Assembly: GCA_030704615.1 (NCBI GenBank)
Contig: CM060734.1
Location: 17,670,001-17,734,000 of the forward strand
DNA from: Takakia lepidozioides
Lineage: Eukaryota > Plantae > Bryophyta
DNA length: 64,000 nucleotides
Direction of reading: 5' to 3'
In this document: positions 1-64,000 of the stretch, one piece after another
How the letters are laid out: each line of letters opens with the position of its first letter
Position numbering within the stretch: position 1 is the stretch's first letter
Translations under genes and position numbers: made by a program
Notes under the pieces: generated by a model
What the model was told of the DNA's origin: nothing
What the model saw: the letters and a program-made list of their open reading frames with translations, nothing else
Databases searched by the model: none

Positions 1-14
1 CCTTTGAGCGCGCC

Positions 15-538
15 ATGGTGACACCTGGAGTTGTCTTGTTAGACAACCAGGATGGCATTTTCTCTTTGAGTGGACCGGCAGGCAAGAAGTACCGGCCACT
101 GCGGGTCTTGTTGGACTCAGGAGCTCAGCCACTGATGTTGGGCAGAGCTGCTATTGCAGGTTTGGGCCTCATGGAGGCGGATATGGAGCCTTGTCCTTTC
201 CAGATACAGACATCTCTGGGAGGATCAGAGCAGCTCGGGGCATGACACGGCATCAGTTGGCCATTAGACTGCAGCCGGATCATCCTATCGATGGCTCAGT
301 AATGCGAGCCAAGGCCATTGTGACAGACGCGGTCTCTTACGATGTCCTCGTTGGTGGGGCAGTGTTATACCCCATGGGCTTCACCCTGGACTTCTGGGAG
401 GAGTCAGCATTCTACAGGCCTGGATGGCAGTCAGGGGATGGTCGCCGTGCACAGCTCCCTGTGACATTCATTGGGGGTATTGCAGCTGCCCAGCGGGGCA
501 AGATGCCAACACTAGCCTGCCTTCACAGCTGCAGTTAG
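15..538 (+). pseudogene. Retroviral-type aspartic protease region, frameshifted
   Basis: RVLLDSGAQPLM active-site motif and YDVLVG flap-side motif split over ORFs 15..245 and 191..538; continuous in copy 2. Confidence 0.85.
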
Positions 539-551
539 TTGGCCTGGAGAG

Positions 552-1870
552 TTGCTGGAAGGCAATGCCCATGCAGAGGATGTGCCACCTCCAGCAGAGC
601 AGGATGACATGCATGGTACGGTGGAGTTGCCTGCCATGGTTGCTCACACTCCATTGTGGGGTACGAGCAAGGATTTGCAGCAAGCTGCTGATAGACGGGT
701 GCAACAAGCTTGGGTAGAAGCTTTTGTACCGTCAGGAGAGGAGGAGAGTGCGGTGATTGCACCAGGGAAACCTCAGTTGTCGCCATTGGACACCACACCT
801 CTTGTGTGGCAGCGGCCGGATGAAGGCATATGCCTTCTGGACTTATTTGGCGGGATCAGCACTGGATTGGCTGCAGTGCTGCAGGCAGGTGTACGAGTTC
901 GACGTTACCTGTATGTGGAGAGGGATGAGACTGCACGACGCGTCTCACTGCGCCATGTTGCTCAGATGCTGCAGCAGTACCCTGAGTTGTTGCCGGTGTC
1001 TGCAGTTCGTGGATATCAGCAGGCCTTGCCAGCAGACATTGCGTTGCTGGGGGCGCAGGATTTGGAGCGGGTTGGCTCCATTGATCTGGTAGTGGCAGGT
1101 TGGCCCTGCCAAGGGCATTCATCAGCCGGGCATGGCAATGGATTGCGAGACTCGAGGACGGGTCTGTTTTGGGAGATGGTGCGGATTTTGCGCCACTTGC
1201 AGCTTCATCAAGCTGTATCTCCAGCATACATCTTGGAGAATGTGCCACTGATGGGTGATTCTCGGGCCAGGGTGATGGCCAGTGTGCATCAAGTCCGGTC
1301 GTGGCTTGGGTCAGCAGTGCTGCTGGATGCAGCTGCAGTGGGATCACGGGCTCATCGTCCACGGCTATGGTGGACTAACTTGATGCCACCCGCACTGCTC
1401 AAGCGTGCATTTGATGGGGTGCAGCGGCCAGCACACCTCATAGTGGGAGCATTTTGGACACAGGGAGGCAGTCTCAACGTGTGAGACACGATGACCGTTC
1501 GCCTTTGGCAGTGGTCAACAGGGTGGGTCAACCACGAGCAGCATTACCTACACTGCTCAGCTTCCCAGGATCCCATGCTTTTCGGGATGGTGGACCTGGC
1601 CTCCTGTGGGATGCTCAGTTGCAGCAGTTAGTGGAGCCTAATGCCGACGAGCGAGAGCGGGCTATGGGGTTTTCCACTGGGACCACGGCGGTGCCTTCTC
1701 TTTCTGAGGCATCACGGCGTCAGGTGTTGGGGCAAGCAATGGATCTCAATTGCTTGACCTGGATTATCAGCTTGGCTATGGCTGAGCAACGTAGAGTGCG
1801 GAGTGCACTCCCTTCATGGTCTCTCTGCCTACCGAGACGGTACAGGCAGCGAGTGGGGGCGAGCCGGTGA
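552..1870 (+). CDS. DNMT3-like C5-cytosine methyltransferase domain of the retrotransposon polyprotein (one 1-nt frameshift near 1447)
   Basis: Motif I LLDLFGGISTG (~831), IV IDLVVAGWPCQGHS (~1098), VI ILENV (~1236), VIII AHRPRLWWTNL (~1353), IX ERERAMGF, X RQVLGQAM, in non-permuted order. Confidence 0.92.
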
Positions 1871-2219
1871 GGACCACGGGGTGTAGACATCCATGGCACA
1901 CGTGGGAGGTGCTCGAGGTTCAGAGGGAGTTGGCAGCCAAGGCAGCTGTGATGGATGTTCTCGGGATGAGGAGGTTCTCAATGATGAGATGATGGGGCAG
2001 GATGAGGCCTTGTCATTGACTGAGCAGGAAGGGAGTACTGCTCAAGAGGTTGCAGCATAGCAACCACGGGACGCGTCCTCTACCTCTAAGCCCACTGGAC
2101 TTAAGGTTGCAGTTACGGAGGACAATTGGGAGCCTGACATTGGACCCATTGTCACCGGAGGAGAGAGACGACGTATACGGCGGTTCCTGAGGGCTTACAG
2201 GAATTGCTTTGCCTTCAGT

Positions 2220-4502
2220 TTGAAGGACTTGGGAGCACTGAAGGGTCAAGAGATCCGTATTGAGTTGGCCACTGACACGCCAATCTTTCGGAGACCCTAT
2301 AGATACAGTGACATGGAGAGGTCTTTGATTCAGATGAGGACTCAAGATCTCTGGGAGGCAGGTTTGGTGGAGCTCTCTGGTGGAGAGTATGCTTCAGCCA
2401 CAGTGATGCCAGCCAAGAAGGATGTCTATGGCAATTGGACGGAGAGACGTATGTGCGGTGATTACCGGCCTGTAAATCGTCAGACCAAGTCCGATAGGTA
2501 TGCCATGCCGACACCAGAGGAGATCTTTGATGCCATTGGGCATTCCAAGGTCTTTAGCACGTTGGATTTACGATCCGGATATCACCAGTTGCCGATCAAG
2601 GAGGCGGATAAGCAAAAGACGGCATTCTGGGGGATCAATGAGCACGGGAAGGATTGCCTATACCAGTGGCGGTTCTTACCATTTGGGCTTAAAAACGCTC
2701 CCGCTGAGTTTCAAAGAGTCATGGACAGGATTCTAGCAGGGGTGGAGTTTGCTCGGTGCTACATAGATGACATCATCATCTTTAGTGCTACGGTGGAGGA
2801 GCATGAGAGACACCTTCAGGGGGTATTTGAGCGCTTGAGGACGCACGGATTGAAGTTACATCCGGGCAAGTGCAAGTTTTTCCACAACCAGATTGAGTAT
2901 CTGGGTCACATGATATATCCTGGAGGATTGGGGGTACAGCAGACTAAGGTAGAGTCCATTGCACAGGTTCCACGCCCCACGGATGTGAGCCGAGTTCGAG
3001 CTTTCATGGGGTTAGCAAACTATTACAGACGGTTTGTTAAGGGATTTAGTGCCATTGCAAAGGCTCTAACCAAGCTGACCAAGGTGGACCAGGAGTGGCA
3101 GTGGGAAGATGAGCAAGAACAAGCTTTTCAAGAGCTCAAGGCGAGGTTGACCTCGGCGCCCATCTTGAGACGACCTATCAGGGGGCGTCCTTTTCAGCTG
3201 CATACAGATTGGAGCATGCTGGGGCTTGGAGCGGTGCTCACACAGGTGGATGATGAGGGAAGAGAGTTCGTAGTGGCTTATGCTAGCCGCTCGAACAATG
3301 CTGCAGAGTCTAAGTATAGCTCATATGAGGGAGAATGCTTAGCTGCAGTGTGGGCCGTGGCACACTTCAGGTGCTATCTATACGGCAATCTCTTCACCCT
3401 TGTCACGGATCACCAACCACTCAAGTGGTTGATGGAGTCAGACAAGCTTACGGGGAAGCTTGCACGGTGGGCACTCATCCTTCAAGAGTATGACTTTCAG
3501 GTGGTGCATCGACCGGGTTTGGTCAATCGCAATGCAGATGGGTTGAGTCGCAATCCATGCACGAGCCAACAGGATGACACTGGAGCTCGGTGGCATGGTG
3601 AGACGGACGAGGAGATGGTGCCCGGATGGCATGCATCTGCATTTCTGTGTATCTTGGCAGCGGAAGGCCAGGTTGGACCTGCAACAGGGATGACTGTAGA
3701 TCAAGTGTCTGAGGACCCTGAGGCCAGCAATGAGCAAGGTGGCGCCAAAGATATACATGAGGATTCAGTTGTGTTGGACTACCTCCGCACTGGAGACACG
3801 GCAGCCACTGTGACTGCCAAGGAGAGGGATCGGATCCTACAACGAGCCAAGAGGTTCAGGTGGGAGGGGACACACCTGCTCCGAGTGTGGGAGGATGGTC
3901 GAGTGAGGATTGTGCCTCACCCAACACAGCGGGCACGGTTAGTGCGGCATGCCCATGAGGAGTTGGGGCATTTTGGGGTGCGACGCACTCATAGTCTACT
4001 GCAGGGGCAGTATTGGTGGCGTGGTATGCACACAGAGGTGCAACAATTTGTGGCTAGGTGCATGGTGTGTGACAGGGTGCGTGCTTCATTCAACGCCCCT
4101 ACTCCACAATTGCACCCTCTTCCGATCATGGGATTGGGCTACAGGTGGAGTCTTGACTTCGCAGGGCCGTTGCCACTGACCATGCGCCACAACAAGTACG
4201 TGTTGGTGATGGTGGAGCACTTCTCCAAGTGGATTGAATTGGTTCCATTGCCTGATAAGGCTAGTGAGGGAGCTGCGTATGCATTCCTGGATTGTGTGCT
4301 TAGCCGATTCGGTGCTCCAGCTGAGGTACTCACGGACCAAGGGAGAGAGTTCTTGGGGGAGTTTCAGGCTTTGTGTGACAAGGCCTTGATAGACCACCGC
4401 ACCACTTCTCGGGATCATCCTAAGGCCGATGGCTTGGCAGAGAGAGTTGTTCAGACAGTAAAGAGGGGTTTGCGCAAGTATGGCTTGCAGAGGGACACCT
4501 AG
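2220..4502 (+). CDS. pol: reverse transcriptase, RNase H, integrase (HHCC and DDE core)
   Basis: [32 protein letters not shown]; RNase H LHTDWS...TDHQPL; integrase HEELGH...CMVC, SLDFAGP, LTDQGREF, GLAER. Confidence 0.96.
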   Translation: MKDLGALKGQEIRIELATDTPIFRRPYRYSDMERSLIQMRTQDLWEAGLVELSGGEYASATVMPAKKDVYGNWTERRMCGDYRPVNRQTKSDRYAMPTPEEIFDAIGHSKVFSTLDLRSGYHQLPIKEADKQKTAFWGINEHGKDCLYQWRFLPFGLKNAPAEFQRVMDRILAGVEFARCYIDDIIIFSATVEEHERHLQGVFERLRTHGLKLHPGKCKFFHNQIEYLGHMIYPGGLGVQQTKVESIAQVPRPTDVSRVRAFMGLANYYRRFVKGFSAIAKALTKLTKVDQEWQWEDEQEQAFQELKARLTSAPILRRPIRGRPFQLHTDWSMLGLGAVLTQVDDEGREFVVAYASRSNNAAESKYSSYEGECLAAVWAVAHFRCYLYGNLFTLVTDHQPLKWLMESDKLTGKLARWALILQEYDFQVVHRPGLVNRNADGLSRNPCTSQQDDTGARWHGETDEEMVPGWHASAFLCILAAEGQVGPATGMTVDQVSEDPEASNEQGGAKDIHEDSVVLDYLRTGDTAATVTAKERDRILQRAKRFRWEGTHLLRVWEDGRVRIVPHPTQRARLVRHAHEELGHFGVRRTHSLLQGQYWWRGMHTEVQQFVARCMVCDRVRASFNAPTPQLHPLPIMGLGYRWSLDFAGPLPLTMRHNKYVLVMVEHFSKWIELVPLPDKASEGAAYAFLDCVLSRFGAPAEVLTDQGREFLGEFQALCDKALIDHRTTSRDHPKADGLAERVVQTVKRGLRKYGLQRDT

Positions 4503-4534
4503 GAGATTGGGACCTTCAGTTACCCTGGTTAGCC

Positions 4535-5194
4535 ATGGGCTACAGGTTCAGCAAGCAAGCATCACTTGCCTCCTTCTCACCATACTTTCTTCTCTTTGGC
4601 CGAGAGCCGGATTTGCCTACATCCATTCGCAGAGAAGCTGCTACAATTCTTAACCTTGACGATCCGGACGTGTGGGCACGTGCATGTGAGCAGCGTGCAA
4701 AGTTGTTCAAGAGAGTCATGCCCATGGCTTTCGAGAACCTTGCCATTGCACAACACCGTGATACGTTGAGGTATGCTACCATACGTGGTGGGGGCTATCG
4801 TCCTGGGGTTCGGAGATTCAACCCTGGTGACTATGTCTATCTGCAGCAGACTGCCCCTACGACCCTGGATGTGACTGCAGGACGTGTTATTTTGAGGGTT
4901 CGAGAGGTCTTGCCTTCAGGCGTCTTGGTCTTGGAGGGTCGGGATGGCATAACTTGGAAGGACCATGTGCGTAATTGTGCGCCATGTCACCTTCCGAATG
5001 TCGATGGCAGGATTGACCCCAACCTGGCAGTGGTATCTGCAGGTTTGAGGTGCATGTTGTGTGGGTCTGCTAAAGGGGCAGCCACCATGCTGGTGTGTGA
5101 TCGATGCTCTAGAGGTTGGCATATGGGATGCTTGACTCCACCTCTTGAGATGGTTCCAGATGGGGATTGGTTATGTCCACATTGCATTGGATAG
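4535..5194 (+). CDS. Integrase C-terminus ending in a PHD finger (PHD about 5051-5186)
   Basis: SPYFLLFGREP integrase tail, then C4HC3 pattern CMLC-x10-CDRC-x4-H-x2-C...WLCPHC. Confidence 0.92.
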   Translation: MGYRFSKQASLASFSPYFLLFGREPDLPTSIRREAATILNLDDPDVWARACEQRAKLFKRVMPMAFENLAIAQHRDTLRYATIRGGGYRPGVRRFNPGDYVYLQQTAPTTLDVTAGRVILRVREVLPSGVLVLEGRDGITWKDHVRNCAPCHLPNVDGRIDPNLAVVSAGLRCMLCGSAKGAATMLVCDRCSRGWHMGCLTPPLEMVPDGDWLCPHCIG

Positions 5195-5443
5195 TGGGAG
5201 TGGATATAACCATGGAAGGCTAACAAGAAACGCAAGGCCCAGCTACTAGGAGACCTTGAACACACGAGATCCTGGCTCAAGTTCACAGATTGCAAGACGG
5301 CGACTAACGATGGGGCTACTCTTGTACCCGGCCTCTTGGTCTATAGAGTTTGAGTACAATAGGGACAGTGATAGAGGACTTAGTACGGTTGTGGCTATTT
5401 CATCTTGTAGCTATCTGGAGGTAGAGGGACCTATCCACCAGCT

Positions 5444-5520
5444 AGGGGGGCGATTGTGGCAGACTACTTTATTGTGCATATATGTGTGGTGTGGTTTGGA
5501 CAGCGATGTAGTTGTGTAGC
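5444..5520 (+). promoter_or_regulatory. Polypurine tract (AGGGGGG, 5444-5450) and probable start of a truncated 3' LTR (TGTGGCAG at 5455)
   Basis: Purine run 4 nt before TG, downstream of pol; TGTGGCAG is an imperfect inverted match to CCGCAACA upstream of gag in copy 2 (32715-32722). Confidence 0.6.
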
Positions 5521-6323
5521 GATATGTATGCGCACGACAACTTCCAAACTTTGCCAACACGTTCCAGACACCCTCTCACAGGTCCCGGACTAATATCAGA
5601 TCAATCGAAAATTCATTCGATGGCTCAACGGATGGTTGGCCATCGAAATGATTTTGGTTCGCTTTGAGACTTGGCCACTATGTTCAATGTGCCATGTAAG
5701 AGGCCCCAGAGTAATATGAGATCAATCGAAATTCGTTCAATGGGCCAACGGATGGTTGCCCATCCAAATGATTTTCGTTCGCTTTCAAACCTTGGCCAGT
5801 GTGTTCAATGTACCCTCTGATACGTCCCAGTGTAATACGAGACCAATCGAAAATCGTTCCATTGTCCAATGAGGCGTTCACTTGTCATCTGGTTTTTGTT
5901 CAATGCGAAAAAAGAAATCCTGCAATGCGTGCACGGCTATTGCACCCATTGAACGGTTGTGGTTGAAGCCCCTCTTTTGCCCGCACGTGCTTGAACATGT
6001 GCGCGACACATGTACGGAGACACAACAGACGAATAAATCATTTGCCTCCATGGAGGTAGTATGTAACTATTCTCATGCAGATAGTTTCAGCTTGGTTTTG
6101 CAACTACCTTCATGTAGAAAATCCTAAAACTACCTGCATGGAGGTAGTTGTAAATTTCATATGCCAAAAAAATTCGAAGTCCTCGACCATGAAGGTAGTT
6201 TGCTCCTATATTAATGAGACGGCGGGCCCCATCGTGACCAGCCTTACGACGAGAAGGCCACACAAATTCTGAGCCCTTCCATGGCACCTACTTTTGGCGC
6301 GAACTTCTTGGTCCAAACCAGTG
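5521..6323. mobile_element. End of a CACTA-type element (terminus CACTG on minus strand) with subterminal repeats
   Basis: Ends ...GGTCCAAACCAGTG at 6323; repeated ATGGAGGTAGT/ACTACCT motifs 6050-6200. Confidence 0.5.
5583..5865. repeat. Tandem repeat of about 120 bp, about 2.3 copies
   Basis: TAATAT.AGATCAATCGAAA...CAACGGATGGTTG.CCATC.AAATGATTTT.GTTCGCTTT...TTGGCCA recurs at ~5591, ~5712 and ~5833. Confidence 0.8.
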
Positions 6324-7131
6324 TTGGTATGGTATCAGGGTTTCGCCGGGTATTAACCCAGGTCTCTCCTAACCTAACCTACTGTTCTCTAGCCTGACAC
6401 AGCCTTACACAGTCCGACACAGCCCAACACAACCAGTCACAGCCCAACACAGCCAGTCACAGCCCGACACAGTTTGGCACAGCCCATCACAGCATTCACA
6501 GGGAACGGTTTTTAGCGGCAGGGAACGACTGTGTGGGAATGACATTTGCAGAGGGAACGTGCATTCTGTCTGGATGACAGTTAGTTAGTTAGGCAGTTAA
6601 AACAACTTGCAAGTAGAATAGGCAAAGTAGCAACAGGGAGAGACACACTTCTTGGGGATCACAACTTGGTCATCGGGGAGGAGAAGGACGATCTGGAGCT
6701 GAGGGATGGAGAGCACAATGGAGGAGGAGAAACAAACTGTTGATGCTTGATTCATGCAAGCTATAGAGTTGTACTGTAGAGCAGATTAGAGACACCATGG
6801 CTTCGGCCTGATACTTGATAGATATTAATCTGATACATATTTCATGCTCACACTGTGTAGAGAGACCTAAGTGAAGCTGTGGAATGAATGGACAAGTGAT
6901 TGGAACCTGGTAGATTGCTGAAGCAATCTGATACTTAAACATAGACGGTAAGGTAACTTGCTAGTATGAATGTGAGAAGGAATACAAATAGGAAGTACCC
7001 CCATGATACACTAGCTGTAGGTCATGACTGATTGTTCTGAGCGGGCTAAGTGCTTAGAGATGTCCAACTCTTCTATCTTGGAGTTTCCACCTCGGATAGC
7101 GAAGGGATGGGTGAGTAAAAGCCGCTTGACA
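6324..7131 (+). mobile_element. 5'-truncated LTR (LTR-A) of the Athila-like family, no PBS after it
   Basis: Collinear with 9450-10208; last ~120 nt nearly identical; ends TGACA. Confidence 0.85.
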
Positions 7132-9312
7132 GTTGCTTGCCTCTGTAAGATCGTCGTGCTCTTCACTCGTAGATCCTCCATTTCTCTAATTCGCTTGATC
7201 CCGGACAAACAAGAAGGCCTTGTTTGGAATAATTGCAGGAAAGCTTGTAATGCGTATAGCATGAAAATGTGATTAGCACAAAATGGAACATGCAAGTGCG
7301 TGTAAGCCTGCGGGGCTTGCAAATAGTGAGTGAGAGAGAAAGTACTTTCGACCTGTCCTTCCTTGCGCCACTGCGTAAGAAGTAGAGCTAGTGTATAGTC
7401 CGTGATATCCGCCATAGCTACAAAACTATAGCTTTGATTGCCCCTCCTGTCGAGACACTGGTTATCCGGAATAACACCTATTCTTCCGCTCATAATCTTC
7501 TTAGTTTCTTGTTCTTGTTTCTTGAATGGAGTCTCTTGCACAAAATTCACGTTGCTGATTGGCCGTTGCCTCATTAGGTAACTTCTCATTTTTACCCCAA
7601 TCTGTTCACATTCCATCTTGGAATGACCACTAGGACTGCATATGTGGCAAAGGTTCCCCTTTGCCGAACGCGTGAAGTGTCCGGTTACCTGTCCTCTTGA
7701 TGCATTAATGGGCTCGTAATAAGATTTGGTTGATGTACCGGGTAGGTACTTTGATGGCCCTGTTTGTCTTCTTGTGTGATGTCGCTCGTTATTGCAGTAC
7801 ATGCAATGCGGAGTGCTTTGCCCCTTAGGCCACGTGTTTGAATTCAAACACTCTCCCGTCTCCTTCTGTCCGAGTGGCATGTATTCTCCGAGTTTGACTT
7901 CCAAACTGTCCTTACACTTACCGGCCACTTTACTGACGTTAACTCGTGTCCATCTGTCACTGCCCTTATGGACTGTGCAATCTGTGTGGGCTGTGTCGCA
8001 TGTGTTGGGCTGTGACAGGATGTGACAGATTGTGGTGGGCTGTGATGGCTATATGAACACATGTGTTCTCTGCTATGGCCATACACATTCGGCTTTATGA
8101 CAAATGCTTGATGCTCCGCTGGTGCTACTGGTGTAGTCTGTGACTGCATCTGTGTTTCAAGATGCAAATCATGCTGCAATGGTCTATCATGGATACCACT
8201 GTATCCCTTCAACTTATTGGCATTGACTCTACCAAGCATCTCTTTGTTAATGGTTTGTTACATAGTTGTGTTGTTATCATACATCTTCTGTATGACATAA
8301 GGTCATTTCCATGGTGATTTAAGCTTAGAAGCTTTAATTTTTTATTTTTTTTTCTGCAACCACAGTACCAAATCACCTATCTTAAAAGTCTTCAATTTAC
8401 CTTCATCAAACTGATCCTTCCTCTTCATCTGAATTTTGGCCATGTTATCTGTTGCATCAACACGTACTTCTTCCACATGATATAGTTCATGTTTCCTTAC
8501 TTTAATTGAATCCTCCAATTCCATTCTCCTCCCCCATTCAGTTCTCATGGTAGGTAATCAGAATTCCACTGGAAGTAAAGCTTCCATGCCATAAACTAAT
8601 TGGAATGGTGTGTACTTGATGGTGACCTTATATGAAGTCCTATATGACCACAAAGCTGTCAACAGCTTTGTATCCCAGTCTGTCCTGTTCGCATTGACTA
8701 GCTTAGCCAAGATAGTGCATAGTATTTTGTTGGTGGCCTCTGCCTGCCCATTGCCCTGTGGGTAATAGGTTGTACTCTTCCTCATGGTGGTACAAGCATC
8801 GTTTAAGAACTCCATCAGGTCCTAGCTTATACAATCTTCCTCCTATCATAGTGTATGGTAATGCCTTGATAGCTATTATTTTCCTCTGCTCCTTCCCATA
8901 ACTGGGTGGGCACTGTCCATGAGTCAAATAATATCTGATTGGCCACTGCCAATCCATCCAGTCATCTGCTCCATGTACTTCTACTGCAAATAAACCTGCA
9001 TCAGGCAGTTGATCGTCTACTGTGGCGGGCTCTCCTGTTGAAAGGCATGACAAGTGATCTGCCACAAGATGCAAACGTCCAGGTTTGTAAACAACTTCGA
9101 ATTCAAATCATGCAGTATAATCAGCCATCTTGCTATCCTTCCACTTATCAAAGGCTTGTTCACCAAATAAATCAGAGATTGATGATCCACATAGAACATA
9201 AACTTCCTTCCCAGCAAATAATGCCTGAACTTCTTGACTGAATAAATCATTGCCAAAGCTTCTCTTTCAGTGCTAACACAGCCCCCAATGCTTCTCCTGA
9301 GGCATCACAATG
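7132..9312 (-). pseudogene. Inverted, internally deleted fragment of the Athila-like family (RNase H, integrase, 3' ORF start)
   Basis: Translations match 15125-17705 (MIYSVKKFRHYLLG, STTYYPQGNGQAE, YSFVAMADITDY) with deletions, stops and frameshifts. Confidence 0.93.
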
Positions 9313-9313
9313 T

Positions 9314-10208
9314 TGTTAGAGGGCTGCTTGGGACTTAAACGCTTTTACGGGTTCTGTGGGGTACCCTTAATTTTTGCACAGACTTACGGATGGTAGACTG
9401 AGACCAACATGAGCCTTAGGGATGGCAGGCGCAGGCTTTAGGGGGGGATAGACAGCCCGACACAGCCCAACACAGTCTATCACAGCTTCGCACAGCCAGT
9501 TACAGCCCGACATAGCTTTACACAGCCAGTCACAGCTCAACACAGTCACAGCTCGGCACAGCTTGACACAACCTGTCACAGCGTACATGGGGAACAATTA
9601 TCATTAACAGGGAACGACTATGTGGGAACGACATCTGCAGAGGGAACGTGTTACTTCAGGGGTGACAGTTAGTTAGTTAGGTGGTTAGAACAGCTTGCGG
9701 GTAGATTAGGCAGGGTGGCAACAGGAAGGGGATCACTTCTTGAGGAGCGCGACTTGGTCAGGGGAGGAGGAGACGAAACGGAGAGCGGAAACAGTGAAGA
9801 TGAGATAATGACTTGATTGAGGCTTAATTCATGCAAGCTGTAGAATCATACAGTAGGGTAGATTAGGGACACCATGGCATAGGCGTGATACTTGATTAAT
9901 CTTAATCTGATACTTATTCGATATAAACATATTGTGTAGAGAGACATGAGAGAAGCTGTGGAATGAATGCATGACTGATTGGAACTTGGTAGATACTGAA
10001 GCAATCTGATGCTTCAGTATACACAGTAAGATAATTGATAACATGAAGGCAAGAAGGAATACAAATAGGAAGCACAACCATCATTCACTAGCTGTAGGTC
10101 ATGACTGATTGTTCTGAGCGGGCTGAGTGCTTAGAGATATCCAACTCTTCTATCTTGGAGTTTCCACCTCGGATAACGAAGGGATGGGTGAGTAAAAGCC
10201 GCTCGACA
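9314..10208 (+). repeat. 5' LTR (LTR-B), TG...CA, contains a 10-bp CACAGC minisatellite
   Basis: Starts TGTTAGAGG, ends CTCGACA directly before the PBS; homologous to LTR-A. Confidence 0.82.
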
Positions 10209-10210
10209 TT

Positions 10211-10230
10211 TGGCGACCATACTGGGGATC
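10211..10230 (+). promoter_or_regulatory. Primer binding site, tRNA-Arg type
   Basis: TGGCGACCATACTGGGGATC 2 nt after the LTR end; resembles the plant tRNA-Arg PBS TGGCGACTCCACTGGGGA. Confidence 0.75.
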
Positions 10231-11648
10231 TGGGTCATGAACAACCAGATGTGACAGGCATCTGGTGGGATCCTGGTGGTTGGAGAATTAAAGAATTTGA
10301 TGTGAATCAAATTCCCTGTGGAACTGAGAAGGAAAGATTGTCCAAACAATTCTTTCAGAGGTTCTTGGAATTGCCAAACGGTTGTAAAGAAAACATTCTT
10401 AAGAGAGTACATGATGCTGATCCTGAGTGGGGTCTGGAGAAAGGAGTGATAAAGATTTATCAAGTGGCCTGTAGAGGAAGAGCACGTTGGTTACCAACAC
10501 TGGTTTATGTGATAGCATTGCTATCCATTAAGCGAGTAGAGTTTGAAGGCTGGGAGGAAAAGAAAATAAATGTTTACACTCATATGCATGAAGAGCTTGT
10601 ACTGGTAAAGAATTGGATTCCTAAAGATATCTTGTGGATCAAACTCACACCAAGAACAGCTTTCAGACTTGTTTGCCATATGGTTATATGGTAACGGAGA
10701 CTACTAGTATAGCCAGGGGTGCATTGAAGCTTGAAAGAAATCCAGACATATACGAGAGATACTACAAGAGAGAGTTTTGGTTATTGCCTCATTGAAGATA
10801 TGAAAGACATGGGACATGAGTGATGAAAGAGAAGCTAGACTCTAGAGATATTCAGCAAAGAGGGAAAGTTATCTGAAAGCTAATTATCCATATCTTTGGG
10901 AGAAAGGAATAGACATAGGGGAATCATCTGGACCTCTCACACCATTAAGATCAGAGAGTACATCACCCATACTGGAAGAACTAGAGTTGGATGCTACTCC
11001 TTCTTATTCTTTGCATGAAAGATTAAGGGAATTGGTACAGGAAGAAGATCAACCACGAGGTGAAAGATCTGAGGTACATCCCTGGATAAAAGATTTGACA
11101 GAAATCTTTGATAAGAGTTGGCATGGAACACCAAAAGCAGGAACTCCAGTTTCTGAAACGGAAGATGAAGAAGGAGGAGAGGATGTGGCAGAGCCAACGG
11201 AAAGTTCAGACTCTCCAACACCATTGCAATTGAGTTACATGAGTGAAGAAGAAGAAACCCAAGGGCAGAACTTGGAAGATGAAAACAGAGAGAAGAAATT
11301 GGAAGATGAAGAATATGAAGAAGTAGACCCAACAGCTGAGGTTGAGACTACAACCAGGACATCCCAACCCGTTGGACCTGGATCAAGTGGAGCACTTGGA
11401 TCATAGGCCAACGAAGGTGTCGGCTCAGGGGGATCAGGCGGGCAGCCTGGATCTGGCTCTGGGGGGACAAGGAGTGTGGGAAGTAGTGCAACTGGAGCTG
11501 GAATACTGTGAATATAGTGGGGCCAGTAGCAGGGAGTGCTTAGGGGCCAGCACTTGGTGGAAGTTCCACCACAACTACAACAGGTCCTCAAGGACCAGCA
11601 CCAGCAAGGGGGCCAGCACCTGTCAGTGGGCAGGGGGTAGGGCCACAG

Positions 11649-13834
11649 ATGGTGTTACAACCAACACGGGCAAAACCACCTTTTCCAATATATTCAGGAA
11701 AAGAGGATCCTGATGTACACATTATCCAATTTGAGCACATGTGTATTGTGAACAATGAGAATGACGATGATGCCAAGATGAGACTGTTTCCTTGTTCACT
11801 TATAAAGAAAGCAAGTGAATGGTATGCAAGATTCCCTGATAATCATTTCCTAACCTGGAATGGCTTAAATACAACATTCCGAAATAGGTTCAGGACAAGT
11901 AAAACTGAGGATGAAGTGTATGGAAGTTTACGACAGTTAAGCAAAAGAAACATGAAACTGTTGAGGAGTATATGGAAAAGATGGAATTGATGATGAAAAA
12001 GTTGGCTGCTGTACCAGCGCCAAGATTACAGAAAACTTGGTTTGTGAGTGGGCTAAGACCAGAATTGCAAAAGAAAGTGGATATGCTACCCCATAATACG
12101 GTGGAGGAGGCATTTGAAACAGCTAACAGAATTGAGCAATTGGGAATGCTCAGGAGAGAGAAAAGGGATGATGAGGACTCTGAGGATGAGTCAGATGAGG
12201 AAGAAGAGCAAGAGCTCAAGTGGAAGAGTAAGAGGAAGGAAAAGTTGAAGAGGGATAACTATGAGAAAAGATTGGAAGAAATTTTAAAGAAGTATGCCAC
12301 AGAGGCTGCAACACATTGGAGGAAGGGTGTTTGGTGTGCAAAATGCCAGAATGAAGGCCATACCACAGCTGAATGCCACATGAAGGAGAAACACTGTACT
12401 ATCTGTAAAATGGATAACCATTCTACTGAGAATTGTTACTACAACAGAAGAACAGCTGCAAGAGAACCTAGGCAAGTAAGGGTGCATCAAGTGCAGCCCC
12501 AGCCAAGAAGAAACAGTGAACAGGACCACTATGGAAGGCTTGGTGGTTATGACAATGGTATCGAAGGGAGAGGTAATCCAAGAGGGAATTACCAAGGCAA
12601 TCCTAGAGGCAACTATCAGGGTAATCCAAGGGGGAATTACCAGCCAGGGAATCAGGATTATAGAAACAATCCCAGAACAGACCAAGGGCGAGGACCTAAT
12701 GGGGAAGAACTGTGTTACTATTGTAATCAGGCAGGACATCGTAAGGCAGCCTATCCATTCTGGATCAGACACCAGAATGAGATGAGAGCTCCTATGAATG
12801 AGGGCCTAGTGGTGGCAGCTCACATGGTTAGGCCATGTGTTGTACCAGAAGTAGGTACAATGATAGTAACCAGAAGCAAAGCTAAATTAATACCTCCAGT
12901 AGATGAGGAAGGTGATGATAATGAAGATGGCAGTGATGTGCCTGAAGATGATGAGGCTTGGAGAGATGAGAATGAACTGCATAAGGAAGTGGCAGATACC
13001 ATAAGGAAAATGCAGAAGAGTACTGATATCCCTATGGCAGATTCTTCTGATTCTGGAAGAGAAGATGAAGAGAGTGAGGATGAAGGAAAGAAAGAAGCTG
13101 CAGAAGTGCAGAGTAATGAAGGGACTTTGGCTGAAGTAATATGCCAATCCAAAGCGGAGATTACCATTGGACAACTATTGGCTATGGCACCTCATTGTAG
13201 GCACAGGCTGTATCAAGCAATTAATCAGATTGCTCATGTGACAGGGAACACAGACCTGAACAGCAAGGTGACAAGCTATACTGTGAAGCCGGAAGGGCAA
13301 GAAACAGTCATGGACTTTGATGATTCTATGCCAGTAATCCAATTGAGAATTAGAAGCACAGAATTGACTGATGTACTGATAGATGGAGGCTCTGGAGTGA
13401 ATGTCATAACAGACCAATTAAGGCAGAGGCTTGGTTTAAGTAACATGAAACCAGCCCCATTCACAGTAACAATGGCAGATCAAAGAAGTGTTCAGCCATT
13501 GGGTTTGATAAGAGGAGTTAAGATACAGATTCAAAAGATGATCTTTAAGATCACAGTGACTGTGTTGAAAATGGATGATGTCATAGAAGCTTACTCCTTA
13601 TTGCTGGGTCGACCATGGCTGAAACAGGCCAAGGTATTCCATGACTGGAATTCCCAGTTACTAACTGTGCATGATGGGAAGCACAAGATACAAATCACCA
13701 CAAAGAAATCTAGTAGACTACCTGCTATGAAAAGACCTCGGGGAGTCAGAGAGTATGACTGGAGGAGAGGACTTGATGAGGAGCAGGAAGCTACCCTGTT
13801 CGCTGCACACCCGAAGTGGGAGCAGGTTGCATAA
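11649..13834 (+). pseudogene. gag and protease of the Athila-like element (frameshift near 11945)
   Basis: FPIYSGKEDPDVHI...LFPCSL...ASEWY capsid motif; zinc knuckles CAKCQNEGHTTAEC, CTICKMDNHSTENC, CYYCNQAGH; protease VLIDGGSGVN and LLLGRPWL. Confidence 0.92.
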
Positions 13835-16800
13835 ATGCAACTGGAGGGCCTAAGTTGTTTAAAAGGTATCTGTTGTGGTGTAGTGACAACAACACCAATT
13901 GAGGGTGAAACAAGTAGTTACCCACCATATTTCTATGAAGAAAGAGAGCGAGAAATGGAAATCCTGGAAGAACCAGCTACTGTGAGTTTACATGATGAAG
14001 TAGTGACTGGTTGGACAATCACAGCTGATGAGCAGGTGAGAGAAGTGAATGTGGGAACTGAGGAGGAACCGAGAATGGTGAAAGTAGGGGCTGACTTGGA
14101 GCCAGAATTCTTTGAGGAAGCTAAGAGTCTGTTCATCAAATACAGAGATATATTTGCTTGGAGCTACGAGGATCTGAAAGGGATACCCCTTGAGATCTGA
14201 CAACATAAGATTGAACTGGAACCAGGGTCAGTACCAATAAAACAGGCAAGGTATAGAATGAATCCCAACTATGCACAGAAGGTTGGGGAAGAGATCAAGA
14301 AGTTGGCTGAGGCTAAGTTTATATACCCGATAGAGTATACAACTTGGTTGTCACCCATTGTGATAGTTCCCAAGAAGAATGGTAAACTGAGAGTTTGTGT
14401 GAACTATAAGAAGTTGAATGCTTGTACGAAGAAAGATCCTTTCCCTTTGCCATTCACAGAAGCGGTATTGGACACTGTGGCAGGCCATGAGATGTACTCA
14501 TTCATGGATGGCTTCACTGGTTATAATCAAGTGCAAGTGGTAGAAGAAGACCAAGGAAAGACAGCTTTCATCATAGACTGGGGTGCTTATGCATACAAAG
14601 TCATGTCTTTTGGACTTTGTAATGCACCAGCAACCTTTCAAAGAGTGATAAGTGAATCTTTCCATGAGTATCTGGATGATTTCATGCAGGTGTTCTTAGA
14701 TGATTTCAGTGTGTACAGCTCTAAGAGTGAGCACTTGCATAAACTGGAGTTATGTTTGGCCAGATGCAGGATGAGAGGTCTTGGCCTGAATCCAGAGAAG
14801 TGTACTTTCTGTATGAACTCAGGGGTACTTTTGGGACACATAACGTGTAAGATGGGACTTCTTGTGGATCCCAGAAAAATAGAGGCCATTAAAGTCTCTC
14901 CACCAGTAAATGTTAAGAGTCTAGGGAGATTCTTTGGACAAACCAGTTATTACAGAAGATTTGTCAGACGGTATGCACAGATAGCAGCACCATTGAGCAA
15001 GCTTCTGAAGAAAGATGCAGTGTTTGTATGGACAGCTGAATGTCAAAGGCTTTTGAGGAGCTTACATTGTCAGTAACAACTACACCTGTACTGATTAACC
15101 CCCACTGGCATGTAGTGTTTCATGTTCACTGTGATGCCTCAGGAGAAGCATTGGGAGCAGTATTAGCCCAAAATGTTACAGGAAACATAGATTCACCTGT
15201 GTATTATGCTAGCAGGTTGATGAACAGTGCTGAAATGAACTATAGCACAACTGAAAGAGAAGCACTGGCAATGATTTATGCAGTCAAGAAATTCAGACAT
15301 TACCTATTGGGAAGGAAGTTTATGTTTTATGTGGATCATCAGGCTCTGATATATCTGGTGAACAAACCTTTGATAAGTGGAAGGATAGCAAGGTGGTTAA
15401 TAATCTTGCACGAGTTTGAGTTCGAGGTTGTTTACAAGCCTGGTTGTCTGCATCTTGTGGCAGATCACTTGGCTTTACCTTACACTATGGTAGGGGACAG
15501 AATGTATAAGCTAGGACCTGATGGAGTACTTAAACGATGCTTATACCACCATGAAGTAAATAAAGTTTTGGAAGAAGTTCATAAAAGAGTGGCTGGAGGT
15601 CATTTTGGAGAAGAGACTACCAGTAGAAAGATCCTACTTGCAGGGTACTGGTGGCCTACTTTGTTCAAGGATGTACACAAGTATTGTAAGAGTTGTGATG
15701 AGTGTCAGAGGCTAGGACCATTGCAGAGATCTGGAAAGATGGCTTTGCATCCTACGATGCCTACTAAACCATTTCAGAAATGGGGACTAGACTTTGTTGG
15801 ACCAATTAACCCGCCAGCCAGAAATACACAGAACAAATACATAATCACAACCACTGATTATACTACAAAGTGGGTGGAAGCTAAAGCTCTGAGGGACAAC
15901 ACAGCTAAGTCCACAGCAAGGTTCTTATATGAGAACATACTTACAAGATTTGGCTGCCCCCTGGAATTTATCAGTGACCAGGGAAATCACTTCATTAATG
16001 AGACCATAGAATTATTGACTAAAGAGTTCATGATTGCGCATAGAAAAAGTACAACCTATTACCCACAGGGTAATGGGCAGGCAGAAGCCACCAACAAAAT
16101 ACTATGTACTATCTTGGCTAAGATAGTCAATGCGAACAGAACAAATTGGGATACAAAGCTGCTAACAGCTTTGTGGTCATACATGACTTCATATAAAGTC
16201 ACCACTAAGTATACACCATTCCAGTTAGTTTATGGTATGGAAGCTTTACTTCCAGTGGAATTCTTGTTACCTACTATGAGAACTGAATGGGGAAGGAGAA
16301 TGAAATTGGAAGATTCGATTAAAGTCAGGAAACATGAATTATACCATGTGGAGGAAGTACGTGCTGATGCAGCAGATAACATGACCAGAATTCAGATGAA
16401 GAGAAAGGATCAGTTTGATGAAGGTAAATTAAAGACTTTTAAGACGGGAGTTTTGGTACTGTGGTTGCAGAAGAAGGGGAAGATCAAAGCTTCTAAGCTT
16501 AAATCACCATGGAAAGGACTTAATGTCATACAGAAGATGTATGATAATAACACCGCCATGTTACAAACCATTAACAAAGAAATACTGGGAAGAGTCAATG
16601 CCAATAAGTTGAAGGGATACAGTGGTATCCATGACAAACCATTGCAGCACCATTTGCATGTTGAAACACAAAAACAGTCATGGGCTGCGCCGGTGCTACC
16701 AATGGAGTATGGAGCACTTGTCATTAAGCCGAGCGTGTATGACCAGGGCGGGAAGTACAGGTGTTCGTATAGCTATCACAGCCCATCACTGTGTCACACA

Positions 16801-17022
16801 ACCTATCACAGTTCACCACAGTCTGACACAACCTGTCACAGCCCAAGACAGTCCATGCGGGTTACACAGTCCATAGGGTCAGTGACAGGTGGACGCGGGT
16901 TAACGCCAGAAAAGTGGCCGTCAAGTGAAAGAGAAGTTTGGAAGTCAAACTCGGAGAATGTGCCACGCGGACAGGGGAAGTCGGAGGCATGTCTAAAAAC
17001 GAATACGTGGCCACTAGGGTGA
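13835..17022 (+). pseudogene. pol (RT, RNase H, integrase) of the Athila-like element, disrupted
   Basis: KKDPFPLPF, MDGFTGYNQ, FLDD; HCDASGEALGAVL; GGHFG...CDEC, WGLDFVGP, ISDQGNHF, NGQAE; stops at 13832 and 14198, deletion near 15470. Confidence 0.95.
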
Positions 17023-17341
17023 AGCACACCGCTGTGCATATATTGCAAAAGTGGGTATCATAATGCAAGAGGACAAATCGGGCCGTCAAAGTACCTACCC
17101 GGTACATCAGCCAAAACTATTTGTGGGCCCATTAATGCATTCAGGGCAGGGGTAACGGAACCCTTTCCGAGTACATAAAATAGGGACTTTTGCCACATGT
17201 GCTGTCCTACTGGACATTCCAGGTGGGAATGTCCACGGAGGGGGGTAGAATCAAAAAGTTACCTAAGCAGGCAACAGCCAATCAGGAGCGAGAATTTCAT
17301 GCATCCCTCCAAGAAACAAAGAACAAGAAATTGGAAGAGTT

Positions 17342-18901
17342 ATGAGCGGAAGAGTCGGGGTGGCTCCGAATAGCCCGTGTCTCAACGGGAGGGGCATTCA
17401 AAGCTATAGCTTTGTAGCTATGGCGGATATAACGGATTACACGCTCGCTTTACTTCTCACGCAGTGGCGCAAGGACGGACGAATTGAGAGTACATTCTCT
17501 CTCACTCGATACTTGCAAGCCCCACAGGCTTACACGCACTTACCTGTTCCATTCTGTGCCAACCATACCTTTATGCTCTGTGCCCTGCAAACTTTCCTTC
17601 AGCTATCTCAAACAAGGCCTTTTTGTTTGTCTAGAATGAAGAGAGTGAGGGGAATGGAGGATATCAGGGTGAAGAACACCACGATTTTGCAGAAGCAAAC
17701 AATTGTTACACCGCAGGCAGTGCAGCTGCTGAGGGAGTTGCGATTGGAGGGGCTGCTACGCAATGACTGCTCCTTGCATCATCGACAGTATATGATTCAA
17801 TTTCTTCAGAACTTTGAGCCTCGGACAGGAGTTACCCAGGTGAGGGGAGTAGATATAGAAATTACTCCCCAGTACTTGCAGCAATTGTTTGATTTGCCAT
17901 CGGGTCATGTGGATGTGGATGAGCACGGGGCAAGATTGCAGATAGGGAATTTGTTCCAAGAAAGGAGTTTCTTTAAGACTCAAGGTTACGCTTGTACCAA
18001 AGCCGAGTATCCAGGGCTCAGAGAAGTTGGCCAAATATTGAACGTTCTGTTTGCAATGAAACAGAACCAACAATATTTGAGCAGGTCATTCACAGAGGAG
18101 ATCCTGAAAGCTTTGAGGGGAGAGGATGTAGCTTGGGCAGAGTTAATGCCAACCTCAAGTTGCAAAAGAATTGGAGGACACAAAGGCTGCCTTGCACATG
18201 GCTGAGGGGAATTTGATTGAAGCAGGTCTCGAGGAGGAGAAGTTGCATGAAGCACATAAACAACAGTTATACCAATTACAAGTGAAGCATGAGGACAAGT
18301 TGCAGGAAGTGAACGTGCTACATACAAAGTTGGAGGTAGTTCATCAAAGAATGACCATACAGTGTGCCACACTAACAACTGCTCTGGAGCAATTTGCATT
18401 AGAAGTTAACAGACAAGGGGAGGGATGTATGATGGCAAAAGCTGAATAGAGCAAGGAAAACTCATTGTTGATTTGACGGCTACAATCTGTCGCAATGATA
18501 ATACTTTCCAACAGTACAGTCAGGTTGAGGCTGACCAGGAGAGGTACATCCTGGAGTTGCAGCAAACAGTCATGGTCAATAGAAATGAACTCTCTGTGGC
18601 TAACAAGGCTTGGAAGGAAGCCAATAATTTGACTGCTGCCTATGCGGGTCTAGTTGAACCTCATGCGAAATGCATGGAGGCTTTACAGCAGCAGTTAGAT
18701 GTGTACAGACTCAAGGAGGAGCAGACTCTCAGGGGTTCCACACAAGACTTGGTGGATAATCACCTTATGCAGGTATGGTTAGCACAAGGGCCGGTAGAAG
18801 GCAAAACACCAAGGAAGCTCACCCATAGTAATAGTCTTGATAATGATAATAGTCATGGAATAATGTCATGGAATAATATCATGGAGTGGGTCTTGGAGTA
18901 G
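17342..18901 (+). pseudogene. Additional 3' ORF of the Athila-like element with coiled-coil-like tail, frameshifted
   Basis: ORFs 17342..18205, 18171..18449, 18473..18901 downstream of integrase; N-terminus conserved in the inverted copy at 7132-7490. Confidence 0.6.
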
Positions 18902-20296
18902 AGATAATTGTGTAGAATTGTTAGAGGAAAGTAGCGCCCGCTTGAGATGAGGAGAGAGAGAGATTGCCACTTTGTCCCCATTGCATGATGAGAGAGAGAC
19001 GTGGGTGCTCGATATTCCGTGTTTGGGAGAGAGCCTGTAAAACAGAAATGAGAGTCAGATTGGTGGACAGGCGGTGCAAAGCAGATATGGGGGGTTACAT
19101 TCTAAGGCGAGACATTGTCATACAGATTGAGGGAGGGAAGCATGCTAGTAGGGCAGTGCCTAATATGGAAAGAGCAATGCCAGCAGATGGTGGTACAATT
19201 AGTGTTAGTATGAGAGAGGCGAGTATAACACGACTGAGACGGGTGGAAGCTGATAGATCCAGATGGCCCATGGTTTGGGGTATGGTAAAGAGCAGACAGT
19301 GGGTGTATCGTAAAAATAGACCAGGTAATTGAAGAAGGGTCATGCAACATACAAGAGAATGGTGTGGGGGGATGAGTGCTCGGTGAGGTGGAGTGTGTAC
19401 CAATGCATCCATTGTGTTTCAGTGTGTGGGCAGCTCGGTGATTTGTACCTGGGGAAGAGGGGCAGAGTACCCTGGGTGATGACTGGCGGGGGGCAGCGGG
19501 TTATGATGGCTGGTCTCGAGCAGCAGGATGTCTCTGGGGTGCATGCAATTGATCTAGTTGATTGATGGGATGCCCGTTGAAATTGAAGAGACATCTGCAG
19601 CATGCCCACTGAGAGTCAGTGGATGATATTGCTTTATGAATGGTACGGTATTGCAGCAGCCGTCTATTCATGAAGAAGAGGAAGAAGGAAGAGGGAGGGG
19701 GGATGGGTGAGTGTTCTCCCTGGGTATAAAGTGGTCGTGGGACGATTTGAGATGCATGTGAGGCCGCTTCTGGGAGCCTTTCCATAGCCCTTGGGCATTG
19801 TTGATGGCAGCAGCAGCGTGTGGTGCGAGGCCCTTGTCAGAATTGTGGCACCACCAAGGGGAGGTTGTCCAGTCCGGGTGTCTCTTTCTGCCCGTGAGCA
19901 GCAGTCCGTAAGGTCTTATCTCCCAGTCGAAGCCTGAGGACGGGGTTGGGGAAGTCTCCATGTCGAGGGGCAACGGCCATGTGTTGAAGTAGCTGCTGTT
20001 GCCTGTAGCTAGCGGCCGTCTTGCAGTACCCGCTTGCAATTCCCGCATGGTGGTGTGCCCCATCACATACTTGTGGGCACTGATTGCCAAGGGCAGGGGC
20101 CTCTGGCCAGTGAGGGTCGCAGCTACTGTGCGATAAAGGGGAATTGGCCTGTAGAGACGCTGGGGCTTGGAGGGGCGCGTCCATGGGCTGCAGGCCCTTG
20201 CACCAGCCTAGGGGTAGGAGTAGGAGGGTACCCCACACGCCGATATGGAATGCGACAAGTCCCGAGGGAGGGAAGAGCTCGGCGGGGGCATGACAG

Positions 20297-23010
20297 TCAT
20301 GAGCTGTCCCATGCATTTGGACTGCAGTTGAACATGAGCCTGTCCGGCATGACCCCTTCTGGTATCAGTTGTTCATAGATCTCAAGAGCTTCCCTATCAC
20401 AATCACACTGAGCATGCCCTGTAATCATGGCGTTCCAGTAAACCGCACCATGTTGCACCATATCGTCAACTTGACAAACAGCCACAATGCTTCCTACCCC
20501 TTCCAGTATCAACTGTTCACAGGTCTCAGGAGCCTCCCTACCACACCCATACTGAACATACGCTGCAGCCGTAGCGTTCCAAGAGAACATATTTTGTTCA
20601 GCCATCATGTAAAAGTCTGGACGGGCAGTGCTTACAATCCCACACTTTGCATACATATTAGTGAGGATAGACTCCAGATTAACATCTGATGCACTTACAA
20701 CGTCGATAATGTCATTGTGGGCCTCTTTGCCCTTTGTTGTGGCTATCAGTCTGGCACAGTCATTGAGAACGCAAACAAATATGACTTTGTTGTGTGTCAC
20801 TCCTTGTATTGTGTGCACGTAAATCTCTAAGGCCTCCCTCCCAAACCCATGCTTGAAACATGCTGCCACCATTATAGTCCAGGTAAACACATCCCGGTCA
20901 GGCATTTTGTCAAGCGCTTGGCGAGCACCCACCATGCTGCCGCGTATGTCACACTTGGCATACATGTTGACAGGGGTTTGTCTCTCTGCCTCTAGTATAG
21001 TCTGCTGCTGTTTCTGCTGCAGCTCTCTCTCTCTTTCATTACAATTCCAGCTCTGACGAGGTCGCCATGGACTTCTTTGTCCTTTACCCGAACTGCCAGG
21101 GCAGTGTTCAGAATGACATTTGGTACAGCTCCAGCTTGGATGATGGCAGCAAGCCCACCTCTTGCATACTTACATGTCCACCAGGGTATTGTTCAGAGTG
21201 ACAGTTGGTACAATTCCAGTTTTGAAGGTGTCGCCCTGGGCCTCGTTGCCCTTTTCCAGATCTGCCAGGGCAGTGTGCAGAATGGCATTTGGTACAGCTA
21301 CAGCAAAAAAATTTGCATACATGTTTACCAGGGTATTGTTCAGAATAACAGTTGGTACACTTCCAGCTCTGAGGAAGTCGCCATGGACCTCATTGCCCAC
21401 TTCCAGTTCTGCCAGGGCTGTGTGCAGAATGACATTTAGTACAGCTACATCAGAACCTTCGAGCATCACATTCCACGACACCATATCTCGTTCAGTCATA
21501 GTGTCAAACACTATCTTTGCATCCTTGATGCTTCCCAGTGTTTTTTTTTTGGGCGAAAAATCGCCAAATGGCAACCTCAAAACATTAAAATGGAATATTT
21601 TGTCATAAATTCCTTGTTTTTTTCATGGATGAAATCGCCAAACTTCTACAAAGAAAAAACAATATGGATGAATTTGCCAAATATGGATGATATAAATGGA
21701 TGAAAGTACATATGAGGACGATTCTATCCAAATTTTCAATGGATGAACATAATATATAGCTATTTCTTGTAGCCACTCGTGCTATTTTTCAAATTTAAGA
21801 AAAAAATCACTGATGCTTCCACATTTTGCATACGTGTCCACCAGGGTATTATTCAGAATGACAGTGGGTACAATTCCAGCTCTGAAGATGTCGCCATGAA
21901 TCTCCTTGCCCTTTTCCAGATCTGCCAGGGCAGTGTGTAGAGTGACATTTGGTACAACTGCAGTAGAATCTTCAAGCATCGCATTCCACAATACCGTATC
22001 TCGTTCTGCCATAGCGTCAAACACACCCTTTGCATCCTCAATGCACCCGCATTTTGCATGCATGTCCGCCAAGGTATTGTTCAGGAGGGCAGTTGGTACA
22101 ATTCCAGCTCTGGAGATGTCGCCATGGACCACTATGCCCTTTGCCAGATCTGCCAGGGTAGTGTGCATAATGGCATTGTAAACAACTACAGCTTTGATGA
22201 TGTAATCAGGTACATCTTTGCGCTTTCCCGTGGCAGCTAGGCTCTTGTGGTGTGTCGGGGAGCTGTGGATGATGAGCAGAACTGAGTGAAACAGAGACGA
22301 ATTGAGGCATAGAGGCAGAGAACCTTGTGTGTGCTTGAGCAAGTAAAAGAAGGGTGTGGGATTTTTGCACCTTGTGGGATAATATCCGTGTCTAGGTAGA
22401 TATAACCTGCAGGAAGCATGCTGTCGTGATACAGCAGCGTGCAAGGATGTGGTCTGGCAGAGCTTGATGGACAGGCTGGGTGAAGAGCTGGCTGTATTGC
22501 ACCCGCTCCAGTCGGCGCTACCACCACCTTCGATTTTAGGATACAGATCATGCCACGGTTCCCTGGGGCCTTCTCTCACTGCTCCAAACCCCGCATGGGC
22601 CATACTCCCACACTTCCCGTACCTGCGGAAGGGGGCGTTTTCCATGGTGACACCGGACTTGTTGGAGACGAGTGAATGTCCAGGGTTGCTACTGGAGGAG
22701 GGGTGGCGTACAACATTGAAGCACCTGCAACTGCAACATTTTCTGTGAGGGTCACTGTGCCATCTAACGCACTGTCCATGATTGGGCTGGGTGGAGTTTT
22801 TGTGAAGCCAATAGCCCGCACCTGGTTGGAAGTTCGTGCTGCTATCTGTTTTCAGATAGTCGCTGCTCGTTGTAGCGACGTTTTGTGCAGGCATGGAGCT
22901 CAGGCCCCTTTGCCACATGGCATACATGTCCACGGGGGTGTTGAGTAGATACACATGTAGCTTGAATTCGCTTCTTGTGATATGGGCAAGCACCTGCTTC
23001 CCCTCTGTCG
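20297..23010 (-). pseudogene. Degenerate PLS-class pentatricopeptide repeat (PPR) gene fragments
   Basis: MYAKC...ARQALDKMPDRDVFTWTIMV...GREALEIY; NNTLVDTYAKCGSI; DAKGVFDAMAERDTVLWNAML; motifs truncated, duplicated and mixed with unrelated sequence. Confidence 0.85.
21536..21812. mobile_element. hAT-type MITE, 277 bp
   Basis: TIRs CAGTGTTTTTTT / AAAAAAATCACTG; perfect 8-bp TSD ATGCTTCC at 21528-21535 and 21813-21820. Confidence 0.92.
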
Positions 23011-23948
23011 ACGGATTGGCTCGTTGAGAGGCTGGGTATGGGGCAGCGACCCTTACAATCGCTTTAACAAGAATCACGATTTGTTGTGCTACCTTGACCA
23101 GCACTGGTCGAGCAGCCTCCGGATCTGAGGGTGGTGCCATACGTTGAGAGGGGAAAACACGGGGGGGAGAGGGGTAGCTCACGTATTGATGTAGCTGCCG
23201 CTGAGAAGAATGGGGAAGGTGTGTGCCTGCATTAGTGTTGAACTGATTCGAAGAGCAGCACTGGGGGCAGCCGTCATCGGATGTTGCCATTCAACACGAG
23301 CCTCATACCCGCTCTTGGTTGGCTGGAACAGAGTGGCCGGTGGAGTCCGTTGCGCCGGGGGTCCCGTGCATAGCTCCAGCCTTCGCACACACATGGTGTG
23401 GTGCAATGTAGGGATAGACTCATCCGTGAAAAAGCGCACTGGGGTTGATATGTTTAATCTTGCGCTGGTCAGTTCGGGACTCCAGGGGTGGGGGCTGGCT
23501 TGGGCAGCAGTGAGAAGTAGCAAACTGAGCAACACCTGTAGAGATAAAGAGATGGAATGAGAGATCTGCATCCTGTTGAGGGTACCAAGTACCTTGTAGT
23601 GGTGATTAGTCAGTAGAGTCGGCTCTAAAAAGATCAATAGAGAGCTTAAAAGATGCGCAAGGGGACGGGTGTAAGAGGTAATGATAGAACGAGAGATGAA
23701 ACGACGCAAGCGTCTTGTAAAGGCACCATGGGCAAGCGCAGGAGCTACGGCGGCGATCATGGCTAACTGTAGAGAGTCGGACAAAGTAGCGGCACTGCTA
23801 AACAGGAGAACTGAGAAGACGAGAAGATTAAAAATTTGGCGGAACCCTATATGGTTAGTCATAGCTAAAAACGTTACTAAGACACAGCCAAGATCATGGC
23901 GGGAGGGTGGAGCGCCGCTCCGCCCCTATCCTCACTCCAACTCTGACA

Positions 23949-25900
23949 TTTTGAATACGAAAAAACTCTGCAGGATTCATTACTTTTACACACAACCTCC
24001 TACATACTCGCAAAATTGTAGTGCGAACACCTCTAGCCGTGAGCCCACGAATAGCCAGCGGTAAAATTTGGTGCATGGACACATGGTAATCATGTGATTT
24101 CATGCCAGATAGTTTTTTCTTTACCACGTGTTTTTTGAAAGCTGATGCGTATCCTGTGGGTACTTTAAGGTTTCGCACAATGTCCAAGAAAACTTTCAAC
24201 TCAGCTTCAGTCAGAACATAAGGAGTAGGAGGCATCATTAACGTATCTGCACTGTTCGGATGTCGTTGCAACCACAATGATGGACGCAGCCCAAGTAATT
24301 CAAGATCACGCCGAACCTTCAATGTATCTTTCTCCCCAAAAATTGTCCTAATGATATTCTCTGCAAATTTCTTCTCGCAATGCATAACATCAAACGTATG
24401 CCGTATGAGGAGGCCCTCCCAGTAAGGCAAGGCATATAAGATTGATAATCGCTTCACTCCGTGAGATTTGGAAGGGTCTGATGGCATATTTGGTTTCCCC
24501 CCCTGCTGCTATCCATGCAATCAGGTCAATTGCACGTTTCTTTATTTGTGTTCCCGTCTGCGTTTGTGGAGCCACTCTATGCTCAACAACACCATTGAAC
24601 AATCTTGATCTTCTATACGGATGGTTGTGGGCAAGAAATCTCCGATGGCCCAGGAACACAGTCTTCGAACATGCATGTAAATGTTGTGAATCCACCTCAA
24701 GTCCATTTGGTAACCTGACCCGCGAGCAAGCCATATGCAGGGTAATCATGGATTGACCATAGCAGCAATGCCCGTAGCAAGAATTGGCGTTGTTGGAGAG
24801 CGTGGGAAACATCATAAGCTATGATGCCTCTCCACAATTCCTGTAGCTCCTCTACTAGGGGCATCAAATACACATCAATGTTCGCAGATGTAACAGACTC
24901 CTTTCTAGGGATAAGGAGTGATAACATGACGAAAAACTTCTTTGTCGTTAACCATGGAGGCAAATTATAGTTGACCAACAGGATGGGCCATGTGCTCTAA
25001 CTCGTGGATTGAGCACCGTATGGATTTACTCCGTCTAAGGCTAATCCAAATCATACATTTTGTGGTTCTAAAGCAAAATCTGCAAATGTGGAGTCAACGT
25101 GGGCCCAGGCTTTGCTATCAGCTGGATTTCGAACCAATCCATCCTGACTCTTTATGTCTGAAGTGCCATGTCATAAGGTGCGCGATAGATTTGCATCGAT
25201 ACATGTGTTTCAACCTTGGGATGACAGGGACATGTCGTAGTATTTTTCTTGGTACAGTCCCACGACCAAGAATGTAACGCGACGTCTTGCACTTTGGGCA
25301 AAAATCTGCTTTTTCATTCTTCCCACAGAAGAGTACACAGCCTTTCTCGCAGGCATGGATATTCTGGGTGTACTGCAATCCCATCTTCACAATCATAGTT
25401 CTAGCTTCATAATTAGTTTTCGGAAGATAATTCTGTTTTGGCAAAAAACTTTTGAGTAACAATCCAAGAAGCTCATCCACAAAGCCATTGATGCACTTGT
25501 GGGTGGTGCACAAGTTGAGCAAGTGCAAAGTAGCTTCAAATCGGATGATCGAGCTCCCTTTATAGAGTTTACACTAAGATTGTTGAAATAGAGTATCATA
25601 GTTGGGGTCAACTCCGTGACTCAGATTTGGGCCATTCTCTGCATTCTCTACATTGTCCATGGATCCTTCGTCGTTGGGGCTGTCTTCGGCCCGAGTTCCA
25701 CCATTAATGGGATCCTCTCTGTTTGCATCTGCAAACTCAAAAGCTTCCTGCAATGCTTGTTGAATTTCTGCCTCCACACCACCTTCATGATCCGTATTGT
25801 TCTCCCTTTGATTAGGCACCTGCCCAAACTCAGCCCGATCCTCCTCGTCATCAGAATCAACATGTCCCTGCATCCCGTGTTTCCCACGCTTCATTCACAG
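23949..25900 (-). pseudogene. CACTA/EnSpm TnpD (Tnp2) transposase, decayed and 3'-truncated
   Basis: IHACEKGCVLF...CPKCKTSRY, IPRLKHMY, NYNLPPW...MLSLLIP, IHDYPAY, FLGHRRFL, DVMHCEK, GMKSHDYHV. Confidence 0.93.
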
Positions 25901-28900
25901 TATATGTAGATTATGACATGTGGACAAATGTAGTCACGGCTACCACTACATCACTTCGATTTCAGCAACGACATTGTGACACATGACAGATAGTTCTAGT
26001 GACGTAGTCGTGTTCCTATATGTGTTTATGACTACACGACTACAACTAGCCAACGACATATCGACATGTGTATAAAGGGTAGTCATAGACGCTACTACAT
26101 GACTACAACTCGTCAATCAACTTTCGACATGTGGAGTGGTGAAATCATGGCTACTACTACCACACCAAAATGGTTTCAAAATTCAAACTTGGAGATCGCT
26201 AAGTCCTGAAGGACAGTGTACTTCCCGTGGATGTACCGGAATAGTACAGCTGCGCAAAGTTCGATCCCTCTTATGTTTGAGGTAGTGTAGATGCATATAT
26301 TGGTACACTTTTCTTTTCAGATCGTTTTTGATCATAAGACAAGCATTGTACTGCCAAAACATGTTAGTTTGTTAGTTGTCTGGAAATCGTTGGTAAAGCA
26401 CGTAGGAAATTAGACAGTGTCTGCGACGACCATGGAGTGGAACTCTGGCGTCAAGATGACCATAGGAAGCTGCATTGATAGCAGATTAGGCTGCCAATTC
26501 GGTATCAGAAACGACAAGTTAATCATGTTCAAACAATATAGGACGACTGTTCCAGTCCCAGATTGCGATCTCTCTTTTCTCCCGCCTTTCAAGTCCAGTA
26601 GGAACACACGGCAAGGAGCTTGGCAATTGGTGGAAGCGACATGTACAGCGATGAAATATCGCAACAAAGCAATTGGCCGCATCGGAATGACAACATGTCA
26701 GGACGACTTCAAACGGTGAAGCGTGGACTTGTTAGCGGTGCAGGACAACTGGAGGGGACTCCGGACAACCTATGACTCAGTGGCAGGGTCAAAGACCCCA
26801 GAGCCATCACCAGGGATTTGATTTCCAAAAATACCACAAAATCTGTGTGTAGCGAAAATACGACGAATGGCAAGAAGCGCAATTTTTTACCACTGATGGA
26901 GCTGAGAATTTACAGGCTGATACGGTGTATGTAATTGTAGTTTGTCACCAAGTTTGGTGCTTTATGGAGCTGATTAGCAGCGGGGCCAAATTATTGAGTC
27001 GACGGCACTCACGGGGCCTATTATTTGCATTTCTACTTCTTGGATGGATGAAAAATCCTGGAATTCGCCTTGAGGAGCTGGATGGATGAAATGACAACTC
27101 GCGCCAACTGGTCATCCAATTGGGTGGATGAAAAGCCAGCTTTCATTTGCCTCTAAGACTTTTCATCCATGTTGAATATTATATTATAGATCCTCCAAGG
27201 AAACAATAGTTTAATGAATATTTTCCATTAGTTTATTAGGCTCAAAAACAGTATAAAAGAAGGGCAAGGCTTCCCTTGTTTTTCATCTAGTTCTTTCTCT
27301 TGCTTAGTTTCCTCTTGTTGTTGTAGTGTTGTTAGTTTGAGGCTTGAGGAGGCTAGATCCTAGGGAGTGGAGCTTGAAGCTCCCTAGTTAGATAGAATTC
27401 TTGTGAGCTAAGGCAAGTGGCCTAGCTTGTGGGCCTTTGAGCCATTTCATTTGTGAAGGAAGAGGGCAATTTCATGTAGAGGAAAGTGACTTGAGGACGA
27501 GTAGGAGGGGCTGGTGTGGACTTATGGACGAGAGCCCAACTAGAGGCCGCATAGAGTACCATTACTTGAGTCGATAGAGCATCCCAAGCACTCTTGCATA
27601 GAAAGGTTGATCCCATCTTACCATTTCACCATTTATGTATGTGATTCATTTATTTTCCAAGCAAAGCTTGAAGTTGAAAATCTGATTTAGGCTCTTCAAA
27701 AGAGGAGAGTGCATTGTGGAATCCCACTATTTCATGTCTAGAATTGACAAGGGGAAGAACCCCATATTGGAAAGGGTACCAATAGAGGCTTGTATTTGAA
27801 TTGTTTGAAGAATGAATCTTTGTGTTTGATTACTAATTTGAAATATAGCCAGCTCTGGCAAAGGTAGGCCAGTAGGCTGGATCTATGATATAAGGTCACT
27901 ATAAGGCCACTATGTGCTAATCCCCCCCCCCCCCCCCCACTAACAAGCCATGGAGGCCTAGGGGAGGGTGGGTTGTATTTTGTTTTGTCTAAAAGCGTGG
28001 AGGCAGCCGTGGCCCAGCCACGACGTACGGGGAGCGGGGCCCCAGTGCTGACCTTAAGTCGTATTGAGATCAAGTACATCAGCCGCGTGGCTCAGGCGTG
28101 AGGCCCTGAAGCATGCGAGCAGGGTGCGGGTCTTTACCCACAGGATAACCAAAAGCTGAGACGGACCGGCGGACGCCGGCGTTAACCGCAGCGGTCCACG
28201 GCTTGGACCGCTACGCGCGGAGCTGCGCCCCGCCACGTGGCGGGGGCGTTTTACCCAGCGGGCAATGTGTCTGCAAATTCCCTTAAAGGGGGGTATTCTT
28301 ACCTTTAGCTAGTAGATTCAATTTATACCCCTCTAAGGGTTAAGAGCCATTATCTAAGGCGCCAGTGGTAGATAAAATCTAGGATTTTGGGAGGACGTAG
28401 CCTCGGAGGGTTCTTATGACTCCAAGAGAGAGCCAAGCGGGCCTGTGAGCAGTGAGCTAGAGGCGGAGACCTCGAGAGACAAGGGAGGAGAGAAAGTACT
28501 CTGTCCTAAAAACTCGGCTACAGTGCGCCTTTGTGTCAGAGCCCAAGGTAGAGGATGACTTTTTCCACAGAGGGAAAGCGCACCAGCGCCTTAAAATAAT
28601 GTAGAGGGGTGAAATCTGGCTTGGACCCACCAGTGGTTATTTTATTATTTACGCATGCATGTTCTGGACTAATGAATGTAGTGGCAAGGATGAGCTCTTA
28701 GCGAGATTCATCCATCCGATAGGGCCACAGCAGTTCCCCGCGGCAGGAAACGGTTCCCGGGTGTTCCTCAGTTCTCATTGGGTTCCGACAGGGTTCCCAA
28801 TGGCATCTTTAGGCGCCAAGGGTATCTTTGGATTCCCCACATGACCCATAGGGTAGGTATTTTTCCTAATTTTCTTAATTTCTTAATTTCCAGCATTTCT

Positions 28901-31459
28901 ATTAAATAGGATAGATGCACGTGGTGCACGTTATAGCCTGAAGGGCGTTGATTAAACTGATTGAACTTATTGAGTTGAGGGGCTTAGAACCACTTTATTG
29001 AACTTGGTGAACCTATTGGATTATGATAGGTATTTTGGCCACTCTTTTGCTAAGACAAAGTATTTTAGGCACTGGGGTAGGAAGCGTTGGCCCTTCCATC
29101 AGAGATGACTTGAACTTAAGCACTCGGTGAAGGAGAGACATTGGGAGAGGAAGATTTTCCCTCTTCTTCCTAGGCTCGGCAGGTGCCTTGTGAAAGGATT
29201 AAAACATGTTCCGGCTATATGCGGCTCGGGGGCCTAGGCGGTAGGAATTAGACAATAAAACACAAAGACTTGGAAGGCAGTTACTGAGTAGATTGTAGGA
29301 TACCATAGGACTTAGAAACACAAACTCGCCCTGTAAAGAGGAGTACGTGATTTCTCTTGCCGGTAGGACTTAGATAGTGATCATAGCCACCATGTACGAC
29401 CATGGACCCCCTGCACTAACCGCAGTCGGGTAGGCGATTCAGTGAGCCCAACTTACACCGCAACTTACCACGACCCCCCTAGACAAATATGCCGTCACCC
29501 TGACCGCGCGCTCAGGTCTCGTCAGGTAGTGCTTCTTCACTATCTCCAACAACTGCCATTTGGATCCATGACATTCAGTGCAATTGCAAAGCATTTTCTT
29601 GTTCACATTTGCTATGACGTACGCTTCCTCGAGTCGCCATAGTCTATCATCTCGTAATCGTATGCGTGGCTCATATGCACCATGACGGCCGAACAGACTG
29701 TCAAGTTATTTTACCACTAGTGTGAAACTAGCTAGGAAATAGCTAGCTTTTACATATTGACATTTGGGATTGGCCCAAGTGTCAATCCAGGGGTCAAGGC
29801 AGATTTAGGCTCTGGAGTGGTTATCTTCACGGCAAACGCGGGAGGCTCATCTTTCTCGAGTTGAGCCTCACCGCGCCTAGCTATGGCGCCGTAGTGTGGA
29901 TTCCCCATGGCGTGGGGTGCACTTGGCTTGACTTGTATTTGAGTGATGAGGTTATATATGCATGAGTTTATGCTTAAGCTTTGTGAGCTCGCATGAGCTT
30001 GTGCTTATATCCTTCTTCTTTATCACTCGAGAAAGATGAGCTCGTATCTATGAGTGCTAGATACGAGTTAGTTGTAGCACTTGTGGTTTTTGCTTGAGAA
30101 TGAGAGAAACCAAGTTGTTATGCAAGGAGCACCGTGGAGCTCTTGGTTGTTAGAAGCGGAGGCGATGTGGGTTACGAGGTGGTAAACCTTGGCATTCGAT
30201 CTTCAGCTTCAGAGATGAAAACACCATACTGCAGGTAATTCCAGAGCACCTTGATGGTTTCAGATTGTGTACATGCATGAGCAAGCACGATTGGGAAGAG
30301 GACCAGTCAAGAGCAGATTATAGTGGCTTTGGTGGCAAAGCTGAGAACTGGACTTGGGAATGCGAGCTTTCATTGTGTGAAGGATTGCAAGACCAAGCGA
30401 AAGGGCTGATTTGGCTTGGGGCAAATCAGTGCACTTTGTGGAGTATGGTGAGATTGGGTTTCAATCTCGAGCTTCAGCATTGAGAGGGCTCTTGTCATGG
30501 CGAGAGCAGGGCTGGAACAGGAGCTAAGAGGTGCGGCAAGGCCATGGAATGTGCACCTAGGGTTTCAGAGCTTGGAAGAAGAGTTCTTGCACCACAAGAG
30601 AAGTGTCTTGTGGCTGGAAATGTAAGCCTTAGGGTTTCAGGAGCTTGGCAAAGGCTGTGGAGTGCTTAGTCTTGTCTTAGAGAGCATCAAGGAACCAAGG
30701 AGCCAAGATAGGGGGCTGATATCTCTTGTGTGAAGAGGTTGCATGTGTGGAGCATGCTATTAGCCTGGTGAAGGCTTGCACTTTCAGGTGTGGGAGTGCA
30801 AGAAAGGAAGGAAGGGGCGGGTTTCCCTGTAGGGCATGTGGAGCATGCTTTCAGCCTGCTGAAGCTTGTATTTTCAGGTTTGTGGGTGCAAGAAATGAAG
30901 CAAAGGAGCTGATTCTCTTATGGTGAGAGTGGGGCATGTGTAGAGCATGCCTTCAGCCCATTGAGGCTCTTGTTTTCAAGCTTTAGAGAGCTAGAATGGA
31001 AGGTCTAGGGCTGGTTTCCACTTGGAGTGAAAGAAAAGCACTTGTAGGGCCTATGTGAGTTGGGGTTTCAACTTCAAGCTTGAAGGGAGCGCAACTCTTG
31101 AAGCAGCAGATGTAGGGGGCTGGAATAGGCTCTAAGACAGATGCTATGGCCAAGGAGAGTGCTTGAATGAGTGCTCACAAGGGCTGGGAACCAGCAGGGC
31201 TTGGTTGTTTGCCATTGAGTTTAGTGGCGTGTTTGGGGAGGCTAAGTGAGAAAGAAGGCTTGGTTTGTGGCAACCACCTCATGGCTTAGGGCTACTATGG
31301 TGGTGTGTGGGAGCCGAAAGAGCAAAAATACCTTGCTGATTTCCTCACAGCCGCCATAGCTCGGTGGAAAGAAGCCTAGAGTCCAAGAGACACAAACCCT
31401 AGCTTGGCGTGGCTAAACCCCTTGGAGAAATGGCTAAACTGCCAGAGCGGCCATGGATG

Positions 31460-32040
31460 GGGCTGTGACGGGCTGTGCCCATGGCCTTTGGGGCTGTGAT
31501 GGGCTGTGAGGGGCTGTGACAGGCCGTGCCTGAGGCCTTTGAGGCTGTGAGGGGCTGTGAGGGGCTGTGACAGGCTGTGCCCATGGCCTTTGGGGTTGTG
31601 ATGGGCTGTGAGGGGCTGTGACAGGCCGTGCCTGAGGCCTTTGAGGTTGTGACGGGCTGTGCCCATGGCCTTTGGGGCTGTGATGGGCTGTGAGGGGCTG
31701 TGACAGGCCGTGCCTGAGGCCTTTGAGGCTGTGACGGGCTGTGAGGGGCTATGACAGGCTGTGCCCATGGCCTTTGGGGCTGTGACAGGCTGTGCCCATG
31801 GCCTTTGGGGCTGTGATGGGCTAAGAGGGGCTGTGACAGGCCGTGCCTGAGGCCTTTGAGGTTGTGACGAGCTGTGAGGGGCTGTGACAGGCCGTGCCTG
31901 AGGCCTTTGGGGCTGTGACGGGCTGTGAGGGGCTGTGACAGGCTGTGTGGGGCTGTGACGGGCTGTGGCGAGCTGTGACGGGCTATGAGGGGCTGTGACA
32001 GGCTGTGCCCAGTGGCCTGTGGGACTGTGACGGCTGTGAC
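31460..32040. repeat. Minisatellite of 10-bp units (GGCTGTGA core) with higher-order CCCATGGCCTTT / CCTGAGGCCTTT blocks
   Basis: Directly visible tandem array; repetitive translations in ORFs 31376..31768 and 31399..32145. Confidence 0.93.
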
Positions 32041-32777
32041 CAGTGAGCTGTGTGGGCCTGTGCTGGTCTGTGGTGGCCCGTGTTGACCTGTGGACGGCCT
32101 ATGCTGACTCGTGGAGGCACTGGTGGACTGCCTAAGAACTGGCATGTGGTCTGGAAGGCCGAATTTTTAAGCTCGTGGAGGGCGGTTTGAGGAGTATCTT
32201 CATGATATTCCCATGGTCATGCAAGTGAGGGAAGAGAGGAGAGGAAGAGTGTTGGGATGAGGGCATGCTGGGGTTAGGCATTGCTTTAGCTTCTCTTCCT
32301 CGTAGTTTCCACCCTCTCATTAGGCCAAGACCTTTCCGTAGGTGGAGGCAAGAGTCAGTCCGGGTTTGGGCTGGGGTGTCCTTGCAGGAGCAACACCGTG
32401 GAGTTGTTTTTGGTGTGGGGGAGTTGTCGTTCTGATTTCTTGTGTTTGGATCCCCTCCATACCTGCATGCTTGACTGTGCGCCATGCTAGTTTTGTGTGG
32501 GCGCTTGTTTTTATAGGTGATTGGTCCGGATTTGATCACCGGCCAGTCCTAGAGCATGCTGTCGATGGTGAGGTTGGGGTGATGACCAGCCAGACCATCA
32601 TTGTTTCTCCTGTGGTGAGGTTGGAGGTGATGACCAGCCAACCATAGGAGTGCTTGCGGTGGATGCAGATACAGGTGTAGGCTATGTTAGGAACTTAGTA
32701 TTCCAAACCATAAGCCGCAACAGGTTCTCTACCCGGTTACCTTGTGGAGAGGGGGTTAGGGACATGTTCATGACCGG

Positions 32778-34040
32778 TTGAGTGTCAACACGGAGGTGCC
32801 ACTAGTTGCTGGGGACAGTGCCGGTTCGAGCACTAGCGATACTAGTGGGTACACGAGACGAGGTGTGCGGTTTAGGCCACCTTCACCTCCTGTGTCTTCC
32901 ACGGAAGGTTCTGATTCGGATTGTGAATCAGGAGGACTCATACCGGCGGTGCAAGTTGTTTCTTTGCCATTGTTGTGGGACACAATGGAGGAGATGTATG
33001 GAGCTACCAAGGGGCCACGAAGGTACTCTGGGGCGGTGGGCACCATCGAGTTGGATGATTTTATCCAAGAGTTTGATAGTTGGTGTGATTTGCAGCAAAT
33101 GCGCAATCCACAACTATTTACGCCTTTCATGGCATGGAAGGGGCTGTTTCAGCACCTTGAGGGGCCGCCTATGGATGATTACCATGAGTTCAGGCGGGGG
33201 CATGAGGTTGAGATCGAGGAGTGGAGGATGTACTGGTCACCCGACTATGTCTCCATCACTAGGGGCACTAGAGCCACGAGGGCAGTGGCTACACCTGCCA
33301 CTGCACCGGCAGCTTCAGCAAGTAGCAGTGGGACTGGTGGTACAGTAGCTACGACGTCCACCCAAGCCACTACCGCACCAGCACTAGCACCCGTGCCTGC
33401 CTTCAACCCTGTTGTGGAGTTCTTCGAAGAGTTGAGAGGGAACTACCAAGGGGTGAGGACAGAGAAGTTGCGGAGCTTGCAAGAGTTCCAACGGAAGCCG
33501 ACCGAGAGCTTGAGGGAGGCTTTCACTCGCATGAGGCGCTTGATAAATGTAACCCAAGGGGTTATGGAAGCTCAGGCAGTCCAATTCTGGTATGGGATAT
33601 TGGACAAGGAGCTGAGGAGAAGGGTGCGGGATGCAACTCTCCTACAAGCGGCCCAACCCACCTTAGCAAATGTGTTTTTGCTGGCAGAGCGGATAGAGCT
33701 CAACATGGTGGAGGAACGAGTGGTCATGGTGGGATTTGCTAAGGAGACACCACGGGGTAGTGGCGCTCCTAGCCAACCACTACCTCAACGTGCTCAAGGC
33801 AACAAGGGGGCTCAGGTGAAGCTCAGGGAAGGGCAGAGAGGACCTCAGATGCAGGGGTCTCTCCCTTCATTTGCTGGCCAACAACGGGCGGATGTGGTGT
33901 GCTGGACATGTGGAGGACCCCATGTCAAGAAGGATTGCCCAGAGGCAAAGGGTCGGCACATGCACAGCCTGCACAGTTGCAGTGTGGGCATTGTGGCAAG
34001 CACGGGCATGGAGAGGCCCAGTGTTATGGTTTGCATCCTG
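32778..34040 (+). pseudogene. gag of the DNMT-Gypsy element (frameshift near 33955 between two zinc knuckles)
   Basis: RYSG...LDDFIQEF, FQRKPTESLREAFTRM capsid-like motif, CWTCGGPHVKKDC then CGHCGKHGHGEAQC in the next frame. Confidence 0.8.
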
Positions 34041-36811
34041 AGTTGCGCCCAGGCCAGTTCCAAGGGAACAATGGTGGCCGGGGGCAAGGTGGAGCAGCCC
34101 AGAGAGGACGAGGTGGCCAGCCACGAGGTGCAGGCCAAGGGCAAGCTCAACGTGGCCAAGGACGCGGAGGTCAGGGTGTTGACCAAGGCATGGCCAACCG
34201 GCTTCAGCAGCTAGAGCAGAGGCTCGCTGCCATGGCTACAGCTCAGGTGGTACCGGCTCTAAGGCCGGATGGTCCACCTCCTGCTCCTGAGGGAGGAGAT
34301 ATGGGAGGCATGGGATTCATGTGTGGAGCAGCACTACCACTAGTGCAGGTGGAGTCTGCTGCAGCCGTGACTCGAGGAGCAGCACGAGTTCCTGAGCCAC
34401 GAGGTGTAGAGGTGGAGTTGGATCCACAGCGTGGGGAGGCAAGCCGTCAGGCTAGGCTTCCTCAGTCATTCACATTGGCGGAGACAGTGTCGACGCCATC
34501 CATGGTACCTAGTTCTCGTCCGACTGTTACCGAGGCGGAGGTTACTATGCCATTGGGGAGAGCTACACGGGTAACACCACTACCTAGTGTTGCCAAGGCT
34601 ACAACAGCTAGTGTGCTGCTAGGAGCGGCCACATCTGTATGCCAGGCTCCATTGTTCTCGGCTACCATGATTGTGACGCCGGGGGTAAGACCAGCTGAGG
34701 TGTTCAGGCTGGCAGCTACACTCTGTGAGAGTGGGGAAGTTACTTCATCTTCTGCGGAGATGGTGGGAGGTGTAGTGCCGGAGGGATCCTCGGATTTGAG
34801 GGTCAAGACTGCCACGGCGGCGCCATGGCAAGCTGCAGCTGCCAGGTTGATGGAGCTGCCAGCTAGGCCAGCCATTGAGCGCGCCATGGTGACACCTGGA
34901 GTTGTCATGTTAGACAACCAGGATGGCATTTTCTGTTTGAGTGGACCGGCAGGCAAGAGGTACCGGCCACTGCGGGTCTTGTTGGACTCGGGAGCTCAGC
35001 CATTGATGTTGGGTAGAGCTGCTATTGCAGGCTTGGGCCTCACGGAGGCGGATATGGAGCCTTGTCCTTTCCAGATACAGACGTCTTTGGGAGGATCGGA
35101 GCAGGCTCGGGGCATGACACGGCGTGAGTTGGCTATCAGACTACGGCCGGATCACCCTACAGATGGCTCAGTGATGCGAGCCAAGGCCATTGTGACAGAC
35201 GCAGTCTCATACGATGTCCTGGTTGGTGGGGTAGTGTTGTACCCCATGGGCTTCACCCTGGATTTTTGGGAGGAGTCAGCTTCCTATAGGCCTGCATGGC
35301 AGTCAGGGGAGGGCCGGCGTGTGCAGCTCCCTGTGACGTTCATAGGAGGAGTTGCGGTTGCCCAGCGAGGCAAGATGCCGACACTAGCAGCATTCACAGC
35401 GGCAGTGAGTTGGCCTAGAGAGTTACTTGAGGGCAATGCTCATTCAGAGGATGTACCACCTCCGGGAGAGCAGGATGACATGTATGGTATGGCGGAGTTG
35501 CCTACCATGGTTGCTCAGACTCCATTGTGGGGCACGAGCAAGGATTTGCAGCGGGATGCTGATCGACGGGTGCAACAAGCCTGGGTGGAGGCTTTTGTAC
35601 CGTCAGGAGAGGAGGAGAGTGTGGGGATTGCACCAAGACCATCTCAATTGTCTCCATTGGACACCACACCTATTGTGTGGCAGTATCCGGATGAACGCAT
35701 TTGTCTTCTGGACTTGTTTGGCGGGATCAGCACTGGATTGGCTGCTGTGTTACAAGCAGGTGTACGAGTTTGGCGTTACCTGTATGTGGAGAGGGATGAG
35801 ACTGCACGACGCGTTTCACTTCGCCATGTTGCTCAGTTGGTGCAGCGGTACCCTGAGTTGTTGTCGGTGTCTGCAATTCGTGGATATCAGCAGGCCTTGC
35901 CCGCAGACATTTCGTTGCTGGGGGCGCAGGATTTGGAGCGGGTTGGCTCCATTGATCTGGTAGTGGCAGGTTGGCCCTGCCAAGGGCATTCATCAGCCGG
36001 GCATGGCAATGGATTGCGAGACTCGAGGTCGGGTTTGTTTTGGGAGATGGTGCGGGTTTTGCGCCACTTGCAGCTTCATCAAGCTGTATCTCCAGCATAC
36101 ATCTTGGAGAATGTGCCACTGATGGGCGATTCTCGGGCCAGGGTGATGGCCAGTGTGCATCAAGTCCGGTCATGGCTTGGGTCAGCAGTGTTGCTAGATG
36201 CAGCTACAGTGGGGTCACGGGCTCATTGTCCACGGCTATGGTGGACTAACTTGATGCCACCCGCACTGCTCAAGCGTGCATTTGATGGGGTGCAGCGGCC
36301 AGCACATCTCATAGTGGATAACATTCTGGACACAGGGAGGCAGTCTCAACGTGTGAGACACGATGACCGTTCGCCTTTGGCAGTGGTCAACAAGGTGGGT
36401 CAACCACGAGCAGCATTACCTACACTGCTCAGCTTCCCAGGATCGCATGCTTTCCGGGATAGTGGACCTGGCCTCCTGTGGGATGCTCAGTTGTAGCAGT
36501 TAGTGGAGCCTAATGCTGACGAGCGTGAGCGGGCAATGGGTTTTATCACTGGAACCACGGCGGTGTCGTCTCTTTCTGAGGCATCACGTCGTCAAGTGTT
36601 GGGGCAAGCAATGGATTCCAATTGCTTGACCTGGATTATCAGCTTGGCTCTGGCTGAGCAACGCAGAGTGCGGAGTACACTTCCCTCAATGGTCTCTCTG
36701 CCTACCGAGACGGTACAGGCAGTGAGGGGGGGCGAGCATGTGAGGACCACGGGGTGCATGCATCCATGGCACACGTGGGAGGTGCTCGAGGTTCAGAGGG
36801 AGTTGGCAGCC
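33899..36811 (+). pseudogene. In-frame zinc knuckle, protease and DNMT3-like methyltransferase (stop at 36494)
   Basis: Single 865-aa ORF contains CGHCGKHGH, VLLDSGAQ, LLDLFGG, GWPCQ, ILENV; CAG to TAG stop and motif VIII R to C relative to copy 1. Confidence 0.92.
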
Positions 36812-37449
36812 AATTCGATTAATGTCATACTCGTCCGAGACCTGTAAACATCTTCTGCAGTCAAGTCTCCTAGCATACAGTCTAAGAATTGCAGAAGAAA
36901 AATGAGGCAGGTTTCGTTGCTCGATCAGCTGGCGAATCCCGATAGCACGAAGCTCTCACTGGTGGCTGGGTTGCCTACGTGGCCTGATGCTGCGAGATGG
37001 CAATCTCCTCATGTAGACGCATCTGCTTCCTCCCCTTCGGCATTGGCCTACGTCCGAAGTATAATTTTCGGAGCTTGCAACGATGTCTCTTCTCTGGTGC
37101 ACGCACTCCCTCCCTCTCAGGTTCGAGCATAAGAAGAAAAGAGACAGGGAAAAGGGGTGAAGAGTGCAGATGGAAAGGGCGCGAGAGGGGTGACTGAGGA
37201 GACACGACAAAAGCAGATGAAACGGCGGTGATGCAGCACTTGGGTTCGAAAGGGTTGGAGGAAAGTGTCTCCTCGTGGACTTTGCGTCATTACGAAATTC
37301 GAATCATTCAGGATACGCCTGCCGTCCGAAAAACAAACATCATTATCCAACGGTCAGGCCGCGCCGCCTCATGCCACTTCAGTCAGATAGAGTGCAGACA
37401 TGTGCCGCAATTCCGTTGCTCCACGTGTTCAAATTTGGAGTTGGAGTGA

Positions 37450-39340
37450 AAATGCAAATGCGGCGCTGCATTTCCGTTAAGTACCATCACGAAGCTACAC
37501 ATCCGTGCTTGTTGGAAGAAAATGCGGCACCGCATTTCCGTTCCACCTTCACATACCTTAGTTGTTGAACGGAAATACGGTGCCGCATTTCCGTCCCATA
37601 GCTCCATGTATGAGATACAAAAGGGAAATGCGGCGCCGCATTTCCGTTCTGGAATGTCGAAACGTGCGATCCGGACGGAAATGCGGCACAACATTTCAGT
37701 TCCCGTGGTTCATGATTTTCAATCTGAACGGAAATGCGGTACCGCATTTCCGTTCCCCCTTCACATACCTTCGTTGATGAACGGAAATGCCGTGCCACAT
37801 TTCCGTTCGGGAAAGTATAGAGGTCTCAGTTGAACGGAAATGCGGTGCCGCATTTCCGGTCTGGAAAGTTTGAAGGTCTCACATAAATGGAAATGCGGCA
37901 TCGCATTTCCGTCCCACAGCTCAAGGCCTCATATACAAAACGGAAATGCGGCGCCGCATTTCCGTTCTAGAATGTCGGAAGTTGCGACGCATTTCTGTTT
38001 CTGCTATTGACGATTTTCAATCAGAACGGAAATGCGGTACCGCATTACCGTTCTGTAGAGTATTAAGGTCTGACCCCTGGAGGAAATGCGGTGCCGCATT
38101 TTCGTTCCAAAGCTCTATGCCTCACAAACAAAACGGAAATGCGGCGCCGTATTTCCGTTTTGGAATGTCGGAAGGTGCGACTCCGACGGAAATGCTGTAC
38201 CACATTTCAGTTCCGATGTTTCACGATTTTTCATAAGAACGGAAATGCGGTGCCGCATTTCCATTCTGGAGAGTATGAAGGTCTCACCCGGGCGGAAATG
38301 CGGTGCCGCATTTCCGTTCTAGCTTGTGAGGGAGGTGCGACTCGGATGGAAATGCGCTGCCGCATTTCAGTTCCGATGGTTCACGATTTACAGTCAGAAC
38401 GGAAATGTGGTACCTCATTTCCGTTCTGGATAGTCTGAATGTCTGAAGCGGTCGGAATTGCGCTGTCTCAAGCGATCGGAATTGCACTCGGCTCCATGCA
38501 TCAGATACAAAACGGAAATGCGGCGCCGCATTTCCGTTCTGGAATGTCGGAAAGTGCCACTCGGACGGAAATGCGGTGCCGCATTTCTGTTCCTGTTGTT
38601 CATAATTCTCAATCAGAACGGAAATGCGGTACCGCATTTCCGTTACACCTTCACATACCGTGCTTGCTGGATGGAAATGCGTTACCGCATTTCCGTTCTG
38701 GAGAGTATGAAGGTCTCACCCGGGCGGAAATGCGGTGCCGCATTTCCGTTCTGGAATGTCGGAAAGTGCGACTCGGACGGAAATGCGGTGCCGCATTTCT
38801 TTTCCCTTTGTTCATGATTCTCAATCAGAACGGAAATGCGGTACCGCATTTCCGTTCCACCTTCACATACCGTGCTTGCTGGATGGAAATGCGTTACCGC
38901 ATTTCCGTTCTGGAGAGTATGAAGGTCTCACCCGGGCGGAAATGCGGTGCCGCATTTCCGTTATGGAATGTCGGAAAGTACGACTCGGACGGAAATGCGG
39001 TGCCGCATTTCCGTTATGGAATGTCGGAAAGTACGACTCGGACGGAAATGCGGTGCCGCATTTCTTTTCCCTTTGTTCATGATTCTCAATCAGAACGGAA
39101 ATGCGGTACCGCATTTCCGTTCCACCTTCACATACCGTGCTTGCTGGATGGAAATGCGTTACCGCATTTCCGTTCTAGAGAGTGTAATGGTTTTGCCCAG
39201 ACGGAAACTTGGTGCCGCATTTCCGTCGCTCTGGTGCATGACCAAGACGCAATACGGAAATGCGGCTACGTATTTCCGTCTAGCAGCAATCGAAAGAATC
39301 AGTCCGGACGGAAATCTGAAACCTAATTTCCGCATGCTGA
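37450..39340. repeat. Array of palindromes GGAAATGCGG-NN-CCGCATTTCC, period about 53 bp, roughly 35 units
   Basis: Units at ~37571, 37624, 37677, 37729, 37782 ... 39256; spacers recur in higher-order blocks; further copies at 43576, 43674 and a half-site at 44020. Confidence 0.95.
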
Positions 39341-39713
39341 ACCTGAATGGGTTGCATTGTTCCGAAACAACAGAATTGCGGCCAGTCTTGATGAGCACAA
39401 CTAGGTTGTCTGACCGTTTTAACTAACAGTCCTGGCACTTGTCAGTGCGAACGCTCCTGTCCGTACCGAGAATACTGCTGGATCCACCCTCAGGAGAAAC
39501 TGTGAGGAGATGTTATTTCGTCACCGATTCGGCCATCATTGTCTAACTTACTGGCTATGGAATCACACCTCCCACCTTCATGCATGTAGCTTGAAACTAT
39601 ACTTTACACTTCAATGTGCGACTTCCAATCGTCGATGGACTCCGCATGGTGCCTGTGAGCCTTCGTCTGTCGCTATACTGAACCTCGCACTTGCCAACTT
39701 CGTGCGGTGTTCG

Positions 39714-42700
39714 ATGGCTCCGAATTCCTACGCTATAGTTTGCTGTCCTCCGCAACTTGGGAGAGCCTGGATCCCAAACGAGGGAGGAATTTGCAGAGTG
39801 ACTGAAACTTACCTTTGTTCTAAATTCAAGCTGAAACCGGGCTCAGTTTACTTGGAAGAAGAAAGGAAGGATGTTCCTGGACAGGTTGACGAGACCATTG
39901 TCGTGCTAGGTAACGACGGAGGTTGCGGAATCGAATGGCACGTACCCCCATCAGACACCATCCTATACCGAGCTGTGGGAATGCCCATTCCCTTTCCAAA
40001 TCGGTCGCTGCCCACACCATCCACAAAGGAGTCCAGAAACCGACAGGCGGCCACTGCCAACAGAGAGGTATGCAACGATAATAATTCCCGACCTGGACCG
40101 TCAAGACCCTCCATAGCTTCTCGTGTGGACGTATTCGACATTTCCGACGATGAAGATGAGTACATTGAGGTCCCCATGTCCTCCACACGGTCATTCAAAT
40201 CCAACATGGACGTCTCTGCAGGTGCTACGCAAGTACTCTCGAGCATAACTCCAACCCGGTCCATTGTGCAGCTCCTACGGCAGCATCACCTGGATGGTTC
40301 TCGCTCCGAGCTGGCTGCTCTCGACTATGCCAAATTTCCGGTCAGGAAGGTAACGTATCTGCCTCCCGAAGTCGATGGCAATGTCATCTTTGAGTTTCCA
40401 CCTGTCACTTCCTCAAACAAAGCCTCAGGGATGTTAACAGACATGGATCGAAAGCATGACGGACACCCCTGGTGTGTGACGAAGACCAGTAGCACGAAAA
40501 TTGCTGATGGTGTTCGTGTACGATACATCCTCTGTGCGGGGAAGCTGAGGTGCCTGAATCCCGCCTGCTTCCACTTTCTTTCCAAAGGAGGGCGGAGAAA
40601 CGAGACGGATTGGACTGGCACAACGCATCATCCATTCATTGTCTCCAGCCAAGCTCCTGTGGGTACTTTCAAGTGCGCATATTGCAAAGAACCACCGACG
40701 TGCATGTCCATGTGCAGAGCCAAGCAATATTACGTAATCCATTTGCTCCTGGACTTGACTAGAGCTTGCATATACGTTGGGGTCCACTGCCACCCCTTGG
40801 CGAGAGGCAACATGCGTGAGGTTGTGCAGGAAGCACACGACATCATAAAAGAGGAGGTGAAATTGAGCCCCGGAGCAAGACCAAAGCAGATTCAGCTGAA
40901 GGCAGCCCACAAGATTGCTCTTGGAAAAATCATGTCTGAAGATGGTTCAGACCGAGTGCCCTTGAACGAAAAGGAGATGCTTGACCTGTTGGAGTCCGTC
41001 TCGCACGTTTGTAGTCCGAATGTGCGGAATCACATCGTATCTTGCAAGCAGGAGTTCGGCCGGGGGTCAGACATGCACTCAATCCTGGAGGTGAAACGAA
41101 TGACTGGATATGACTACATCCAAGGTAGCAGGTTTCCAGGGCAAGGCAGCGAATCCGATCGTTGTTACATTTTTAAAATGTCGACGTGTGGGCCTGGGAG
41201 TGGAGTCGACTTGGTCACTCGCATGACAACTGGAAACCTGTCGAATGCTTGGGTGATGTTTGATCACATCAAGCGAATTACAAACCATCAGTGGGTGACT
41301 ATGGGTGCGCATGTTTATGACTATCACTCCAAGAGGCTCATGACGATTGCAATCTGCGAGATGAAAGGGGAGGACACACAGTCGGAGATGCATCTGTGGG
41401 AGGGCATAAACGAGCAGATGGCAAGGGCGGGATTGCCAGAGCCCAATTTCAGGGGATTCATGGCAGACAACGCTCAGGCCAACTGGGCAGCGGTGCGGCG
41501 TGTGTACGGTGAGGACCCCAATGTTCCAATGGAGGGGAAAGAGAGATCCTGTGGATTCCATTGGATGCAGAGTCTATCACACTACACTACCAAATTTGTT
41601 GCTAGCTCATTCCAGGCTGAACACCGTGTCCTTTGTACGGCGTGGAAGGATGCACCCACATTTGATGACGCGGAGGTTAAGTTTGTCATCATTGAGGCTT
41701 GGTGGAACACATCAGGTGCAGTGGAGACAACCAATCTGGGAGCCTTGCACAGCTGGTTGGGGTGGTGGCATTTCCGGTATCGACAGTTCGGACAGTACAT
41801 GCGGGAGGTATGATCCTGTCATTTTCGTGCAATTGTCTTTCTATTACGGACCTTTCCATTGGTTCCTCACCATTGTCTGTGTCCTTGTAGGAGCGGTGCT
41901 TGGATTCCGACACGGACATGCCGAACACGAATATGGCAGAATCAGTGCACTCCTCCTGGAGAGCGTCTTCTGCCGCACATCTGGTGGATGTAGTGACGGC
42001 CACAACGGAGGACATCGACCGAGCAATCATGCAGCAAGCCACGTACTACAAGTTCCTGAGCGGGAAACAATGGGGCTTTGGGTCGGACAGGGAGGAATTG
42101 TTGGTACGAACAGCTTCAAGGTTGAAGAATCCACTAAAATGGGCGACAGCATTGCGAGAGAAGATCAAAGGGACGCCTCTGCACTGCAGAGATGAACACC
42201 TAGAGGGGGACGTCCGTACTCGCCCTGTGAGGCGGAGGATTGAAGAGGAACCCGGGTGCGAAGAGGATTCCTGGAGATCCGACAGGAACACTCGGACAGC
42301 ACCTCGAGGTCGCGTCATGTTGCCGCACAATGTGTCTTCCAGCAGTGGAAGCCCAAGAAATTCCAGATCGCCATCGCCTTCAAGCGGGGATTCTGTGCGA
42401 GAAATTCCCACCGCTCGCTTGCCCCAGATTCCGTCCGCTGTTATGCAGTATGGCCAAGCCATTGTGGAGACGACTGTGTCTGCGTCACAGTGGAGAATTG
42501 CTCGCACAAAGCCGTCGTTTCGAGGCAGGTGTTCCACAATTCGAGTGGATACACGGCAACGTTGTTTAGAGATGATAAGGAGGAATCCAGATAGGGCTGT
42601 CCCTGCTCCTACTTTTACAGGAAGATTTGTCCATGGAAAGTTTGCGGAGGCGACAACCACCCAGTTCTGGTTCTGCAGGCACGACATTATGATTTGCGTG

Positions 42701-43321
42701 TATGAAAAGCCCAAGTATGACATACAAACAATGCTAGAGGCTCCCCCGGTGTGGCCGGTGGAACTAGGCTGCGATTTGAGTCAGGTTGAGGCCGACGCCT
42801 TTACCGCCGCAGGATTTCCGATGGTGCAGCGCACTGACGTCCCCAGACAACCATTTCCTCTTCCACAGCCTCCACCACCGACCCCTGTGAGAGCAAGAAC
42901 AATGGGACCCGACAGCTCTAAGCATCCTACACACCGTTGGGGGAAACCGAAGAGGCGGCGACCTCCCTCAAAAGTGAACGAGACGAGGATGGGGAATGCA
43001 CTTCGGATGAACTGTACAATCCAGAGCTCGACAGAAGTGCCCCCACCAGGCTTCGGGCGTGTGTATCAGATGGCCACTGCAGGCTCAGCTGTTCGCAATG
43101 AGGTGTACACCATCACCATTTCAGAATTACCCACCTGCAATTGCACCAACTTTCAGATCATGGTGAACAAGGGGGCATCATACTGCCCTTGCAAGCATCT
43201 GTACTACGTGTACCTAAAGAGACTCCGGTGTAATTCCACAACTCATCACTTCATACATGCACCAGGGTTGAGCCCCCAAGAGGTGCACACTCTTCTGAAT
43301 ATGGATCCAGGGGACCAGTGA
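39714..43321 (+). CDS. Mutator-like (MULE) transposase with GCM-like zinc domain, DDE core and C-terminal SWIM; exons 39714-41807 and 41891-43321
   Basis: WVMFDH, FMADNAQANWAAV, SCGFHW (CxxH), TNMAESVH, SWIM CNCTNF...CPCKHLY; phase-0 GT-AG intron 41808-41890 joins both ORFs in frame; start ATG is inferred. Confidence 0.85.
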
Positions 43322-44145
43322 GCTTGGTTTGCGGTCCCAACACAATGGTACGCCCATCCTTTTCGGATAGTAGAACTGTACTGCTGCAAGTAGCTCTGAC
43401 TCTGGCCACAGAAAGGTCCGACTTATGTCTTGCTTACCAGTAACATGTTTTGCTCGAACGTCGATAATACTATGTCATTCACTCGTGTTTCCACGTGCAT
43501 GTATTTTTGTGTGTTGGAGGGTTCCTGTTTTTCAGCTCTCCCAAACTTTGCTTTCCTCATTCGACCCCCGGCAAGGAAATGCGGCGCCGCATTTCCAAGT
43601 AACGTCGTAGGTACTGGTAGATGCGGCAGTCAGCAACACCAAACCGCCCAGAAATTTCGCACGTGCGAACCCTAATGCGGCACCGCATTTCCTAGTTCAC
43701 TTGCAAAACTTTCCCGCCGAATACTGGAAGATGATAGAATTGTGCAGACTCTATTGGTTCAGTCGCGGCAAAAGGGTCAGCTTCATTTCAATGTTAAGGC
43801 ATGTAAAACCGCGGAATACTCTATACAGGCCAGTATGCGACGTCTTTTTGCCGTGGTATACTGGATTTCTTGTTGCACGGTCACTCATTTCCATGAGCGG
43901 ATCTAAAAAACCATGAGCGGAGTTGTTACTGACGACATATCTTTGCCGCATTACAGGATCCGTAACTTCCAAAAACGGCAAGGTCAAATATAAAACTATT
44001 ATTTTAATACTTGTTTAATCTGCCGCATTTCCAAATTTGAAGGAGTCCGCTCATGAAATCCGCGTGTCTTAGACTTCGGCTCACCGCTTATGCGGCTCAT
44101 GCGGCTCATGGCTCATGGCTCATGGTTTCTGCTCATGAAATAGTA

Positions 44146-47100
44146 AACCTCATTGGCCACTGCCAATCTAACCATTCATCTTCACTTCCTTGCACCTCCA
44201 TTACAAATAAACTCGCATCAGGTAATTGATCGTCTACTCCTGTGGCGGCCTCTCCTGTTGTTAGTCGTGACAAGTGATCTGCCACAAGATGCAAACGGCC
44301 AGGCGTGTAAACAACTTCGACCTCAAACTCGTGCAAGATTATTAACCACCTCGCTATCCTTCCACTTATCAAAGGTTTGTTCACCAGATATATCAGAGCC
44401 TGATGATCCACATAAAACATAAACTTTCTTCCCAATAGGTAATGCCTGAATTTCTTGACTGCATAAATCATTGCCAAAGCTTCTCTTTCAGTTGTGCTAT
44501 AGTTCCTTTCAGCACTGTTCATTAACCTGCTAGCATAGTACACAGGTGAATCTATATTTCCTGTAACATTTTGGGCTAACACCGCTCCCAACGCTTCTCC
44601 TGAGGCATCACAGTGAACATGAAATACTACATGTCAGTGAGGGTTAATCAGCACAGGTGTAGTTGTTACTGACAATGTAAGTTCCTCAAAAGCCTGTTGA
44701 CATTCAGCTGTCCATGCAAACACTGCATCTTTCTTCAGAAGCTTGCTCAATGGTGCTGCTATCTGTGCATACCTTTTGATAAATCTTCTGTAATAACTGG
44801 TTTGTCCAAGGAATCTCCTTAGATTCTTAACATTTACTGGTGGTGGTGAGGCTTTAATGGCCTCTGTCTTCCTGGGATCCACAAGAAGTCCCCTCTTACA
44901 CACAATGTGTCCCAGAAGCACCCCTGAGTTCACACAGAAAGTACACTTCTCTGGATTCAGGCCCAGACCTCTCATTCTGCATCTGGCCAAACATAACTCC
45001 AATTTATGCAAGTGCTCATTCTTAGAGCTGTACACACTGAAATCATCCAAGAACACCTGCATGAAATCATCGAGATACTCATGAAAAGATTCACTTATCA
45101 CTCTCTGAAAGGTTGCTGGTGCATTACAAAGTCCAAAAGGCATAACTTTGTATGCATAAGCACCCCAGTTTGTGATGAAAGTTGTCTTTCTCTAGTCTTC
45201 TTCTGCCACTTGCACTTGATTATAACCACTGAAGCCATCCATGAATGAGTACATCTCATGGCCTGCCACAGTGTCCAATACCGCTTCTGTGAATGGCAAA
45301 GGGAAAGGATCTTTCTTTGTGCAAGCATTCAACTTCTTATAGTTCACACAAACTCTCAGTTTACCATTCTTCTTGGGAACTATCACAATGGGTGACAACC
45401 AAGTTGTATACTCTATCGAGTATATAAACTTAGCCTCAGCCAACTTCTTGATCTCTTCTCCAATCTTCTATGCATAGTTGGGATTCATTCTGTACCTTGC
45501 CTGTTTAATTGGTACTGACCCTTGTTCCAGTTCAATCTTATGCTAACAGATCTCAGGTGGTATCCCTTTTAGATCCTCGTAGCTCCAAGCAAATACATCT
45601 CTGTATTTGATGAACAAACTCTTAGCTTCCTCAAAGAATTCTAGCTCCAAATCAGCTCCTACCTTCACCATCCTCGGTTCCTCTTCACTTCCCACATTCA
45701 CTTCTCTCACCTGTTCATCAGCTGTGATTGTCCAACCAGTCACCACTTCATCATGTAAACTCACAGTGGTTGGTTCCTCTAGGATTTCCATTTCTCCTTC
45801 TCTTTCTTCATAGAAATGTGGTGGGTAACTGCTGGTTTCCTCTTCAATTGGTGTTGCTGTCACTACACCACAGCAGATACCTTTTAAACAACTTAGGCCT
45901 TCCAGCTGCATCTCTGCAACCTGCTCCCACTCTGGGTGTGCAGCAAACAGAGTAGCTTCCTATTCCTCATCCAGTCCTCCCCTCCAGTCATACTCCCTGA
46001 CCCCTCAAGGTCTTCTCGTAGCAGGTAATCTACTAGATTTCTTAGTGGTAATTTGTATCTTGTGCATCCTATTATGCACAGTTAGTAACTAAGAATTCCA
46101 GTCATGGAATACCCTGGCCTGTTTCAGCCACGGACGTCCCAATAATAAGGAGTAAGCCTCCATGACTTCATCCATTTTCAACACAGTTACCGTGATCATA
46201 AAGATCATCTTTTGTATCCGTATCTTAACTCCTCTTATCAATCCCAATGGCTGTACTTCTTTGATCTGCCATTGTTACTGTAAATGGGGCTGGTTTCATG
46301 TTACTTAGACCAAGCTTCTGCCTTAATTGGTCTGTCATGATATTCACTCCAGAGCCTCCATCTATCAGTACATCAGTTAGTTCTGTGCTTCCAATTCTCA
46401 ATTGGATTACTGGCATAGAATCATCAAAGTCCATGACTGCTTCTCGCCCTTCCGGCTTCACATTATAACCGGTCACCTTATTGTTCAGGTCTGTGTTTTT
46501 TGTCACATGGGCAATTCGATTGATTGCTTGATACAGCCTGTGTCTACAATAAGGTGCCACAGCCAATAGCTGTCCAATGGTAATCTCTGCTTTGGTCTGA
46601 CATATTACTTCAGCCAAAGTCCCTTCATTACTCTGCATGTCTGCAGCTTCTTTCTTCCCTTCATCCTCACTCATTGCCTCTTCTCTTTCAGAATCAGAGG
46701 AATCTGCCATAGGAATATCAGTACTCTTCTGCATTTCCCTTATGGTATCTGCCACCTCCTTGTGCAGTTCCTTCTCATCTCTCCAAGCCTCATCATCTTC
46801 AGGCACATCACTGCCATCTTCATTATCATCATCTTCCTCAACTACTGGAGGTATTAGTTTGGCTTTGCTTCTCGTTACTATCATTGTACTTACTTCTGGT
46901 ACAACACATGGCCTAACCATATGAGCTGCCACCACTGGGCCCTCATTCACAGGAGCTCTCATCTCATTCTGGTGTCTAATCTAGAATGAACAGGCTGCCT
47001 TGCGATGTCCTGGCTGATTACAATAGTAGCACAGTTCTTCACCATTGGGTCCTCGCCCTTGGTCTGCTCTAGGATTATTTTTGTAATCCTGATTCCCTGG

Positions 47101-47537
47101 CTGGTAATTCCTCCTTGGATTACCCTGATAGTTGCCTCTGGAATTTCCTTGGTAATCCCCTCTTGAATTACCTCTCCCTTCCATGCCATTGTTATAACCA
47201 CCAGGCCTACCATAGTGGTCCTGATCACTGTTTCTTCTTGGCTGGGGCTGCACTTGATGCACCCTTACTTGCCTAGGTTCTATTGCAGCTGTCCTTCTGT
47301 TGTAGTAACAATTCTCAGTAGAATGGTTATCCATCTTACAGATAGTACAATGTTTCTCCTTCATGTGGCATTCAGTGGTGGTATGGCCTTCATTCTGGCA
47401 CTTTGCACACCAAACACCCTTCCTCCAATGTGTTGCAGCCTTTGTGGCATACTTCTTCAAGATTTCTTCTAATCTTTTCTCATAGTTATCCCTCTTCAAC
47501 TTCTCCTTTCTCGTACTCTTCCTTTTCAGTTCTTGCT
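44146..47537 (-). pseudogene. Third copy of the Athila-like family (gag knuckles, PR, RT, RNase H), truncated at both ends
   Basis: Translations near-identical to 12210-15470 (CAKCQNEGH, VLIDGGSG, FLDD, MIYAVKKFRHY); many stops. Confidence 0.95.
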
Positions 47538-47689
47538 CAGACAAAGATTCTTCCGACTGCCTGAGGATCCGTGGGTGCCAGCGGAAAACGACCCATACAA
47601 TCGCGAACCGATCGGGAAAGACCTATTTCTGAGGGAGTTGGAGGCCGCTAGCATCCGTTGGGAGGATATGAATGAGACGTACTGGGTGC

Positions 47690-48876
47690 CTTGTTGTAAT
47701 TCACCATGGTCACCGGCCAAGTGGAATGACTACATGACTGGACAGAGAATGGGTTGACCCCATCCGAGGAGAAGCCTAGGTGGACACGTCGTGGGTCCTC
47801 CAAGAGAAAAGGCCACATCTCTTCAATATGCCTCCATGCTTGTGAATCTTGTGGCCCACACACCTTTCCCGGGGGGCTCCGATGCAAGGCGTGCCATCTC
47901 ATGAGTCTGGCCAATTTGGGGCTTCGATACTGTGCCCTCAATCGTGGGATGATCGGAAAGTAATGCATTTTCTAGGATGAAATACCCCACGCCCCCCACA
48001 TGTAATCATCCCATTAGCACACATAATACAACACCCTTATGTCTTTCCCTTTATGCAGCCTCTCTCTCATTTGGGTGTAAATGGTCAAAACCGAACGTCG
48101 CTCCTTCCAATCCTCACTCACTCCTTCCAAAACCACAATCAAATCTTGCATGAGTACTACTCTCTAAACCCTAAACTTTGTGGAATACACTTTACATACA
48201 TTGAGAATATTAAAGAAAGTAATCTCCATGCGAGGGGGAATGGCGCTTATACCTTGCGTAGTACTTTTTTCCCTTGGACATCATCCCGATATTGGTCTTT
48301 TTTGCACTTTGGGCACTTGGTGAGATGCGAATCCTCTCCGTAGTATAGGGTTTTATCACATGGACATGCATGAAAAATCTTATAGCCCATCCCCACAGAG
48401 TCCAAGACTTCGCGCGCCTCTTTCCGCGATCGTGGCATCTTGGGTTTCAAGTGTGGAGCAAGGATATAGTCTGCAATAGTTCGCATTATGGCAGACATCC
48501 CAACATTACTTATGCCAAATCGAATTTGAAGATTGAGCAAAAGTAAGATTGTTGAAAGTCAACTATCTTTCGCCCCTTCGTACAAGGGAGTTCTCGCCTC
48601 CCTCTCCATGTCATTTGAGGGGGCCATTTCAGGATCATCGATTGGCCGGGTTCCCTCTTCATGGGATGCATCAGCGCCCACATTATGCATTAAGAGATCC
48701 TCCATGGCTTGCACATCCTCCTGGTTAATTCCATGCTCATTGTTGTTGTCACTGTCATCGTCATCATCGTTCGGTACCGTGGGGGCGGCGTCTCGCCCAC
48801 GGCTCCCGCCTGATGTACTTGGGTTGTTTTCGGATGGGGTGCCAAGAGAAAAGACCGGGAAGGGATGGACAAAGTC
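47690..48876 (-). pseudogene. CACTA TnpD N-terminal exons, intron 47972-48252, truncated
   Basis: ARTPLYEG, FHACPCDKTLY...CPKC...VLRK|KMHYFPIIPRL...LMRWHA...SQAWRH...LGFSSDGVNPF...STWPV..VNYN; GT-AG intron keeps frame. Confidence 0.9.
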
Positions 48877-49242
48877 CTGATACAAACAAATGAACATAGG
48901 GACATATATTATAATGTGTCCTTGCAACCATACACTTCATTATAAGCGAAATGCAAACAACAAACCTTCAATGTGTGTGTGCATCAAATATGTCATTCAA
49001 TAATTACATGTTTGTGCGCAACGTACACGCATGCAAAGTTTCAAACCCAAACAAAATCATTTGCCCCCCCAATGACGCATTCACCTTATCAACCAATTTT
49101 TGTTTATTAATGTGAAAGAAAATCCTCTCATGCCATTGCACCCAACAAACGGATGTGGCTCAAGCTTCATTTTTTCCTACATGTGCTTAAATATGTGTGC
49201 AACACTTGTTACAAAGATCCAGCACAGAGAGAGAGAGAGAGG

Positions 49243-49282
<40 letters not shown>

Positions 49283-49988
49283 CTCCCCAACGACGCAATC
49301 ACCCTTCACCAATTTTTGAATTAAATCGAATTTAAATGAATTTAAAATAAAATATTTGCATTTAGAAAATATATGATTGCGGTTTTGAGGGGCGTAATGA
49401 TTTTATTTTTAGCTCTATTTTGTTCTGTGACATCAGGCTTTGCACCACTACATCCATGCAAAAAATGGGACAAAAAAAAAATGGAAAAAAAATAAGCGTG
49501 TTTCTAGGGTCACTTTTGTAGAACTCTCTATGAAGAATGCATGGAGTTGAAGATAACTCAACTTTGGAGTGCAAATGAGAGAACAAAATCTGGTTATGGG
49601 TCCAAATGACTTTTGTTTACTCCCAAATTTTGCACGCACATTGCATATGCTATCATTAAGCATATGGCTTGAAAATAAAATTAAAAAAAAAAATCATCTG
49701 CAGGTGAAACACAATTTTCCGTCTCTATGACACGTAGCTGCGTTCAACACTAGAATGACCCATTGAATCAACTTGGTTCAAGCTCATATTTGGTCCACAT
49801 GTGCATAAGTATGTTTAGATCACATATGCAAAGTTGCAACCCACACGAGCAACAAGAAAAAAATTTACATCAATCGATTAATCGGATGTATACAAAGTAC
49901 ATCATGAGAATATCTACAATGCCCCTCTACGCGATCCCTGTCTCAAATGAACCCTATTTCTATCATACACATCCCACTCACGCTGTAA

Positions 49989-50864
49989 TCAGAGGTCCCA
50001 ATCATCCCGGGAGAACTTGTATGATGCAAATAGTTCGCTGCCAGCCCTAATAGTCATATTAGCACATGTCATCACAAACATGTGCATCCCCTCACAGTAT
50101 ACTGATGTATGACCACAAAAGCTCTCATGCCCATCGCTTCGCTCGTCCCATACTACATTGGTTCTCCTAAGACGACCAAAAGAACTATTGACCAGCCCCG
50201 CAACATTGCCGAAGATGTCGGGGTCACCATCACAAAATCTGATCTCAATGGGAGACAACCCCCGTCTACGTACATCCTGTCCGTTGACACACAAAATGTA
50301 GGGTAGGATGTATGGGGCTTCGAGGCGTAATGTACGGAACTCCGCGGAGGTGTAGTATGGACCGTAGTAGGGAAACAAGTCCACCATGCTGTTTCTCCGA
50401 GGAGGAACCACAATATCATTGACCGTGAATAAACCCCGACCCATAGCAGGGTCTGTAGCGGCTCTCACAACATATCGTCTCCCCCAATACTCGAACTCCA
50501 CATTTTTTCGGATGGGGGTGGGAGGGTCGAGATGATTCCCCCAACAACGAGGCTGGACGGTCCTCAGTAACATAGTCCTATGCGCTTCCCATTGGGGGCG
50601 AGGATCCGGCTCAGGCTGTCCAAGCCGAAGGGGAGGAAACCTAGGGTGAAGCCGACCCCTCCTAGGGGTTCGGGGGGCACATGCACGTGGAGGTGGTGGT
50701 GGTGGTGGAGGTGGAGGTGATACTGCTGGCGGAGGAGACGAAAGTGGAGGTGGTTGAGGATGGAATGTCGGAGGTGCAGCCGGGGGTACAACGTCCGGAT
50801 CAGGTACTACCGGAGGTGGATCAGGCAAAGAAACAGACGGGGGGGGGGGGGGGGGAGGCCACAA
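49989..50864 (-). CDS. Proline-rich protein with C-terminal SET-like domain (about 50015-50480)
   Basis: MGRGLF (motif I), PYYG (II), GNVAGLVNSS (III, compare GNxARFINHS), IRAGSELFASY (IV); the 5' end probably extends to ~51130 across poly-G frameshifts. Confidence 0.75.
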   Translation of the reverse strand: MWPPPPPPPSVSLPDPPPVVPDPDVVPPAAPPTFHPQPPPLSSPPPAVSPPPPPPPPPPRACAPRTPRRGRLHPRFPPLRLGQPEPDPRPQWEAHRTMLLRTVQPRCWGNHLDPPTPIRKNVEFEYWGRRYVVRAATDPAMGRGLFTVNDIVVPPRRNSMVDLFPYYGPYYTSAEFRTLRLEAPYILPYILCVNGQDVRRRGLSPIEIRFCDGDPDIFGNVAGLVNSSFGRLRRTNVVWDERSDGHESFCGHTSVYCEGMHMFVMTCANMTIRAGSELFASYKFSRDDWDL

Positions 50865-52949
50865 TCAGGGGGGACCGCCTGAGGAAATTGGAAGGGGGGG
50901 GGGGGGGTGGGGCCTGCTCGTCGCCGGCCATAACGCCTACGACACCTACGATACCCCTCGACCCTACGCATCTCATCTACGTGCTGCTGGGGGAACCAAC
51001 TGGTCACATCGGGCACATGCTCTGGCACAAATTCTGCAAGTAGACCGGCGCGAAATGCCTCATGTGCAATGTGATTACGAGCTTGGGCATCAAGTCGTGG
51101 CTGCAATGTGCATAGTGAACGACGCATCAATATTTATGTCGTAATTTTGATTCATGTATGCTTACCAATCATACTATATTATTAGATAAACCTAAATGTA
51201 CCTTAAATGAATGGTAATGAGAGGGGTGGGAAAAACACTCACCTTTGCCGCATCCTTCGACAACATGCGGTCGGCGCCTCGGTGGTTTGGTGCCGCCCGG
51301 TGGTATCCGTTCCCAACACTTAGTGCACCAACACTCAATCCTGTCGGGGGGGTCAAAGGTGGACGTGGTTGGACGGGGTGGCCCGCAAGGGGGCAACCCG
51401 TAACGCTCCCGACTCGATCCCGGAGTGTCAACATCCTCCGCATCACCTGAAATTTGGTCCTGGTCCCTTCTACGATTGTGCCCGGCAACCTGTATTGGAT
51501 CAGGTACAATGAGTGGCTCCTCGCCACGAAAAATGGTCGTTCTAGGGCCACAATCGATATGTGGTACTACCTCTCCATCCTCGAGGGAGACGGGTCGATG
51601 TTTCCTCACCATCGCATCCTAATTAACACACACCACCAACACTTTCATTTCTTAAAAACTGTTGGCAAAAAAACCCTATGCCTCAGCCTTGGGGCTTTCA
51701 AAATTGATAACCAAAGGCGGAGCATTCCTATGGTGCTAGAGCCCAAGACAATAAATCCTTCCTCTCGTTCTATCTTCAGGATGCCCACACCATGGAAAAA
51801 ATTGTTGAGACCCAGCGCTTTGCGATTATCAGATTGAACCACATTTTGGGTATGTGAATCCTAATTACACCGTTTATCCTTTTAATCCCAAGACCCACAA
51901 CCAAAACCACTCAATCCAAAACCCAGCACCATAAAGAAAAGCAAACACCCTAACCCAGTACCATATGAAAATAAATAAATAAAAACTAAGAAACCCAAAA
52001 GGCCCTAAACCCTAAACCCAGAAAGGCCGGCCGTCGCCTCTTGCGACACCCTCGCGTCGCATTTGACGACGAGTTTTTTTCATTTTTTTACTTGGGGGTC
52101 ACACCCCGCGACAGACAGCCGTCGCGGGGGGCGACGTGTTTTTTTTTTTTTATGGGGCCGGGGGTCGCAATCAACGACGGCCGGCCGTCGCAAATATCTT
52201 TTTTACATTTCAAAAAAAGGGCGGGACGCAGGCATGCGACGGCCGGGCGTCGCACGTAGGCGCCGCGTTTTTTTTTTCCCTAAGTGCTTGAAGCATCTCT
52301 TTCCCCTCCCGTTTTCGTTTGTTCTTTGGGAGAGAGGTAGTTCAGAGAGTGGGGTTTAGGGTGGAGGAGAAACGCACCTGCTGCTGAGCCCGAGGTGGTC
52401 GCAAGGCCCCAAGGAGTTTTTCCCAACGCCCAAGATAAGCACCGCCTCCTCCCTCACTTTCTGTCTTGTTTTCTTGCCTAAGCACGGGCTGATGTCTCTC
52501 TCCCCTGTGTGGTAGGAACGCCGCGCAGAGGCGCGACCTAACGAGCTGAAGAGAAAGAGAGCCGTGATGAGCGGGGGAGAGATGCCCTGCAGCGGCGGGG
52601 ACCCGCGCCGCTGGCAGCCGCGACAACACTGCAGCAGCTCGCCACGCCAGCTCACTTCAAGCACCAGCAGCAGCAGAGGTACGTCAGGGAAATTGCACTC
52701 TCCTTCTCCTCTCTGCTTCTGTTTACCAGGGTTGCACACGTAAGTGACGTCACGTCGGACCTGACGCTGACGCGACCAACGTCACTTCAGTTTTGCCAAA
52801 AAATCAGTAAAACATGAGTTAGGTGAAAAATATACCACGTAGGTGGACACGTTGTATTCCAAGCGATACCTTGGCAAGAGAATGAATTGTTTTATAAATT
52901 ACTCCATCCGCCAATAGTTGAGGTCATTTTTCAATCATTATTGTTAAAT

Positions 52950-53630
52950 TGGTGCGACCTCCAAATGGTGGTGGTCGCAGAATTTATCTTATTTTTTAAT
53001 AGTTGCGACCACCAGCAAAGGGGTTGTCGCAGCATTTTTTGTTTTTTAAAAATAGATGCGACCACCAGCAGGGGTGGTCGCATTTTTTTCTTTTCTTAAA
53101 CAGTTGCGACCACCGCTACTGGTGGTCGCACAATTTTTATTTTATTTATAATAGGTGCGACCACCATTAAGGGGGTGGTCGCAATATTTTTCTATATTTT
53201 AATATCTGCGACCACCAGCATGGGGTGGTCGCAGCATTTTTCTGTTTTTTTAATAGGTGCGACCACCAGCAGGTGGGTGGTCGCAGATTTTTTTGTTTTT
53301 TTTTGTTTTTAAGAAATATTCTCTATGACCACGAGCATGGGGGTGGTCGCAGCATTTAAAAAAAAAATAGGTTCGACCACGAGCATGGGGGTGGTCGCAA
53401 AAATTTTCTATTTGTTTAATAGGTGCGACCACCAGCAGGGGGGTGGTCGCAATTTTTTTTTGTTTTTTTAATAGGTGCGACCACCAGCAGGGGATGGTCG
53501 CAACAATTTTTATTTTTATTCTTATTTTATAAAATAATCTCTGTGACCACGAGCATGGGGGTGGTCGCAGCATTTTTCTTTTTTTTAATAGGTACGACCA
53601 CCAGCATGAGGGTGGTCACAGCAGTTTAAA
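52950..53630. repeat. Subterminal array of inverted GCGACCACC-N-GGTGGTCGC units separated by A/T tracts (also 57340-57490)
   Basis: About a dozen directly visible units. Confidence 0.9.
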
Positions 53631-54019
53631 AAAAAAAATAACAATCGACTTTCTCGTGCGACCTGGAGCGGTCGCAGCATTGGATCTGATTCGTCGAGCG
53701 TGTGAGGCTTCGAGGCTGGAGAGTATATAAGGTGGTCCCAATGCCCCTCAATTTTTTTTGTGGCAAACACTTTTGTGGCGAGTGAATGTTCTCTATTCCT
53801 TGAGCAAGAGTGTAAGCCCAAGAGGAGGGTGCGGATTTTTTGCTGTTGTGGCTTCCACCAGAGCCACTGCAGCAAATTGTCGAAAAGCACAATATTACAT
53901 GGTGCATTGATCCACTTGGATTGATGCCGTAGTGTTGGGCCATCGCATTCTGTTCTAACTTCTATTGCTCTTGACAAATCTACCAAGTACACTAGTGTTC
54001 TTCGTTCAACCTTAAGTCT

Positions 54020-56196
54020 GTGATTAGGGTTTTGGGTGTGAGGATGAGGGAGGAGTGGATCCCTTGGTTCACCATAGACCCGCACAAAAAGGACGGTGTT
54101 CAATGCAATCTTTGTGCATTGAAGCTGGCGGGTCGCAAAGATCGCATGTTATATCACCTCGGCTACAGAGATGGGAAGAATGCAGGGGTTAGTTTGTGCC
54201 CAAAAGCCTCCATGCGAGTGAAAGCCCACTTTGCCCAATGTGGAGGCAATATCCCACCGTCTCTTGATGTGGCAGCGGCTTCTGAGCCAAACACTCCAGG
54301 TTCGAATCAAACTGTCCCTCAGAGTTGTACCCAGGGGGATTCTTGCAAGGCGTCTACTGTTCATGGAAAAGCCGGTGGGTCAGGAGCAACACTCGATTGT
54401 ACGCCAGCACTTGTACGGACCAGACCATTGAGGCAATAATCAATGCAAGAAGGCTTAAATTTGTCGCACAGGAGGACTCTGGATAAGAAGTGGGCCCAAT
54501 TTTTCTACGAGGCCAATATTCCGTTCAATGTCTCGAGGCTTCCTACGTTTGTGGCTGCTGTCAAAGCCACGTCTGATTCCAAGTCCACATACACACCTCC
54601 GAGTTATCGCAATCTCCGCACAGGATTGCTAGAAGAGACTATGTCTGACCTCACCCAAAAGGTGAATGAAAAGACAGGTGATTCTCTCCGGAAATATGGA
54701 AGCACTATATGTGCGGACGGTTGGAGTTCTGTTACTAATCGACCACTGTTCAATGTCATGTTGGTCTGTCCTGCGGGGGAACAATTTTTGGGATCCGTTG
54801 ACACAAGCGGGGAGAGAAAAGATACACGTTATCAAGCAGGGTTGTTGACGAGTTACATCGATAAAATTGGAGCTGATAAAATTGTCCAAGTGTGCACGGA
54901 CAATGCATCTAACATAGTTAATATTGCCAATATTTTGATTGTACGATGTCCCCATCTATATTACCAAGGGTGTGCTGCTCATATCTTTGATCTCCTTTTG
55001 GAGGATTGGGGAAAAGAATCATGGATGAAACAACTAGTAAAAGGGCAAAGTCGGTTGTGACGTTCATTCGTACACATCACATCCCTCTGGCATTGTTTAG
55101 AAAGCATGAACCCAAATACAGCCTTAGGAACCCGGGTGAAACCCGCTTTGCCACAAACTTTTTGATGGTGGATTGACTGGTGACTGTGAGGGCGGGTCTG
55201 GAGCAGGTGATCATTGACCCTCAATGGGATGCGTATGTGGGCACCTTATGCAACTCTCGTAGGTCCAAGTCTTTAAGCAAAAGTCGGAGGGTCCGCGCAA
55301 TTATTCGCTCCGACGATTTCTGGGCGAAATGTGCAAATTTTGTGTACATGGTGGAGCCGGTGTTGATTGCTTTGCGGGAGTTTGATGGAAAACAATCAAT
55401 AATGGGTAAAGCATGGTTGATATTGGAAAACCTTGAGAAGCACGTACAATCCTTGAGGCGTCCTCCATTTTCTATGGACGATGATTTGGCGGCAAGGACC
55501 GAAGATGCATTTTACGACCACAAACGAATGGTTCGCACGGACTTGCATTATGTGGGGGCATTGCTGAATCCATTCTTGCTGGACAATATGGATTTGAGAG
55601 ACGATGTGGATGCCAAAGCCGGGCTTGTACGGGTCATCATGCAACTTGCGCCCTTGAACATGGCATAGCGAGCGTTGTCCGAGTACCAGTGCTTCTCGGA
55701 TCGGCAGAATCCTTTCCACGACATGCCGGATCGAAAAGCAATGAACATGTTGCCACATGAATGGTGGGATCTGATTGGAGCTGGAACAAGAACGTTAGCT
55801 CCCATTGCAAAGCGTATTCTTGCTCAAGTGTGCTCTGCCTCGTCTTGTGAGCGGAACTGGAGCAGTTACTCGTTTGTTCACAACAAGATTCGCAACAGGT
55901 TGAATCCTGCCAGGGCTGACAAATTGGTTTATGTCTACACGAATTGTAGGCTACTGCGAGAGAGGAGAGCAAGTGACGCATTTGCATGGTACGAGAAGAA
56001 TCTATTGTCTGAAGAATCTGCCTCAGAGGTCCAATCTAGCAACAATGATGACACTGACGCCACGAGGGACTCCGACTCCAACGGTTGGGATGGGTCCGAT
56101 GATGTGGGTAATCCTCCACATGACCCATATGAATTTAATGACGATGATGCTGCAATGCATCCATCCTTCGATGACCTTGTTGTTGATGAACTGTGA
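54020..56196 (+). pseudogene. hAT transposase (BED-like finger, DUF659-type core, hATC dimerization domain)
   Basis: W...CNLC...HL...C; ICADGWS, VCTDNASN, GCAAH; EWW...LAPIAKRILAQVCSASSCERNWS...RNRL; stops at 54437 and 55666, frameshift near 55045. Confidence 0.94.
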
Positions 56197-58810
56197 CATG
56201 GTGTCATCCCAATTGTGGACCCCCTTCCCCCAATGGAGCACACTCTCAACAATGAAGTTGAGGTGAACTCTCCCCCACCACGAGTTCCACGGACTGCGGG
56301 AGATGTGCAGGTCGAATCGTCGGATGATGACAACCGGCCGTTGTCATTCATCCACTGACATCGTGCCCCTGTGAACCGTGCTTCATCTCACCCCGCTCCA
56401 TCTCATGTTTCTCTTTCTCAAGCCGGTCCATCCCATGCTGGTCCATCTAGTCTCTCTCCCCCTCATGTAATTCCTTCCATCGCTACTCCGATCCTGGGAG
56501 ATGGTTCTTCTGCTGCGGGACTTCTGCAAGTCGAACCATCGGATGACAACGACCGGCCATTGTCGTTTCATTTGGCTCGACGACGTCCGCATGTGAACCG
56601 TGCTCCCTCGACCCTCGCTGGTCCATCTCATGCCCCTTCCTCTCATGACGGCCCCTCTAATGTACGTGCGAGTAGCCTTCCTCATACGAGACCTGCTCCA
56701 AGGCCACCACAAAATCCGGGACAAGCCCAGAAACGGTAGAAAATTGTGCAACCTTTTGTTGGTGACCGACCTGTGAACAGGCCTGATACCCTAGATGGTA
56801 TTCATGATAGGAGTGGAAATCGACTAGAGAGACAACTGAACGTACTCCGATGATGACTACAGGTCCAACGGCCAGTTGCCTCTGGAAACGAAAGAACAGA
56901 TGGAGATCATGATTCTAGCACTGATCATGGGAACGGGGGTGAAGTGAGTGGGGACGAAGATTTTGTACTAGACGTGAGATCATACCATCGTCGTCGTGCC
57001 AGACGGAATTAGGTACAGCTATAACTTCTGTGACCTGTCACATGATGTGTAGTATGTTTCCATGGATATCCATGTTTCAGTTTGGGTACATGCATACGTG
57101 TACGGAAATAAAAATGGTGGAATATGTGTACCCAAGAAAGGGTTTGGTGGTTGTGCGTATGTTTGTGTTTCGTCATTACCTTTACATTGTTGATTTCCTA
57201 TTATGGTTTCGAAAGCCACAAAAGCCAGGTGCAGCTCCCAACATTCATTTTCCCCTTCACAAATCCATGGGGAGTCGATACATGTGCTTTTCATCTGCCT
57301 CTCCAAACATACATACAGGTGCAAGGGGACCAACCTCCTGGTGATCGCACCTATTAAAAAAAAAACAATTGTGTGACCACCAGTAGCGGTCGTCGCAACT
57401 GTTAAAATAAAAATAAAATGTTGCGACCACCCCCCTGCTGGTAGTCGCACCTATTTACTGATTACCCCTGGTGGTGGTCGCAGATTTTATTTTATTTTAT
57501 TTTGGGAAACACCTGGGAGCGACAGCTCACAAATCAGGCCCCTTAGTAGTGAGAGGAGAAAATAACCTCTTTCATTTATGCGCCAAGAGGCGTAGGAATG
57601 GGGCACCACACACGAACCATACCACACCCATCAAGTAGCAAGATTTGACCCCAGAATCGTCCGGATCGCACTCAGTGCACTTAACCAACTGAGCTACTGT
57701 ACCTCTCGGGAAGCCCTCCTCTAGCACCCACGTTTTTTTCATTGCACATTGCGTCATATCACTTAGAACTGCCGAGGGAGTGACACGTGCCTCTAGTACT
57801 TGGGGATGATTCATTAGGGAGTAGGATTAGGTACGATTTAGGAGGGTTGGGAGAGCATTTTTCTTAGCAAACACCTGTCGAGTAGGGGTAAGCCAAAGCC
57901 ATAAATGGCGGAGGAGGAAGACAGAGGAGGTCATCCCAGGGATGACGATAATGAACCTGGACCTCCAAAAAAAAAACCAAAAGGGGCCAGGCGCGAACTT
58001 CGTTGGGACATATACAATGACCCCAACATTCTTGCGAAACCAGGTTGGGAAGTTTGGAAGTTGGGGCAGCGGTGGTCGCTTTGTCGCGGCCTTTTGTCTT
58101 GAGGGCAGGGGGTCGGGACACATGAGGGGCTGCCCCTGTGGTGGGGGCAGCGGCAGCGATAGGTATGGGGGGCTGAAGCACCCTTGAGTGCCCAAGGCAC
58201 TCAAGGAGGCGGAGGCGCTCACTAGGTGGAGCCCCGCACACCGGGTTGCGGTGGGGGTGGCTCCACAAGGGGTGGTGGTAGCTTAGCGGGACTTAGTGGG
58301 GGTGGCATAGGACTCACCATGGGGGCGGAGACCTCATGGTGGGAGTCGTGGGGAGTCTTGGGACTCATCACGGTCCATAGGGGCCGTGGTGAGTGGGCCA
58401 AGACTCACCGCGACTCATCACCGGGAGTCGAGGGTTTTCGTGGTGGTTCGCCATAAAATGGCATGGCTGGTTGTGAAACCCCCGCGGACAGCTACAGAAA
58501 TATATATAGGGAGTAGTAACCCGGAGAACGGTGCAAGCCCGTTGGTGACCAAAAACTAGTGAGTAAGCGTGCGAGCCGGAAAGCGACCAAAGAGTGGGGA
58601 GCTTTTCCGGACTGCCAACTACCAAAGGGAATTCCGCTGGTTCCAAATCAGTGGAGGGTTCTTTGGGAGAACAAAGGGGGACCGTTATGCCCCGGTGAGC
58701 AGCCAAAGCTCCAAGTTGGCCCGGCGGCCAGGTTGGGAGTCAGGCGCGCGCATCAAAGCGAGTAGCTATGACTTGAGGGAGGAGCTTACCGAAGTGAGGT
58801 GCCCGACACT

Positions 58811-58822
58811 TGGTATCAGAGC
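58811..58822 (+). promoter_or_regulatory. Primer binding site, initiator tRNA-Met
   Basis: TGGTATCAGAGC 2 nt after the LTR end. Confidence 0.95.
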
Positions 58823-58968
58823 TTAGAGTTCAGTACACGATCGTCCTTGGGATTGGCCTCATCACGGGGTCGGGCAAGCCAAAGCGAAAGCGGAACGGCC
58901 CAAAAGATGATGATCCTGGTGAGCCTGTTGGGGGCGACGTGTCACCGAGGCGGCCGTTTGAGGAAGCG

Positions 58969-61900
58969 ATGCATGTTTCTGAAAACGAGGCCGCTCAAGA
59001 GCGGGAGGAATCCGAGGAGTCGGAGCCCGAGGAATCCTTGAGAGCTCCGACAAACCAAGAGATGCCACCCATGCCGGCAGCCTTGTGGGAAGGGTTGTTG
59101 GCGCAGTTTGGCGGGACGTTGAAAGACGTGTTGAAGGTGGCTAATGCCACTTCCACTAAGGCAAAGTTTAAGGTGAAGCCTAAGGAACCCGGCACCTTCG
59201 AGGGCGTTTGAAATCAGAAGGCACTTAACACCTGGCTCCTGGAGCTAGAGCAGTACTTCCGGGCGGCCAAGTTGAGTGACGAGGATCGGGTGGAAGTGGC
59301 TCCCACCTATTTGAGGGGCTATGCTCAACAATGGTGGCAGAAACGCCTTCACGACCGAGGTCCAAGCCCAGAAACCTTGAACTGGAGTGGGTTCAAGGAA
59401 TTGATGAAGAGACAGTTTGTGCCCCTCAACGCGTCCTGGCTTGCCCGGGACAAGATGAGGAATTTGAAGCAAACAGATGACATTCGGGGGTATGTCCAGG
59501 CTTTCAATGTGCTGTTGCTCAAAGTCGCGGACATGGCAGAACCAGAAATGGTCTTCAACTTTGTGGCAGGACTGACCCCATGGGCCAGGCGGAAGTTGGA
59601 GGAGAAGCCACCCAAGACTTTGAACGAGGCAATTGAGAGGGCTGAATGTTTCTCGGATGTCCCTAAGGAGACAAGGCCGTACGAAGCTGAACCACAAGAA
59701 GACCCGGCGGGAAGGTGACTCCTTCCGACCGGAAAAGAAGTGGGATAGGCCACGCGGCGACAATGGCACGTGGAAATCAAAGGGAGGGCCTTCACACGTC
59801 AAGGCGGCACCCGGTGCTTCGAAAGGAAAAGCGGGTGGGGCGGCTTATGGCGGACAGAAGGCGACCTTTGATGGAGTGTGTTTCAATTGCGGGGAGCCCG
59901 GGCACATGGCCAAGAAGTGCACGAAACCTCGACAATTGAACATGACTTGGGCAACCACGGAGCTGTCGGAAGATACCATCAGTTGCTTGGTGGAAGCGGT
60001 GGTCGCCAGGACTTGCAATGTAGGCAACTATTCTTGTGAGTTGTATCAGGAAACTGGCGCCCTGCGTAAAGGGAGTCAGTTATTGTTCGTGGATGGGATA
60101 ATATCCGGAACTAACATGTCGTTGTTGGTGGACATAGGAGCGTCGTACTCCTTCATGACGCCGGCGGCGGCGCGAAAGTTGGGACTCCCGACAAGTGACG
60201 TGGGGGCCTCTATTGAGGTGCGTTCTGCCAAAGGAGAACCACACTTGGCGACAAGGTTGGCGTTTGATGTTCCTCTTCAACTGGGGAGTTGGGAGGGACG
60301 TGAGAACTTCACCATCTGCGAGATCGATGGAGTGGATCTCATTTTGGGGATGACCTTTTTGAGCAAATCCGGAGCGGTCATAGATGGCCGCAAGAGAGTA
60401 GTCACGCTGCCATGTGGGAATGGTGGCGAGGTCTTACGAGTGTCGGAAACGCCCAAATCCGTGGGAGGGCGAATAAACCTTCTGTCAGCAAGGGAGTGGG
60501 CCGTGGAGGAGGCACACGAGCCCCAGTTTTTGCTTTACATTAGAGAAGTAAAGGGAGAAGGCGATGGGGAGCCGAGCCCAGATTGGATCAAGGGGATTTT
60601 GGAGAAATACCAGGATGTGATGCCGGAGCATTTACTAAGCGGCTTGCCACCGCGAAGAGGAGTTGACCACAAGATTGAGGTGATACCGGGATCGGAACCG
60701 CCTGCCAAGGCACCCTACCAGTTGAGCCACAGGGAGTTGGTCGAGCTGAAGACTCAGCTCAAGGATCTAATGTCAAAGGGGTACATCCGGCCGAGTAAGT
60801 CGCCTTACGGAGCCCCGGTGCTATTCGCAGACAAAAAGGATGGGACGCTGCGGATGTGTGTCGATTACAGGGCTCTGAATAAGGTGACTATCAAAAACCG
60901 GTACCCTTTGCCAAGGATCGACGACCTCTTCGATCGGTTGGCAGGAGCGAAGTATTTCAGCCGGATCGACTTGCGCTCCGGCTATCATCAAATTCGGGTG
61001 GCGGAAGGAGATGAGGAGAAGACCGCGTGCAGGACAAGGTATGGTTCGTATGAGTTCTTGGTGATGCCTTTTGGGCTCACCAACGCACCAGCGACATTTA
61101 GCACGCTGATGAACACCTTTTCAGGAGTGGTTGGATGACTTTGTGATCATGTACATCGACGACATCTTGGTGTACTCGAAAACAAAGGAGGAGCACCTGG
61201 AGCACCTGAAAAGGGTGTTCCAAAAATTGCGAGAAGGGAAGCTGTATGCCAAAGCTTCAAAGTGTGAATTCGGGGTCACAAAAGTGGAGTTCCTGGGGCA
61301 TGTGATTACACAGGATGGGATCAAAATGGATGACAGAAAGGTGAGGGCGATCTTGGACTGGGAGCCTCCGACTTCGGTCCCGGGAGTGCGATCCTTCCTA
61401 GGACTCCCTCCTATTACCGGAAGTATGTGAGAAATTTCGCCAAGATCGCGGGGCCGTTGTCAGACCTTGTGTGTAAATCCAAAGTCTGGGTATGGAACAC
61501 CTTGTGTGGCCAAGCTTTTGCTGAATTGAAGCAGCGGATGGCGGAAGCTCCAGTCTTGAAAATCCCGGAGTTCGATCGTCCGTTCGAGATACATACAGAT
61601 GCGTCGGACTTCGCGATTGGGGGTGTACTGATGCAGATGGACGTCCAGTGGCTTACGAAAGTAAGAAACTGAATGAAGTGGAGCGACGGTGGCCGACGCA
61701 CGAGAAAGAGATGAAGGCGGTGGTGCACTGTCTTGAGCTTTGGCGCCACTATGTTGGTTCCAACCCAGTGAAGGTGTTCACGGACAATGTCACGGTGAAG
61801 TATTTTGCCACGCAGCCCAAGTTGTCTCCAAAACAACTTAGGTGGCAAGATACTTTGGCAGTGTTTGACGTGGATATCGAGTACAAACCAGGACGAGACA

Positions 61901-63470
61901 ACGTGGTAGCCGATGCTTTAAGTAGAAAGCAGCAGCTCTTGTTGGTGTACAAGGGCGAGACGACGCTCCAAAGGAAGATCCGGAAGGCTTGCCGGAAGGA
62001 TGAGCTGGCGAAGTCCGTGATGCAGGACTTGAGGATGGGGTTAAATCGCAGTTCCACTTGCAAAATGGACTGCTCCGGTATAAGCAAAAGTGTCTCTACG
62101 TGCCGAAGGGAGGGATCAGAGATAGCCTCTTGAGAGAATGCCATGATAGCCCGCTTGCGGGCCACGGCGGAGCCAAGCGCACTGCGGCACTCTTGAAGAA
62201 AGAGTATTTCTGGCCCAAACTGAGGAAAGAGGCAGAGGAGTATGTCAAGACATGCACCACATGCCAACAAAACCGGAGCGAGTACAAAAAGCAAGTGGGG
62301 CTGTTACAACCCTTGCCGATTCCAGAGAGGACTTGGGAAAGCGTCTCGATGGATTTCATGACTGCTATGCCGTTGTCAAAAGGATTCGATGCAATCATGG
62401 TGGTGGTGGATAGGTTCAGTAAAATGGGTCATTTCATCCCCACCAAGGAGACGGCAACGGCGCAGGAAACAGGGCGACTTTACTTCGCCCACGTCTTAAA
62501 GCATCATGGAGTCCCAAAGGATATTGTCTCGGACCGCGATCCAAAGTTTACGAGTAAATTTTGGAGGGCACTTTGGAAGAAGATGGGGACGAGGCTGAAG
62601 ATGAGCACCGCCTTCCGACCTACGACCGACGGCCAAACAGAAAGAGTGAATTCCGTAGTGAAGCAGATCTTGCGGAATTACGTGTCGGCAGACCAAACAG
62701 ACTGGGTGGAACACTTAGACGCGGCAGAGTTCTGTTATAATAACACAGAACACTCCGCAACGGGAGTTTCCCCTTTTGTATTGGTCTATGGAAAAGCACC
62801 TCTGGTGCCGACAAGTTGGGCCGCCCAGGACGTTGAGGAACCGGCAGTAGCGGCGGTACTAGAAGAACGCGAGCGTTTGTTGAAGCTCGCAAAGTACAAC
62901 ATTGCCAAAGCTAGGAAACGGTATGAAAGGCAGGTGAATCGGAAGCGGAGGGAAGTGAAGTTTGAGGCAGGCACGGAGGTCTGGTTGAACATCAAGAATT
63001 TCCGACTACCTCCGGAAGTGAGTCCAAAGTTCGTACCTCCGTATGCGGGACCCTTTCGCATCCGGAAGGTTATGAATGAGGATGTGTATGAATTGGAGCT
63101 GCCGGCAAACAGCAAGGTGCATCCAGTATTTCACGTCTCCCTTTTGAAGCCTTACTTCAAAGATGAAGCGCGTCCGAATCGGCATCAAGTGTTGCGTCCG
63201 CCACCTGTGCTGTTGGATCATGAAAATGAACCTGAGTACGAGGTGGAGGCAGTACTTAAGTCGAGGAGGTTCAAGAACCGAGAAACGGAGTATCTCGTCA
63301 AATGGAAGGGCTATCATCATGTGGAGGCATCTTGGGTGCGTGCCTCAGAAATGGGAAACGCATCCGAGGCGGTTGCAGTTTTGAAGGGCGACCTCAAAAG
63401 CGGAAGAAGCGTTGATGGGGACATCAACCTTGGAGCGTGGGGGAGGAAATGCATGCTTAGCCCGGCTTAG
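58969..63470 (+). pseudogene. gag-pol of the chromovirus (gag, CCHC, PR, RT, RH, IN, chromodomain about 63234-63380), frameshifted
   Basis: [93 protein letters not shown]...YLVKWKGY...ASW; stop at 59208. Confidence 0.95.
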
Positions 63471-64000
63471 CTAGCTCAGGAATCCGATTGCAAAAACTTG
63501 TATTGTACAAAAATTTGTTATAAAGGAAATGGGTTCCAAATGTTTGTGTCATATTTGTTTGGAATGGTGATGCATGGTGTGGTTGGCTAGTGTGTAGAAT
63601 GCATGCTAGCTTACAAAAGTGGGAGAGGTAAATTGGGTTAATCGTGTGTTTGCGCAGTGCCGAAATCGGGTGACTCCCATCCAAGGGGCAAGGAAACATG
63701 CGCCTTCTTTGGGAGTTCACGTGCTAGTGCGCACCTGGCGCGTGCGCGTACTATAACTGCGCTACCGAGGTGGTTTGCCTTGTAGTGCGGGCTAACGCGG
63801 AAGCTATGTGCTTCCGTTCACGTACTATAATCGTGTAGCCTCGGGACGAAGTCGTAGTGCGGCTTCGACGTGTTCCCGTACCTCAGGCCAGCATTCCAAG
63901 ATAGACCCAATTGTAGTGATTGGGGCGCACGGTTGGTTCAAGGTTATCTTCCTAGTCAAAGGGGTTCGAGGTGAACCCTTGCGCAAAGTGATGCCAAAAG

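Follow-up and report, generated by a model that had tools for sequence, protein, structure and literature searches.

A decayed Ty3/Gypsy copy in Takakia lepidozioides from a green-plant lineage carrying a DNMT3-like methyltransferase and a PHD finger

Introduction

The role of cytosine methyltransferases in retrotransposons has been an open question since 2018, partly because the hosts in question (dinoflagellates and Klebsormidium) are hard to handle. The closest system described is KnitGypsy-Dnmt3 of Klebsormidium nitens, in which a Gypsy domain set is combined with a non-permuted Dnmt3-like domain situated in the Pol ORF, and the acquisition of which was placed in the K. nitens lineage (de Mendoza et al. 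2018, PMC5890265). Neither "PHD" nor "Marchantia" occurs in the main text of that paper (0 occurrences each). LTR elements combining a DNA methyltransferase with a chromatin reader have also been described under the names of EpiLTRs and DAM-LTRs (bioRxiv 10.64898/2026.05.21.726589, which mentions "streptophytes (Gypsy-DNMT3)"); the methyltransferase of EpiLTRs is related to DNMT4 and accompanied by DAM and a chromodomain, whereas the lineage studied here carries a DNMT3 and a PHD finger. The Gypsy-7a_cRei and REM1 elements of Chlamydomonas are likewise Gypsy elements with a PHD finger, and have two ORFs, a subdivided LTR and insertions biased to intergenic DNA (PMC9940879); the comparison with Gypsy-7a_cRei is based on its description, where no methyltransferase is listed.

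Among the Ty3 lineages of non-seed plants defined in REXdb (PMC6317226), Phygy and Selgy produce 4-bp target duplications, as the present element does, and self-priming is predicted for Tcn1, which is a chromovirus. Phygy is described as using a tRNA-Trp primer, targeting NCGN and lacking any extra domain, and Selgy as having a tRNA-Ala primer and a length of about 5 kb, while the present element carries DNMT and PHD domains, shows AAGG and CACA duplications and lacks a tRNA-type site in the copies inspected. Its assignment to Phygy or Selgy was rejected on these features (primer site, extra domains and target), which stand in for a placement of the RT among REXdb references.

Organization of the element and its copies

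In the 64,000-nt stretch of T. lepidozioides DNA analyzed here (the window), positions 1-5539 are a decayed copy (copy 1) of a green-plant Ty3/Gypsy lineage, in which the protease is followed by a DNMT3-like domain, RT, RNase H, integrase and a PHD finger (Table 1). The order PR-RT-RH-INT with a DDE integrase is that of Ty3/Gypsy elements. The upstream part of copy 1, including gag, falls 5' of base 1, and the 3' end is at 5539 and not at 5194. The sequence-only reading had placed a C5 methyltransferase between the protease and the RT and a PHD finger after the integrase, and both were recovered when the window was searched with Pfam profiles: DNA_methylase PF00145 (E 2.3e-13), RVT_1 (1.4e-32), RT_RNaseH (5.2e-36), Integrase_H2C2 (2e-16), rve (5e-14) and PHD (5e-11) all exceeded the curated cut-offs. 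No protease match was obtained in this search of the window; the protease was assigned from its DSG motif and from Asp_protease matches (Asp_protease_2) at the same region in relatives, which were above the cut-off in P0241 and P0255 and below it in P0151.

Copy 1 is not an intact ORF, since five frame breaks occur near 232, 518, 1447, 1808 and 4490, that near 1447 being located within the DNMT and that near 4490 between the integrase core and the PHD finger. As these breaks are missing from many other contigs of the sequencing runs and from copy 2 where the two overlap, they reflect the decay of copy 1. The second copy, which is truncated (about 29699-36813), is 92% identical to copy 1 across 1943 nt and shows a gag frame break, a stop at 36494 and an Arg-to-Cys substitution in motif VIII; both copies in the window are dead. 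Repeat A presumably belongs to copy 2, the gag of which starts 3 kb downstream.

Table 1. Positions of the features of the two copies in the window.
Feature	Position	Strand	Remarks
Copy 1 aspartic protease region	1-470	+	LLDSGA 108-125; frame break near 232
Copy 1 DNMT3-like C5 cytosine methyltransferase domain	828-1783	+	Motifs I-X in linear order
DNMT motifs, copy 1: LFGG; GWPCQ; ENV	843-854; 1098-1112; 1236-1244	+	
DNMT motifs, copy 1: AHRPRLWWTNL; ERERAMGF; LGQAMD	1350-1382; 1649-1672; 1727-1744	+	
In-frame amber stop TAG (2058-2060), then CAA CCA	2058-2066	+	Predicted readthrough site
Copy 1 reverse transcriptase and RNase H	2259-3557	+	YIDD 2760-2771; Pfam
Copy 1 integrase	3873-5020	+	HHCC finger, DDE core, C-terminal region; break near 4490
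Copy 1 PHD finger, end of pol ORF	5051-5185	+	Stop codon 5192-5194
Polypurine-tract-like run, immediately 5' of repeat B	5444-5453	+	From sequence
Repeat B, 3' end of copy 1	5455-5539	+	Terminates in CACGACA
Repeat A, LTR-like, TG...CA	29699-30025	+	Putative 5' end of copy 2
17-nt perfect inverted pair	29845-30041	+	Predicted self-priming site
Copy 2: gag, two zinc knuckles, protease, DNMT (35699-36655)	32985-36813	+	Ends abruptly at 36813

Lineage and distribution

The RT and the DNMT of the window cluster with elements of Klebsormidium, Closterium and Mesostigma, and the separate land-plant family suggested by the sequence-only reading is thus not upheld. The lineage forms a clade of 57 rows (SH-aLRT 100), in which a 28-row clade (SH-aLRT 95) groups Klebsormidium, Closterium, Coleochaete, Marchantia and Calypogeia with the window; these trees are quick searches on rows free of host DNMT3 and REXdb references, and that of the DNMT, composed of element and phage rows, could not be rooted, the phage outgroup having landed inside the ingroup. 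Members were found in Marchantia, Calypogeia, Riccia, Sphagnum, Closterium, Mesostigma and chlorophytes. A chromovirus was rejected, as a PHD finger replaces the chromodomain at the end of the integrase and the RT is separate from the chromovirus rows.

The K. nitens sequences GAQ93235 (protease-DNMT) and KFL_013780010 (RT), which are numbered as adjacent genes on a contig of 7497 bp, belong to the same clades as the window, and GAQ93235 is assumed to be one of the copies of the KnitGypsy-Dnmt3 paper; another K. nitens member, GAQ89454, ends with a PHD finger. Judging from the sequences, the window element is a member of the published KnitGypsy-Dnmt3 lineage, and elements of this kind were therefore already known. 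Purifying selection and DIRS-like split repeats are common to both (PMC5890265). Compared with the description of KnitGypsy-Dnmt3, the present element differs in that a stop follows the DNMT, which is not in the RT/RNase H ORF, the lineage extends to land plants and chlorophytes, and the element is proposed to prime itself and to integrate from a circle. In the literature searched, we found no report of this breadth from land plants to chlorophytes, of a conserved stop in a readthrough context between Gag-PR-DNMT and RT-integrase-PHD, or of self-priming with circular-cDNA integration in this lineage.

Type and conservation of the methyltransferase

The methyltransferase of the element belongs to the DNMT3 family by its sequence and fold, with its motifs in linear order, as the sequence-only reading had it. 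In profile searches, DNMT3A (E 4e-28) ranked before DRM2 (3e-14) and HhaI (3e-10), DNMT2 being far lower, and when the predicted structure (pLDDT 92.5) was used in a fold search, all 34 of the matches listed were DNMT3A/B/C. In DRM enzymes, the motifs are characteristically permuted, VI-X being ahead of I-V; a DRM identity was rejected, the motifs here not being permuted and the DRM2 match covering just part of the profile. An ESM Atlas search with the DNMT yielded nothing but viral C5-methylase clusters, and viral contigs gave just weak phage-type methyltransferases, all 30 of the matches listed being at E 7e-14 or weaker.

The domain is under purifying selection. Between copies 1 and 2, dN/dS is 0.23 for the DNMT and 0.21 for the protease, well below 1; between subfamilies, in pairs with unsaturated dS, it is 0.09-0.20 for the DNMT. 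Among recent copies of two subfamilies, values of 0.41-0.54 were obtained for the DNMT and 0.12-0.38 for the RT. The domain is present in 69 of the 74 lineage members collected with an RT-based query, and is thus retained throughout most of the lineage; it is missing from the other five, and is therefore dispensable. Read depth across the DNMT bins (runs X1 and X5; a value distinct from copy number) was about the same as across the RT and integrase bins.

The stop codon between the DNMT and the RT

The DNMT was initially thought to be part of a single polyprotein; this view had to be revised, since the domain ends the Gag-protease ORF ahead of a conserved stop. At 36 of the 37 loci with both sides visible (L097-L110, 14 of the 80 loci, were excluded from the locus analyses as weak matches), an in-frame stop in the RT frame splits Gag-PR-DNMT from RT-RH-INT-PHD. 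This conservation among loci led us to reject decay as the origin of the TAG at 2058-2060, the species of the window being represented by copy 1 alone. The stop is not a trait of the whole lineage, since the DNMT and the RT lie within one ORF in many algal members (e.g., P0271).

The context in copy 1, TAG CAA CCA, corresponds to UAG-CAR-YYA, the type I readthrough consensus of tobacco mosaic virus (PMC3542737, with PMC3441728), and the downstream ORF is in frame. The context of six bases 3' of the amber stop is shared with the virus, while the stop of the element would set the ratio between Gag-PR-DNMT and RT/integrase. CAR-YYA also follows the single internal stop of L072, in 2340 codons, and that of L074, in 1724. 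Five of the seven subfamilies match CARYYA using differing codons (CAA CCA or CTA, CAG TTA, CAA TCA), against a background of at most 55 of 23,546 stops, and the reading frame is maintained across linkers of unequal length. A context of the UAG-CAR-YYA type is used in SIRE1 for the env-like ORF. The RNA structure 3' of the stop is inconsistent, with z values from -0.6 to -3.8 at seven loci and of -1.1 in the window.

These contexts suggest that the stop codon is likely to be leaky, which would allow the methyltransferase to be synthesized in large amounts, and a conserved stop after the DNMT means that the enzyme would be produced at the level of Gag. Most ribosomes would very probably end after Gag-PR-DNMT and a minority would read UAG-CAR-YYA into RT-RH-INT-PHD, in which case each particle would contain many methyltransferases and few RTs. 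An alternative, which we consider unlikely, is that the pol ORF is expressed by reinitiation or splicing, and that the A-B-A-B ends described below arise by recombination or template switching. The largest subfamily accounts for 28 of the 36 loci; there, CAR-YYC, a poorer fit to the consensus, is followed by an in-frame ATG at +7, so that reinitiation is possible. This ATG is not present in the six other subfamilies, however, where CARYYA is retained either intact or decayed by one base, and the frame is kept across the linkers.

Repeats, priming and integration

The elements begin with a repeat A and end with a repeat B, in the form A-coding-B-A-B or A-coding-B, instead of having two like terminal LTRs. 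The DIRS-like A-coding-B-A-B form is complete in L067 and partial in L033, L057 and L080. Copy 1 stops at B: repeat A is missing 3' of B at 5539, yet it is present there in another contig set. The polypurine-like run sits 5' of B, not of A, at the same position in L033, L041, L045 and L067. In both of the elements with both ends visible (2/2), 4-bp target duplications (AAGG and CACA) were found outside A1...B2, and a primer-site remnant occurs at one of the three A2|B2 joints.

One arm of the inverted pair is within A (29845-29861) and the other at the primer-binding position (30025-30041). The letters of the pair differ and its place is the same in the window, L067, L033 and L057. Its arms are 17 nt long, the longest arm in 300 shuffles being 13; of the 11 copies tested, only three have all 17 nt perfectly paired. 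No tRNA-type primer site was detected in the copies inspected, and no clear TATA box 5' of the inverted pair in the window. A self-priming site is likely to follow repeat A: the 5' end of the RNA would probably pair right after this repeat and prime reverse transcription in the place of a tRNA. Together with the A-coding-B-A-B ends and their 4-bp duplications, this putative site points to the integration of circular cDNA. By a small margin, we favor a route in which the ends of a BA-coding-BA cDNA would be joined to form a circle and the integrase would cut the inverted CA/TG B-A joint. The insertion, with its 4-bp target duplication, would then read A-coding-B-A-B, or A-coding-B where the circle had one LTR.

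Were both B|A joints of a circle open to cleavage, A-B-A-coding-B copies would also be expected, and none were found at the 14 loci that retain a full 5' A, which represent 12 insertions. Their absence speaks for the second half of the alternative above (recombination or template switching), as does the fact that B1-B2 recombination after insertion could yield A-coding-B; on the other hand, the target duplications flank B2, which would be missing from the 3' end of an A-primed transcript.

Proposed role of the methyltransferase and the PHD finger

The explanation favored here, to which we assign a probability of roughly 0.6 as a whole, is that a DNMT made at capsid level through the leaky stop methylates the cDNA of the element itself, and that the PHD finger steers integration. 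It starts from the domain order, the DNMT3 fold, the catalytic residues, the purifying selection and the common lineage with the Klebsormidium elements. The DNMT might then methylate cytosines of the cDNA, probably in CG, so that each new copy would arrive pre-marked; we give this step about even odds. The best PDB matches of the PHD finger are CHD4, PHF12, PHD1 of KDM5A/B, ATXR5 and PHF21A, which are readers of unmethylated H3 tails; the finger may rather probably bind H3 tails unmethylated at K4, and the element would thus avoid active promoters.

The enzyme, abundant and linked to Gag, might instead work in trans, its substrate being host chromatin or the target site, as when methylation spreads around new insertions or host silencing is disturbed. 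This is improbable in our view, although a stop yielding far more DNMT than integrase would suit such a bulk role, and accidental methylation of the host was raised in PMC5890265. No CpG depletion that would mark self-methylation was seen in the element: its o/e is 0.52, compared with 0.21 and 0.17 in two Ty3 copies lacking a DNMT; a third element, also from the window, has 0.90. This absence likewise suits an action in trans. Against this, most chlorophyte members (50/74) place the domain after RNase H and ahead of the integrase, beside the enzymes handling the cDNA.

It is still less probable that the DNMT is retained chiefly as a module that binds DNA or RNA, or methylates RNA, and thereby aids packaging, reverse transcription or circle formation. 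In keeping with this idea, the Klebsormidium enzyme showed no activity on DNA in yeast, a result that its authors did not take as decisive since DNMT3B also failed (PMC5890265), the DNMT is fused to Gag in the window subfamily, and the motif IV Pro is often substituted (in 23 of 49 and in most of 122 relatives), Glu being the usual replacement. However, in the 171 classified rows (34 unclassified and seven outgroup rows excluded), the catalytic Cys is kept throughout (171/171), and the motif VI Glu and the first motif VIII Arg are each present in 169; in relatives, the SAM-binding, motif VI and motif VIII residues are nearly invariant. The best matches are moreover DNMT3 enzymes, with DNMT2 far behind, and CG methylation was obtained in yeast with SymbioDIRS-Dnmt3 enzymes, which are related (PMC5890265). 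The chance capture of a host DNMT3 fragment, or a nested or misassembled functionless sequence, which the broken state of both window copies might suggest, was rejected as extremely improbable, since the same domain order recurs in the two copies, in dozens of loci and in named genomes from Mesostigma to Marchantia, dN/dS points to purifying selection, and intact single-frame relatives exist.

Implications

Self-methylation of the cDNA, as favored above, can be joined to a more tentative and rather doubtful reading, in which a Ty3 lineage with DNMT3 and PHD domains would predate the chlorophyte/streptophyte split, and its bryophyte members would combine readthrough, self-priming and a self-methylated circle integrated via an attachment site inside the LTR. 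If this were the case, it would be a retrotransposon with a DDE integrase and a DIRS-like circle route, missed by LTR finders and present in the Marchantia genome as "hypothetical protein" entries. A single old lineage would supplant the picture of a capture specific to Klebsormidium; the stop predicts the enzyme stoichiometry, and the structure of the ends an unusual integration route. In the genomes of bryophytes and algae, the ORFs of these elements can also cause DNMT genes to be overcounted.

The large subfamily comprising L033 and L067 shows 69% identity to a gene model of S. fallax, and the label "Sphagnum" is not established for it. In Marchantia polymorpha, copies correspond to gene models such as Mp_4g09160, Mp_8g17980 and Mp_7g09570, which would permit testing in a genetic model for which methylation mutants are available.

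Element copies and lineage

The sequence-only reading placed a methyltransferase and a PHD-tipped integrase in a Gypsy element at 1-5194, and both are borne out by Pfam matches to DNA_methylase (E 2.3e-13), RVT_1 (1.4e-32), rve (5e-14), and PHD (5e-11). The feature is genuine, a variant of an already published type, the Gypsy element with DNMT3; we put the probability that its identity and lineage are correctly assigned at about 0.9. Copy 1 is no longer functional: its frame is broken near 232, 518, 1447, 1808, and 4490, and many contigs of the sequencing runs do not have these breaks. Copy 2 is 92% identical to it over 1943 nt.

Features of the window
Position	Strand	Feature	Basis or remark
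1-5194	+	Copy 1: protease motif, C5 cytosine methyltransferase, RT, RNase H, integrase, PHD finger	Pfam and motifs
ends 36813		Copy 2: gag, protease, DNMT	
5580-5869		121-bp-period repeat directly 3' of copy 1	Depth above that of the element (runs X1, X5)
31458-32073		Tandem array	Within the 3-kb leader of copy 2
near 6390-6493, 9452-9582	opposite	Units resembling the copy 2 leader array	
11915-17022, 44271-47538	opposite to each other	Two copies of another Ty3 element, outside the lineage	92% identical over 3270 nt; CpG o/e 0.21 and 0.17 (strong depletion)
59624-63470		Third Ty3 element, chromodomain-like C-terminus	By eye; CpG o/e 0.90
20297-23290		Pentatricopeptide-repeat-like fragments	By eye; pattern presumably pentatricopeptide, fitting a land-plant host
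39423-43321, 54440-55060, 23894-24508		ORFs resembling DNA-transposon proteins	By eye

Among named relatives, liverwort elements come closest, at 77% to Calypogeia and Riccia over the RT region, which makes a bryophyte host likely. Named relatives occur in land plants (Marchantia polymorpha, Calypogeia fissa, Sphagnum fallax, and Riccia sorocarpa), and in the algae Klebsormidium nitens, Closterium, Mesostigma, Scenedesmus, Monoraphidium, Tetrabaena, Haematococcus, Coleochaete (from a transcriptome, possibly contamination), and Tetraselmis (genus taken from the record tag); there are no vascular plants among the matches listed. Lineage membership, decided by the integrase tail, was assigned to 74 of the 120 proteins of an RT-based search. 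The DNMT, far from being missing from most family members, is present in 69 of these 74 (19 before RT, 50 after RNase H) and lacking in five, and the PHD finger is present in 64. Bacterial labels are attached to two members (P0494 and P0298; uncultured Synechococcales, Minisyncoccia), whose sequences probably come from plant or algal DNA that entered metagenome bins.

In the 74-row RT-RH tree, a quick search run without REXdb rows, 57 lineage rows form a single clade (SH-aLRT 100); the window element groups with Klebsormidium, Closterium, Coleochaete, and liverworts in a 28-row clade (SH-aLRT 95), and the members with DNMT after RNase H form a 20-row clade (SH-aLRT 100). FastTree on 138/174 sequences, likewise a quick search, agrees. 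Since the DNMT lies ahead of RT in the Tetraselmis member, this order is likely to be ancestral. The lineage may have spread horizontally.

The expected Klebsormidium precedent exists: KnitGypsy-Dnmt3 is described in PMC5890265, and later papers name streptophyte Gypsy-DNMT3 (bioRxiv 10.64898/2026.05.21.726589; PMC12344493), the figures or supplements of which may include land plants. The portions consulted of PMC11982613, PMC11244446, PMC12885004, and PMC6453930 hold nothing further on this family. Searches of the open-licence literature turned up no description of bryophyte members, of the readthrough site, or of the circle route discussed below.

Methyltransferase domain

The domain is DNMT3-like rather than DRM-like, as first proposed: its motifs in copy 1 are in linear order, and a 26-sequence profile matches DNMT3A at 4e-28 and DNMT3B at 1e-25, versus 3e-14 for DRM2, 3e-10 for HhaI, and 2e-6 for DNMT2 (best PDB match of a single sequence: DNMT3A, E 6e-10). 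For the predicted structure of the copy 2 domain (pLDDT 92.5), all 34 listed structural matches are DNMT3A/B/C. The catalytic Cys is kept in 171 of 171 classified relatives, and the preceding Pro is frequently substituted. The DNMT dN/dS lies well under 1, at 0.23 between the window copies and 0.09-0.20 across subfamilies (pairs with unsaturated dS); among recent copies inside subfamilies, dN/dS is 0.12-0.54.

The predicted enzyme would methylate the element's own cDNA, a reading to which we give about equal chances of being right or wrong. The same was proposed for KnitGypsy-Dnmt3 (de Mendoza et al., 2018), the enzyme of which showed no activity in yeast, where DNMT3B failed as well (PMC5890265). 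No extra self-methylation is evident from the CpG o/e of 0.52.

Stop codon between DNMT and RT

In copy 1, a TAG at 2058, in the RT frame, is followed by CAA CCA, which fits the UAG-CAR-YYA readthrough consensus of tobacco mosaic virus (PMC3542737). The comparison covered 66 metagenome loci plus both copies in the window. In 37 of these sequences the end of the DNMT and the start of RT are both in view, and all but one (36 of 37) have a stop in frame with RT and with a readthrough-type context, the search pattern being permissive at two positions. Of 11 subfamily clusters, seven have RT in view; CARYYA fits in five of these with differing codons, and one is a single base off. The largest subfamily has CAR-YYC, then ATG. 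As background, CARYYA follows at most 55 of the 23,546 stops of these loci. Loci L072 and L074 have one internal stop in 2340 and 1724 codons, respectively. Many database proteins terminate 60-180 residues past the DNMT and many others start about 60 residues ahead of RT; several algal members have no stop there. Readthrough is likely, and we infer that Gag-PR-DNMT would be the abundant product and RT-integrase-PHD a rare extension.

Element ends and integration

The metagenome locus L067 reads A-coding-B-A-B, where A is an LTR-like repeat (339 nt) and B a second repeat (112 nt), the same arrangement as in KnitGypsy-Dnmt3 (PMC5890265). A purine tract sits ahead of B, and the B end (CACGACA) and the A start (TGTCA) are two bases apart. 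Four-base duplications surround A1 and B2 in both elements with both ends in view (L067 and L057). L067 and L080 have a short A2/B2 joint, and in L057 the joint retains a primer-site remnant; the first B is the element end in copy 1, L041, L045, and L046/L050.

The sequence after A1 is an inverted copy of a stretch within A, perfect over 17 nt in the window and 21-22 nt long at 81-95% in L067, L033, and L057, where the letters differ (longest in shuffle controls, 13 nt). This pair fits self-priming, as predicted for Tcn1 (PMC6317226). Self-primed cDNA would read BA-coding-BA, and the simplest route to A-coding-B-A-B would therefore be to join the cDNA ends into a circle, which then integrates at its internal B/A joint. 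The odds on this route are roughly level; counting against it, B is missing ahead of the 5' A in every one of the 14 loci in which that A is complete.

PHD finger and additional domains

The best matches of the PHD finger are CHD4, PHF12, KDM5A/B PHD1, ATXR5, and PHF21A, most of which bind H3 tails unmethylated at K4. Retrotransposon PHD fingers are already known (PMC9940879, PMC6673714, 10.1101/2021.11.30.470311).

Members with DNMT after RNase H often have a second, SAM-methyltransferase-like domain past the PHD (55 of 84), as in the database protein P0035 (residues 1690-1881) and its relatives. Its Atlas matches are viral class I SAM methyltransferase clusters (0.95), and its TSPWF-type motif is reminiscent of amino-methyltransferases. 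These elements would combine DNMT3, PHD, and a second methyltransferase, unlike EpiLTRs as described. P0048 (1417 aa, RT then DNMT), with precomputed Pfam matches to DNA_methylase and PF05869, which we take to be Dam, may be a DIRS-type element that carries two methyltransferases.
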